A program made the translations under genes and the position numbers. Positions 1-64,000 of a DNA stretch of 64,000 nucleotides are shown in pieces. Positions within the stretch are counted from its first letter, which is position 1, and every line of letters starts with the position of its first letter. The DNA comes from Lingula anatina (taxonomy: Eukaryota; Animalia; Brachiopoda): NCBI GenBank assembly GCA_051362555.1, contig CM120642.1:32488001-32552000 (forward strand). The letters run 5' to 3'. The notes under the pieces were generated by a model. That model was not told the origin of the DNA. It searched no databases and was given only the letters and a program-made list of their open reading frames with translations.

Positions 1-3000
1 AAAACAGGAAGGATTATTCCGAAAAGGGGAAGGTAGGATTTTTGTCTCTAATTAGATTTGAAGAGTTGTAGATTAAATATAGATCTGATTTCTATCTGAA
101 TGCCTGTTGGAAATTTGTTTATCAGAAGGGTTATGTAACTTTAAAGGAGTTGGACTATGTACTGTAACAATAAATTACCAAAATACAGTACACAGTTTTA
201 AACTTGAAAGCACAGCTTAATTTCAAAAATTGTTGCGGTTTGTGAAATTAAAAGAAAATATGTCTCTAGTTTCTTAGAAGTTTCACTTTCAAAACTTGAC
301 CTCTCAAGGTATGAATATATAACTAAAGACCATCAGATTATAAAATTATGATTTCTGAATGAGACACAGCTTATTTCATTCCATGTGCAAATTTTATGCA
401 CAATTTCCCTCAAGATTAAATGCCATCTTATAACATACATTGTTTTTTGCAGTTTATGTGCAGAGATGGTGCCGACTGCGTGGAAATGTCCTGTTTTACT
501 TCAAATCTAAAGAGCCAGTGAGTATTGATATATGGAGGCTTTGAAATAACTGTAATTGTATAGTCTGAATAGCAAACATGTTAATAGAAATCTTTTGTTC
601 TCAAAAAGATATTTATTATAGATATACATTATAGATATTTATCAGAGGCATTATTTCTTATTTAAGTTGCTTTTTTCTTCCTGCAGACATCAGAACCTTA
701 TGGTGCAATTATTCTTGAGAGATGTACAGTTGAACTAGATCTCAAGGAAGAAATGCAGTTCTCTTTCCAAATTGGTAAGTCAGTATAAAAGTGCTCACTT
801 TACACGTTGGTTTATTAGTTTCTTTTGATCAGCCTTCCATCTAATTTACATTTACTAATACTTCCAAGGCAGTTAGAAAATTGCAGCTAATTTGATTTTG
901 AGTTTGACTAAATTGATCATAATGGTAGTGCCAAAGCTATTGAAAATGAATTGACTTTCTGACCTCTTCTAACCAGTGTTAGAAATTAAGGCTGGACCGT
1001 CTGCCCGGGGCAGACAACTTTCAGAACAGGCAGAGAAGTTTTCCCACCCGGCAGGCATTCTGGCCAGCTAATTTCCAAGATGGCTGAGCTTTCAGTCCAG
1101 CAACTTATTTTCCTAAGAGGCAAACACTGCTTCTAACAGTGCCTCTGAAACCTCTTACCCACTACCACCAACCATTCAACTTTTACGTCACAATTTTCTC
1201 TTTTGATGCTCTTTAAGCATTTTGTTTGTTTCTGCATCTCTCTAATATATTTACTTGATGCCTTGTTATTTTTTTCTTGCACAGTGTTTGAGGGTGATGA
1301 CAGAGTCCAGTTTTTTGCTGCCCGTACAGAAGAAGAGCGAGATGCGTGGATTGAAGTCCTCCACATAGCCAGCTATGAGTGTCTCAAGATGCAGTTGGAG
1401 AGTCTCCGTGAGCAGATCAGGAATAAAACTGGGAAGGATCCCATTGATGACCCCGACCCCACAGTACTAGAGGATAACACAGAAACAGGTAGGACAAATC
1501 AGTACTCTTCTTTTGGTTTTAAATTTTTTTCTTAATTGATGAAGAGATGCCCCTGGCACACAGTGAAGTCTACCTTTGATGCATCTGCATCATAAATTAC
1601 AGGGCTCACCCAAGCCAAAAGGCTGTGTGTGGGGACTGTCTATGAAATTGAAAGCTTTTTTTCAAGTGCATCACATATTTTGATTTGGCTTTGTAAAATG
1701 TAATTTAATTTTTTTAAAGCCGGATTTGTAGTTATCTATATTAGAATTTATTTTGACTTAATATTATCTAGCTATTTGCCATTTGGACTTTGACCTCAGT
1801 GAGCCCAATTAATGATGATGGATTTGACAAAACACAAAATTTGAGACAAACATTTATCTATAAGAGGTGCATTTGTGCTACTTTTGTGTATTATTGATTG
1901 ACTGATAGTTTGACCAAATATCTTCATTCATATGGTAAACTAATAATAAGGTTTTGTTTATGGTTAGTTACTACTGAAATACAAAAAGGAAAAAAAAAAA
2001 CACATAGGGACATCATCATCATTGGCAAATTAATGCATATACATGGAAATAAAAAAAACAATGGTGTGTTATACAGAAATGATTAATGTTTGTTTAAAAG
2101 GAAGTCCTATGCTCCTGAATATTTGTATAAATAGCATATATATATATATATATATGGTTAATGGCATAATTTAGAAAGTGAAGAAATCATTCTCATAATC
2201 AGTCTATGAAACCAATTTTTGTCTGAAACAAAGTAAACTGTGAGTTGAATAGGATAGTGTTATTTAAAATCAAACCTACCTTGTTGTTAGCAGATTTTGT
2301 TGCACTTCCTGTCCAAGGTTTTAACCTGACCTTGCTTATATCATATAATTATGTGTGATACATGTGATGATTAATCTGATATGAGTTGATTTGGTGACCA
2401 GTGGAGATTTTCATATCTCATGATTGATAGCCAAACATCTGCATTGTCATATTCTGTGAGAGAAGTAGCCGTTGTCATTTATATTAAATTCCTCATTGAA
2501 ATGTATCGTCATACAGTGTTAAAACTGCTGATCTTTGTGTATAATATAGTGTGAAAAGTTTGAGTGTTTGCTTATAGCTATGTGTATTTTGTTGTTGTCT
2601 TGATATGCACAATATTGACATTCTGTTTGGAGATTGCTTACCTGTATCTACTAAATATACTGGGGAAGTAGCTGTAATTGGTTAGGGAAAAGCATTTTGT
2701 CATTACACTATAATTTATAGCAATTGTGCTGATCTTCAAGGGAGCTTGACAGTCATGGCATGGTAGGTTAACAAAATGAGGGATTCAAAATGTCAGTGAA
2801 GATATATTGATGATAAGAAGAGCAGATAAAAGCAAAGATTGCTTACTTCAGCAGTAAAAAGTGACTGTGAACTGAAAAGAAAGTGATAGGAAGTGACTCA
2901 TCTTATGACCAAGCAGAAGACAGGAAGACATTTTGTCAGGAAACAATCATCCACCACATATTTATGATTTCATCAGGGACTCCAGAAGATGGAGAAATTC

Positions 3001-4214
3001 TACTGTCACAGTGTCGGGGGATGTATAATATGCTGTTCTGAAGTTGGATAGCAAGGCTTGGAACCTGAACTATGATTGTAAACTATATTTAGAAGATAGA
3101 GATAATACAGTGAACAGAAGCCATTGTGCACTCTCACAGAGATGGGTTTGACAGGTTTCTTTGTTGTAAGCTAGCTTTACAGTGTCTAATATGAAGAAAT
3201 AACAAGAAATGGACTAAATAAGGCATAAAACCTGAGTTAATACATGGCTCATACCTATAGAACAGGAGGAAGTTGGAACATGGAATAGAAAATATAGAAG
3301 AAAAAAGCTGAACATTCATTTTAATTCACTGGAACTTGGAAACATAAAAAAAAACTCTGAATGAAGGATATTTACTAATTTTTCTTAAATTTGCCTGGCA
3401 TGAAGAGGAACATATAAAATAGACTGAATGAGGAGAAAATTAAGTATTCAGACTTACTCACAAAATGGGTGAGACTCAGAGTAAGCTGCAGTCAAAGAAA
3501 AAGAAGCCTCAGCATGCCACGTGGAAGAAGTTGAAACCTTGGATGTCAGTGGTGGAAGATGACAGCGAAGACGATTTTGATGATGGCTGTGATGGTACTA
3601 GAATAATTATAGTAGTATTGTTTACAGTACATTTATACAGATATACTAGTATGCATTCTTTTTCCAGAGAAACCATTTTTGGAATTTATTTTAAGTTCCA
3701 AAAGTAGGAAAGGAAATACCCCTAAGACGTTGATGAAGGATGGGTAATTTCTTAAAGTTAATTATTCAGAAGTTGTTTTATTGACGTTTTTGTGTCTTTT
3801 TGTCTTCAGGGGGTGATGCAGGCACTGATGATCCAGCAGTGGAAATCTGCATAAGTAAGTTTTGTTTTTATACTTTTCAAATTGGCAAATCTTCATTTAA
3901 GTGACCAAAGTAGCCTTCTGCGGCTAATAGCAGGTAATTAACTATTGTTTAACGGCTTAAGTGGGCGTCCTAGACATCTAAGCTGCTTAGATTGAGAGCA
4001 ATTTAGGGAGGGACCAGTGGAGATGGACCGATCCTGTTAGATCGATCTAACCAGTCTTAAGGTGCACTTTTGCTACTTTCAGCCTGTTCTGGCCTCCCCA
4101 AGGAGCCCAATGGCAGGACCCCCAACCCATTTGTCAGTATTCACATCATGGCCCCACCAGATCAACAATGGCTGGGACACGCCCATACTGAGGTCGTGGA
4201 GGTAAACCAGGCAT

Positions 4215-4273
<59 letters not shown>

Positions 4274-7200
4274 TTTTTGCAGTCTGTATTCTCTCAGCAG
4301 ACTTTGTAGTTGGGATTTTACACCTTGGGAAACCTTTGTAATCCCTTTTTTGTCCCACTCACTAGTGTGGTCATATTGTGACCCAATTTCAGATAGTTGA
4401 CTTGTTATGTAAAGGGAAAAAAACACTTTCATCATTTTTACTGCCTTGAACTATTTCTGGTAAGTGGAGCAATTTGGACAAGAATGATCCTTTTCTTACT
4501 GATATTATAAATTATGAAGGAGCAAGGTGGGGGAGAATAACTTTTATCGTTAAAGTTAATGATAAGCTAAGGCAACATTTACAGGTGTAGCAGAAAAGAT
4601 TGTGTGCACATTTGCTATCATCAATGTACCCATAATGATAATGATAATGATGACTTTAAGTAAGTAAGACAATAAGGAGCAGAAATGAATTGTTAAAAGA
4701 GCACAGTTAATGTTACATATTTTGATAAACAAAAGTTAGTTTTAAAGATTTCAGGTTAAAACTTTGCTTATCTTACAGAAAGAGTGCAATCCCATATTTC
4801 TGAAGACAGTCAGCTTCAGTGAGTCAAGTGTCCTAAGAAAGTCCACCAGAGTGAAGCTGGTTATCTTTGACTGTAAAGAGCGACTGACTGGCACGGTGAG
4901 TAACTCACTGTAATCAACAGTTCAACAATGTGAATAAAAGAAACATGTTTCTTGGTTTTTTGATCAGTGGATGTAATTTTTTGCTAAGGGACATGAATTT
5001 TTAGTCATATTTTTTTTCATTTAGTATTAGTTTTGTTTATCTTCTGTGATGAGTCAATGATTACTATAAAGAAAGTGATTGTTGTAACAGTTGTGGTTTT
5101 CCACTCAGGAAGTGACAGTCTTAGGTCCTGTGTGAACATTTAATGGTAAAAGTACATACCTTTCGCCATATGATTAATTCAGAAATGCATTACCACCACA
5201 CTGGTCCATATATTTTGTTTCATTTCAGATGTCTCAGATTGGCCAAGTTATTTTCACACTGTCAGATTTAATCACTGCCCCAGATAACAGACTCACACTG
5301 AGACTCAAGTAAGACCACTTTTACTGTTTATATTATGTTTACACCCAGACTACTTCAGACTGTAAACAGGCCTAACATCATAGGAGTAATCAGGTACATG
5401 TCATCAAATGACCACATTACATACAAATGTCATAGTACATTGCAGCCCTCTGTGTAATTTTCCCCATCTCAAAACACAGTATAGGTAAATAATCCATTCT
5501 AAAGTTGTCCTCATCTGAATAGAAGAGATAAAAAAAATCAAAGGAATTCAGTAATGACTAGTGTGATGTAATATGATGTAGTGTTAATGTGATTGGAGTG
5601 GAGTGGAGTATTGTGTAGCAAACTATAGTAAAGTATAGTTTAGTGCAAAGCTGTTGATTCAGAATGATACTGTTGTATTTTGTCAAACTACAACAAAAAT
5701 CTTTGATGTTAATTCCATGTTATTCAGCCAAAGCCATCCATGGTCCCCGTGGTGATAGCTGTCTGTTTACTTATTTCCCAGTATCATACTTAAATAAGCA
5801 GGTCATATACAAAAAAGATAAAGATGGGCTCCAAACACATTCTTCCTTCAGTTAAAATGTTATGGTAGACACGATAAGGTGAATATGTTTAAATCATACT
5901 CAGTCTTTGTTAATGATTCACTTCATTAAGAAGTGGTCATCATGAAAACATAAAAGCCTATCAGGTATGGCTGAAAGACTGATTTTTCTCTTTGTTAAAA
6001 AAAAAACTTAGCTTTGATGACCCCGCAGATGATAATACTTGATTAGTTCCATTAACATAAACTGACCTGTGCAGAAATTTTCATTTAAAAGATGAAACTC
6101 CATATCACTTACCTGTTATGCATGATTGCATTTCAAGGTTTAAACATAAACTTTCTTCTGGAGTTTTAGATTATAACTGCATTTGGTAATGAATTGGCAA
6201 GGCTGGGTCAGGTTTAATGATACAAAATGAATCAGTTTACACATAAAAGGACCAACAAGTGGTTTTTGAACAGGGGTATCTAGGTCTGTGCAGATAATAG
6301 TTTCTATTTGAAGGCATAATGTTGAAGGTCATACCTGATAGGATTATATTACAATACCTGAATGTTGATAGATGTTATGATAAAACCATGGTATAACAGA
6401 TAATTCAGGGATTTGACTGAAAAAGACCACACTTTCATCATTTGACATAAGCCTTGTATCGAAATTAGAATTCATCAATAACATACACCATGGTTTGACA
6501 GAAAAATCATTTTGGCTGTGCTGGCTTCCATATTGTTTCAAAGACTCCTTTCATTGGTATTATAATGGAGCAAGTTCTTTTAATGGAGTGAAATTCCCCC
6601 TCATAGATTTCCTGACTCAGATAATGCATATGCATCTTGGGGCCAGCCGCAATCTGGTGTGATGCTGTAAAATATATATCATATGTAGCAATGTTTAAAT
6701 TTATCTAAAATAAAGTAGAATGTTATCATAGGGCGGAACTTTTGGGAAGTATTTTAACTTTGATTTCCTTCTCTCAAATTCATTTCTCCTGGGTTGTTTA
6801 TTTTTGGCTACATTTTCAATTTTCAAAAATCCTTTTAACACTTACCGACAATTTAGAAGCTTACAGTAATTGATCATATGTTATGAAGCACTATCTGAAA
6901 CTGATAAAGTGAACAGTTACCTCAGATGATTTCACACTAAATTGTATACACAGGGGAGATTTTCAGGCATTCATCAGCATGCTTTAGCATTCTTACGTAA
7001 TTTAGGACATTTTTACTTAATCAGCGTCTGTGCAACAGTTTTTTTGGATACCTTTCTGTTTGGAAATGGAGGGCTATTATCCCAGTGGGAAAAACAGTGC
7101 CTTCTTCGTGTGAGTGTTATCACTTAACATGTCGAGATTGAGAGGCTTTTAATGCTGCCTGCAAGTTTTTAAAGTGTTATTACGTGTTAATTATGTTTAT

Positions 7201-10200
7201 CTAGTTTTTTTAATTGTAGTACCTTACAATAGTAGTATGCATCTTGATTTTACAGTTAAGAAAATGATTTTTGTAAAAAGTTGGATGGGAATTTTAGGTT
7301 TGAATTATGTCAACATAGAGTCATTTTTACAAGGAAATTTATAGCATGTAATTGCAACAGTTTTACTCTTAATTTTACAGAAAAATCTTTTGTAGATAAT
7401 CCAAGAATTCTCGAATTATCTACTGGTGTCTAGAAGCAATTTAATATGTCAAATGTAATTAAGATAATTGCATTTATCATACTCTCATTATTTCCTATTA
7501 TCAACTTAAAGTTAGATATTCAACCGTGTCTCTGTATTTCAGTTCATCAGACTTCAGTGAGGGAGGCACAGTCACTGTGATGTCATGGGAAAATGATGAG
7601 TATGCCGCCAGGAACAGTCGGATGACAACAGGGTCTTTAGAAGAGGTGGGTGTATTAACAAAGTGTTGTTTGTTCTTCATTAAATTATAATTTAAGTACT
7701 AGGAATATGATGGGTGATAAATCAAAGATCTCATTTTAATAGAATGGTGAGATCATTGCCTGTAAAGTGCAGATGTTAGTTCGAGGAGATACAAATAGTA
7801 ATTCACCTGACTTGGATTCGGACGGAAACTGCATTATTTCCTGATTAGACATGGAATAGATTCCCCACGGGGATTAGGCAACAAGCATTTAAGTGGGTTG
7901 GCCACATTTGATCCTCAGATTTGTTAGTCTGCTGTTCTGAATGTGCTCTGTGACTGCTTTCCAAGACCAATTAAATATGCAAATTGCCTCAATAACTGGC
8001 CTTTGATTTTTAACCATTTTTTTTTTTTATCTTAACAGACAATATGAATTTTAAAGTATAGAGATCACATGCCCCTGTTTTGATGCAACTTATCAAAATT
8101 TTAGTTATAAATTAATACACTTGATACAATTGTGGCTGTACTAGCTATCAATAGTTGATATAAAAACTGTTCTGATCTGTTATCAGTGAGATATTTTAGA
8201 CTTGTCTGTGTTACAGTTGTTGAAGTTGATGCTAACACTATGTCAGTGCATGAAAGCTGCCATCTTCTTTGCAGTTTGGCTATATGGTCTTATGTGTATT
8301 ATATACCTTTAATTATGCTACAACAAGCATGACAAACTATAGACATTGTCTTTTTAAAGACATCTAAAAAAATATATTGAAAATATATCAAAATTTTGAA
8401 ATATATATCAGAGTTATTCTGCGACTAATATTATGAGATGATGTTTGACTTGTTCTTGAAATGACAAAGAGGTTGATCTGTAAAACTGATTTTTTCAGCA
8501 TATGTATGATTAGATATATGGTATAAACTGCACAACATAAAATAATAAGATTGATGATGATGGGATATTTTAAATGTTGAAAATAGAGGGCTGTCTAAAT
8601 GAGTGGCAGTGCAGAGAAAAAACAATAGCTTAAATGGTAAATGACACAAATCATGGGAAATAAATAATAACTGTATTTTTCATCAACAGTAATGATATTG
8701 AAGATGATTTTTTACAGGAGAGCAGTAGTGACCAAGACGGGCCTGTACGTCCTCGAAGAAAAAGCAGTAAAACCAAGTGTCGAGATATGCTCAAGCCTTT
8801 CTATAACAACATCATGACAAAAACCTTCAGGTTCCCCACCAGTGATGGGTCTATGATTAGCGTGCATGAGTACATGGGGGAGAGCAAGCTTTGTTTTTAC
8901 TTCCCACAGTTACTGCTGTGAGTATCATTTTAAGTAAATTATTATCCAAACTTTCTTGAAGTCACCTTCAGTGTTCACCTGTCTTTCAAGAAGATTATAT
9001 TTACTGTGTTGACTGTCAAATTAAAAAATGTTCATTTCCAACCAAGAAGCTTTATTTAAATTAATTTTTTCGCAATAAAAATTATCATCAGTTTAAGTCA
9101 GTGAGATATTATTCACATCATGACACTGTATGAAATATCTGTCAATAGATGATTTGTGATAAGGACAGAAAATTAAAAAGTGGTGTCACCATCTCTAAAT
9201 TTGCAAGGGTATTTCCTATATAAAGTATGGGTTAATGGATACATTTATACATTATCTGTAAAGTTACAGTTTTGGATTTTGCAACTGCAATTTCTCCTTT
9301 CAGCAAAGAGTGGATAACAGAAGAGAGGGCAAGGATAGAGCAGCTGCAGGACTTGGGAGAGGTGTGTAAGAAATGACAACAGATATCTAGACAGATATTT
9401 CCAGAATGCAATCATGCCTGATTCTGTACCCCCCTCCCCCCCACCCCATCTCTTCATTCACACAAAGGAGAAAAGCTGAGCTGAGGCACATCAGTTTATA
9501 GTAAAACTGCCCAAATCACACCATATCTTTTGCAGGACAAAAGCCCCTACCCCAGCATCTTGGTATTGCTCAAACTCTGTGAGGTATCACTTCTCAAGTC
9601 TGTTAGTCTATTTACGTATGGTCTTAAACCACATAAAGATGAGAGATGACAACACGTTATTTCATACAATGCTTATAAAAAATTGTCCGTAAATTTTAAG
9701 ACATTTGCTGTTTTATTTTCTGTAATATTCTTTGATATGAGTATTAGTATTTCAATTTTCTTTTTGCTTCTTTTCAGTATAAATTATGCTTATTCTCCAG
9801 GTTAAGTTATTTTTTTCTTCGGCAGCCAGAGTCCATAGAAGCTGTTTATATATATTCTGATTACTGAAACATTTGGCTAGGAAACATGCCTGTACTTTTA
9901 TAACTTTCAGCCCACTGTGCAAGAAGACCTTATCGTACAGGGTATATATAAAGTCTTATAGTTTTTTCAATCATATAAAAATACTTCATTTTCTTTACCT
10001 GATGCTGTAGAAAGGACACCATTTGAAAAAAAAAAAACAAAGAAATTGGTCATGATTTTACATTAACTTCTGGAGTTTGAATGATATATAATTGTGTTTA
10101 CAACTATATATAAATACATTTTTATGCCCATACCAAGAGCACAATTCATCCCTGTAGCACTTTAGTTTTAAAACTATTTCAAAAGCTTTTGTTATTCCTC

Positions 10201-13200
10201 TTGCATGTTGTGGTAGGCATACTCATGTTGACAGAAATAGGGCACATCCCAGGGTAGATGTAATTTTTTTCCCATCCCAAGTTGGGTATAGAGAAGAAAT
10301 AGGTTTAACTTTGTGAGTTGGTGTATCAAAGCTCTCATCAGAGCAGAATTAGACCCCATTCCCATACCTAGATCAATCTAGCAGGATCGCCTCATCTCTG
10401 AGGGGTTTCTTGCTTATTTGCTCTTAGCTAAAGCAGCTTAGATGTCTGGCATGCCTACTGAAGCTGCTAAATGATAATTAATTACCCTCTTACAGCTTCA
10501 GTAGGCATGCCAAACATCAGAGCCTAAGCTAAAAGCAATTTAGCAAGAAACCCCTCGGAGATGGGTCGATCCTGCTAGATTGATCTAGGTATGGGAATAG
10601 AGTCTTACATAGTATTAGTTTGGTGGTGAAAGCTTAATCTTCCTATAGAGACAAATGCTATGGATTGTTGGGTTGCTAATAATATAGCTCACAAATTAGC
10701 AAGATTTATTGTTTCCTATGGCATTTACAACAGAAGTCATCTGAAAACAAAGAAAATGATAGTTCAGACTTGTAACGAAAAAAGAAAGTAATAATAATAC
10801 CTAACATTGACTGTAAAGTTGAATGGCAACCTGGCTACAGTTTCAAAATGGCACCAAATAGAACACTTCTCTATCAGGACTATTTTGTTTCTGTCAATGT
10901 GAATGTGCCTTAGTTATTCCTGTGGTCTTCTGTTGTTTTCTTAGCTAAAGGGGAGATGGGAGCAGTTGAAGATGGACCTGCAGATCTTCCATGTGGACAT
11001 ACTAGATGTGTATACACAGTGCCTTAGAGAGTATGAGGAGATGGAAGGTGCTTGGAGTCTGGGCAATGTGGTGGCTATAGATAACTTAACATGTAGTGGT
11101 TTTAATATGTTCTCTTGGTGGTAGTGTAGACGTACAACAGTCATGAACAAACTGGTCGGCCATATTGGTGGTGGTTGAAATGTGCAGATTGTTCTACGGA
11201 AGTCCTGTTAAAACACAGTTTGGATGCAAGTTTAAACTGCAGAATCATTCAGTGATGTTTGAGGCAAGTCTTGTCATTTCAAAAATCCTTGTACATAAAA
11301 AACCAACAACAATATTCAGCCAGTCTCAAATAAGAAAATATGCACTCACGCTGAGGAGGTGTTCCTTCCTGAAAAATTGTATGCAATGTGTTTGATTACT
11401 ATCCTCTACCAGTGCCACAGATTGACTTTTCACTAAATATTCACAGCTCTATCTCTAGCTAATTCATGACATCATTCTCTACACTGTATGGAAAAGTGCA
11501 CATAATTAACCAGAGCCGTGTGGGATTCTGTGAATATGTAGTGAAAAATAGATCTTTGGAGCTGGTAGAAAGTGACTGAATAGCCAGTTTGTTCATGATT
11601 GAGTGTCTTTTGGGTGCTGTTGTTCTCTATGTAAGCTGGTCATGTCTGTACATCCCTTATGTAAACTGCTGTGTACCATTTTCCTAAACCAAGCTGTATC
11701 GTATTTGTTATATTACCGCCCATTAGGACTACAGCTAGCTAATTTCTTTGGTTACATTTCTAGTCATGTTGTGCCAGCTTAACTCAAGTATTCACTGTCC
11801 CAGCAGACATTGTGAATATGATTTTTAACGTGTTTATTATTATAATAATTCTGTTGTCTTACCTTCAAGCATTTTAATGGAGGTGAGCAGTACATCATTT
11901 CTTTGGTCTCCAGTGGTTAAATTATTTATCAGTACAGAGCTTGCTGGGCTAGTGTGTACTAAGATAAGTGGTCACAACTCAGCTGGAAATACAACCTTTA
12001 ATACCATTTGGATTTGAAACAAATATTTTCAACTTAAACTTGTTTCTCTATGAAAAAAAATTGGCCCAACTTTGTGGTGGTAAATTCCTATCAGTTAAAG
12101 TTAGAAGAGAGGGATTTACACTTTATAGAAACAAGCTTTGACATTATTAATAGGTTTGTTCCTTTCCCTGCAAAACAGTTGTTGTTTGTATAGTATGACA
12201 TACTATACACAGAATATAGTATAACAGTGTGTCCTATGGCCCTATGGATGAGTTTATGTCAGTCAATCAATGCCTGGATATTTTAGTACCTTGATTCCAG
12301 GTAGAAATCATAAAGACATGAAAGCATCATTGTAGTTGTCAGGTGTAGAAGTTCATGCAACCTCTTTTAGTGATTTTGGTTGACTTTGTTTGCAAGTTTT
12401 GTTAAGCCCCCATCCCCTACCCTCTCTCTCTCTGACAACTTTTATTTTGCTGTTATTTGTTATTTATTAATTGCCTTATTTTGTTTTCTTTTCTTATCTT
12501 CATTTTAGAATTTGAAGAGACTGTATAAATCCTCTAACAACATGCACTTGTTACTTTCTGTTTTGTTTTTAGATTTGATTTCATTCTTATCATATAACTA
12601 ATTTGTGTGTCAAGCTTATCTTGTGTGTCCCTCCTATTGTAGCTCCCCCTGGTATCATGAAATGCTTATGATAGGTGCTGCCCCCTGGTTTCAGCATCAT
12701 GTAGCTTAGCGATAGGAATACCTGCTCTGTTACAAGCATCCTTTAGCCGTGTCTTTCTGCTCTTAAGCTTGTAGATATATGGCACCAAATGCGGCGAGAG
12801 TTGCTGGATGCCTTCCACAAAATGGTCGCTAAGTACACAGAAAGTTGCAAATATCTGTCTCAGGAGTTTCAAGGTTTGCGACATGCAATACTGTCACTTA
12901 TGAATACTAAAATGGCGCTTGCTTAACTTTATAATGTTTCACTGGTGATTATGACAGTAATATATTAATTGTTATATCGAACTTAACTCTCTGTAATCAC
13001 TGTCTGATACTAGTACATCTAAGACAGACACTTGATAAATTTCTCTTTGTGTCATACTATTACATTAAACTACTTATATAGTTTTTAAGGAAATGTTAAC
13101 CCATTGTTTAAGTATGCTAGATGTATATGAATAGTTTTTCTGACTTTTTCCAAAATTTTAACGAGTTTATGATGATGCAATGCAGAAAGTTAATTACCCA

Positions 13201-16200
13201 TGTTACCATAACTGTCAGACGTCATAAGAGTGCCTTAAGATGGCCGCCATGTTTTGTAGGTGTGACCTTCAAGGCCAGTGCCAGGAAAGGCGACAGAGAT
13301 GTGGAGTTCATTCCAGTCAATTTACATCTACAGAGGATGTGGGTCACAAATGAAAAGAAAAAAACAAGTAGGTATAAGGAAATCCAATACTGATAATTTC
13401 CGTCTCACTGCTTTGAAACATAAACATGTTCTAATTGAATGCTTTTCACTGTGGATTTTGACATGGGGTTTATAAGGGTGAGCTTGGTGAATTATTAAGT
13501 AGGTTAGGTGTGTAGGCTCAATAAATTTGCCAAAGAAAGAGGGTAACTGTACCTTGTCTGCCTATTAAGCAAAAAGGGTGCTTTTAGTTAATAATCACCA
13601 TTATTTTCAGGGAATACTATTTTCCAAATATTAGAAATTGTCACTTCCTTATATTAAATTTTATTTTAGATAACATATTTTGACAGTTGGCATTTTCATA
13701 GAATATCCACACAAAAACCAAATTCAGGAGAGTCAAAGTACCACAAATGCTTGGCCATATTTTCATAACACATCATTTTTGATTCCAGGTGGCTGTTATG
13801 ATATTGTGACTGTAGGAAGTTTCACAGCATATGCCCAAAAATACAAACAAGGTGGAGTCAAAAGAATGATGCAACAACAACAAGAACTTTTACACAGCTC
13901 TGGACACAAGGACAGTAGACTCACAGATCTCAATAAATTATTAGATAAATTGATATCTTTACGGAAGGCAGTGCAATATGATGCCGAGAGTGTCAGTAGG
14001 GCAGCATTACAGGGGAGCGCAGAGGAACTAATCAAGGCATCTTCTCTAGTGACTGATAAGGTTGGTACACCTGGCTTATGTTTCATGATTTGTTCTGAAA
14101 ATGACAAAATGAAACCCCCTCTTCACCTCATTACTCTTTTAATATTTTCTTAGTCAATATATTTTAATGTGCATTATATGATAAGTGATATAAATGACAT
14201 TTAAAAGAGTTGCTTGGTGATTTGGGCCTTCTGCCTTATTTCTGGCCAAGTAACAATGTGGAGATATTAACCAAATTATTTTCTATTTCATTTTCAGACT
14301 CGACAGCTGCTCCAACTGCTGGAAATAAAGATGATGGAGGAAGGAATTACAAGTTACGACAAGGCAAAACAAGATTTGACTGATGCGTCCTCAGCTCAAA
14401 CAAACTCTACAGAATCAAACGATATTCATGGAAAATTGAAATCCGATTCTCAAGACAAGGTTCTCAATGAATTACAATCGAAACTAAGTCAGAAAAACTC
14501 CCCCAAAGTAGGTAGAGTTCGCTCAGAAAAGATTCCTGATAAAAAGCCCTCTGTTTCATCCGTAGCAGAAGGCAGAGACTCATTGTTGAGCACTAGTTCC
14601 TCAGAATATACCCCAACTACCCCAGTGCCACCTGGTGGTGAGTGGAAATGGAGTCCATTACACACTGCTGCCACTGACTCCACAGAGCCTTGGGTAAGTA
14701 GTACGTAAAACAAGTGAATGTTTTTAGTCATCCAGTAGGATTAGAATGAGAAATATGTACAAATCAAATTATGGAACTTAATTTAGCAATGCTACAGTCT
14801 CAGGCGGGGTCTTTTCACTAGGTATTATGACCTGAATGAACTGGACACCTGATTTATTGACATGCCGGTAGGATTAGTCTGTAGCACCCTGTCTCATCAT
14901 AAGATGTTAAGTTCCAGAATGTTAAGTGCTCATTCTAGTAAGTGAAACATACCTGAACAAGAAGTAGATTGATAACTTTGTCTGGTTTGCCTCATTGAAA
15001 GAACAGTTAATCAAAAGTCTCTTCACTAGTTGGATAAACAGTAGAGTTGTGATCATTGCTGCATCTATGAAAACTTGCATGTTTTTGGGAACAGTTCATG
15101 ATTTTGAGTCAGAATTCAGATTTTATCCTCTTTACTTACATTAACTTTATTTAGTCAAATTATTTTTTTACAATCACAAGCATTACACATTCAATGCAGA
15201 AGAAAATTTGAAGCTACAGTTTCGAAGTATTAACCTACTAAGCTTTTCAAAACCAGCTATTTAACTTTCCGTAGGACATGAACCAAGTTAACCTTGAGGC
15301 GGCCTTGATGTGCCTCACCTCCAAGGTAGATGAGATCCTTCGTCAGGGGGAGACACGGGCGGGAGGCAGCAGTACCTGGTTAGAGGAGGTCAACCCTCTC
15401 TTGGTGCGCCTACGAGGCTGTGTTGAACTGGTGTGTCGGAGGGCCACTCATGGTCTCACCTTCCTCGCTCTGCAGGTAAATCTGGGTCAAATCCAGATAT
15501 TTTTTCTGACATCCTCCATTTTTGATTGTCTTCCTACAGAAAAAATTAAATGCCTGTCCATGTAAACTTTTAAAATTCTGACCGTAAAAAACCCCCAAAA
15601 GACGACTTCTATCCACCCCTGTAAATGACTGATGTTGTCATCCCAACTCAAATGTGCAGAAAGGCAGAAATGTGTCGCCATGGAATGTAACTTAATTCAA
15701 ACAAAATTGACGACTTACATTTCCCAGAAAAATGATTTTCTCAAATGTTTTGTAAAAGTTATGTAGTTACAGTAATGTTTTATAAGTATTTGCCAGATGA
15801 ATATTGTATTTGGGGATAGAATGATAATATCAAAATAGCTTTATGTGTGGAATATTATATTTGGGGATAGAATGATGATATCAAAATAGCTTTATTTGTG
15901 GATATATTGGTATAATTTTGATGAGTACTATATAAGTTTGTTGAACTATGCAAGAAAGGTAATGGCATTCTCAGTGTGTATGTTTTTCTTGTAGGAACAG
16001 AGTTATAACATCCCATTGTGGCACACAGTGAAATACAGGAGAGATGTCACCTTCTCACAGGCAGTAAGTTGATACATACACCATCACTAACTAAAACTTT
16101 GCGAATAAACATGTGCCTTGTGGTTTTACTCAGGCCAGTGTTGGTTCTTATTTCCAGATTGTATTATGAAGCAATGGAGAGTTCTTTTATTTGTTTACTA

Positions 16201-19054
16201 AGTTAAGAAGTGAACTGTCGTTTAATTGTCCTATTCACAACTGACATTGAGGTTTTCAGATTCATGATCTCATTGTCACAAGTTCAATGCTTCTGTCACA
16301 CCACCGACTTGCCACCAGACGTGATCATGCCATTGTATGCTTTATTTCCAGCTGACATCTGTGACTACAGGATTCCTGACTAAACTACGCAGCAGTATTA
16401 CCAATGAGACCTTCCTCCAGCAGCTGTATAAGATCGGACTTCTGATCAACTTTGAGAGCCTCCTCTCCTGTCATGGCGACGAGATGGGGATGTTGGAGGA
16501 CCACATAGTCGCCATTAATGACATGAAAAACGTGACTTTTAAAATCATTCAAGCAAGCAATGCAGATGAGATTTTACCAACTTTATCTGGCAAAAGGTGA
16601 CTTAGAGATAATATGCATCTAAAAAAAGGAAAGCAAGTTTTTTAAACACGTGTTGTAAACTTTTGAATTTCATTTATTATAAATATATATGCAATTATAG
16701 TATGTCATTTGGTAATATTTGTTTTAGTCAACTATTATTCATAAAAATGAACTCATGATGTTGTAAGAGTTTTGAAAAAATTCTTATTGATCAAAATGGT
16801 TACATGTTATTCATTAATTTTATACAAATTATCAAATTGTGTTTTTCACATTTCCTGTTTCCACTGTAATATTTTATTCCTTCTTAACTATTTTGTAAAT
16901 TGACCTATTTTTCTGCTTATTAATATAATGTTAGCTACAAGTATATGTTCTGTTTTCTTTAGAGGGAGATACAGAGGGGTCATAAATCAACCAGTTTTTA
17001 CATTTGATTTCAGAGGCAGCTATATAGTACAAGTGCCTTGCCCTGATACCATGTTCCACCTCCTTCCCAGGGAGATACAGAGGGGATATGCCATCCGCGT
17101 AGTTCCGGTTATTTTCACTATGGGGATCAATGAGCATGCTACTCTGGCAGACAAGTCAGTGTGCTGAAAAAAACTTTTTACAGTGTTCTAACAGACAAAA
17201 CCACACTTTTGTGTCTTAGATATGTCTTAATATGAACTCTTATGATTCTTGCTTCCTAGTGATTTTGAATTATGAACAAAATATATCGTTGAAAAAGTTG
17301 ATAAGTTTTGGTTTTTCTAATTATGGATCGCAGCAGAGAAATGTGTCAGTGATTTCATTGTATTTTCATTACCAAAGAGCATAGGTCTGTTAAACAAGGT
17401 TCTTGGCCAGTCATTTCTTGGCCTTTACATAGTCCTGATAAAGTGACTCTGATTCAAGTTTATTTATTAATTTATTTTATTTATTTATTTGTTTATTTTC
17501 AGATTTGGGGACACCAAGCTACAGGAACAAATAAATCAAGAAAACTTTGAGGCTCTCAGCTCATATGTTTCACAATATTTTGACCATTTCAAAGAGTCAA
17601 GTATGTCATCAGAAAAATGAACTATTTTTGTTCGTGGATTGATTTAAAATGTTTTCATTTTCAAATTGCATCCTTACTTGTTTTATAATCTTGCAGTACT
17701 ACATTGCATATATTTTTATAATCTTGCAGTACTACATTGCATATGTTTTTTATAATCTTGCAGCACTACGTTGCATATATTTGTTCAATGCACAGCTAAA
17801 TTAGGAAACTTTTTTGGGGAACTTATTTCAAAACGTCTGCTCTTCACTCTTTGCAGACCCAGGCCCAAACTCAGTTGAAGAACAAATGAAACTGTTGAAG
17901 TACAACATAAACTCAAAGAAGAGCAAGAATGTGGAAATATTACACATATCTGCGGAGGTAAAGCTGTAAATTTTAATGTTGTTCAGTTCTCTCATTGTTA
18001 TACCATGTTGTCTGATAAAGAAAGGATTATCTTTGAAGCTTGTTTTATGTCATAAGAAGTCGTGGTGTTGCCCTGATTCACTGGCTGTGCCATTTTGTGG
18101 GGATTGAAGTTTTCTTCATCTTGTGTTATTCTGTACCACATTTTCCTTTTCATATGGAAAAAGTGAAAACAGCTGCTGGGATAACTTTAAATTGTCAGCA
18201 ACAAGGTAATTGCAGTGAAAAATTTAAGAGTAGCAGAATAACAGTATTTCTCTTTTTTTTCCCTCCTTTTCCCTGTGCCTCTCCATGTTTTGTCACTTGC
18301 TTTTTCAGTCTTGCAATTTTGACAAAATTAATATATTTCAGATTTGTCGCAACATGAATGGTATCCGTTTTACAAGCTGTAAGAGTGCCAAGGACAGAAC
18401 CGCCATGTCTGTAACGCTGGAACAGGTTCAGATTCTCCAGCGGGAGCACAATCTGGCGCCACACGTGTTCTCGCATGCCTTAGAGTGCTTCAGGAGGTAA
18501 AAACAGGCCTTGATTAGATAGGGACAATCTGCGACTACATAAGAACAATTATTTTTTCCCCACCAAGATAAAAGAATTACCATAGTTATTTTCACCATAT
18601 CTGCATCATTTGAAATCACATTTGTAAACAGCTTCCAGCTTAGAATACATATCATATTTCATCACCAAATTTTATATCTGAGGAACTTAAAAAGAATTCT
18701 TATTTCTGCATTGGGGCTCAATATAGTGTCACAGTGTTAGTTTTAAAAGTTGTATTAGTTTATGATGAGGGCCAAGGGGAAGATAAAGTTTTAATTTATC
18801 ATTTTTTTACCTCAGTGAATAAATTTTAATAAATAGATAAATTAATTAATATCTTTCTAGTTACATTTGACGTGTTTGCCCATCACTTTTCTCATCACTT
18901 AACTCATCCTGTTTGTTTCAGTGAGGGGGTGAGGAGGCACAATACATTTAAGAACACTGGAATCAGCAAATATGCCTTCAACAGTATCCAGCTCATGGCG
19001 CTGCCTAAACTGTACAGGCCGCCCAATGGGACCTTTGGTAATGTCGCCTCATGA
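1..19054 (+). CDS. INPP4A: Inositol polyphosphate 4-phosphatase (INPP4A/B-like), multi-exon, 5' end outside window
   Basis: GT-AG exons chain in consistent phase: <1-32, 453-517, 687-774, 1285-1488 (PH-like: [17 protein letters not shown]...[17 protein letters not shown]), 3810-3854, 4083-4201, 4779-4895, 5229-5308 (C2-like), 7543-7645, 8718-8917, 9304-9361, 10945-11047 or 12768-12873, 13260-13367 ([16 protein letters not shown]), 13789-14060, 14298-14693, 15275-15475, 15995-16063, 16352-16596 ([17 protein letters not shown]), 17014-17154, 17503-17600, 17857-17957, 18342-18496 (catalytic [10 protein letters not shown]5R), 18922-19054 (LPKLYRPP..stop). A vs B orthology cannot be resolved. Confidence 0.93.
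974..1141. mobile_element. Short non-autonomous DNA element (MITE) in an INPP4 intron
   Basis: Terminal inverted repeat cagtgttagaa...ttctaacagtg. No clean TSD seen. Confidence 0.45.
3465..3594 (+). CDS. Putative alternative first coding exon of INPP4 (MGETQSK..., bypassing the PH exons)
   Basis: ATG in aaaATGG context. 130 nt ending in G|gt, a phase-1 donor compatible with the phase-1 acceptor at 3810. Donor (gtacta) is weak. Confidence 0.5.
3935..4058. mobile_element. Half copy of foldback MITE family 1
   Basis: Matches the right arm of 10351-10605 (gacatctaagc...ggagatggaccgatcctgttagatcgatcta). Confidence 0.7.
4212..4275. repeat. (ATTT)n microsatellite
   Basis: Seen directly. Confidence 0.95.
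10351..10605. mobile_element. Foldback MITE family 1 (about 255 bp, near-complete palindrome)
   Basis: attcccatacctagatcaatctagcaggatcg ... cgatcctgctagattgatctaggtatgggaat. Related copies at 3935, 21086, 23964 and 54423. Confidence 0.85.
11402..11572. mobile_element. MITE family 2
   Basis: Inverted arms ctaccagtgccacagattgacttttcactaaatattcacag / ctgtgaatatgtagtgaaaaatagatctttggagctggtag. Related sequence at about 54720-54800 and 55330-55455. Confidence 0.65.
12768..12873 (+). CDS. Alternative (mutually exclusive) INPP4 exon homologous to 10945-11047
   Basis: aag|...|gt, 106 nt, phase 0 to 1. [36 protein letters not shown] aligns with [35 protein letters not shown]. Confidence 0.7.
17682..17780. 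repeat. About 33-bp tandem repeat x3
   Basis: ttttataatcttgcagtactacattgcatat repeated three times. Confidence 0.9.
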
Positions 19055-21085
19055 TACCCACCTGATCTAGCAGTCGCTGAGATGGTGACCTATTTTATCA
19101 ATGCTTCAATGGTATTTCTCCGCTACTCATTCCAAAAGCATGCCTTAGTGGAGATTGATGTTTCTGTTAAATGCAGGGGAAAGGTGGAATGCTGCTTTGG
19201 TGTCATCATTTCTTGCTTCTGTTTGCACAGTTGTAGCAAGAAGACCTGGGGTCTAGCACTTGGTGCTTTTAAACTATATACATTTCAGTGATGACAGTGG
19301 AATGTAAAGATTCTTATACTTTTCACAACTTCCTGCCACAGCTTAGGATTATGGGATACCTTCTGCTGCACCACTTGCTTCATCACCTGCAGGGACAAGC
19401 AGTGTAAATTGGAATTTATGTTTTTACCATTTTCGTGAAGATTTTGAGGAACGGCTAGGTATCATGTAATATGTGTCCAGTCACTGGACGCCAGAATACA
19501 GGATATGTAAAGCAGATACCATGTTTCTGCAAGTATTGCCAAGTCATTCTTTTATTGTGCAGTCTGACATGTACTTCTAATCTGGGTTATCAATTGCTTT
19601 TCTTGCTTACTGAGATCAGAGTGCCTGTTTTTTGTTTTGTTTTTTTCGTTAGTATAGATTTGTCTTTTAATTGCATATGACTCTGTGTTAATTTAACTTA
19701 GAGTTTTATTTTCTGTATTCTATTACTTTTACTAAAAAATCACTTCTCTTAAGTTGATTATATAGTTAGCATAATTGCTAAATTTCTTTATCTGCATAAA
19801 TGATAGGAAGTGTGTGATTTATAAGCTCCATCATTATTTTAAGGTGGTGTATTTTGATATAACTTACTACTAATTTACACTTTGATAAGGCGTGCTTTTT
19901 CATAATGAAATTTCAAGGTAATTATTCTTCCCAGTGACATTAAAATAAGTAACGCATTTTAGCTCAATATTATATTGTTGTTTGAAGAAACATTACTATG
20001 AATATTTTTCATGAACTGGGTACGTGTGCATAAGAATGAATAAAATGTGATATTTTAAAGAATTTTTTTTTGCTCAGATTAGTAAGAGAGAACGTTTAAG
20101 ATTATTTTATAATATGGCTCAGGTATTGATAACTACTGAAAGAATTTACATCATTTCCCATTACAACCATTACAAGGGCATCATCATCTGGGAAATTTTT
20201 TTAGGAACTAACCTCTGGTTATTTTAGTTCATTTCAAACCCTTTTCACACGTAGACTTTTTTATCCCCTATTTATTATGCTTGCAATGTAATAAATGTGA
20301 ATATTTTGATTATTATTATTATTATGTTGCTTTTATTTCCTTCACAGATGTGGGGCATTAATATTGTTCTTTTCCATATCATCCAATGCCTTTGTCTACC
20401 AATTAGCATTAATCAGGTTGATCAAATTACTTTCTAAAGCTGAAAGATTAAATGGGCAACATTTTTGTTGTCAAATTGATCGTTTTGTAACTGATTTGTA
20501 CAATATGACTTGGAAATGTCACCAAATATAAAACATTAAAAATAGATAACTTAACAAAATTAGTGAACAAGAAAGGAGCTAACAACTGATGTATTATACG
20601 AATTTTTGATCAGGTGAGGCTTGCAGAGTGAATGTAAGGCTGAAATGGAAATTTTATTTAAAAAAAAAACGAACATTTTGGAATAATTTCTTTTCAAAAA
20701 GACTTGCTGTAGCCTTACTTCATATACCATTCATCATTCTTTTGGAAAAAAAAAACTGAGTAAGTCGAGAATATTTTATTTACAAAAGTGCAACTGTATA
20801 AGACAAGGTTTGCTGTGGGCAGTATTGGTCAAAAATTGTTCAATGTGGAAAATAATGTAAGGTTATCTATTTAGATATGTTGAATTTGTAGAAAAAGGGA
20901 TATTATATTGACTTACAGATCATGGTGCTTGGCTAATATTTATACACTAATTTTGTAAACTTATTCTCAACATGTTACGGCTCACCTGAATGCTCGCTTT
21001 CTAGAGCACACTGTTCCATACTTCCAGGTAAATATTGATACTCTGTGCTAGTCATCACAAACCTCCTGTTAATACATGTAAAATA

Positions 21086-21332
21086 AGACTGGGCTCCCAT
21101 CCCTATAGATCTAACAGGATCGGTCCATCTCCACTGGTTTTCTCGCTAAATTGCTTTCACCTTAAGTGGCTAAGATGTCTGGCAAGCCTGCTAAAGCTGC
21201 TGAACAAAGGTAACTAATCTCTATCAGCATCATTAGGTATGATAGACGTCTAAGCCGCTTAAGTTAATTGCAGAATCCCCTTGGAGATAGTTCGATCCAA
21301 AGTTAGTTCTACATCTCTGAGAATGGTCTCTA
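21086..21332. mobile_element. Foldback MITE family 1 copy
   Basis: agatctaacaggatcggtccatctcc...cttggagatagttcgatcc. Similar to 10351 and 54423. Confidence 0.75.
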
Positions 21333-24250
21333 AGTGACTGACATGTCTGATGAACTAATCTACATGTGTATTGACCTAAAAATATTGTTGGCAAGGTTTG
21401 ACAAAGGAAAGGCATTGTATCCCATACCAGTGCGACAGGAATGGTAGTCCTAGATTAGAATATCCAGGCCCCATGTGGAAAGTACAGGTTAGGGTTAACT
21501 GGGGGTATTGTGGGTTAGTATGTCAAGTGTCACCTGTGCAAAGTAACGGGGAACTCGCTACACCTGGAAGTGGAGAACCATTCTTATCACCATATGGAGG
21601 TAGTGCCTTTGTTAAAAAGTTTGTCACTGAATTGTTGTCATACACTATATGACACCTTGTCTGTACAAAATGAATATAATAGTATGAAAATAAAAAATGT
21701 TCAAGAATTTAAGTTATATGGTTACAGTTTAACTTCGTTTACAATTCTCAAGTCTTTTCATATGGGTTAAACTCTATTTAAAGAAAACACATGGTTTCTT
21801 TTGTTTGCAGCCTTCCCTCCCTTGAGGTGATAACCGTCTAGCAGAGGATGGGAGAATACCCTTGGGAAGGGAAACTGGTTTTATTTTTATACCCATGAAG
21901 AACTACAATTAAGTAGATGTATCCACATGACGAAGAGAAAAACATTTTCAAATCAATTGTCCCATGCAAAATAATCACAAGCTGAGATTAGCACACATAT
22001 ATATATATGCTCAATATATGAAGGGAGTTTACATTCTTGTTAAGGAGTTTATGTTTTGGGAAATTTTAAGGAAAAAAACAAAAATACCAATAAAAAAGAA
22101 TGATCTGCTTTTTTTTCTGAACAGATTATTAGTGGATATGAGAATTAAGGTAAAATATGACCTAAAGTTATGTAAACATTTGTGAAAAAATCAGTCAAAG
22201 GCCAAAAGCTTTTGCATCTTACTATTACTACTACTAATCTACTAATACATTTAATAAAAGCATTGACACAATGTTGTAAATACCCAGTAGGATAATACCA
22301 ATATTTAGAAAAAAAAATCCACCATTCAGAAAAAACTGAATTTCTGTAGTTTGCAATCTGTGCATGCAAGTCCTCTGTCACCAGAAACGGAGAAGGATAT
22401 ATTTTACATCAGATACTGGGATACATGTTGATGATATATATACATAAATATCTACATGGAAGATTCTGTTTATCTGTTGAATATGATTACATTTTTAAGA
22501 CTTGCATTACAACATTTATATGTCTGTATACAAATGCTTAAGATTTCATTGAAAAATGTGTATGGTTTTAAATATTCCTTTTAATAAATACATTTTACAC
22601 AGGAGTTTTAAAAATATTCTTGTCTGTCTTCTTTCCTGGCTGTATTATTTAGGTATTACTGTACGTTTCCTTAAATGAATACATTTTACAATATACAGTT
22701 TTAAAATATACATTCTAACTTGGCTTTTGACTTCTCCCTGGGCGATGTATTATTATTTTAATTAAAGCATCTCGTTGGGATGCAGAAAATCCTGTTTGTC
22801 CGTTAAGGTAAGGTTCACAGCATTGACTCATATGAGTATGGAGGAAAACACTCTTTGGATAGAGAAATGCGTTAGAGAAGAATTATCTCAACTATCGCAT
22901 CACTTCGATTTTTTTTCTCCATGCTAAATTATTTTTTGGATGTGCTAGAGAAGACTAGCAGAAGTCACACTGTAGTATAACACACACGAGATCTGATGTG
23001 GTTGTGGATAGTGGACAGGACCAAGCGAATATTCAAACACCGGCTTTTTGGCCTTGTAGCGTAGTGTACGATGACAGGGACGATGTACCAGCAAGTGCTA
23101 CAATGTGATGTTTATTAAAGGCTGAGAAACAGCAGGACAGATCAGAAAATGGCTGAAAGCCTGAAACGGCAACACAGGCCACAGGCACCACCGGCCAGTT
23201 GTTTATACATGGCGCAGCGAGTAGTTTTTGAGGACATACTAGTAGTGCTTTTCGGTGCAAAATGAAAGATCACCTTCGTCACGGTTTACATTTTTTTTTA
23301 AATATGTGTAAACATAATTGTTTTTCTTTTTTACCTACAAAATTTTAGGTTAAATGTTTTTTTTTCCTTTATTATATCGGCTTATAGAAAAATACATGAA
23401 AATGATTTTGAAAAAAAGAAATGTAATTTTGAATTTTTTGCATGTATGTTCAGATCCTTTTTAAATATAAGTGAAAAATAACAGGAATATAAAAAGCAAA
23501 CGGAGTTTCTTTATGTTTTGTTGATATTAAATAGGATTTTAAAAAAGGTAAATATTTACTGGTTGTTGGTGCCAATATTTCCCTTTCATGCTCTGAGTAT
23601 TTATAAGGGTGATGGAAACCAAATGTGAAGAGTGACAAGCCTCCCCCCTCTAACGGAAAGAGACCAGTAGAAGATTGAGATATAGATATCCCATGCAGTA
23701 TATGTATAGAGACTGTATGCACAGTGACCATGACGACCATGATGATCATTACCATGGAGACCATGACAATCATTACCACAGAGACCACGCTGAGAATTAA
23801 TAAATATGGTGAATTACAGGATGATGTCCTGGATGAGGTGTGTACCTTCTGAATAGATAGCCAATTAAAAAAGTAAATTATAAGTAGAATAAATCAATAA
23901 ATTAAAAAAATAAGAAATTGGAGTAAGTCTATAGTAAACAAATAAATCTTATGTTTAATGATAATTAATTACTCCCTAACAGCTTCAGTAGGCATGACAG
24001 ACATTTAAGCCGCTTAAGTTGATTGCAATTTCTGATGAGTGGAGGTATAATTGTGATGAGTGGCATTTACATGTTTGTCTGTTTTGCCATTTTTTTCCTT
24101 CTGCCTGCCTCCTTTGCACTTACGAGTGTATATCTGTGTTTTCAATGCCATTAAATTTGCTGTCTTTCTACTGTCTGCCTGTCACTATCATCTTGTAAGC
24201 TGTTGAGATGCTGAGCAAAAATGTTCATTAGCTTGGTAGTTGCATGGATA

Positions 24251-24453
24251 CTAAATGAAAATTATCAAACACACATCAAATACTTTTATACCATTAGCTT
24301 ACGGCCAACTTGGAGGGTCCTAGTCGCTATTTAATTACCACCTAGTGAGTATTAACATCTACTCACATCAGTCTGATGAAGGCCTACGTCCAGGCTGGCC
24401 ATAAGCTGATGGTATAAAAGTATTTAGGCTTGTGTTTGATTATTTTCGTTTTG
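24251..24453. mobile_element. Palindromic repeat family 3 with central ctgatgaaggcc core
   Basis: Long inverted arms (aaatacttttataccattagctta / taagctgatggtataaaagtattt). Related copies at about 37220-37375 and 61010-61115. Confidence 0.7.
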
Positions 24454-26791
24454 CTTTGATGCTGTTTTCAAGATGCTGATGGTGAGAGTGATAACAAGAT
24501 TTGGTTCTCCATGCATCTTTCCCATTAAAAATGAAGAACTCATCTATGGCAACTGGGAAAAAGACGTCATAGGGGATGCTGAAGTAAATAAAATGTGTAT
24601 GTTTTTTTTTCTTTCAACAAATATACAAAATATACATGTATGTACATTGTATGTGACATGATTATGCCTCAAAAAGCATGTTTTATATGAAAATAAAATG
24701 GATTAATTGGTTACTTTGTTGATTCATGACAAAGTTTAGATATATATTTTTTCTTTTATTCTAAGAATCTTCTTAACACACTCTTAATGCTTTGATAAAA
24801 TGTTGCTGCAGTCCTTCGCAAGGCTACAGCAATACAGGTCAAGGTCCTTGATTCCTAGTTTTTGCACAAAATTTAATTAAAGATATTTTGCTGTAATTCT
24901 TTCTTTCACTGTATGGCTATTTACCCCTGTCTACTTTTGCTGTTATTCAAACAGTTGTGACATACTTATGTCTGTCCATTTGACAGCATGTACTGTCTTG
25001 TTCTTATTTTCTTACTGACTTTTCTTATTTCCTTTCTGACTTTTCCAGGCCATGGACCATATTCCTCAATCTTCAGTGATAACACTTGACCCCAATGATG
25101 ATAATATCATCCTTGAAATCCCAGAGGACAGAGACCCTGGGGAGGAGAAGAAGTCCACCACATCCAGCAAAAAGCAGAAGGTAGTTTTATATTGCTATTG
25201 TCATAAAGATATTCATCTCCTTAATTAATATGTAGCAGTTAGCTAGTTGGTGTTTTTATACTGTGTTATAACAAGAAAGTCTTGGATTATGTTTCAGAAC
25301 ATAGCTGTATTCTAGAGGACTACTACTGTTGCTTTATCCATAACTGAGGTAGACCATGTTTTTGGTCAGAAAATTTAGACACAAGGGCTTTTTTTAACAT
25401 TTAAGTTTGCAAAATTGTATTTCTGTGTAGGTGAATGTTTTTATGTAATGCAAAAGTAACCTGATGTGTTTATGATTCCTTTATAGAAAATAATCATAAT
25501 TTTCAGGAAGTCCAAGATTCTACTTGGAAAGGCAGGACTTATCAAAGAAACTGAGGAGGAAGATGAAGATGTTTGTATTAAACAAGGAATATATTTTATA
25601 AAAAGAATAGAATGAATTTAGACATATTCAGGTTTTAATTAATCAATTAATTTGTGTATTTATTTATTGTATACTTTATTGTTTTAACATTTATAATATT
25701 GACCAAAATCTTGAATCAGTTAAGTTTACATTAAGATAAAGTTCCTGTCTGGCCAATATTATTATAAGTTTAATAAATTTTGTAGATGTAATGTTCACTT
25801 TAAACTGAGTCCAGTTGAATTATTGTTTACCCCAGGAAAATCAATTTTTGGCCAAAATGAACAGTTGTTATCCCTTCAATTCTAAGCAAAATCTTAATCT
25901 TTTGAATCAAGAAATAAAGTTGTCATACTTTTTAAAGCAACATTTATTGCACATAAAATTTACTGCCATTATAACTGACACTAAGTCATTTGCATTTGAG
26001 AAATTTTAACAGTAAAATTCTTGCAGGTAGTTGCTATACTAGTAATAAAGAAATGCCTAGGTTAAGAATAATACATGCATGTACATGGCATGGTAGTGCT
26101 TTCTGTCCTTCAGTCTCAGAATGACAGAAAGCCTTTGGGACTGGTAATAATCAGGATGAGGTTAATTCTCTTCTGATAGTAACCCAATTTGTTTCACTTT
26201 TAAGTTTCATATAAATGAAATATTAAAATGCTGGTAGTTATTCTTCCGGTCTGACAATGTTAAATATATAACTTGTCGATGATATATAAGTCTGAATGAC
26301 TAATTCTAGATTTCTAAAAAAAAAATGATAATATATGTCTAGTACTATCTAATGTCTATAAATTGATATTTTTTTTTTGTTATATATTACAAGGGTAAAG
26401 TTCACTTACAAGTAATGGATATGAATAAATACACAGGCATCTAAATAGTAAACAGCAGTATGAAGACAATGCAGCATTAATATAAGTAGATATAATAATT
26501 ATTAAATTGCCTTTAGTTTCTTCGGTTTCAAAAAGGCTAAATATATAATTAAGGAAACACTGAAAATATTTCCTATTGATTTGAATATACCAGTAATATG
26601 GTCATTTGATCACCCAACCAATATTTATTATTCAACCAAATAAATGTGTAAATGTACGCATGTCCAGATACAAACTCACATTAAACACTCTCCAACATAT
26701 GGCACTAACAATACCACCAAATATACAAATAAAAACAAAAATACATTTCAACTCTTCAGTTGTGAAAAAAATTTCATATAGGTAATATAAA

Positions 26792-26960
26792 TCAGGTCCG
26801 TAGCCAGTAGATTGATAGGGGAGGGGTCTTTTTCTGAAAAAGTGGCCCTTTTACCATGAAACCATTGTGTGCCTAGGTAAAATATTACCCAGAGGGGACC
26901 TTTTCCCGGCAAAAATAGCTGTTTGTTCTAACCACCTGAAATCCCCTGGCTATGGACCTG
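26792..26960. mobile_element. MITE family 4
   Basis: TIR caggtccgtagccag...ctggctatggacctg. Related copy at about 56819-56975 shares tttctgaaaaagtgg. Confidence 0.7.
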
Positions 26961-28239
26961 TAGATTTATTTAAAATGAAAACCTTTGTTACACCAGCACT
27001 CAATAGTTTAATTATCAGTTTATGAACTGTCAGAATTATCTCACTGATACAGTGACCTCTTGTTAATACATAGTGTTTTCAGTCTATGGTGTTTGTGTTC
27101 CCACTCTGGTTCTCACCAGCAGAAATCCAGTGTAGGCTCAGATCAATATCCTGTTGTTGTTGTTTTTTTTTTTTGCTTCAATCTCACATCCCCATGTAGG
27201 GGCATATAGTGTACACTTTCATGATGAGACCGGTTGCAGAAATGAATAGAGAATATGAACTACCATAACTATAATTATTCATGTCTTTCTGCAATTTCAT
27301 ATCCCCATGCAGTGACACATAGGTGTACACTCTTAATAATGATGGGGTGCATACAGAATTAAAATTAAATATCTAAAATATTATAAAGAAAATAATCTTA
27401 TATTTGCCACCAAATCACATAGTTCCATGTTCTTTTATCTCAGGATATTTACACATACAGAATGCATAATGAATCCTTTAGGGGAGGGGGGGGGGGAGTG
27501 AGTTAGCCATGCACCCACCCAAAGTTTGTAGTTAGCATATGGCTATGCTTGAAGAAAGAAAAGAAGACACTATCTAGTTGTTCTTGGAGAAGTGACCACA
27601 GTATACTGGTAGATATTCTTGGAAAATTGAGAACTACAGACATTTTTTGGAGAAGTTGGGACTATATTAGAATTCTTGGAGAAATTAAGACTGTTGATAA
27701 ATTTCAAAAGAAGTTTGGACTTTAGAGAAACAGAGAATTAAATTCTACAGAGATATTTTTTGAAGAAGTAAGGACTATATAAACATATTTGGGACAAAGA
27801 GAGTCGAGATGTTCAGTTACATATTTCAAGTGCACTGCAATGTAAAAGAGACTAAATGCCAAACTTCAACATACATCTTTTCAATATATTCAACATCTGT
27901 CTTGAGAGTATTTAACCCTCTTGTACAATAACTGCTTAGTAAATGTAAGCAATATGAATTAATCAATTTCCCCAAAACATCTATACTAACAGTTTAAAGT
28001 TCCATGTGTTTTGAAAGTTACATTACAGCTAGAACATGTGTCCATTTTTTTTTTAACATTCAAAGCTTGCAGTACACAGCCAGAAGTGTTATTATGAGTC
28101 GGTATATAAGGGTGTTTGCAGTCTAACAGCTATTCTCTCATTATATTCCATTTATTTTTATATGCAAGTGTTTTTATCTTCACCCATTTATTCCAGCACT
28201 TTTGTTATGTTGTTGTATCAGGTAGCCATATCAGGATGT

Positions 28240-31200
28240 TTAGATCCTAGATCCTCTTTCATCACTTATTTCCCTGATTTTTACAAACATATATTTCATT
28301 GCCTCTTCGGACTGCCCCATGTTAAGAAGTACAGCACAAATTAAAATAAATACTACAGCAACATCAGGATGCTTGGGGCCTAGCAGTTCTTTTTTCAGTT
28401 TGTGGCATCTTTTTAAATATGGAAGTGCTCTTTTGTAGTCACCCATGGCTTGTAGTAAATCACCAATATTGTAGTACAAATGAGCAGTATGAAGGTGTTT
28501 GGGGCCTAGCACATCTTCTATCACTTCTTTGCTTTTTTTATAACAGTCAAGTGCCTCTTTGTACTCACCCATGTCTTTTAGTAAAGTGCCAATATTGTTG
28601 TATGAGGCAGCAGTATCAGGGTGTTTGAGACCTAGGATCTCTTCCCTTACTTCTAGACATTTTCTATGATAGTCGAGTGCCTCTTTGTACTTACCCATGG
28701 CTTTTAGTACATTGCCAATATTGCTGTATGTGGTAGCAGTATCAGGGTGTTTGAGACCTAGGAGCCCTTCTTGCACTTCCAGACATTTTTTATGATAGAC
28801 AAGTGCCTCTTTGTACTTACCTATGTCTTGTAGTACTCCACCAATATTGGTGTATGAGTAAGCAGTATAAGGGTGTTGGGGGCCAAGGACCTGTTCCCTT
28901 ACCTCCAGGCATTTTTTGTAATAGTCGAGTGCCTCTTCGAACTTACCTATGTCTTGTAGTACGTAGCCAATATTGTTGTATGATCTAGCTGTTTCAGGGT
29001 GTTTGGGACCAAGGAACTCTTCATTCACTTTCAGACATTTTTTATGATAGTCAAGTGCCTCTTTGTACTTACCCATAACTTCCAGTACACAGCCAATATT
29101 GTTGTAGGAGTAAGCAGTATCAGGGTGTTTGGGACCTAGGAGCTCTTCTCTTACATCTAATCCTTTTCTATGATAGTCAAGTGCCTCTTTGTACATACCC
29201 ATGTTTCTCAGTACATTACCAATACTGTCGTATGAGGAAGCAGTATCAGGGTGTTTGAGACCTAGGACCTCTTCATTTACCTGCAGGCACTTTTTAAAAT
29301 AGTCAAGTGCCTCGTTGTATTTACCCATGTTTTGTAGGACTTCACCAATGCTTCTGTCTGTTTTAGCTGTGTCAGGGTGTTTGGGACCTAGGAACTCTTC
29401 CTCTACCTGCAGGCATTTTTTAAGATAGTCAAGTGCCTCTTCGTACTCACCCATTTCTTGTAGTATTATACCAATATTGTAGTGTGATTTAGCTGTTTCA
29501 GGATGTTTGAGACCTAGGGACTCTTTTTTTTCTTCCAGGCATTTTCTGTGATATTCAAGTGCCTCTTTGTACCTACCTATGTGACTCAGTACATTACCAA
29601 TATTGTTGTATGAGGTAACAGTATCAGGGTGTTTGACACCAAGGACCTCTTCCTTTACTTCCAGGCATTTTTTATGATACCCAAGTGCTTCTTTGTACTT
29701 ACCCATGTCTTGTAGTACTCCACCAATATTGTTGTATGAGGTAGCAGTTTTACGGTGTTTTAGACCTAGGACCTCTCCCGTTACCTCCAGGCATTTTTTA
29801 TGATAGTCAAGTGCCTCTTTATACTTACCCATGTTTCTCAGTACACTACCAATATTGTTGTATGAGGCAGCAGTATCAGGGTGTTTGAGACCTAGGAACT
29901 CTTCCTTTACCTCCAGGCATTTTTTATAATACCCAAGTGCTTCTTTGTACTTACCCATGGCTTTTAGTACTCCACCAATATTGTTGTGCAATTTTGCTTT
30001 TTCCATTGGTTGACCTTCAAAAAACATGTTCATATCTACCTCAATTGATTGAAAAATCGAAAGAGCTTCTTGATTCAGAAATAGAAAATGGAATGTATTT
30101 GCAATCATTTGTAGGATATTGAGTTTGATTTTCTTCTGTTGTATGCCAGAAGTGCAGAGTTCCATTTTAAGCAAGGTGGCAGTCATGTGTAAATGGGGCA
30201 CCAGTTTTGACATATTTTCAAAAAGTGAAGCTTTAATATTTTGCACAATGTATAGCTGGAGCACACGACATATGTAATAATCACGGTATTTCTTTCGTGT
30301 GTGAGTGATTTCATTGTTGTCAGTTTGTGCAAGAAACTCTGCATACTCCTTCACCAAAGGATGCAGATCATAGGTATTTTGGACTAAACTCAAGAGTGAT
30401 TTAGCACTGAGATTGTCAAGGACAGATTCACATTCATCTTCATCCATCTCCAAAATCTCGGAGACTTCTTCTGAATTGAATGCAACAGGAAATATATGCA
30501 GTCCCCTTAACACCCTTTTCTCTGTGTCAGTCAGTGTTTCATAAGACATCTCTAAGCAGGTAAGCATACCTTGAGATGCTGGAATGTTAGGTAACTGAAG
30601 AGAGGGGAGGACCTTCATGCGGTTCATTTTCTCTAACACTTTTTGTACTGTTTTGAGCTTGATCTGGGTAGCTGCTAATTTTAATGCCAGGGGATTGTGG
30701 CCACATCTCTCTGATATTTCACCTAAAGCTTCTGTCTCACTATCTGTGGGGCTGATTGTATTTCCCCCCCAAAGGACTTCAAGTGAAGATGTTTTATCAA
30801 GGGGAGGGATGTCTATAGTAACTGTGGTTTGTGACAGAAGACTGAAGGATTCACGACTGGTGCATAAAAGAGTGATATGTTTTGATGAATTCATGACATC
30901 CTCCAGTAACTGCAGAAACTCTTGCTGGTGTGAATTCAAAACGCTGTCATTATTATCAAGGATAAGGAGAGTGTCTGTTGCTAAATTAGACATAGTTTGT
31001 GTAAATTTGTTCTGATAATCACAGTAAATATCTTTCAAAAACTGATTTGGGTGATAGTGCTGCACAAGTGATAATTTGACAGAATCAAGATTTACAACTT
31101 TTCTCATATCAATATGCAAGACATCTTTTTTGACATATTTTCTGTGATGTCCAACCTCAACAGCTATGCTTGTTTTACCTATGCCCCCCATGCCAGTCAG

Positions 31201-32691
31201 GAGAATGAGTTTTGTATCATTTTCAACATGCTGCAGTATTTTCTGCACCAGGTCCACTCGTCCCTTCAGCTCTGGAGTTCTACTAGGAAGGTCAGTAGAG
31301 ATGAGCTGACAAGGTGCTTCTGAAATTGAAAAGTAAACATGCAAGAAAAATCTTAACTTTAATGCATAAAAATGATTATATTAGAATTATAATTTCACAT
31401 TATTTAAATACTGGGGTAGAGTTTTGAAAGGTAGATTTGATGTTTTAAAATGAATGTCGGGGGAAATAAATTTTGTAGTTATTTCTAAACTCAATGTATC
31501 CTTCTTTAAAGGTACATACATGTACGAACCGAGCATCGGTGGAGCGTGGATTCCCATTAACACATGTAAACCACTTCTACTAGATTCTTAATTGACTCAA
31601 AAAAATTTGACATGCCAAGGGATAAACTGAATAGATCACTCGATCAGCCATAAAAGACCTTTAGACTGCTCCTTTCTTTAAATTTATGGTTGTAAATTTA
31701 ACCTACTTCCGTAACCTATTTTCCTTGCCCATTGAGATACAGCTTAGAATGCCAGCAGAAAAATCTGTTCAAACATCATTTTCGGGTAAAATTAAACAAT
31801 GCCTTTTGGTAATTCTCTTAGTTATACTACTTGAAACTATATGCTGGCATTTGGTTGGTTTCATGTGACTAAAAATTGACTTTGTATGCATCTTTAAGCT
31901 TATACCTTGTGGAATCAGCAGAGCACAATCCCAAGAGTACTACAAAGAACAGATCCTCTCGATTGCACATTTCTTCAAAGTACACTTGTGACTTTAAACT
32001 AAAAGTTTTCTTTATTTATATGCTGGTGGACAATCGGTATAATAGAGCACAGTCCCTCTTAGCCAAAAAGAGCAGTTTCTCTCACTATTTTTCATAGTAC
32101 ACTCGTTATCTGTTAAATATGTCATACCTGCTGCATGCAATGGATCAGTAAGCAACTTGTCATAGTCATCACTGCTGTAGATTGTGGACAGTGATAACAA
32201 CAAAGCTTTCAATTCTGTAAACTGGGTCTGAAATGCAGCATCTGTTAGACTGGCCCCCCGTGGGAAAATTTGTTGCGATATTTCTTCACTCTGCCAATCT
32301 GTGCCTCCATGGACATGTCAGTTGTCGGTGGATTCTCCCAACTGCCCTTTGGGTTTAGTGTTGTGATATTTCTTAACAAGACTACTGTAAGAGTCACATC
32401 TAAGTCCTTCAATGTCACAGTTGTGGAGGGATTCCCAGAAGGGTATAGAAGCTTCATTTGGCTTGCATTCAAAACTTTCATTTTTTTCAACTGTAGCAAA
32501 GTTTGATTTGCCTTTTGGTCAGTTAGAATATCAAACAACTTGCCACCATTTGAGGGATCAAACAACCCTGGATAAGTTGTTTGTAACTGTGTACTGAGGA
32601 CATCTTGAAGCACATCTTGTGATCGATGTATCAGTAGTCCCATACGCATTGTGTTTTCTATCTCATTACGTGGAGTGGCAGCAGTCGCCAT
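28240..32691 (-). CDS. NLR-like gene copy A: HEPN(DZIP3-type) - STAND NTPase - 13 TPR; 1-bp frameshift in the HEPN exon as assembled
   Basis: Exon 32691-32128 (564 nt, vs 565 in copy B), donor G|GTATGA, acceptor TTTCAG, exon 31319-28240. Walker A GMGGIGKT, Walker B LLILDN, CTSR, GHNPLAL, LHPLV. 13 full 42-aa repeats plus a degenerate cap. About 1214 aa if the frameshift at 32254-32259 is repaired. Confidence 0.88.
31506..31897. mobile_element. TTAA-flanked MITE (Kolobok/piggyBac-like) in the copy A intron
   Basis: ttaa-aggtacataca...tgtatgcatct-ttaa. The paralogous site in copy B (about 41890) is empty with a single TTAA. Confidence 0.85.
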
Positions 32692-33786
32692 TTTGTTTTA
32701 GGTCTGAAAAGAATAAATATCTCAGTGTGAAATAAGGTAAAGGTGTTGCTGGCTTTCATAAACCATCACAAGATAGTAGGAAATTTTGTTTTAATATTTA
32801 ATTTAAAGGGGGAGCCCTTCGAACATTTTTTCCTGGCCTTACAAAAAGCGATGTACATGTACTAGTTCTTCGGGAAAGACACAGCATATTGGTCCTGAAA
32901 TCTTTTTTTATTTCTTAAAAGCAAATTTGGCATGATTTGTCATTGGTAAAGGAATAATTAAGTTAATTTGAAATGATGAAACACGGGTCATTGTCTTAAA
33001 TTTAGTTAACTAAAAATGTTGTTTTTGGTTTTAAGAATATAGTTAATACATAAAGAAGTATTCAGAAGTAAAACAAGGAAGTATAGGATGAATTAATTCA
33101 GAAGTGAAACTAGGAAGTACAGGATGTACTAAGTTGGATCAGTATATAAATGTGATTATGCTGTATAGAAATGATTTGAGTATACACTAGCTAATATCTG
33201 GTGATAAAATTGTAAACAAATGGCTGTCTTAAACTCACCTGAGAATGGATAAAGAAATTCCTTGCTGGGAGCGAATGAGAACTACGCCTTTGTCACCTGA
33301 TGTAAGGTTGTCATGTGACATACGGGTATTCAAGGTCCAAAAGAATAACTTTTTTATGTAAGTGAAAGATTTAGCCACCAAAGTATGCAAAATCTGACTT
33401 TGAATCGGTAGCAAAGTCAATTTCTAATCACTGCCTTTCCTTCCTTGGAAAATGTTCAATTCCGTATCGGCATTAAACCACTTGACACAGAAATGCCGTC
33501 TTGTTGTTATCAGTAATGGCGCAGTTTTGTGGAGATTGGTTATTTACGTATCACCGGCCAAGTAGGTTACCTTAGGTCATGGTGTTCTTATCATTAATTT
33601 GACTGCAATTTGTTACAGTACTAAGTAGGTTAGCATTGTTGATTTGCTGCCTATAATATGGTTACTTCTTTTGGAGATTTTTTGCTACATTAAAGGGGAA
33701 AAAGAAATGCTGCGCTTCTGTGATTATATTATTGTTGTTGTTTTGGGTTTTGTTCTATAGTGCTATGAAAGACAAACACTCTGTTG

Positions 33787-34130
33787 TTAAAGGGATAATA
33801 ACTCTTCATATGAGATCTATATTTCACAATAAAAACATTGTGAATAACTCATAGAAATATAATATATTCTGTTTTACCTCAAAAACGGCAGTTATAGCTA
33901 TTATTCTGATATCTGAGCTTGTCTTTAGATGACGTAACCTCCATTGATGGCTATACTCTGTTAAAATCTCTTAAGAGAATTTAACAAAAAACAAACTTTT
34001 TAGAAAAAAACCAGGGACTAACTTTGAATGTAAAAATGGATTCATTAACCATTGGTAAGTATGAGAAAATTGTTGTTCACTGCAGGAAAATTCATTTTTT
34101 GGCCGAAACGAAGAGTTATTATCACTTTAA
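33787..34130. mobile_element. TTAA-flanked MITE (Kolobok-like)
   Basis: ttaaagggataataactcttc ... gaagagttattatcactttaa (1 mismatch). Lies within a segment absent from copy B. Confidence 0.8.
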
Positions 34131-37100
34131 ACAAGGACAATTTTTTACTTGAAATAATTTATCATTTCTCTGAACATGGTAGGCCTGCGCATAGTTAAAT
34201 CACTAGAAAAAGATAACATTTCACAATTCTCTTTCAGTCTTCCACACAGCCCCTTTTTTTTAAACAATTTGCACTTGCACTATGGATATACAATTATCCT
34301 AAATTCATCTTTTTCAGATATAACAGAAGAAAAATACTGGAGTTCATCCTTAAAAATCACTTGTCTTTTTAGCATTCCACTCCAGCATGTGAACTCCAGC
34401 AGCCATTTTTCCCATCACACATGGGCAGCATGAAACTGTGGAGTTTTCATCGTCCTCCCCTCAAAAAGTATTCCCATGGACCCATGTCTCAGCAAAGACC
34501 ACAGGTCATACTGCCTCTACTGAAAACTATAAGAAGGAAGGCAAAGGTGAGTTCTGGTTGATGGTTTTAGAAGTAAAACCACACAGATATGTACTCATGT
34601 TATTGTTGCTTGGTTTTGATCCTTTTTTTAAGTCAAAAAGTGTGTGATATTAATCTACCAGTACTGGTAGAATGGTAAAAACCAACCTTGACTCTACCAC
34701 AAAATAACAGGCCAGTGTCCAAATTGTCTTTTTTTTCAAAGTTTGTCAAGTGTGTCTTCTGTCAATTTTTTTTTTTTTTTATCAGTAATGGTAACAATCC
34801 TTGTTCTGACATGTTACTAGTCTTTCTCAACCTGTCATTTAAGACGTCAAATAAATTAATATATTTTTTTAGTAAAACTTTCCCAATGCTGGCTTTATTT
34901 CTTTTATAATTTTGATGTTGACATAAAATAAATTCAGTTAAGTTTACATTAAGATAAAGTTCCTGTCTGGCTAATATTATTATGGGTTAAATAAACTTTG
35001 TAGATATAATGTTCACTTTTTAAAAATTTAAAAATTGAGCCCAGTTCCTATGATGATGCATTTTGGCTGCTGGTTAATTTGATACTGGTCAGACTGTTGT
35101 ATATTATAACAAAGTGCATATTAAGCTATATCTTTTCACGCTTGTATATTTATGTATAAATGCAGTAGTATCTCTGCATATTCCAATTACCTACTTCTGT
35201 TTGGCACTGCTGGAACAGGAGCAGGGCACATTTCTTGTTACTGTATATACAGCTGTTTGACTTAGAACTTACAGGAATTACTCAATGTTATAAGATCTTG
35301 GGAGTGATTTGTGTATTCATGATATTTTTTCTGATGTTTTCAGAAGAAAATTTTGATCTTGATGCTGAATTTACGTGGCAGTCTGTGGCTCTAGACAGGG
35401 ATTAAAAAGATTATAAATTGCACTGTATTTCAGCAGTTACAATTCCAACTATAAATATAAGAAAAATAGTATATGCACATCAGCTTAGTTTGAAGCAAAA
35501 TCTTTATCTTTTGAATCAAGAAAAAAGTTGGTATACTTTTCAAAGCAACATTTATTACATAAATTTCACCTCCATTAAAAGTGACACTTAACCATTTGCA
35601 TTTGAGAAAGTGTTACATTAGAAATCTTAATTGTAGGTAAGTGGTATGCATGTTGTACATAAGTAATGCTCAGATTAAGAATAAGATGTTCATGGCATGG
35701 TAAAACTGTCAGTCCTTCAGTCTCAGACTGATAGTAGGCCTTCAGGACTGGTAAGAATGAGGTTCAAGTAAATTCTCTTGACTGAGAATAAATATTCTTT
35801 TAATTTGTTATAAACCATATTTATTTCGCTTTTAAGTTTAATATAATTGAAATGTTAAAAACCGATGCTTATTCATTTGGTCTGACAGTGTCCATAATTT
35901 TATAAGTTCATAACTAATGTGATTGTCAATACTAAATTTCTAAGAATAACATAATGACTATTGGTAGTAAATATAGTAATTTCCAACTTCTAAATATGAA
36001 ATGATTACAGTACATATGTTGAGTAAATAAAATATATGTATATGAATTTATATACATTCATTTTTTTAAAAATGAAAGAATACCCATCATAATTTTTGAA
36101 AACAAAGCAATGGCAATAACTATCCCCAAATAGATAAACTTAATATTTGTAATCTGCATTTGATTTCCATCCACAGTATATGGAGCATTCCAATTTAATG
36201 GACATACTAGTAAGCTTTGTGTACTGATGCACACCAGTGTCGTTTCACTTTATTTATTATTACTTAATAAACAGGTTATGTTCTCTTACATGTCGCAGAT
36301 ATGAATAAATACACAGATATCTCAATAATAAACAACAGTATGAAAACTATGCAACATTAATTGCATAGTAGATAATAATTATTAATACCATTAGTTGCTT
36401 CAGTTTCAGCAAGGCTAAATATATAATTAAGGAAACACTGAAAAATATTTCCTAATGATTTGAATATACCATTAATATAGACATTTGATCACCCAACTGA
36501 TATTTATTATTTAACCAAATAAATGTGTAAATATATGCATGTGCAGATACAAACTCACATTTAACACTCTCCAACATGAAGTTCTAACAATAAAGTTTAC
36601 CATCAAATATACAAACAAAAATACATTTCAACTCTTCAGTTATGAAAGAAAATCCTGGCACAAAGTGTGGTTCTTTTGACACCCTCCCCTCTCCCCCTGA
36701 GCTCCCTCGGCTTCATTAAAACATAAAAACCTTTGTTAAACCACCACTCAATAGTTAAATTATCAGTTAATGAACTACCAGAATTATCCCACTGATAAAG
36801 TGACCTCTTATTAATACATAGTGTTTTCAGTCTATGGTGTTTGTGTTTCCACTCTGGTTCTCAACAGTAGAAGTCCAGTGTGGGCTCAGATCAATATCCT
36901 GTTGTTTTTATTCTGCAGTCTCACATGTAGGGGCATATAGTGTACACTTTTAAGATGGGACTGGTTGCAGAAGTAAACAGTGAATTATAACTATCATAAC
37001 TATGATTATTCAAGTTTTCTGCTATTTTATATCCACACACAGTGACACTTAGGTGTAAACTCTTACTAATTATACAGAAATAAAATCATTTTAATATTAT

Positions 37101-37633
37101 AAAGACAAAAATCTTATATTAAGCACCACATTCACATAGTTATATGTTCCATATTTACACACACAAAATGATTAATAAGTCAGCAAAAATGTTCATTAGT
37201 TTACTGGTTGGATCATACATAAAAATTATCGGACACAAGCTGAAATATTTTCTTCACCGTTAGTTTAACCAGTGAGTGTAACATCTACTCACATCAGTCT
37301 GATGAAGGCCTTTGACCAGGTTGGCAGTAAGCTAAAGGTACGGAAAATATTTCGGCCTGTGTCTGATCATTTTTAAGTATGATTAATAAGTCCTTTGGGG
37401 GGGGGGGGGATATGAGTTAGCCATGCACCCACTCAATTATGTAGTTATTATGGCTGTGCTCAAACAAAGAATAAAATACACTAACTAGTTGTTCTCCACA
37501 GTATACATATCCTTGAGATTTTCGGGAGGAATTCTCGTAGAAGTTAAGACTACAGATAAATTTCAAAAGAGGTTAAGAATATATAGAAACATAGAGAATT
37601 AAGGACTACAGAGATATTTTCTGAAGAAGTAAG

Positions 37634-37635
<2 letters not shown>

Positions 37636-37700
<65 letters not shown>
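37636..37700. repeat. (TA)n microsatellite
   Basis: Seen directly. Short at the paralogous position near 27776. Confidence 0.95.
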
Positions 37701-37701
<1 letters not shown>

Positions 37702-38273
37702 GGGAGAAGTTATATCTATGGATATATTCTTGTAGAAGATAAATATGGATTAATAGATGAAGACTGCCAAAAGGCAGAACAAATTTTGGCATAAGTATAT
37801 AAGCTTAGCACCTAGCTATGCTTTATTTCATGGGCACAATTGGGGTGAAGAAAGTTAAGATGTGCAGTTACATATTTGAAGTGTACTGCATGTAAAGAGA
37901 CTAAATGCCGGCATTTTCAACATATTCAACATACATCTGTCTTGAAAGTTCAACCCCCTTGTAGAATAATAAATTTTTCCCATTGTGTTGAGTAACACTT
38001 TAAATTACAGTTTCATGTGTTTTGAAGAGTTACATTACAGAACGTGTCCATTTTTTAAGCATTCAAAGCTTGCAATACACATCCAACATTATTATTATGA
38101 GTCAGTAAAAAAGGGTGTTTGCAGTCTTACACCTATTCCCTAATTTTCTTCCATTTATTTGTATATGCAAGCTTTTTTTTATTCACCCATTTATTCCAGT
38201 ACTTCCCTGGTATTGTTGTATCAGGTAGCCCTTTAAGAATGTTTAGATGCTAGACTCTCTTTCCTCACTCATT

Positions 38274-41200
38274 TCACTGATGTTTTTTAACATATTCTAC
38301 TGCCTCTTTGAACTGACCCATTTTTTCAAGTAAAGTAACAATTAATTTACATACCATATCAGTATTAGGGTGTTTGGGACCTAGGATCTCTTTTCTCAGT
38401 TTGTGGCATCTTTTTAAATATGGTAGTGCTCTTTTGTAGTCACCCATGATTTGTAATAAGTAACCAATATTGCCATACAATTGGGCAGTTTTAGTGTGTT
38501 TGGGGCCTAGCACCTCTTCCATCACTTCTTTGCTTTTTTTATAATAGTCAAGTGCCTCTTTGAACTTCCCCATGTCTTTTAGTGTCATACCAATATTGTT
38601 GTATGAGGTAGCAGTATCAGGGTGTTTGGGACCTAGCAGCTCCTTTTTCAATTTGAGGCATCTTTTTAAATATGGAAGTGCTCTTTTGTAGTCACCCATG
38701 GCTTTAAGTACATTACCAATATTGCCATATACTTGGGCAGTAGTAGGGTGTTTGGGGCCTAGCACATCTTCCATCACTTCTTTGCTTTTTTTGAAATAGT
38801 CAAGTGCCTCTTTGTACTCACCCATGTCACTCAATACATTACCAACATTGTTGTACGAAACAGCAGTATCAGGGTGTTTGGCACCTTGTAGCTCTTCTCT
38901 CACTTCTAGGCATATTTTGAAATTGTCAAGTGACTCTTTGTACTTTCCCATGGCTTGAAGTGAATAACCAATATTGTTATATACAGGAATAGTGTTTAGG
39001 TGTTTGGGGCCTAGTTCAAGTTCCATCACTTCTTTGCTTTTTTTAAAATAGTCAAGTGATTCTTTGTACTTACCCATGCCTTGCAATACATTACCAACAT
39101 TGTTGTATGTGGTAGCAGTATCGGGGTGTTTGGGACCTAGCAGCTCTTCTTTCACTTCCAGGCATTTTTTGAAATTGTCAAGTGACTCTTGGTACTTACC
39201 CATGGCATTAAGCATATAGCCAATGTTATTGTATGACACGGCAGTATGAGGGTGTTTCGTACCAAGAAGCTCTTCTCTTATTTCCAGACATTTTTTATGA
39301 TAGTCAAGGGCCTCTTTGAACTTACCCATGGTTTTCAGTGTACAAGCAATATTGTCGTATGAGGTAGCAGTATCAGGGTGTTTGGAACCAAGAAGCTCTT
39401 CTCTTACTTCCAGACATGTTTTATGATAGTCAAGGGCCTCTTTGTACTCACCCATGTCTGTCAGCATACAAGCAATATTGTTGTATGAGGTAGCAGTATC
39501 AGGGTGTTTGGAACCATCAAGTTCTTCTCTTACTTTCAGACATTTTTTTTGGTAGTCAAGGGCCTCTTTGTACTTACCCATGGTTTGCAATGCATCACCA
39601 ATACTGTTGTATGAGGAAGCAGTATCAGGGTGTTTGGGACCTAGAAGCTCTTCCCTTACTTCCAGACATTTTTTTTGATAGTCAAGGGCCTCTTTGTACT
39701 TACCCATGGTTTGCAATGCATCACCAATACTGTTGTATGAGGAAGCAGTATCAGGGTGTTTGGGACCAAGAAGCTCTTCCCTTACTTTCAGACATTTTTT
39801 TTGATAGTCAAGTGCCTCTTCGTATTTACCCATGGCTTTTAATGCACAACCAATATGGCCGTATGTGGTAGCAGTTTCAGGGTGTTGGGGACCAAGAAGC
39901 GCTTCTCTTACTTCCAGACATTTTTTATGGTAGTCGAGTGCCTCTTTGTACTTCCCCATGCTTTGTTGTACTCTACCAATATTGTTGTATGAGGTAGCTG
40001 TGTCAGAGTGATTTATACCTAAGAGCTCTTCCCTTATTTCCAGACATTTTTTATAATAATCATGTGCCTCTTTGTACTTTCCCTTGTCTAAAAGTAAAGC
40101 ACCAATATTGTTGTATGAGTTAGCAGTATCAGGGTGTTTGGGACCTAGGAGCTCTTCCCTTACTTTCAGAGATTTTTTATGATAGTCAAGGGCCTCTTTA
40201 TACTTTCCCATGGTTTGCAGTACAACACCTATATTGTTGTATGAGGTAGCAGTATAAGGGTGTTTGGGACCTAGAAGCTCTTCCCTCACTTCCAGGCATT
40301 TTTTGTAATATTCAATTGCCTCTTTGTACCTACCCATGGCATGCAGTACACAGCCAATATTGTTTTGCAATTCTGCTTTTTCAGTTGGTTGACCTTCAAA
40401 TTTTGTGTGCATTTCTACCTCGACTGACTGAAAAATCGAAAGAGCTTCTTCATTCAGAAATAGAAAATGGAACGTATTTGCAATCTCTTGTAGGATATTG
40501 ATTTTGATTTTTTTCTGTTGTATGTTAGAAGTGCAGAGTTCCATTTTAAGCAATGTGGCAGTCATGTGTAAATGGGGCACCAGTTTTGACATATTTTCAA
40601 AAAGTGAAGCTTCAACTGTATCCACAATGTATAGCTGGAGCATAAGCCTTATGTAATAATCACAGTATTTCTTTCGTGTGTGAGAGATTTCATTGCTGTC
40701 AGTTTGTGCAAGAAACTCTGCATACTCCTTCACCAAAGGATGCAGATCATAGGTATTTTGGACCAAACTCAAGAGTGATTTAGCACTAAGATTGTCAAGG
40801 ACAGATTCACATTCATCCTCATCCATCTCCAAAATCTCTGAGACTTCTTTTGAATGGAATGCAACAGGAAATATATGCAGTCCCCTAAACACCTTTTTCT
40901 CTGTGTCATTCAGTGTTTCGTAAGACATCTCTAAGCAGGTAAGCATACCTTGTGATGCAGGAATGTTAGGTAACTGAAGAGAGGGGAGGACCTTTATGCG
41001 TTTCATTTTCTCAAACACTTTTTGTACTGTTTTGAGCTTGATCTGGGTAGCTGCTAATTTTAGTGCAAGGGGATTGTGGCCACATTTCTCTGATATTTCA
41101 CCTAAAGCTTCTGTCTCAGTATCTGTGGGGCTGATCGTATTTTCCCCCCAAAGGACTTCACTTGAAGATGTTTTACCAAGAGGAGGGATGTCTATAGTAA

Positions 41201-42692
41201 CTGTGGTTTGTGACGGAAGACTGAAGGATTCACGACTGGTGCATAAAAGAGTGATATGTTTTGATGAATTCATGACTTCCTCTAGTAACTGCAGAAACTC
41301 TTGCTGGTGTGAATTCAAAACACTGTCATTATTATCAAGGATAAGGAGAGTGTCTGTTGCTAAATTAGACATAGTTTGTGTAAATTTGTTCTGATAATCA
41401 CTGTAAATATCTTTCAAAAACTGATTTGGGTGATACTGCTGCACAAGTGATAATTTAACAGAATCAAGATTTACAACTTTTCTCATATCAATATGCAAGA
41501 CATCTTTTCTGACATATTTTCTTTGATGTCCAACCTCAACAGCTATGCTTGTTTTACCTATGCCCCCCATGCCAGTCAGGAGAATGAGTTTTGTGTCATT
41601 TTCAACATGCTGCAGTATTTTCTGCACCAGGTCCACTCGTCCCTTCAGCTCTGGAGTTCTACTTGGAAGGTTAGTAGAGATGAGCTCACAAGGTGCTTCT
41701 GAAATTAAAAATAAACATGCAAGAAAGATCTTAACCTTCATGCAAAAAAAAAAAAAAAGATTATATTGAAATTTTAATTTTACATAATTTAAGTATTGGG
41801 GTAGAGGTCTGAAAGGTAGATTTCATATTTTAAAACGGACGTCTGGGGAAATGAATTTTGTACTTATTTCTCAACTTAAATATCCTTCTTTAAGTTCATA
41901 CCTTGGGGAACAAATCAGCAGAGCACAATCCCAAGTGTACTGTGAAGAATAGTTCCTCTCATTGTGCACATTTCTTCAAAGTACACTGATGACTTTAAAC
42001 TAAAAGTTGTCTTTATTTATATGCTGTGGACAGTCAGTATAATAGAGCACAGTCCCTCTTAGCCAAAAAGAGCAGTTTCTCTCACTATTCTTCATAGTAT
42101 ACTCGTTATCTGTTAAACATTTCATACCTGCTGCATGCAATGGATCAGTAAGCAACTTGTCATAGTCATCACTGCTGTAGATTGTGGACAATGATAACAA
42201 CAAAGCTTTCAATTCTGTAAACTGGGTCTGAAATGCAGCATCTGTGAGACTGGCGCCCCCATGGGAAAATTTGTTACGGTATTTCTTCACTCTGCCAATC
42301 TGGGCTTCCATGGACGTGTCACTTGTTGGTGGATTCTCCCAACTGCCCTTTGGATTTAGTGTTGTGATATTTCTTAACAAGACTACTGTAAGAGTCACAT
42401 CTAAGTCCTTCAGTGTAACAGTTGTGGAGGGATTCCCAGAAGGGTATAGCAGCTTCATTTGACTTGCATTCAAAACTTTCATTTTTTTCAACTGTAACAA
42501 AGTTTGATTTGCCTTTTGGTCAGTTAAAATATCAAACAACTTGCCACCATTTGATGGATCAAACAACCCTGGATAAGTTGTTAGTAACTGTGTACTGAGG
42601 ACATCTTGAAGCACATCTTGTGACCGATGTATCATTAGCCCCATACGCATTGTGTTTTCTATCTCATTCCGTGGAATGGCAGCAGTCGCCAT
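38274..42692 (-). CDS. NLR-like gene copy B (intact, 1329 aa): HEPN(DZIP3-type) - NB-ARC-like STAND NTPase - 16 TPR
   Basis: Exon 42692-42128 (565 nt; DLDVTLTVVLLRNI..GSWENPP..D.S..AQIGRVKKYRNKFSH) splices in phase 1 (G|AA = Glu) to exon 41698-38274 (3425 nt), giving 3990 nt open. Same NTPase motifs as copy A. 16 full 42-aa repeats (YNNIG.VL..MGKYKEALDY.KKCLEVREELLGPKHPDTA) plus cap. Probable 5' UTR exon donor at 43258. Confidence 0.92.
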
Positions 42693-45411
42693 TTTGTCTT
42701 AGTTCTGGAAAAATATAATGTCTCAGTGTGAAACAAGGAGGCACTGGTGAAGGTGTTGCTGGCTTTTGTAAACCACCACAAGTAAGTGGGAAATTTTGCT
42801 TGAACACTTAATTAAAAGAATGAGCCCTTTGTACATTTACCTGTCTTTAGAAAAGTCATACTAGTTCCTTGGGAAAGACATGGCATATTTTATTCAGGTG
42901 GTCCTGAAATCCTTTTCTTTTTAAAGAAATTAAAATTTCTTAAAAGCAAATTTGGTACGAATTGTCATTGGTAAAGGCATAATTAAGTTAATTTAAAACG
43001 ATGAAACATGAGTCATTGTCTTTCATTACTACAAAATGCTGAGAAAATTTTGGTTTTAAGAATATTATGAATAGATAAAGAAGTATTCAGAAGTGAAACA
43101 AGGAAGTACAGGATGAATCCAGAATTGAAACTTGCAATTATAGGATGTACCAGGTTGGATCAGTATATAAATGTGATTACTGTATAGAAATGATCTGAGT
43201 GCACACTAGCTAATATCTGGTTATAAAATTTTTAATAAATTGCTGTCTTAAACTCACCTTGAAATGGATAAAGAAAAATATTGTTGGGGCGAATGAGAAC
43301 TACGCCTCTGTCACCTGATGTAAGGTTGTCATGTGACATATGGGTATTCACGGTTAAAAAGAATTACTTTTTATCTAAATAAAAGATTAGCCACCAAAGA
43401 ATGCAAAATCTGACTTTGAATTGGTAGATAAAGTCAACTTCTAATTAAACTTTCCTTCCTTGGAAAATGTTCAATATTGTATCGTCATCAATTTAAACTA
43501 TTTGACATAGAAATGTCACCTTGTTGTTATCAGTAATGACGCAGTTTTGTGGAGATTGGTTATTTATCACAGGCCAAGGAGGATACGTTAGGTCATGCTG
43601 TTGTTATCATTAATTTGACTGCAATTTATGTTACAGTACTAACTAGGTCAGCAGTGCTGATTTGTTATCTATGGGTACTTGTTTTGGAAATTTTTTGCTA
43701 CACTTAAGGGGGAAAAAGAATCCTGGGGATCAACTTAAAAAATCACTTGTCTTTTTAGCATTCCACTCCGGCTTGTGAACTCCGGCAGCCATTTTTCCCA
43801 ACACACATGTGCAGCATGAAACTGTGTAATTTTCATCGTCCTCCCCTCAAGAAATATTCCCATGGACCTTTGTCTCAGCACAAACCACAGGCCGTACTGC
43901 CTCTACTGAAAACTATAAGAAGGAAGGCAAAGGTGAGTTTTGGTTGATGGTTTTAGAAGTTAAATCACACAGATACGTACTCATCCTATTGTTGCTCTGT
44001 TTTGATTTTTTTTAATTCAAAATGTGTGATATAAGTCTACCAGCACTGTTAGAATTGTAAGTACAATTTCATTAAGCTGATACATAAGTTACAAAAAGGT
44101 ACAAAATAAACCTTCCATCTTTGTGTCTGTGGATGTCTATGTCAGTTTGCATTGTTTGTATTAGACATAAGTTAAACCTGCTAACAAAGCTTAAGTAAAG
44201 GTAAAAATGATTTAAGTAGGTTTTTAAAGAGTGTCCAGTTAAATTAAGTAATGATAATCTTTGACTTCCAATTTATAAATGTTACTTTCAGATGAGAGAA
44301 CATGAGCGACTGGCCTTTGAAGGAGGCGAGATGTTTCTCCTGAGAACCCCGCAAGATCTCACAGGGATGGATGGAGAGCTGATTTTGGCCGAGTACTCTG
44401 AGGAATTCCCACCTAGCCTCATGCAAGTTGATATGGCAACCAAGATAAGGAATTACTACATGTACAAAAGGGTATCTTTCTTTTGTAATGTTTGTTAGTG
44501 TTTTCCCAACTGTTAAGATCCTTTTCACTAAAACATCACATTTAGGTGATGTTAGTTTCATCTTGGAATATACTTTGAAGACGAGTGGTTTCTAAAACAT
44601 AAATAAATAAACTGAAAATATAGCACTTCAAGTTAGGTTTTTAATAAAATATACTGGAATCCCGAAACATCACCCCCATCTCTATGTGAAACTCTTGGAC
44701 ATATGTAACTAGCCTAACTGTCACTCCTTTACTGATATGACTCGGGTCCTAGGAAAAATTGAAAAATAAAATTAAATAATAGATTAATGAATAAAATGGA
44801 GTAAACGGAAAAATCAGCAAAATGCAAAAGGTCAGGGGGGAGGCAACCAAGGACCTATTAATATTGAAAAGTATATTAATCGGGTCGTCCATCGGTCCTA
44901 AAATGTAATTACGCTTTTACCCTCTATTTCTAAATTCTCCACAAGTTCCCATCTGCTGTTAAGGATGATCCGTATAGGCGACTCTTGTACATATTACGTT
45001 TACATATTATTTTACATATCAGGCTATAATTTAAGTAACCTGTCTCTCAAAAAGGAGTGCCCACTTAAGTGTACTAGTACCTCTCGAGGTGGAGAGGCCC
45101 TCGGGCGAGGACGGGATAGATCCATCAATCCCGCGTCTTATGATGCGTCTTTTTTATTGAGTTATATAAGTCTGTGGTAATTCTGTAGTTGGACAACGTC
45201 TCAGAGAGCCTATGAATATGAACAAGTTTAATGCTGGATACAATTGGATGCAATTGTTATAATTGTTATATTAAAGGTAATTAGTGATAAGTTACAACGA
45301 TAAGGGACTGTCCGACTTCCATATCTCTTTAAGATCATAGATAACACGTCTGAGGGGCATATGTCATGTAAGTCACACTGGTTTGTATTTCAATGGTGAC
45401 GCAGAGAAAGC

Positions 45412-48074
45412 ATGGCACGACTTAAACAACTCCATCGTATATTTGTTGTCGGATCAATATTTGCAGTCACGTTATATCTTGTACACGTAACAGTCCAAAA
45501 CAATATACATGTATTTTACCGTGATTCTCTCCAACGTGGGACACAGAAAGGTGAGTTTGTATTGAAGTTTACTGCTTTGTGGTGATGACCGATCGAGAAG
45601 ATGTGGAAGATTTCTAAATCATAATGAAAACATTTCAGCTTTTCTAAAAGGCACATATATTTTTAGGCGTATGCGTAACGAGCGTTACTGAGCAAACAGC
45701 ATCATTTATGACCTGTTCATTTTTTGTTTTTAGTGAAAAGGGTGCATTGATATAAATGTGACGTATTTTGAGTCAGAAAATTGCTTTCATAGTGAGATAA
45801 TGCATTACAATGGTTTTAGAAAGAACAAAATCAATATAACGTAACTCTCATTTTGTTTATTTTAGACGAATACTCAGATCTGAAAAGAGATTCACAGATT
45901 GAAAAGAAACAGGTAATATTTCTATGAAATCTGCGCTTACAGTGTAGGTGACATTCCAAAATTTGCCTTAGCGTAATGAGGCTGTTTTATTTCTTGCTCT
46001 TCTCTGCACGTAAAAGATTTCCTAAAAAGATTTAGTATCGTTCCTGTGGTGTTTGGTACTTAAATCGGAGTCCCAAGGCATGGCGTTTGAAATACAGTAA
46101 ATGGACGTTTTGGATGTACTGTTTAATGGATAATGGTCATTTTTCCATGTATCGCCAACTTGTTTTATTAGATCTTAGTTTATATATATAATAAGGGGGG
46201 TGGAGAGGAGTTACGACTCAGTCCTCCTTTATCAGTCTACATCAGTCATAAGCAGAAGATGAAGGGGTAATTAGGCAGTGGGAATCAAACCCTTCTCACC
46301 GTCTCTATTACTTTTTTTGATTTTGAAAGGATACCTGCCTCCCAACACACACACACGCACACACGCACATACACGCACACACACACACACACACGAAACC
46401 TGTTTCCTGCGCTCTGTGCTCTTGAGTAGACCTACACTCTAGGTGAAGTGACGTGTCAATGATGGGGATAATAATAATAATAATAATGATTAAACAATAA
46501 AAACTCAGTAATGGGAATGAATTTCCTTTGCATGATTCGGGGTGTATAGTGGCTTACAGCTATTTGGATGGCTGTAAGCCAGTGATATTATCAAGCGGCG
46601 CCTACAGAAAAGACGCGGGAGTTTGTATGACAGCCTACGGTTAACAGGCCTAATGCATACTGACACACACCTTGAAAACGGGTAGTGTGGTCTGATGTAC
46701 CGGTGAATTCAGGATCATTCGTTGCCGAGTCTGGTAGTTGGGTAGGCCTGGTCAAGGTGTCAGTTTCAACATCTGTTAAATAAAAATTAAAACGTATTTG
46801 AACCTAACCCCCCTTAACAAAATTATTTTTTCCAGACAAGCGTGGACCAGAGTCATTCTGTTTTTTCTCGATGGGATGCCATGGAACTCAGGGATGTGTC
46901 TGTTTTTGGGAAACACAGGCAGAAGAAAGGTCTAGAATGCTGCACTATCTATCTATCTATCTATCTATCTAACCAGATTTCCTAAACTGTACATATCTTA
47001 TTTTTTAATGAACATTTTTCAATATATAACTGCTTTCAGATGCAATCAAACTGTTTTCTCCTTGCACCAAGTTTAACAATTTGAGAAAAAAAGACAAACT
47101 TTTGAAGAACAGAAAAAATGTTTAATTCTCTATGTTATCTCTGTATACATACATTTTACGGTACATACATTTTACGGTACTGTCCTGTGTTATCATTCAA
47201 CTTTAAACTATCTAATATTAACAGTTGGTTAATATTTCTCAATTGAAATGTTTCAGGTTTTCTTACCATTGGTATTCCGTCTGTCAAACGAGCAAAGGGG
47301 ACCGTGTATCTGTTGCAGACGATTTCTTACATAATAAACATGACGTCACCAAGTGAGAGGGTGAAAATTGTTTTATTGGTGTACCTGGCAAATTTTGATA
47401 CACAATACAATGAAAATGTCTTGAAAAGTATCAGCGCAAAATTTGATGATTTCATCAAGAGTGGATTTATTCTAGTGATGCAAGTTCCAGAAAAAAATTA
47501 CCCTCCGTTAGAAAATTTGAAGAGGAATTATAATGATTCTCCGGAGGAAGTAAAATGGCGATCGAAACAGAATGTTGATTATGCTTTTATGTTTCTGTAC
47601 GGAAGAAATATATCAGAGTACTATATTCAGATTGAAGACGATGTGATTCCAGCCCGTGGATTCACCAAAGACGTACGTGCTTTTATCATAGAAAATAGCA
47701 AAAAGCCATGGATATGTTTAGAATTTTCCATTCTTGGATTTATTGGGAAACTGTTCAAATCCAAAGACTTGGAAAAATTTGCAAGGTACTTGATTTTATT
47801 TTACGACGAGCAACCTTGTGATTGGCTTATCAATCATTTCCTAACTTCGATGACTCAGAAAAAGCGCATCTTCCAGCATGCGGCATCCAGGGGGACTGGT
47901 CTTCCTCGGAAGAAAAGTCCAGGAAAGGACCTAATATGTCGCGGGACATTTACTTCAAAGATAAACAAGGAAAAACCACTCAAGGGGCGCCAAAAGGAAA
48001 GTCGTGACTTGCAATTACACTTCTGTAGCTTAATACAAGGAGCAAAAACGTTCTTCCAAAATATTTTTAAGTAA
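45412..48074 (+). CDS. MGAT4C: MGAT4/GT54-like N-acetylglucosaminyltransferase, copy 1, frameshifted near the C-terminus (possible pseudogene)
   Basis: Exons 45412-45550 (signal anchor), 45866-45912, 46836-46929, 47257-48074. Motifs FLTIGIPSVKR, WRSKQNVDYAF, YYIQIEDDV, LEFS.LGFIGKLF, QPCDWL. Net 10-nt loss at about 47870 relative to copy 2. The homologous tail (QGDWSSSEEKSRKGP) continues in another frame to 48007. Confidence 0.85.
46345..46394. repeat. (CA)n microsatellite
   Basis: Seen directly. Confidence 0.9.
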
Positions 48075-50024
48075 GCTTTTTTTTTTTTTTTTTTTTTTAC
48101 TTTTCAAGATAAGAAGGATAGAGGTATTTCGTGGTACGAGTACGGGCACTATATTAACTTTTTTCAAGTATGCATATCATTCACTCTACTTATTTTGCGT
48201 ACTGTCATATTGACATATCTTGATATAGATCGTCAGAGCGTTAAACAATCAACTTAAAATCAAAGAGATCTTAAATAGTAAAACAATTACTTGGAGACAA
48301 AAAAAGTTTGTTCCCTGACAGAACTGACGCGGACGGAAGAGCACAGAACTAACTGGTTATTTCATGGGTCAGTAAAATAATAAGAATCCCAGTTAGCATT
48401 CCCAGGAAGATTTGTGTCTTCCTCGATAGTACCTCGTAGTTCTTCGGTCCTTTCGCTATATGGGCTACATCTCCTATACATAAACCCAAATCTGCATTTA
48501 TAGTGAGAGTCAATAGCATTTTGATGATAACTAAAATATGTAAACATATATTGCACTTGCATGTCGAAAATTGTATGCAAGATATGGTCGCTGCACAATG
48601 TTTTCAATACAATAAAAATTCTGTGTAGTTGTAGCTCACATTTTTTTGTGTTTGTAATATAAAGTACGTTTTGCTTGAGATTCCGCACCCTTGCTAGTTC
48701 GACACCTATAACAAACAGAAACCGCATTGATACAAGTGACCATACCCTCCTACATCATAAAATCATCACTTCTTTGATCTCTTGGATACGAATTTTTGCT
48801 AACGTTGGACTTTGACAATATTTGATAGTTAACATCAAATTCATACACCAGTGTTAATGAGCTAAGTTAAATGTTGGAGCCTTTTCTTTTGTTTCACATT
48901 TGTGAGAATGGGCGAAAATTTGTTTTCCAGGCGGTCGCAAGCTCTGTGTAACAGGAGCGTCAGCAGCATTAGATCTATTGTTTTTTCATAATTTTGATAT
49001 GCTTTTTCGTCAAAAACTTTCTGACCCCAAGAGCTTAAACCGACAATTTTAGTCACTGAAATAATGAAACAAAAATGTCAAATATGGTGAAGAAAAAATA
49101 CTGAAATACGATGTAGGCCTAAAGCCCTAACAAGTACGCGAAGCGCGAAACAGCAATCAGTTCAAAACTTGAAATTAACTGCATGGGAAAAGGTAAAACT
49201 AAAAAAAGAACTTTCTATGATACACGTACAAGCCGTCATTTTAATAAGCGCCCCAGACCCGTATAAGCGTTCATGACCTTCGCGTTACAGTGTGGGACCA
49301 AGCGTCAGCGAATACTCTGTTAGTGGTACTCTTTGTACAACGCTGGAAACTGTAACAGTGGCAGTGAATGGCAGGGCCAGGCCTACGGCAACTACAATAT
49401 AATCTTGACACCAGACTTCTTGTATCATATTTCGCTCCGTATATTTTCCAAATTATTTGTCAGTTTGGTGAAAATAGGCATTAATATGCTTAAAAATAAA
49501 AACGTACAAAAATTGGCGTACGTTGAAAAAACTATGATGGGATTTCGGACAAAAATTATCATGCTATCTTACTCGAATGGAATATCTCATTAGTGTGCAT
49601 TTAAGTTACCCCTGATTCATATTCGCAGCAAATATAGTATGTCCATAGAAGTAGTCTACTTCTCTGGTATGTCTTACAACCCGGTGTGAACACAGCAAAA
49701 TGAGTATTTTTGTCAACTTTCCAACATTTTAACAGTATTGACTTCGGTGCCGGTTATACAAAGATGCAAAATTCAACCTAGAGATAATACAATATCATAT
49801 AAGGCTTATATTATTTTACATTATTATAGTACATTTTTTTATTACGTTGTGAGCATAATAAAACATTTATATGCACAATGTATTAATAAATGAGTAGCAC
49901 GTAGGCGTATTAGTCCTTGTTAATTATACAAACCACGATCATCCACGTACTTAATATATAAATATATAATTTATATATATAATAGCGTACCAGGTGTGTC
50001 TTTGGCAAGGAAAGTGGTGGAACT

Positions 50025-53000
50025 ATGGCAAGGTTTATACTATTACAGCGTTTAATTGCTGTTGGATTTTTATTTGCAGTCTGTTTATATCTTGTAACAG
50101 TCAAAAAATTTCACAGGGAGGTTCTGAGTAAAGGGGCGCAGAAGGGTGAGTTTATGACGAACTTTGCTTTACTTTGGCTGCAGAATGTCTTGATCTTCTT
50201 CTCCTTCTGTATCTTTCGGGACTGTCCCTTTTCAGGGGTCACCACAGCGGATTATCTGTCTCCACCCACACCGGTTCTGCGCATGGTCATCTTCCACTCC
50301 CGTCTCTTGCATATCCCCTTTGATCGCATCCATAAATCTTTCCACTGGCCTCCTTTGTTTCCTCTCTCCTGGTGGTTTCATTCCCAGCATTTTTTTGTCC
50401 CACATATTTTTCTTTCCGCCGTCTAAAATGCCCACAGCAGTGAAGTATCCACCCCCTTGCTTTGTCACCAAGTTTTGTCATCCCTAGAATCTCCCTCACC
50501 TGATTTCTCACTCTGTTTTTGCATGTAATCCTTAAGTGCCATACGTAAAGAAAAGTGTAGCATCTTCATCCCCCTACTTCCACTTTCTCTTCTTGGTTTC
50601 TTGTTATTGGTACCGTTTCCATCCCTGATACAGCATATATGTTCTTATGCACTGGCGGATTTAGAAAAGGGGGGTCACGGGGGTCCTGACCCCCCCCCCC
50701 CCCCCCCGCCCCTTCGGTTTCTGAATAATACATCACACCGATATTCCCCTCTTGAAATTAGAATTTTGACTGCTATTTCTTAACCGTTCCAAAGGGCACT
50801 GTTAGTTCTCCAAATTACCAAAAAATTTCCGGGGCCCTTGAGCAGGCCCCAAAACCCACATCAAGGGGGCGCTGGTCGGCCTCGCATCCGAGGCCTGTCG
50901 TTCCGGACCCCCTTCAAATAATCCTGGATCCGCCTCTGTGTATGTATGTAATTAGCTCAAAAGTACTAATTCATGAATCTATAATTCTGTTAATATTGAA
51001 ACTAGAGGCACATCAATATGCAACATATTTTGAATCAAGTAATAGCTTCCATAAAAGATAATATACATGTATTGCAATGGTTTCTCAAGGACCAATGTAA
51101 ATCTAATGTAACATTCACTTTGCGTATTTCAGCCTACTCCTCAGATCTGAATGGATATTTACCGATTGAAAAGAATCAGGTAACATTTTTATGAATTTTG
51201 TCAATTCCTTGAAGATTTAACCCTGAAAAAAATTTATACGCGTTCGTGGAATTAGCAGCATATTATAAATCGACTGAGTAGCTTTAGGCGCACTTATATG
51301 TCAAGCAATTCTAGGATGTGAAATATTTGCAGGATTGAGCAGGTTTTAAAAAACAAGCCGTTTACTGCTAGTGATATGATATAATGGATGTTGAAATCTT
51401 TAAAATATACATATGTAAAACATTATCCTTCAAGTCATTATACTGTATGATGTATGAGAACAAACTTTAAATCGGGTTAAGCCAATGTTTTTTAACTTGA
51501 AAGGACTATGATTTTTTTTTTAAATTAAAAATTACATTAAATCACGATATAATTTATCACATTTTTCTTTCTTGAATCAATAGTCTAATTTTTCCACACT
51601 TCTTACATAAAAGTTGCCAAGCAAAAAAAAATTCCTCTCTCCCTCGGGGTGATGGGGTTACACTGGCATGAAGGGTATCTCTGTGACTTAAATCTCGGAA
51701 AATTATTCCTGTTTTTTTTTTTCTTTTAAAGAAGAACTCCAGTCATTACATTTTTCTGCTGTAAAACCTTGGTCCTCACACGATGTATTTAATGACCGCT
51801 ATATACTGCTCCTGAACTGGGGTTGTGACACAAGGTCGCACTTACCTACCAGTATGTCTGTTGACTAACTCCGTTGTCTCCGTTACCCGCTGACTCGGCC
51901 TACAAATAAATAACTGAACGACTTACTTTTTGTCTTCAAACAGCATCTTGTATACCAAAGTCAGCATTCAATAAGTTTATGTCCCTCCTTTTTCCCTCAA
52001 GTGACAAACCACAGCGTTGGAACAATGACTAGAGAATGTGTCAGTCGAGGATTTTGCAGGGTAACTCACACGATGACTACTCAAAGACGTACCGCCATAA
52101 TTGCAAGCATGTTATCTTTTCACTAGAACCTCAATTTTTACCCGGGCATAACCCTAACATTTTTGAGCAGTACTTGTATATATTACTACTGTATCCCCTG
52201 TATCCCGAGTGGTCAGAGCGGGCCCTTTGGGTTATCTCAGGCCCCATTCAAAATAGGGGAATAACTTGTCCGAGGGTCAGATATGGCTGACCATGAAATA
52301 AAAACCATTTGCTTTAAGTATTGTTATTGGTGCGACTGTTGCAAAAGTTTTCAGAAATAAAACGATTCCTTTTTAGACAAGTATGAGTCAAAGTCCATCT
52401 ACGCGTTCTCGATTGGATAATGTGGAACTCAGGGATGTGTCTGTTTTTGGGAACCACCGACAGAAGAAAGGTACAAAATGCTAAGCTGTATCTCTTTTCC
52501 TACTTTACTTCTTCCTTCATTCGGCCTGCACTCTTTCTCTCTCTCTCTTTCTCATCACCTTGCATCAGATCTATTTTCGAATCAACACCTTTTGAAAGAA
52601 AAATGTATAATATGAATGCCAAACATTTTAAGTAAAACAGATACAACCCCTTTTCTGTTTGTTCGTAATGTTTCAAACCTTTGCACTAACTTTTACAATT
52701 GGAGTCAATGCTGAGTTTTAAAGTTTAAATCAAATACTTCAAAGGAAAAACGCTATATTCTTTAAAAGGAAAACTGATCGATTACGTGACCTCTTTACTA
52801 TGACAGTCCAGTCAAATTGGATAATTGCTTTCAAATGCCTTTGTCTCCATTAGATTGTAAAGCATATAATATTAATTAACTTTTAGGTTTCCTTACCATT
52901 GGCATCCCGTCTGTCAAACGACCAAAGGGAACTGTGTATTTGTTGCTGACGATTGCCTACATAATAAACAGGACGTCTCCCAGTGAGAAAGAGAACATTG

Positions 53001-53662
53001 TATTACTGGTATTCCTAGCAAATTTTGATACAAAATATAATGAAAATGTCTTGAAAAATATAAGCGCCAAATTTGATGACTACATCAAAAGTGGATTTAT
53101 TCTAGTGATGCAAGTTCCAGAAAGCAACTACCCCCCATTAGAAAATTTGAAAAGGAATTATAATAATTCTCCGGAGAAAGTAAAATGGCGATCGAAACAG
53201 AATGTTGATTATGCTTTTATGTTTCTGTACGGAAGAAATATTTCAGAATACTATATTCAGATTGAAGACGATGTGATTCCCGCTCTTGGATTCTTCGAAG
53301 ACATACGTGCCTTTATTTTAGCAAATGACAAGACTCCATGGATATGCTTAGAGTTTTCAGTTCTTGGATTCATAGGGAAATTGTTCAAGTCCAAAGACTT
53401 GGAGAAACTTGCAAGGTACTTGATTTTATTTTACGACGAGCAACCTTGTGATTGGCTTATTCTCCATTTCCTAATGTCAATGACTCAGAAGGAACATATC
53501 TACCACAAGCAGTCTTTATTCCAGCATCAGGGTGAATGGTCTTCTTCGGAAGAAAAGTCGAGGAAAGGACCTAAAATAAAGCTTGACATTTACTTCAAAG
53601 ATGGTAAAAATAATCAGACAATAGGTGCAAAAAGAAAAGTGAAAATTAAAATCCCACGTTGA
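50025..53662 (+). CDS. MGAT4C: MGAT4/GT54-like N-acetylglucosaminyltransferase, copy 2, intact, 345 aa
   Basis: Exons 50025-50145, 51133-51179, 52377-52470, 52887-53662 (1038 nt, open). Same exon phases as copy 1. Type II TM anchor, EDD motif, SLFQHQG. Confidence 0.9.
50190..50615 (-). mobile_element. 3' end of an RTE-clade (Rex3/Expander-like) LINE, decayed
   Basis: Translation ...KKMLGMKPPGERKQRRPVERFMDAIKGDMQ..WRQIIRCGDP* resembles the RTE ORF C-terminus, followed by a GAA-rich tail. Confidence 0.8.
50650..50938. mobile_element. MITE family 5
   Basis: TIR cactggcggat...atccgcctctg. Related copy at 58081-58409. Confidence 0.75.
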
Positions 53663-54422
53663 AATTCCCTTTAACCTACGTGGATTTGTCTTAGTGGGTA
53701 TGGCATTAGTATTCGAATTTATTGGGATATCACATGGAGGGGAATTTTATATGTGGGGGATCACTTTAGTTAATTTTGTTCATTTTACTGAAACCTTGCT
53801 CTGATTTCTCATCATCATTATGCCAACATTGCAGAGTTACGCTCGTATATTTTTTTCTGTTCAATTCAAAAGTTTCCATTTACCGTTTGATATCACACGG
53901 GCCTCTATAGTAATATACAGAATTGAAAAGAGGCGGGTAGGGGCGGGGTAGTAGCTTGAGAGTAGACATGTCGCTTGATTGGATGAGATCCCACAGGGGC
54001 CTCCTCTTCAATTTTGTAAACTTTCTAGAGGCCATATCGGAAACAATAATTTTGTAAGTGGCAGCTATCGTCCCCCTGTCCTCATAGAGTATCTTCCAGT
54101 CAGGACGTGGGATTTCACAGACCAATCCCATTCTTTATTGTGGGCAGTGATTAATAAACTCACGCGATTCCAGATAACGGACAAGTTGCTTGTCGTTTAC
54201 AGCTGTATTTGGTGCCAAGTTGAATGATGAAAAAAGTTGAAACAGCTTTGAAACGAGCGGGTTTTTTTATCCGAGTACCATTGACACATAATTGTACCCA
54301 GAAGAAAGACTCGAAATTCACACAGCTGCTGTGGTTGAATGAATATTTTAAACTGCTGTGGTAGACTGAACCCTCAAACACCGTAGGTCGATATTGCTCG
54401 CTTCCATATACAGACACTGTGT

Positions 54423-54692
54423 GAGACTGAATAACTTTGGGTTTCCACACCTAGATCGATCTAACAGGATCGATCCATTTCAAAGGAGTTTCTCGCTAAA
54501 TTGCTTTCAGCTTAAGCGTCTTAGATGTCTTGCATGCCTACTAAAGCTGTTAAACGATAGTTAATTACCCCCTAACAACCTCAGTATGCGTGACAGACAT
54601 CTAAGCCGCTTAAGTTGATTGCAATTTAGCGAGAAACCCCTTGGAGATAGATCGATCCACAGTTAGTACGATAGGGTCTGGGAATGGTCCCT
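54423..54692. mobile_element. Foldback MITE family 1 copy
   Basis: ctagatcgatctaacaggatcg...cttggagatagatcgatcc. Confidence 0.8.
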
Positions 54693-55329
54693 TAAATTAT
54701 CCTTGAGATTTGACAACAGGGTCACAGTAGACAATTGTGTCAAAAATAAGCCAGAGACATATTTGTGAATATCTAGTGAAAGAAATCTGTGACTCTGTGT
54801 TACTGACTAGGTCACTGAATCTGCGTGTCCCCGTTATTGCCTTGTCCGTTCAACGCACTTATTTTTATTTCAATTTTACTGATTGTCTTTGGTAATCATG
54901 AAGGCTCCTATCGGAAATTAAGAAAATCGGAATTTTGAACCACCAGGTACATATAGTTTTAGTCCCGACCGGTATTGTCTGCCGGCTCCGCCAGATATAC
55001 GCCCATAGTTGTGTGATGCAAACTTTATTGTTTGTTGCGGATAGCTGTTACACGTCGCGGTTTGTTGCTGCAGAATGGAAACGTGTTCCTAATTAAGCCA
55101 ATTGCTTTTAGACGACGCCCTTTGAACTCTGCGGCCAGTTCGACAGTCAGCAGGCTTTGCAAGACAAGATAGAGGAGAAGCTGTATTACCCCTGATATTA
55201 ATGCCGCAGATCGTGCTGTAGCCTATCTACAGGACTTTTCACGTTATATTTGCTGGGGTTGTATGTTGAGTGGGTAGGTATGCTTCTGCACGGGTAGGTA
55301 CGCTTCTACACGCTCTCTGCAGGGGGATA

Positions 55330-55455
55330 TCCTCTACCAGGGCGACAGATTGATTTTCCACAGATATTCACAGATATGTCTCTAGATAAATAGACAGTCA
55401 TTTCGGTCGCTTCAGCCAAAATGTCCACAATAATAACTGCGGCCCTGGTAGAGGG
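55330..55455. mobile_element. MITE family 2 copy
   Basis: cctctaccagggc...gccctggtagagg inverted termini. Confidence 0.6.
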
Positions 55456-56818
55456 TAGCACGGGGATAAGATTTTTGAGGAAAATCGAGATAATGTAACC
55501 ATTATCAAGGGTGTACTTATTACGCTTATTTGAATTTATATCATATTATGGCTTGTTTTCAGGGTCATTTTTTTTCCTACGTTCACTCACGTGACTTATA
55601 ACAGCTTGTTGTGTTGCTTAGTGCATGTTTGCTTTGCGTTATTTTCTTAAACTCCTTTCGTAGTGTAGGACGTTCTGTCGTGTAGTGCGTTGCTCAGTGT
55701 TGATACCTTTGTGAAACTTTCCAAAAGCTTGAAAGTTATGGTTTTACTTAGTACTAAAATTTAGTAGATTTATTTTATATTCTTTAGTAGTTTAACCCTT
55801 TTAGTTTGATGTTTTTCTTTGTTTTATAATTGTTTAGACTTACAATGTTTCTTATTTTACGCTTCTTTTGTTGAAGTTTAATCTCACTTTCATTTGGAAG
55901 ACTGTTAAAATAAATTTTGATTACATTAACATATTATTTATGTTAGTTTTTTTCACTAACAATAATAACTCAGTAATTCCATGTGTTCATTCCTTGTTTT
56001 ACATCACTCTTATTATTGATACGCACGCAGCACTCGTTGGTCAAAACTTTCCTGACCGCCATTTTTTTAGTTACAATGCTCAGAAGTCACTCAGCTGCCC
56101 ATCAGTTAAGACGTGCAGGTCAACCGCATCAACTTTTTCTCATCTTATCACATGTACAGCGATGTACAGATACTTAAATTATTTAAGATTCAATATATTC
56201 AGTACTGTAATTGTCCAAGCAGTATTTATAGAACCATAAAAGTTCTCCTGTCAATAACTTGAGAAATAACTTAAAATAAACTGATACTTTACCGGCCTAT
56301 ATTCCGTCTTCTGACTTAATCAGTGCATGGTGCGGTGATATCTGTAACAACTTCCACAATACCCTTCCCCCCTCCCCCCCCCCCCCCCCCCCACACCCTC
56401 TTCCTGCCCCTAATGTGAAGTTTTTTCTCTCTCCTCTCTTGTAACTCCAGAGATTGGGTTGATAATATTGGCATACGGTATAAATAAACAAGTTAATGCG
56501 CTCCAACTTTCTATTCTTATGTTATGTTATCATATTTTCATCCATCTGTTGTGGTTGTGGGCTGTTTTGGAGAAGCGCCATCCAGGTGTCTGGGTAAGCG
56601 CGCGTGATGCGAATAGAAGCTCTCCACGACGAGATCCCTGGCAGGACATGTCTGTGTGTTAAAGTCCTCAATGTGCGATTATTCCCTGGTCATTCAAGAT
56701 ATCTACTTGATTAAAACACTTCGTAGCTGATATTCAGTACCAGTGCTAGAGTAGTTATTGGAGCAAGGAAGCGATTGAGTGGACAGATACATGGACCCTA
56801 CAAGTGGACGAGTTGTCT

Positions 56819-56975
56819 CAGGCCCGTAGTGAGCAATTTCAAAAGGGGGGTTCTTTTTCTGAAAAAGTGGACCCTTTTCCATATGTACCTAGATCAAATT
56901 TTACCAAGAGTGGACCTTTTCCCAGCAAAAGGAGCGGTTCTTTCGAACCCCCCGAACCCCCTGGCTACGCGTCTG
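56819..56975. mobile_element. MITE family 4 copy
   Basis: caggcccgtag...ctggctacgcgtctg, flanked by a tgtct direct repeat. Confidence 0.7.
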
Positions 56976-58080
56976 TGTCTACACTCCTGATCAGGGTGTA
57001 ACGAACGCCTTTAAGTGTCACTGCCACTTAGACTGTAGCTACCACAAGGATAAGTAACTTTAGCCACTCGGGTTCACTTCGCATCAAAGGGAAGTAGGGC
57101 CTACTCACGTAACAGCCTGACGTAAGTAGATAGCCGACAGATTCAGTTCTGAAGGCCTACACGACTAAAATCGAGGTTTATAGTCAAAACCGTCAATGGA
57201 GAGAGGGAGAGAGAGAGAGAGGAATGGGTTTTTAATTGACATTTTCGATGCAATTGTTTATAAATCCAACAAAATTTTTTCTCGTGCGCCCTCGCAGATT
57301 TTCGAGGTAGGCCTATTGTGACAGAGTGGAGAAAACAGTTTGATCAATGTTGAAGAAGTCTACACTTGGAGTACAGTGTACAGTGGTATTGCTGGCCAGT
57401 ATTTCACAAGTCTTCACGAGTTATACATATCCGTATGCAAGCACACTTTCTTTGTAAATCGGTGCACATTCCAAGGGGTCCTCCCAGTGAAGACGGCGTT
57501 GCACCCTTTTCAGAGATAGTCCAAGCGACGCCCCCAACATTCCACTACACGCGTACGCCAACAACGCCCTCTCGATGCCAAGGGCACGTGCCGACAACAC
57601 CTCTGTGATTTTGCGCTGACACCCTGACGATGACATTTCAGAGGAAGCACGCTATCCACGCCCCTGTGATTCTAAATAGCGAGCTGGCAACGAACCTTAG
57701 GTACTACCCTACCCACCCACCCAAATGTGTGAGCAGTACTCTAGTTATTCTAAACTGAATGATTTGTCGATCTCTCCGGCAACGCCTAAATACAATCGCC
57801 GCGGAGACCAGCCATTCGTGGTAGACCTGAAACACGTGTACATGTACGTTGCCTGAGGGTATTTTTTTATATCCGTTTGTGAAGGATTTCATAGACATTG
57901 AACATTTACTTTTCGTATATTTGATTGCATGCGAAAATAAGAGTGTATAAATAACATTACTAGGACAGTTATCACCAGAATTACGCCTCTTCTCTGAGGA
58001 CGAAGTGCGAAGTGACTCGCCCGAAAAGGTAAGCGTAGATCTATTCGTCATTTGCCTCGTCGTTTTGAGCCATCTGACAC

Positions 58081-58298
58081 CAGTGGCGGATTTAGAGGGG
58101 GTGGGGGGTCAGGACGCGTACTGACGTACTGCCCCCCTCCCTCCCGCTTCGATTTCTGAAAAAAAAAATCACACCATTGGTCCCCTCTTGAAATTATAAT
58201 TTTGACTAGCTGAATCATAGTTCTAAATCGTACCAAATGGCACCGTTCGCCCTCTAAAATACCAATTTTTTCGGGGCCCTTAAGCGAAATCCACGCCA

Positions 58299-58351
<53 letters not shown>

Positions 58352-58409
58352 GGGGCGTCGGCACTGCATCTGCGGATCTCCCCTTAAAATAATCCTTCAT
58401 CCGCCCCTG
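58081..58409. mobile_element. MITE family 5 copy containing a (GT)n/poly-G tract
   Basis: cagtggcggat...atccgcccctg. Shares cccctcttgaaatta..attttgact with 50650. Confidence 0.75.
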
Positions 58410-58449
58410 TAACTATTTGTATCAGGCTTCTCTTGTATTAGTAATATTC

Positions 58450-60545
58450 TTATTTATAACTTTGGCATTGTTGTTGCCCTATGAGTCTCCTAACAGCTTG
58501 ATTTATTACACACTCCATCGTTATATAATTCATCTGCATTGGATGTGTTAGACTGTGTATACTACTTGAGTTACCACTCGTCTCTAGTCTATGTTTTCTT
58601 TCAACAAATCTTAATTTTTTGTCAAACGCTTGCTGTGTTTTAGGAAACGGTTTTAAAACACCTCTCTTTTTTATTGATGATACATCGGGAAGGTTTTTCA
58701 ACGTCTGTACATTTTAAACCATAAACTTTGCAACTTCTCATTCCAAAAAATTTGAAAAGTTTTCTGGGTCCTCATATTTTTAATTTGCCTTTATTCATCT
58801 CTTCTACTGCAACACCTGTAAAGTCTTTATATAATGTGTATAATACAGTCATTGCACTATTTCTATTCCCGGTTAATCTACCTTTTCGGTGACTTCAAAT
58901 TGCGTTAGATGTCATAAAACCTTCGTTCATCTTACTGAGGTTATAACTTATACCTTCTACCTTCACTAGGAACACTAGCGGTTTTATATCTATTATTTAG
59001 TTTCATGTACTCTGAACATGGAAACCTAGTGCAAAATGCGTTAGCGGACACCCTTCATCTGCTATTTATCATCATCATCATCATCATGTACCCAGTGCAC
59101 CCAGCTCTTCGGGCTTACAAGACACCTGTTTCATATTATTTTTTGTCTTAAATCAAAAATCCTTACAAAAAATTTTGCTAATTGCCTCAATTTTTTCCAT
59201 TAAATATTTTATATCATTTGTTTGGATACCCAACTTTTCATAAAATGTTTATCTATCTGCTTTATTTTTATATCAGTGGCTGCCAATGGTGCGCGCGTAC
59301 TAACTTACTACATGGTGATACTTGCATATCCATAAACATATCCTGTGCTTCTAATACATAGTCTACTATGGGCACATCCTGTCCTAGCTATTCTACATGT
59401 AAAGTCGTCTATTTCTTTAAAAGCCTCCCTTTTAACGAACAGAACCTTTGCTTCTATAAAGTTTAAAAAAGAGACGTGTTGATATACAGCTCTCTTGCAG
59501 TAAAAAGTAAAAAATATGCAGTAAAAATATTCATAACAACAACAACAATACTACTACTACTACTACTACTACATCAGAATGAAGCTAATCTTAGCTCCAG
59601 TACAACAGCCCCTTACTCCCTGTGGATATTTGCCCAGTTAATGTTTGTCTTAAATTATCTTTCAATCTTTGTTCTATCAAGGACAGTATAGAATTATCTG
59701 ACATATTCGTAAATAATAAATGTATCAGTTCCTTCCGTACACACCTTATCCTATCTATATTTCTGTTAAGCAGATCTTTACAGCACGCTTATGTAATACA
59801 GTTTTTCGAGCAGCGGATTTTCAACCAATATTTAAAGATTCTAAGCTTTCTACTTAGAAGAAGTGGGAATCTCCAAGTTTCATAATCCACTAAGCTTTTA
59901 CTAGTGCTTCTTTTGACAACCAGCATTTTTTAAAAAAAATTCGGATGTAGCTTTTTTTACAACCCTTACCATTTTAAATCCCCATATTTCTGATGCATAA
60001 TATTTAAAAAAATCTCGCGTACGTATCAAATATTGCACATGCGGTGGACACATTATAGTTCAGAATTTTGAACATGCCACTAAAAGCAAACAATGCTTAT
60101 TTACCTTATTCTACTTTTTTTATTTTGACAAAATTTACCATTAAAATTAAAAAGTAAACCAAAATAACTGAACTGATTCGTTCTTTCTAGCTCAACGCCG
60201 TTATATTTCCATGTTTCATCACCCCTCTTCAAAACACCATTGTTTTAACTGTATTTACTGTTGACTTTCACTTTTGTGAGTATTTTTTGCAGGGTAACTT
60301 ATAGTTTGTGTAATCCTTGAGGAGTTTCATAGCATACATAAGTAAGAAAAGATTTATGTTCCGTGTTTCTACACTATCACAATTTTCCGATAAACGAAAA
60401 GTTTCGACATCATTTACATACAAAATGTAAAGTAGTATATAACTGAAACAATATATATTAATACAAGATTTAACACTGCGGTACCGATTTCTAATAATTC
60501 GAAGTAAATTACCTTGAACACCGAGTTTTATCAATTTATTGATTT
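58450..60545 (-). mobile_element. Heavily decayed non-LTR retrotransposon (RT) fragments
   Basis: Residual peptides LIKLGVQGNLLRIIRNRYRSVKSCI, LYILYVNDV and LFLLMYA (just before the usual YADD) resemble LINE RT. May be more than one element. Confidence 0.6.
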
Positions 60546-61623
60546 TTCTTCTCCCTTCTTTTTGTTCTCTATACTTGTAGCAGATACAATATAGGGAACT
60601 GCGGGTCTGTGTTTCTATGGTAGATATCGCCTTTAAGGGACCCCTTCGCATACCCCCTCTTTGTAGACCCATACTTAATTTCTTGGCTTCCATTATCTGT
60701 AATTTACTTTAACTTAAACAAATGCTTTGTCAGCTATAAGGTCCAACAAATCAAGAATGAAAAAATGCTGCAAGTTATAATTACTATTCTCATATTGCAT
60801 AATTTTCATTCAGTTTATATTCTTCTGTTATTGGTTTGCGTGACTATTTACCCCTTTATGAATACCGTTTCTTACTTTTTTCTTAGCGTAAACACCCTAA
60901 AACACGTGTATAATCCAGCCGTAAGTTCAGTAATCTTTGAGATATTTTTCTCACTGTCTTAAGTTATTAATATATTCAAATTTCTATTCCGTTATGAGCA
61001 AAAGGGTTCATTAGCTTTCTAGTTGGTTCATAGACGTTGACAACTCACGTCAGTCTGATTAAGGCCTTCGTCCGGCCGGACCGCAAGCTAACGATCTGAA
61101 TAATATTTTCAGCTTTTGCTAAAAGATAACCTTCTTTGATACATGCACTTGACTTTGAGCTTTTCAGTTGTCATTGCATCAGTCATAGTCAAGATAAGTA
61201 CCGCATTTGTTTATATTACCAAATGGCATGGGGCACTAGTTGTGTTGGACCGTAAAAACTATCCGGACTATCATGTTTCCAAGGAAAACCGGAGGGTTGG
61301 TGATGAAAGTTACAAAAATCATCTGTCTAAAGCAGGGGTTGGTTTTTTAAATTTATCCTGCCCATTAATCTGATTTCAGTAAAACATTAATTCGACACTG
61401 AAGTTTTCAGACGACAGCTGAGTGGAGATGCATGCACAGCAGACCTAAAAAAGCAGTTTTTGCATTGGATTAAGAGAAGATATAGTGAGCCGTCTATTGC
61501 TTAATTACTTACTATTAATATCACTCTGGCGCCTTGGTGAGAAGGATAGATCCATGTTAAACTGTGCAAGAATTTAGCGGTGAGGTCGGGTAGTATTATA
61601 CTGTAATATGCATGAGTCATTTT

Positions 61624-61626
<3 letters not shown>

Positions 61627-61662
<36 letters not shown>
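61627..61662. repeat. (CA)n microsatellite
   Basis: Seen directly. Confidence 0.95.
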
Positions 61663-61669
<7 letters not shown>

Positions 61670-63666
61670 TTTGTAGTGTTATATTTTTATAGTCAAGATT
61701 GTTATTTGGTGTAAATTGTTTAGGTGATTTTGTACTTTTCTAATAATTGTTTCCGACTGTCGGGACTGAGGGGGGGGGGGGGGGGGGGGGGAGGAAGTAA
61801 ATCGTGGATTAAAAAAAAACAAAACAATTTGTACTCTTGCAAATATTTTATAGAGAGTGCAAGGGTTTTACTATGTTGTTACATGTAGAAGTTAACTTTA
61901 TTAGCACATAGCATCGTTTTTATTCTTGGGTTTGTTTTAGTATAGATCTGCATAGTTCGTATACTGTCATAATTTCACCAGTATTAACTTCTACTTGTAG
62001 ATTTAAGGGATCACAGGGTAATACATGATGGGAAGCACGGATAAAGATGTTGAACTTCCACATATAAAATACCAGAACAGAGCTCCTAGGAAACGAATAA
62101 GAGCCAAGGGAGCGAATTAGATCTGAGGGTCATCGTGGAGCCGTAACACGCGTATCCTTTTGCAAGTCTTTGAACCTTAGGAAGTTTATTAAGAGGAAAG
62201 CTGTAGGTAAGGTCGCATTTTCCAATCAAACGCATTTTGCAACTGGTTGCATAGCGTGGCAATACTGGTATAGGCGCATTTTGACAACCCAACCAAAGAA
62301 AAACTTGGATACGCATTTTGAAACCGCGACGCATTTTTGACCAGTCTTCTTTTCTTTTCAAGCACTGGTACTATATAGTGATGCATGAGAAATGGGGTGG
62401 GGTTACCTTGACACCTTATTATGAATGCTGGTGTGGAAAAAGTAAAATAAAATAACTTTTTGTCAGGAAGGAGCATGGGCCCTCTTGAATTATAATGCTA
62501 ATGAAGTTGGAGGGTGAGGTTGTCTCTTCAGTACTGCAGTAGATGATCTATTTTTTCACGTGTAATTCCCCTTATATCTTTCTACATTTAAAATTTACTT
62601 ATCATAATGGTTTGGGGAGAGTTAAAGGAAATTACAGTAAAAATAGAATATCATCCAATCTCAGGGGGCAGCTAATGACATTCAAGTTTTGAAGGGCCCT
62701 TGTTAAGTGTACTTCCCTGATGATTGGTTTATACTAGTACAGGTACGTGTAAATCCCCAAATTTCAAGTTCCTCACTCAACCTCACTTGATTAGGCGTAA
62801 GGCGTCTATCTCCCCCTGTAACAGTAACTGATAAACACTCTACCCCTCTTCTATTTCTCTATAGAACTTTTCACTTTTACAAACCCGTTTCAGTGACCTA
62901 AAAAGCAGAAAATCAAACTTCTTATGGCTGAAAATTAAACTTGTTAATGTGCATTCACATCTTCCTTTCTTTACAAAATGCGATGCGGTTGCAAAATGCA
63001 ACTCTACATTATATTGTACAGGTATTGCAACATTTTTGTACAAAGCACATGACAAGTTCATCAAGATCATTTTAGAGTATCAGTGAGCGTCTTTGTGTGT
63101 CTTTGTGGGAAGTTTTCTTTCATTGTTTTTGTTTTTACTTGGATAGACATCGAAATGGTTTCATATGGCCCAGAGTTAACTTTACCGTTGAGCCAGTATT
63201 ACATTGTATCATTTTGTTTCAAAATAAGATACATTATAACTGATTAAATGGCACTGCATTTAGTCAGTGCAACATTGTATCCCTTTGTTTTAAAGTAAGC
63301 TACAATGTACAAATTTGACCAAGTATTGCACTGGTCCACTCTTTAAAGAGAAAAGCATCTTTTGGGGAGATCCTTTTGGAGACGCAGAACCAAAAAGTTT
63401 TGGGGAGACTTGTGAGGCCTTCACTTTGTAGTATGGATGGCAAAATATGGGAAAACCGACTGACCTACATATCTGCTCTGGTTTTTTAAAGGTTATTGCT
63501 TCTCTTTCTGTGCCTTTGGATTACGTTTTATGATAAGCAAGCTAAATCTCCAATATTTAGATGGTTTGAGTTTACTTGCCTTATTACTGCAATGCATCTT
63601 GTACGTGAATTAAGAGTTTGTGTTGTCTTTAAGGGTGTTCTTTGTTGTCGGTTAAGGGTTGTTATT

Positions 63667-63704
63667 GTCACGTGACCCCCACCAGGTGGCAGCACGCATG
63701 CGCA
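63667..63704. promoter_or_regulatory. Adjacent E-box (GTCACGTGAC), CTCF-like (CCACCAGGTGGCAGC) and NRF1-like (ACGCATGCGCA) motifs
   Basis: Three consensus-quality motifs within 38 bp of GC-rich sequence in an AT-rich background. Confidence 0.55.
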
Positions 63705-64000
63705 AGGTCAATACTCCGTACTATTTTTAGACTTAAGCAAGAAAATGGCCATGGGAAATATGAAATAGAAATAGAAATTAAATAAATAAAAAAATAAAAT
63801 AATCATTTATTTCAACAAATTCATTTTAAAAATTAAATAATGTTGAAGAAATAGACCTGCTTGTGAAGTTGTACAGCATTTAAGCTGGATTGGTGAAATA
63901 ATTGATCAAAACGTGGGTCTGTGAACACTACTCACCTATATTGCCTTTGTTAATTTGCATACTATATAAAGGTGAGGGGGAGGGTAGTTAAATGTCCTCA

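What the first reader, a model, noticed from the sequence alone, without database searches (positions are those of the whole stretch)
28240..42692. Tandem animal NLR-like receptors: HEPN ribonuclease effector + STAND NTPase + TPR sensor
Seen: the short ORFs at 42692/32691 and the long ORFs below them are each one gene, joined by an in-phase GT-AG intron (copy B gives 1329 aa). The N-terminal exon carries the DITLL..LLRN..GW..P..D.S....R....RNxxxH pattern with RNKFSH intact. Established: this pattern is the DZIP3-type HEPN family, and R-x4-H is the HEPN RNase catalytic motif that acts on dimerisation. Effector-STAND-TPR is the layout of fungal NLRs and bacterial Avs antiviral proteins, not of canonical animal death-fold/NACHT/LRR NLRs. 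Inference: a ligand-gated RNase immune receptor, in which TPR sensing drives STAND oligomerisation, HEPN dimerisation and RNA cleavage or cell death. HEPN-STAND fusions have been predicted computationally in invertebrates, but I know of no functional characterisation of this form.
Basis: partly seen in the sequence, partly recalled or inferred. Interest (0 to 1): 0.9.

Follow-up and report, generated by a model that had tools for sequence, protein, structure and literature searches.

The report
Brachiopod RNase-headed NLR-like receptor pair
Two neighbouring spliced genes, likely from a lamp shell (brachiopod) and one of them frameshifted as assembled, join a predicted RNA-cutting head to an ATPase switch and a fast-changing repeat tail, so they likely act as intracellular immune sensors that would destroy RNA when triggered; this layout is already catalogued in corals but appears untested.

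Summary
The domains are real. Copy B is a 1329-aa HEPN_DZIP3 + NB-ARC + 16×42-aa TPR gene with intact RNxxxH and STAND motifs. RNA reads cross the predicted intron exactly, but they come from an A/B-like allele or paralog, not B itself. The closest homologs are Lingula anatina RefSeq proteins, 11 with this layout. The HEPN head is under purifying selection (dN/dS 0.08), while TPR positions 2 and 9 show diversifying selection, as expected for an immune sensor. The layout is not new: coral gene tables list it, human SAMD9 is a characterised animal RNase-STAND-TPR, and this scan noted similar genes twice in other genomes. Added here: the Lingula HEPN appears to be a mobile phase-1 exon also fused to Roc-COR, paired with NB-ARC apart from corals. 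RNase activity, ligand and oligomer are untested.

The parts
42128..42692 (-). Copy B first coding exon: DZIP3-type HEPN domain (188 codons + 1 base, phase 1); R139-N140-x3-H144 at 42278-42261
   Evidence: PF18738, E 2.5e-32; model pLDDT 91
41699..42127 (-). Copy B 429-nt GT-AG intron between HEPN and STAND
   Evidence: RNA joint 41698/42128 in 46 (X18) and 37 (X19) reads; same join in RefSeq model P0001
40692..41698 (-). Copy B NB-ARC/AP-ATPase-type STAND module (NBD, HD1, winged helix): Walker A GMGGIGKT 41573-41550, Walker B, sensor-1 TSRE, GxPLAL, YDLHPL
   Evidence: AfsR, Roq1; 6mfv, CED-4
38274..40391 (-). Copy B TPR array, 16 units of 42 aa (126 bp), and stop
42705..43257 (-). 5' UTR intron upstream of copy B (553 nt)
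   Evidence: joint 42704/43258 in 6 (X18) and 12 (X19) reads
32128..32691 (-). Copy A first coding exon: HEPN with intact RNKFSH (32277-32260) but a one-base frameshift in the G run 32259-32254 and a stop at 32247-32245 as assembled
31320..32127 (-). Copy A 808-nt GT-AG intron, enlarged by a high-copy repeat at about 31520-31890
   Evidence: (joint 31319/32128; very high depth over the repeat)
30013..31319 (-). Copy A STAND module and helical linker, open frame, motifs intact
28240..30012 (-). Copy A TPR array, 13 units of 42 aa plus a degenerate cap, and stop

Best explanation
These are two tandem copies of a spliced gene encoding a HEPN-NB-ARC-TPR protein that likely works as an intracellular immune receptor with a built-in, normally silent ribonuclease. 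Shown: the three domains, intact catalytic and ATPase motifs, splicing and polyA expression of a close allele or paralog, a conserved head and a diversifying TPR surface. Inferred from STAND and HEPN biology: at rest the TPR tail and nucleotide-bound NB-ARC keep the protein monomeric; binding of a foreign or damage-linked protein to the TPR groove would trigger nucleotide exchange and oligomerisation; this would pair HEPN heads into the composite RNxxxH site, which would cut cellular RNA (tRNA, rRNA or mRNA), halting translation or killing the cell. Copy B is intact. Copy A is a frameshifted allele or an assembly error in a G run; if real it is probably a null through nonsense-mediated decay.
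For: Domains above Pfam cutoffs. RNxxxH in 10 of 11 HEPN-bearing Lingula STAND paralogs and the P-loop in 11 of 12; R[NDH]x3-5H in 43 of 47 aligned HEPN heads. A vs B dN/dS: HEPN codons 1-143 0.08 (5 non-synonymous, 16 synonymous), NBD 0.42, HD1-WHD 0.37, post-WHD linker 0.99. Across 27 TPR units a positive-selection model beats the neutral one (LRT 18.5, p about 1e-4, omega 2.2; TPR positions 2 and 9 at posterior 0.999 or more), as in fungal NB-ARC-TPR NLRs (PMC4986451 passages). Lineage-specific expansion of 12 or more models. The full model's best structural match is the STAND-TPR protein 6mfv (E 9e-15), with CED-4 and the NRC4 resistosome lower down. The four top Foldseek rows for the head are HEPN nucleases, Csm6 and AbiF. 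HEPN catalysis needs dimerisation (10.64898/2026.05.28.728550 passage). SAMD9 shows that an animal STAND can carry a latent, infection-activated RNase (PMC10246899 passages).
Against: Nothing here measures RNase activity, ligand binding or oligomerisation, and I found no biochemical test of any DZIP3-type HEPN. The fold matches of the head are not significant (best Foldseek E 0.27; best VIA Z 6.4, mixed with unrelated helical bundles). The reads that prove splicing carry A's base at 29 of 35 checked sites and B's base at about 9 others, so B itself is not shown to be expressed. The selection test used my own codon model with fixed relative branch lengths, and exchange between repeats can inflate it. 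Some relatives have lost the motif (P0010, P0011, Montipora P0075/P0200), so catalysis is not universal. One paper holds that TPR-type NLRs seem not to be involved in PAMP recognition (PMC6321704 passage). No infection-induction data were seen.
Confidence: 0.6

Rival explanations
1. Immune or stress receptor whose HEPN head does not cut RNA but binds RNA or serves as a homotypic docking domain, like a death fold, to recruit other HEPN-bearing proteins.
For: The same HEPN family sits on many unrelated partners in Lingula (Roc-COR, CARD-NACHT, IIGP, CARD), as adaptor domains do. Motif-less members exist. HEPN domains lacking the motif are thought to be RNA-binding (PMC3710099 passage).
Against: R139, N140 and H144 are among the most conserved columns of 47 heads and are kept in 10 of 11 paralogs.
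Confidence: 0.17
2. Self/non-self (allorecognition) or guard receptor: same RNase output, but the TPR reads polymorphic host proteins rather than pathogen products, as fungal het NLRs do.
For: The repeat type (kinesin-light-chain-like 42-aa TPR) and selection pattern match fungal NLRs tied to non-self recognition.
Against: Lingula is a solitary animal with no described fusion-incompatibility system (recalled); bacterial STAND-TPR receptors sense viral proteins (abstract).
Confidence: 0.13
3. Non-immune protein, e.g. a nephrocystin-3-like or kinesin-light-chain-like cargo adaptor, as the RefSeq name 'nephrocystin-3-like' suggests.
For: TPR_NPHP3 hits at 303 bits and KLC TPR structural matches.
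Against: These hits cover only the TPR array. The ATPase is NB-ARC type, closest to AfsR and plant NLRs. The family is a lineage-specific expansion with diversifying repeats and a HEPN head.
Confidence: 0.05
4. For copy A only: the frameshift is a true pseudogenising allele of the sequenced animal rather than an assembly error.
For: Birth-and-death turnover is usual in such families. In X18 only 21 of 52 reads are listed with the extra base (13 rows of that table were hidden).
Against: The break sits in a G run, the classic long-read error site. The only contigs over it in DNA runs X2 and X4 carry the extra base (1 contig each, possibly collapsing paralogs). Laid on B, no deletion reached 10% of reads there. 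The rest of A is open for 1026 codons and its HEPN is under purifying selection.
Confidence: 0.35

Closest known systems
Coral DZIP3-like HEPN / NB-ARC / TPR genes (orthogroup OG0000193, Noel et al. 2023, PMC10236652)
   Same: Identical domain order; 8 of the first 30 of 323 HEPN rows in Additional file 17 read HEPN, NB-ARC, TPR. Montipora P0075 and unnamed ENA proteins with this layout were retrieved.
   Different: The Lingula genes form their own clade in both HEPN and STAND trees, and one clade of NB-ARC-fused HEPNs is rejected. They have long arrays of near-regular 42-aa TPRs. Neither group appears functionally tested.
Bivalve HEPN-NACHT NLR-like genes (Pinctada fucata, PMC9646362) and other invertebrate HEPN-NLRs (PMC8662601)
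   Same: N-terminal DZIP3 HEPN with Rx4H, tandem expansion, proposed RNase role.
   Different: NACHT rather than NB-ARC; mostly LRR or WD40 sensors.
Human SAMD9/SAMD9L and bacterial Avs9
   Same: STAND-TPR protein with a latent N-terminal RNase that is activated by infection: the best functional model.
   Different: The effector is Schlafen-like AlbA_2, not HEPN; extra SAM, SIR2 and OB domains; not homologous in the effector.
RNase L / IRE1 (KEN-type HEPN)
   Same: Animal HEPN-family RNases (PMC3710099 passage) switched on by ligand-induced dimerisation (mechanism recalled).
   Different: Ankyrin or lumenal sensor plus kinase fold; no STAND ATPase.
Fungal NB-ARC-TPR NLRs and bacterial Avs / AfsR-type STAND-TPR proteins
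   Same: Effector-STAND-TPR layout, KLC-like repeats with selected groove positions.
   Different: Other effectors; no PADLOC Avs model matched the HEPN or STAND parts.

Membership tests
DZIP3/hRUL138-like HEPN (PF18738) | Profile match above the gathering score | tested here: met
   112 bits vs cutoff 27 (B); 88 bits (A, truncated)
DZIP3/hRUL138-like HEPN (PF18738) | R-phi-x3-H motif at the end of the third long helix | tested here: met
   R139-N140-K-F-S-H144 at the end of helix 128-143; nearly invariant in 47 heads
HEPN ribonucleases | HEPN fold by structure comparison | tested here: inconclusive
   Top Foldseek rows Csm6 and AbiF at E 0.27-0.92; about 15 of 50 VIA rows are HEPN proteins (labels partly recalled) at Z 4.9-6.4, none at 8 or more
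HEPN ribonucleases | Dimer with composite active site | not tested
HEPN ribonucleases | R/H-dependent RNA cleavage | not testable with these tools
   needs biochemistry
STAND NTPases, NB-ARC/AP-ATPase clade | Walker A, Walker B, sensor-1 hhhTSR, GxP and MHD-like motifs with HD1 and winged helix | tested here: met
STAND NTPases, NB-ARC/AP-ATPase clade | Ligand-triggered, nucleotide-dependent oligomerisation | not testable with these tools
   needs purified protein and ligand
NLR in the broad sense (effector-STAND-repeat) | Tripartite layout in one spliced product | tested here: met
   for B; broken as assembled for A
NLR in the broad sense (effector-STAND-repeat) | Diversifying selection on the sensor repeats | tested here: met
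   M2a vs M1a LRT 18.5 on 27 repeats; exchange between repeats not modelled
Canonical animal NLR (death fold-NACHT-LRR) | NACHT domain and LRRs | tested here: not met
   NB-ARC and TPR, no LRR or NACHT among the listed Pfam hits (best 25 shown)
SAMD9/9L family | AlbA_2 (Schlafen-like) effector | tested here: not met
   The N-terminal exon matches only HEPN_DZIP3
Nephrocystin-3 orthologs | NPHP3-type N-terminal ATPase, not only the TPR tail | tested here: inconclusive
   Only TPR_NPHP3 is among the 25 of 45 families shown; the ATPase scores as NB-ARC; no tree with NPHP3 was built

The most novel reading that the evidence does not exclude
In Lingula one HEPN exon, ending in phase 1, is a plug-in RNase half-site that has been shuffled onto different self-associating NTPase switches (NB-ARC-TPR, Roc-COR, LRR-Roc). 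Brachiopods and corals would then have built HEPN 'RNase resistosomes' independently, giving animals an Avs-like arsenal of rapidly re-targeted TPR sensors wired directly to RNA destruction, possibly with mixed HEPN dimers integrating signals from different sensors.
Probability: 0.3. Interest if true: 0.75.

Novelty: new member of a known kind. Interest (0 to 1): 0.4.

Why it matters
If the mechanism holds, invertebrates have a large family of one-protein immune receptors that couple pattern sensing directly to RNA cleavage, parallel to SAMD9 and bacterial Avs proteins but with a HEPN effector. The architecture is already catalogued, so the value here is a clean test case: an intact two-exon coding sequence with all motifs, a 188-aa head that can be assayed alone, and mapped variable TPR positions. 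It would also be the first activity test of a DZIP3-type HEPN that I could find.

Tried and rejected
No whole genome is held, so the genome-wide count rests on RefSeq-named proteins. No PDB sequence match for the head. No indexed RNA holder was listed; 2026 raw RNA runs were laid instead. The HEPN homodimer model was not available, which says nothing for or against binding. Foldseek and VIA gave no significant fold match for the head. PADLOC gave only a generic TPR hit. The codon fit on six groove columns alone gave omega 16 with kappa 10.6; I rejected it as unstable and used the site model instead. The STAND tree is FastTree only, and the Lingula clade sits on a long branch in an open fork, so no donor or horizontal transfer is claimed. 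Gerdol et al. 2018 on Lingula immunity is not held and may already list these genes. Searches for a functional study listed none; one search was uninformative and one search matched nothing because of term format. A sequence look-up of earlier findings gave nothing. Rejected: that A encodes a free, always-active HEPN; its product would lack the last two helices (151-168, 174-182 in the model) and the stop is 117 nt before a junction.
Full report
Observation. Two long minus-strand ORFs (28240-31380, 38274-41822) each lie below a short ORF. For copy B, the exon 42692-42128, a 429-nt GT-AG intron and the exon 41698-38274 give 1329 aa. Pfam finds HEPN_DZIP3 in the first exon (112 bits), NB-ARC (35 bits) and 16 TPR_10 stretches in the second. 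The repeats have a 126-bp period, 15.9 copies in B and 12.4 in A. The pair comes from a tandem duplication of about 9-10 kb.

Copy A is broken as assembled. Its first exon is one base shorter than B's in a G run directly after the His codon, and the frame stops at 32247-32245. The only contigs covering the site in DNA runs X2 and X4 carry the extra base (one contig each); X1 does not cover it; 21 of 52 X18 reads are listed with it, with 13 rows of the table hidden. Laid on B, no deletion reached 10% of reads at that place. An assembly error in a homopolymer is somewhat more likely than a private null allele, but contigs may collapse paralogs.

Expression. RNA runs X18 and X19 (one study) cover both exons and not the intron, with 46 and 37 reads across 41698/42128 and a 5' UTR intron at 42704/43258; X12 and X15 gave only 36 and 8 reads and no joint. 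The 45 X18 reads across A's junction are probably the same molecules. Most reads are 90-99% alike. Of 35 coding-region sites taken from the 40 rows shown (288 more hidden), 29 carry A's base, while about 9 sites carry B's base. So splicing and expression are shown for a close allele or paralog, not for B itself. RefSeq model P0001 has the same join and is 100% identical to B over exon 1 and 99.7% over the STAND.

Family. The HEPN search returned 12 proteins, 11 named Lingula anatina, which makes a brachiopod source likely. The STAND search returned 43, the top 12 from Lingula, 11 of them with PF18738; these are gene models and may include alleles. RNxxxH is kept in 10 of those 11 and the P-loop in 11 of 12; Walker B, sensor 1, GxP and the MHD-like motif are conserved. 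The STAND is of the NB-ARC/AP-ATPase type: its solved relatives by sequence are AfsR, an RPW8-NLR and Roq1. The model of P0001 (pLDDT 91) matches the STAND-TPR structure 6mfv best, then KLC-type TPRs, CED-4 and NRC4.

Head. The model is all-helical with pLDDT 91 and the motif at the end of helix 128-143. The four top Foldseek rows are HEPN nucleases, but none is significant. VIA lists many HEPN proteins at Z 4.9-6.4 among unrelated bundles. The fold test is therefore inconclusive and the assignment rests on the Pfam profile and the motif, which 43 of 47 aligned heads keep. No dimer model was obtained.

Selection. Between A and B, dN/dS is 0.08 for HEPN codons 1-143, 0.42 for the NBD, 0.37 for HD1-WHD and 0.99 for the following linker. 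Among repeat units the most variable columns are TPR positions 2, 9 and 13 in my register (28 units). On 27 units (A's degenerate last unit and both first units left out) a site model with a selected class fits better than a neutral one (LRT 18.5, p about 1e-4, omega 2.2); positions 2 and 9 have posterior 0.999 or more, while 37, 10, 31 and 13 lie at 0.83-0.95. That positions 2, 9, 12 and 13 line the TPR groove is recalled; fungal NB-ARC-TPR NLRs show selected sites on the concave side of the same repeat type (PMC4986451, passages). The test is my own implementation and ignores exchange between repeats.

Modularity. A search of 1.84 billion representatives (best 150 listed) found HEPN-NB-ARC-TPR proteins from Montipora and unnamed ENA records, and Lingula HEPNs on CARD-NACHT, IIGP and CARD (29 of the 150 were scanned). 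In a tree of 50 HEPN rows, all Lingula heads group together whatever their partner, apart from the coral-type set (100/98), and a Roc-COR-linked head (P0007) nests among the STAND-TPR heads. On 43 rows, one clade of NB-ARC-fused heads is rejected (p-AU about 1e-77, quick tree). All 16 Lingula proteins of this HEPN subgroup have E, D, G or V (G-initial codons) right after the head, against 0 of 7 in the other subgroup, which fits a shared phase-1 exon end reused with different partners. The Roc-COR fusions rest on gene models only. The STAND tree of 172 rows puts the 13 Lingula rows in one long-branched clade outside the coral group. Independent assembly or head replacement in brachiopods is likely, not proven.

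Mechanism. Likely: TPR groove binds a ligand, the NB-ARC switch oligomerises, HEPN heads pair and cut RNA. Each step is inferred. HEPN catalysis through a dimeric composite site is stated in 10.64898/2026.05.28.728550 (passages); latent, infection-activated RNase activity of an animal STAND is shown for SAMD9 (PMC10246899, passages; PMC12680541, passages).

Prior knowledge. PMC3710099 (passages) lists DZIP3 HEPN fused to TPR, NACHT, CARD and others in animals and HEPN-STAND-TPR in bacteria. PMC10236652 (passages; supplement rows) tabulates HEPN/NB-ARC/TPR genes in corals: 8 of the first 30 of 323 HEPN rows; 5 of its 17 supplementary files were not searched. PMC9646362 (passages) reports more than 50 HEPN-NACHT genes in pearl oyster; PMC8662601 (passages) HEPN-NLRs in nine invertebrate taxa, untested; PMC8195603 (passages) HEPN fusions in cnidarians and brachiopods; PMC6321704 (passages) NB-ARC-TPR in placozoans; two bacterial STAND preprints mention HEPN only briefly (passages). 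Searches listed no functional study of a HEPN-STAND protein in animals; subscription papers, Gerdol 2018 among them, and bioRxiv supplements were not seen. Two earlier notes of this scan describe the same layout in other genomes.

Verdict. A real gene pair of a known, predicted kind. One copy is intact and one is frameshifted as assembled. The evolutionary signs fit an immune RNase receptor; the activity is untested. New member of a known kind, interest 0.4.

Noticed in passing
window 47247-48074 and 52880-53662 (+): Two duplicated exons with the MGAT4 conserved region (PF04666, 244 and 256 bits, 84% identical DNA): a second tandem duplication, of an N-acetylglucosaminyltransferase-like gene.
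   Followed up: partly
window 1149-1535 (+): Exon-like ORF that reads like the end of a PH domain protein (PLEKHJ1-like; recalled); no Pfam hit at E 0.001.
   Followed up: partly
window 13674-14153 and 14271-14708 (+): Two exon-like ORFs with coiled-coil and low-complexity character and no Pfam hit; probably parts of one host gene.
   Followed up: partly
window 10351-10605, 21082-21331, 54430-54692, 24253-24451, 3933-4049: Dispersed, self-complementary elements of 200-260 bp, MITE-like.
   Followed up: no
window about 31520-31890 and 33786-34000: Very high-copy repeats (contig depth 10^5-10^6, also in polyA RNA); the first accounts for copy A's longer intron.
   Followed up: no
window 41651-41656 (RNA reads of X18, X19): A minority transcript class (7 of 77 and 10 of about 60 reads) lacks 1+4 bases near the start of the STAND exon relative to B; a paralog or allele, possibly an alignment artefact of an in-frame change.
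   Followed up: no
proteins P0007, P0011, P0051, P0052 (Lingula RefSeq): DZIP3 HEPN fused to Roc-COR, LRR-COR, interferon-inducible GTPase (IIGP) and CARD-NACHT: each partner is a nucleotide-driven self-associating switch (self-association recalled).
   Followed up: partly
window copy A vs B, exon 1 vs STAND: Synonymous divergence differs threefold along the gene (dS 0.19 HEPN, 0.05 NBD), suggesting gene conversion between copies.
   Followed up: no

Follow-up and report, generated by a model that had tools for sequence, protein, structure and literature searches.

The locus analyzed here, carried by a 64-kb window (the whole stretch of DNA examined) of the genome of the brachiopod, or lamp shell, Lingula anatina, harbors two tandem HEPN_DZIP3 / NB-ARC / 42-residue-TPR genes, hereafter A and B. 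It raises the question of whether their repeat arrays represent, as a first-pass annotation proposed, a modular, recombining recognition surface under diversifying selection. The modular organization, omega values above 1 in the groove and some exchange among units were all recovered, while rapid shuffling was not. Judged from sequence, the tandem paralogs probably encode intracellular NLR-like immune receptors, the groove of which is under moderate positive selection.

Organization of the locus

Self-BLAST delimited two duplicated blocks (approximately 25.7-34.7 kb and 34.9-44.1 kb), with pairwise identities of 85-92% in the non-coding flanks and approximately 95% in the coding non-repeat parts. 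The following features were assigned (positions in the window):

25674..44060, no strand assigned: tandem duplication with both genes (self-BLAST, pairwise identities)
42128..42692, minus strand: gene B HEPN_DZIP3 coding exon, from ATG to phase-1 donor (PF18738, GT donor in the sequence)
42278-42261, minus strand: gene B Rx4H motif R-N-K-F-S-H, within the HEPN exon
38274..41698, minus strand: gene B large exon with NB-ARC-type STAND NTPase, helical arm, TPR array, capping unit and stop (open frame)
41573-41547, minus strand: gene B Walker A motif GMGGIGKTS, within the large exon
38361..40376, minus strand: gene B array, 16 units of 42 aa, each a 34-aa TPR plus 8-aa linker (TRF, TPR_10 x16)
38111..38342, minus strand: gene B diverged capping unit and decayed unit (nhmmer E 7e-10, 3e-9)
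32128..32691, minus strand: gene A HEPN exon (DNA alignment, three-frame translation)
32277-32260, minus strand: gene A Rx4H motif, RNKFSH as in gene B
28240..31319, minus strand: gene A large exon with NB-ARC, arm, TPR array and capping unit, frame open (NB-ARC, TPR_10 x13)
31194-31168, minus strand: gene A Walker A motif, within the large exon
28360..29997, minus strand: gene A array, 13 units of 42 aa (TRF, TPR_10 x13)
28105..28340, minus strand: gene A diverged capping unit and decayed unit (nhmmer E 9e-12, 5e-8)

The HEPN exon of gene B matches Pfam family PF18738 (E 2e-32) and is identical with the N-terminus of the Lingula database protein P0001, a model in which HEPN and the large exon are joined into one protein. 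The NB-ARC domain of gene B scores 35 bits against PF00931 (cut-off 23.5), and that of gene A, with 31 bits, also lies above the cut-off. In both genes TPR_10/12 matches stand beside HEPN_DZIP3 and NB-ARC; no Pfam match was obtained for the 10 other long ORFs of the window, and the canonical animal NLR layout (NACHT + LRR) was absent among the best 25 Pfam families per copy. Both the catalytic (Rx4H) and the nucleotide-binding motifs are intact in gene B. The AlphaFold model of its large exon, with a mean pLDDT of 82 and only about 40-80 in the NTPase part, folds each array unit into a helix-turn-helix. A fold search with this exon matched STAND-TPR 6mfv_A (E 7e-12), the results for the whole exon being mostly unrelated TPR solenoids. 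The capping unit is coding down to 38274 in gene B and 28240 in gene A, and past the stop lies a decayed non-coding unit (38229-38111 and 28226-28105, respectively). Overall, both genes have the layout of NLR-like STAND proteins, with a P-loop NB-ARC, an N-terminal effector and C-terminal superstructure-forming repeats, that of A being interrupted by a frameshift. Both also combine PF18738 with the Rx4-6H motif by which a HEPN_DZIP3 RNase is recognized; the RNase activity is putative, as it is for HEPN_DZIP3 in PMC9646362.

Outside the arrays, the near-identity of the two HEPN exons noted in the first pass was borne out, 5 codons differing among 145 comparable ones (dN 0.015, dS 0.19, omega 0.08). 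Its companion statement, that the NTPase had changed little, is true of the first 330 codons of the large exon (21 changes, omega 0.39) but not of the pre-array stretch: the ~110 codons that immediately precede the array carry 20 residue differences between A and B at an omega of about 1.1.

Compared with B, copy A lacks 1 bp near 32254, directly after the HEPN RxxxxH motif, and has a premature TAA at 32247-32245 (DNA alignment, three-frame translation). This frameshift had been absent from the earlier annotation. In public run X1 the single listed contig across the site is of the open form; the same contig also carries other changes resembling the paralog P0002, and contigs drop variants. For run X5 no contig is listed at this site. 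The frameshift may be either a private null allele or an assembly error; gene A itself is probably a null copy or one that was lost recently. No RNA run was among the data sets listed as matching. RNA reads mapped to the non-repeat part of gene A (approximately 6% of two runs, 97% likeness) covered two HEPN bins, in one of the runs, at a depth of 1-1.5 and left the NB-ARC exon at zero depth, the remaining reads falling on an intron repeat; so near-blank a mapping counts neither for nor against expression.

Structure and relationships of the repeat units

Both arrays were confirmed at the positions first given: 13 units in A (29997-28360) and 16 in B (40376-38361), minus strand, each exactly 126 bp and free of indels, with position-9 residues matching letter for letter (GSGNIENCYGNTD in A, CVARCDDCCYNYNNMY in B). 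Chance origin is excluded by TRF scores of 1520 and 1188, and a unit HMM, made from those same units, matches 29 of 29 at E<=1.5e-26. In each array the units are continuous in one open frame with NB-ARC, with no introns between them. The arrays had been said not to align one-to-one, which applies to the middle units only; terminal units have counterparts, the mutual nearest relatives being A1/B1, A12/B15 (also B13 and B11) and A13/B14/B16.

DNA identity among units is only 75%, and the tree of the 29 units is poorly resolved. The best A-B unit identity is 87%, with no identical units common to both genes (A and B alone being compared as DNA). Unit gain by local duplication, plus some exchange among units, is supported, because units B6 and B7 are 94% identical, the longest identical run reaches 89 nt between units (48 nt between genes) and PHI yields a signal of mosaic history across units; PHI is uncalibrated against rate clustering, and its third-position-only signal is weak (p 0.15, 0.07 and 0.025).

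Positive selection and the TPR groove

Codon models (own implementation) were applied to the 42-codon alignment of the 29 units. Positive selection was favored in the comparisons of M1a with M2a (p=6e-4 with F3x4, 2e-3 with F1x4) and of M8a with M8 (p=3e-4 and 6e-3, respectively), the top site class having an omega of 1.5-2.5. The test was also significant for A alone (p=3e-4), for B alone (p=4e-3) and with the C-terminal unit classes removed (p=2e-4). The gene-wide statistic of 20.0 was higher than in every one of 62 null simulations (maximum 14.1), 41 of which included recombination. Under recombination the best single-site statistic was reached in 2 of 41 null sets and as many above-threshold sites in 5 of 41; single-site calls are therefore less safe than the overall test.

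At the level of single positions, omega was 3-3.5 at unit position 2 (p=1e-4) and 2-2.3 at positions 9, 13 and 34 (p 0.003-0.016), position 34 lying outside helix A; the synonymous rate is not elevated in helix A. Per-codon dN/dS across all 29 units, proposed at the outset as a check, exceeded 1 at 2, 9, 13 and 34. Among the variable positions originally named (2-3, 5-6 and 12-13), 2 and 13 are thus included, 3 and 5 are not significantly above 1 and indistinguishable from neutral, and at 6, where 24 of 29 units have Asn, selection is purifying. Further variable positions are 10, 24, 31, 34, 37 and 41; omega is about 1 at 5, 24 and 41. The reported constancy of the scaffold reflects purifying selection, with an omega of 0.2-0.5 at packing, helix B and linker positions. 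A pre-chosen groove set (2, 5, 9, 12 and 13) gave an omega of 1.9 (CI 1.5-2.4) on one tree and 3.0 (2.4-3.7) on another, one of the two trees having been built without the groove codons. Finally, in 13 close unit pairs, which are non-independent, 40 of 114 amino-acid differences fell on 6 of the 42 positions, against 16 expected.

The unit numbering corresponds to standard TPR numbering by alignment to the consensus TPR, and the concave face was assigned from this numbering and helical periodicity, not from coordinates. Helix A variability peaks at 100 degrees, so that the variability lies on one helix face. According to PMC1261162, TPR positions 2, 5, 6, 9, 12 and 13 are ligand-contacting and concave; the selected positions 2, 9 and 13 are among these textbook groove positions, in agreement, by numbering and periodicity, with the groove placement first suggested. 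The same source describes the variable-position pattern as generic to TPRs, and in 42-aa arrays of unrelated proteins (12 of 120 passed the filter) positions 9, 12, 2 and 13 rank most variable; the positional pattern alone is therefore nothing special.

This recurrence in unrelated arrays, and in TPRs generally, is what relaxed constraint alone would predict: groove positions would be tolerant, omega above 1 would be inflated by recombination and a wrong tree, and the genes might be immune-like with no diversifying selection. The mosaic history detected by PHI and the rise of simulated null statistics under recombination are compatible with it, and, with A frameshifted, its latest changes may be neutral. 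However, the real gene-wide statistic was reached in 0 of 62 null sets, B alone is significant, the pre-chosen groove set exceeds 1 on two trees, one lacking those codons, and positions 5, 24 and 41 remain at an omega of about 1 while 2, 9 and 13 exceed it. Relaxed constraint is thus rather unlikely, and moderate positive selection on TPR groove positions is supported.

Variation among samples

Contigs from four public samples of three studies match the B array in B's unit order with 0-2% differences: 495 bp with 0 differences in X1, 588 bp with 2 in X2, 387 bp with 0 and 259 bp with 1 in X5, and 389 bp with 7 in X6. These runs were chosen as best matches, divergent alleles below 90% would be missed, and no contig spans the array. 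Repeat-number polymorphism was not seen in collinear stretches of up to 4.7 units from these four runs, picked for likeness and none array-spanning. Monomorphic arrays had been named as an outcome contrary to the original proposal; the long contigs, showing the same B units and order in four samples, speak partly against rapid shuffling, and fast allelic or somatic shuffling is therefore unsupported. Nothing at this locus points to programmed or somatic shuffling. Contig joints with a net size multiple of 126 were considered as rearranged B alleles and rejected, having 20-37-base sides with foreign letters between; they are read as units of other paralogs.

The units present in P0001, the other copy of gene B, are collinear with B. 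The two differ at 8 of 302 residues in the array versus 1 of 628 elsewhere (p=7e-4), an excess that repeat mis-assembly could cause. Within the array, 0 of 39 groove versus 8 of 263 other residues differ (p=0.6, not significant); current polymorphism is therefore not focused on the groove.

These data bear on whether the locus is hypervariable in the fungal manner, with fast shuffling and with unit number and order varying in populations or somatically, like the Podospora het loci. Psim values of 0.755 (A) and 0.763 (B), computed on our own unit alignment and not with T-REKS, lie above the threshold of >=0.70 (PMC13449251), the paralogs have different unit numbers, and B and P0001 differ more in the array than elsewhere, mis-assembly being a possible cause; likewise, samples taken as best matches, with no array-spanning contig, leave room for missed alleles. 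By the 85%-over-100-aa criterion (PMC4986451), B is borderline (best 0.85) and A below (best 0.75). On the other hand, B unit order is kept in all four samples and P0001 is collinear, identical runs are as short as given above, and 85% amino-acid identity is attained by just one unit pair out of 406, all of which makes such a locus quite improbable.

Possible splicing inside the array

The codons of the unit M-G-K-Y motif coincide with a splice-donor consensus (GTAAGT in 12 of 29 units, GTGAGT in 4 of 29), and 16 of 29 units have an in-phase AG six bases upstream of the donor-like site, so that donor-to-acceptor splicing would delete whole TPR units in frame. The array might accordingly be diversified post-transcription, exon-internal splicing providing combinatorial sensors coupled to an RNase; if true, a positively selected repeat would in this way yield a repertoire of receptors in an animal. 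Exon-internal junctions of the donor-acceptor kind occur in database models (four in P0001, one in P0002), which may be gene-prediction artefacts. The Gly15 codons are not more conserved than those of Gly8 or Gly36, and a search for shorter B-array-like proteins, of the kind expected from transcript-derived junction forms, gave no close relative among the 120 of 191 matches listed (best 49% identity). We consider this kind of splicing very improbable.

Proposed function

The best database matches form a Lingula anatina family of 12 proteins, each with its own array; they were compared as proteins, DNA-level comparison being confined to A and B. Of the 11 family members with a HEPN part, 10 retain Rx4H. 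Another possibility, hinted at by P0001's database name ('nephrocystin-3-like') and the best solved-structure matches by sequence (kinesin light chain TPRs), is a protein of nephrocystin-3 or kinesin-light-chain type that serves as a non-immune scaffold or in allorecognition or developmental signalling. These matches, however, are due to the 42-aa TPR alone, whereas the HEPN RNase motif, lineage-specific expansion, a pseudogenised copy and omega above 1 suit conflict genes, and a role of this type appears highly improbable.

For an immune receptor, by analogy with STAND and HEPN biology, the concave TPR groove would bind a non-self ligand, probably a pathogen protein. NB-ARC would then exchange nucleotide and oligomerise, joining HEPN domains into a composite RxxxxH RNase site, which might cut RNA and lead to cell shutdown or death. 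Specificity would shift over evolutionary time through groove point substitutions and occasional duplication, loss or conversion of units, within a gene family presumably evolving by birth-and-death.

A receptor evolution mode documented in fungi and brown algae would be extended to an invertebrate animal, with a selected TPR sensor wired to a putative RNase; the principle itself will not surprise a specialist. In bivalves and corals HEPN_DZIP3 domains are much expanded, and the Lingula family is a test case for the idea that they act as ligand-gated RNases.

Comparison with known systems

Searches of open-access literature listed no paper dealing with this Lingula family or with selection at the codon level in NB-ARC-TPR arrays of animals, and the accessible portions of PMC8195603 and bioRxiv 10.64898/2026.09.21.753143 do not cover this HEPN/NB-ARC/TPR family. 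Internally conserved NLR repeats are stated to occur in animals (PMC13449251).

As regards the TPR groove in general (Magliery and Regan 2005, PMC1261162), positions 2, 5, 9, 12 and 13 are likewise the most variable and position 6 is a modestly conserved Asn. That variation is across unrelated TPR proteins, whereas the Lingula units are young and belong to one gene, so that omega is measurable, and exceeds 1.

The HEPN_DZIP3-NACHT proteins of bivalves and cnidarians, as described in the accessible portions of PMC9646362 and PMC8260672, have in common with the Lingula genes an N-terminal HEPN_DZIP3 with Rx4H, a STAND NTPase, tandem expansion and a proposed immune role; TPR C-termini are noted there for pearl-oyster NACHT proteins, and no codon-level selection analysis of the repeats is reported in those portions. 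The coral HEPN-STAND-TPR proteins P0189, P0190 and P0192 are similar, and a Stylophora HEPN + STAND + TPR protein shows 25% identity. In Lingula, by contrast, the NTPase scores as NB-ARC and the sensor consists of a long, regular series of 42-aa units.

The Ectocarpus NB-ARC-TPR genes (Zambounis et al., PMC3341825) resemble those of Lingula in having 42-aa (126-nt) units behind NB-ARC, gene birth and death, and arrays unalignable between paralogs, and both were studied by unit-by-unit selection tests. In Ectocarpus each unit is one exon and exons are shuffled, whereas in Lingula the whole array and NB-ARC share one frame.

Fungal NB-ARC-TPR NLRs (Podospora Pa_2_10340 and relatives; Dyrka et al. 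2014, PMC4986451; Ament-Velasquez and Saupe 2026, PMC13449251) have the same effector / NB-ARC / TPR layout, similar repeats within a gene (Psim 0.76 in Lingula), kinesin-light-chain-like TPRs and a few positively selected concave-face positions, and the Podospora 42-residue repeat structures 4y6w and 4y6c were matched by sequence. The Lingula genes differ in their animal host, HEPN RNase-type effector and lower unit identity, with repeat-number polymorphism not seen in the samples checked and no identical units between genes. The Lingula pair belongs to a type already described from fungi and brown algae, here in an animal.

Locus organization and domain architecture

A tandem duplication (about 9-10 kb) lies in the window, and each of its copies (genes A and B) carries one HEPN exon and one large exon:

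42692-42128, minus strand, gene B HEPN exon
41698-38274, minus strand, gene B large exon
32691-32128, minus strand, gene A HEPN exon
31319-28240, minus strand, gene A large exon

Pfam searches identified HEPN_DZIP3 (E 2e-32), NB-ARC in both copies (35 bits in B and 31 bits in A; cut-off 23.5 bits) and TPR_10 units, 16 in B (B1-B16) and 13 in A (A1-A13). All units are exactly 126 bp long in both arrays, with zero indels, which confirms the array extents of the first-pass annotation, made from the sequence alone; its lists of residues at unit position 9 were also exact. Gene B carries the HEPN motif RNKFSH (Rx4H) and the Walker A motif GMGGIGKTS. Each protein terminates in one diverged capping unit, and one decayed unit lies 3' of each stop codon, A and B, indicating that the arrays were formerly longer. 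The AlphaFold model of the large exon comprises a P-loop domain, a helical arm and regular two-helix units. Its fold matches, many of them TPR solenoids, included the STAND-TPR structure 6mfv.

In gene A, a one-base deletion directly after the Rx4H motif, absent from the first-pass annotation, leads to a stop at 32247-32245, although the second exon (3 kb) is still open. Either gene A became a null copy recently or the deletion is an error of the assembly; the read data fit both. The second intron of gene A harbors a very high-copy repeat (window 31482-31937), with contig depth >100,000 in two DNA runs and RNA reads on both strands; this section does not align to the B intron.

The window also contains the following features:

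47247-48074, plus strand, ORF with MGAT4 conserved region (Pfam E 2e-72)
52880-53662, plus strand, ORF with MGAT4 conserved region (Pfam E 5e-76)
10351-10605, 21082-21331, 54430-54692 and 3933-4049, palindromic elements of ~250 bp, 70-84% alike

The MGAT4 ORFs (84% DNA identity) form a second tandem duplicate pair adjoining the HEPN genes, and the palindromic family resembles miniature inverted-repeat transposons.

Codon selection in the TPR units

The 29 units of 42 codons were analyzed with Goldman-Yang site models in our own implementation (one-ratio likelihood -1935.9, versus -1936.1 in IQ-TREE). Under two codon-frequency models, M2a was better than M1a (p 6e-4 and 2e-3) and M8 better than M8a (p 3e-4 and 6e-3), with a top site class at omega 1.5-2.2 (2.5 with the FastTree tree). 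Omega was 3-3.5 at position 2 (p 1e-4) and 2-2.3 at positions 9, 13 and 34 (p 0.003-0.016); position 12 was borderline for omega >1, positions 3 and 5 were indistinguishable from 1 in the site models of the 29 units, and position 6 had omega 0.2-0.3. Among the positions initially singled out as variable (2-3, 5-6, 9 and 12-13), elevated omega is supported at 2, 9 and 13, borderline at 12 and not supported at 3, 5 and 6. About half of the unit positions had omega significantly <1, and the synonymous rate was level along the whole unit. The signal persisted in A only, in B only and after removal of C-terminal unit classes, and for the literature-derived groove set (2, 5, 9, 12, 13) omega was 1.9 with the codon tree and 3.0 when the codons under test were excluded from tree building.

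Because the units recombine, null simulations at omega <=1 included recombination. The statistic of the real data, 20.0, exceeded every simulated set: the highest null value was 4.5 in the 21 recombination-free sets, 14.0 in the 21 sets with three breakpoints and 14.1 in the 20 sets with eight. Gene-wide positive selection is robust, and relaxed constraint in its place is unlikely. Two of the 41 recombining null sets equalled the best single-site value and five had at least four sites over threshold; single-site calls other than positions 2 and 9 are less robust.

The unit numbering is the standard TPR numbering. In that numbering, Magliery and Regan (PMC1261162) place the highest TPR variability at concave-face positions 2, 5, 9, 12, 13, 33 and 34; their ligand contacts are 2, 5, 6, 9, 12 and 13, position 6 often being a conserved Asn. 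Helix A variability here peaked at a 100-degree period. The leading positions were 2, 9, 12 and 13 by mean rank in nine other Lingula arrays (at least 7 units each), and 9, 12, 2 and 13 in 12 unrelated arrays (Spearman 0.71; 12 of 120 proteins passed the filter), so the pattern of variable positions is generic to the repeat class; what the present analysis adds is omega >1.

Divergence, recombination and variation among samples

Between A and B, omega was 0.08 in HEPN; within the large exon it was 0.39 over the initial 330 codons and ~1.1 over the 110 codons immediately preceding the array. Conservation of the rest of the gene, as first proposed, is not uniform. The helical arm with omega ~1.1 (window 30327-29998 in A, 40706-40377 in B) has a cluster of A/B changes at large-exon residues 346-363, and may belong to the sensor or to its autoinhibition surface.

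Units shared on average 77% identity inside array A, 74% inside array B and 75% across the two, and this similarity of between- and within-array values indicates that most unit diversity predates the A/B split. The failure of units to align one-to-one is confined to the middle units, since terminal units have counterparts (A1/B1, A12/B15, A13/B14-B16). Local unit duplication is plain from the identities of B6/B7 (94%), B8/B9 (90%) and A1/A3 (90%) and from two-unit blocks recurring at the end of the B array. The PHI signal was significant both over all informative sites (0/2000 permutations) and in the codon-block version (p<=0.003); third positions gave a weak one. In-register identical stretches reached at most 89 nt inside the B array and 48 nt when A was compared with B.

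On array variation in populations, raised in the first-pass annotation, contigs from four samples in three studies (runs chosen as best matches, one perhaps the window's own source) matched the B array without change of unit order. The matches extended to at most 588 bp and differed from B by 0-2%, and no contig covered the whole array. Long contigs allowed five variants in full units to be traced. Three of them are silent; the other two alter linker positions 37 and 38, and the change at 37 is present also in P0001, another copy of B in the database. P0001 differs from B at 8 of 302 array residues versus 1 of 628 elsewhere, and at 0 of the 39 groove positions covered. The collinear contigs and these few differences argue that the array diversifies slowly, on an evolutionary scale, and against hypervariable alleles of fungal type, which appear improbable; rarer length alleles may still occur. 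One run (X6) showed four variants in the B capping unit (window 38360-38274), two of them amino-acid changing, which the other three runs lacked.

Codons 14-17 match the splice-donor consensus in most units, with an in-phase AG six bases 5' of the donor-like site in 16 of 29. P0001 omits whole units at four such donor/AG pairs, and the family protein P0002 has one such junction. Whole-unit skipping within the array, as could be predicted from these sites, is nevertheless very doubtful: the junctions may be gene-model artefacts over a repetitive region, and the 29 units show no sign of selection for the donor site.

Relatives and proposed mechanism

The closest database matches over the NTPase region were 12 Lingula anatina family proteins (41-100% identity), the other 55 of 67 being weak, bacterial ones among them; a HEPN + NTPase query added three further HEPN-STAND-TPR proteins (~25% identity), one from the coral Stylophora. 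HEPN_DZIP3 relatives are fused to ROC-COR in Lingula P0188 and to LRRs in Lingula P0191, so NB-ARC-TPR and ROCO-type proteins have this effector in common. ADP-ribosyltransferase matches (PF01129/PF03496) occur on TPR arrays of the same class in P0070, P0114, P0127 and P0141, a bdelloid rotifer included; such proteins are another effector-plus-TPR system in animals.

By analogy with established STAND and HEPN biology, ligand in the TPR groove would release the NB-ARC switch, oligomerisation would pair the HEPN domains, and their RNA cleavage would halt infection or kill the cell. We consider this course probable, and a non-immune scaffold role highly improbable. The RNase role of Rx4-6H is described as putative in PMC9646362.

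Comparison with known systems

In fungal NB-ARC-TPR NLRs, the repeats are conserved, repeat-length polymorphism occurs, and three TPR positions on the concave side are under selection (PMC4986451). Repeat exchange among such fungal genes and such NLRs in animals have been reported (PMC13449251), and pearl oyster and cnidarians have expanded sets of HEPN_DZIP3-NACHT fusions (PMC9646362; PMC8260672). Ectocarpus NB-ARC-TPR genes have selected 42-aa units with one exon per unit (PMC3341825), whereas each Lingula array lies within one large exon. The Lingula genes resemble the fungal receptors in Psim and selection, but identical units common to A and B were not found, and the contigs of the four samples, up to 588 bp long in their matches, showed no length polymorphism. 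By this comparison, the Lingula genes would act like the fungal and algal NB-ARC-TPR receptors, as an animal counterpart of that kind.
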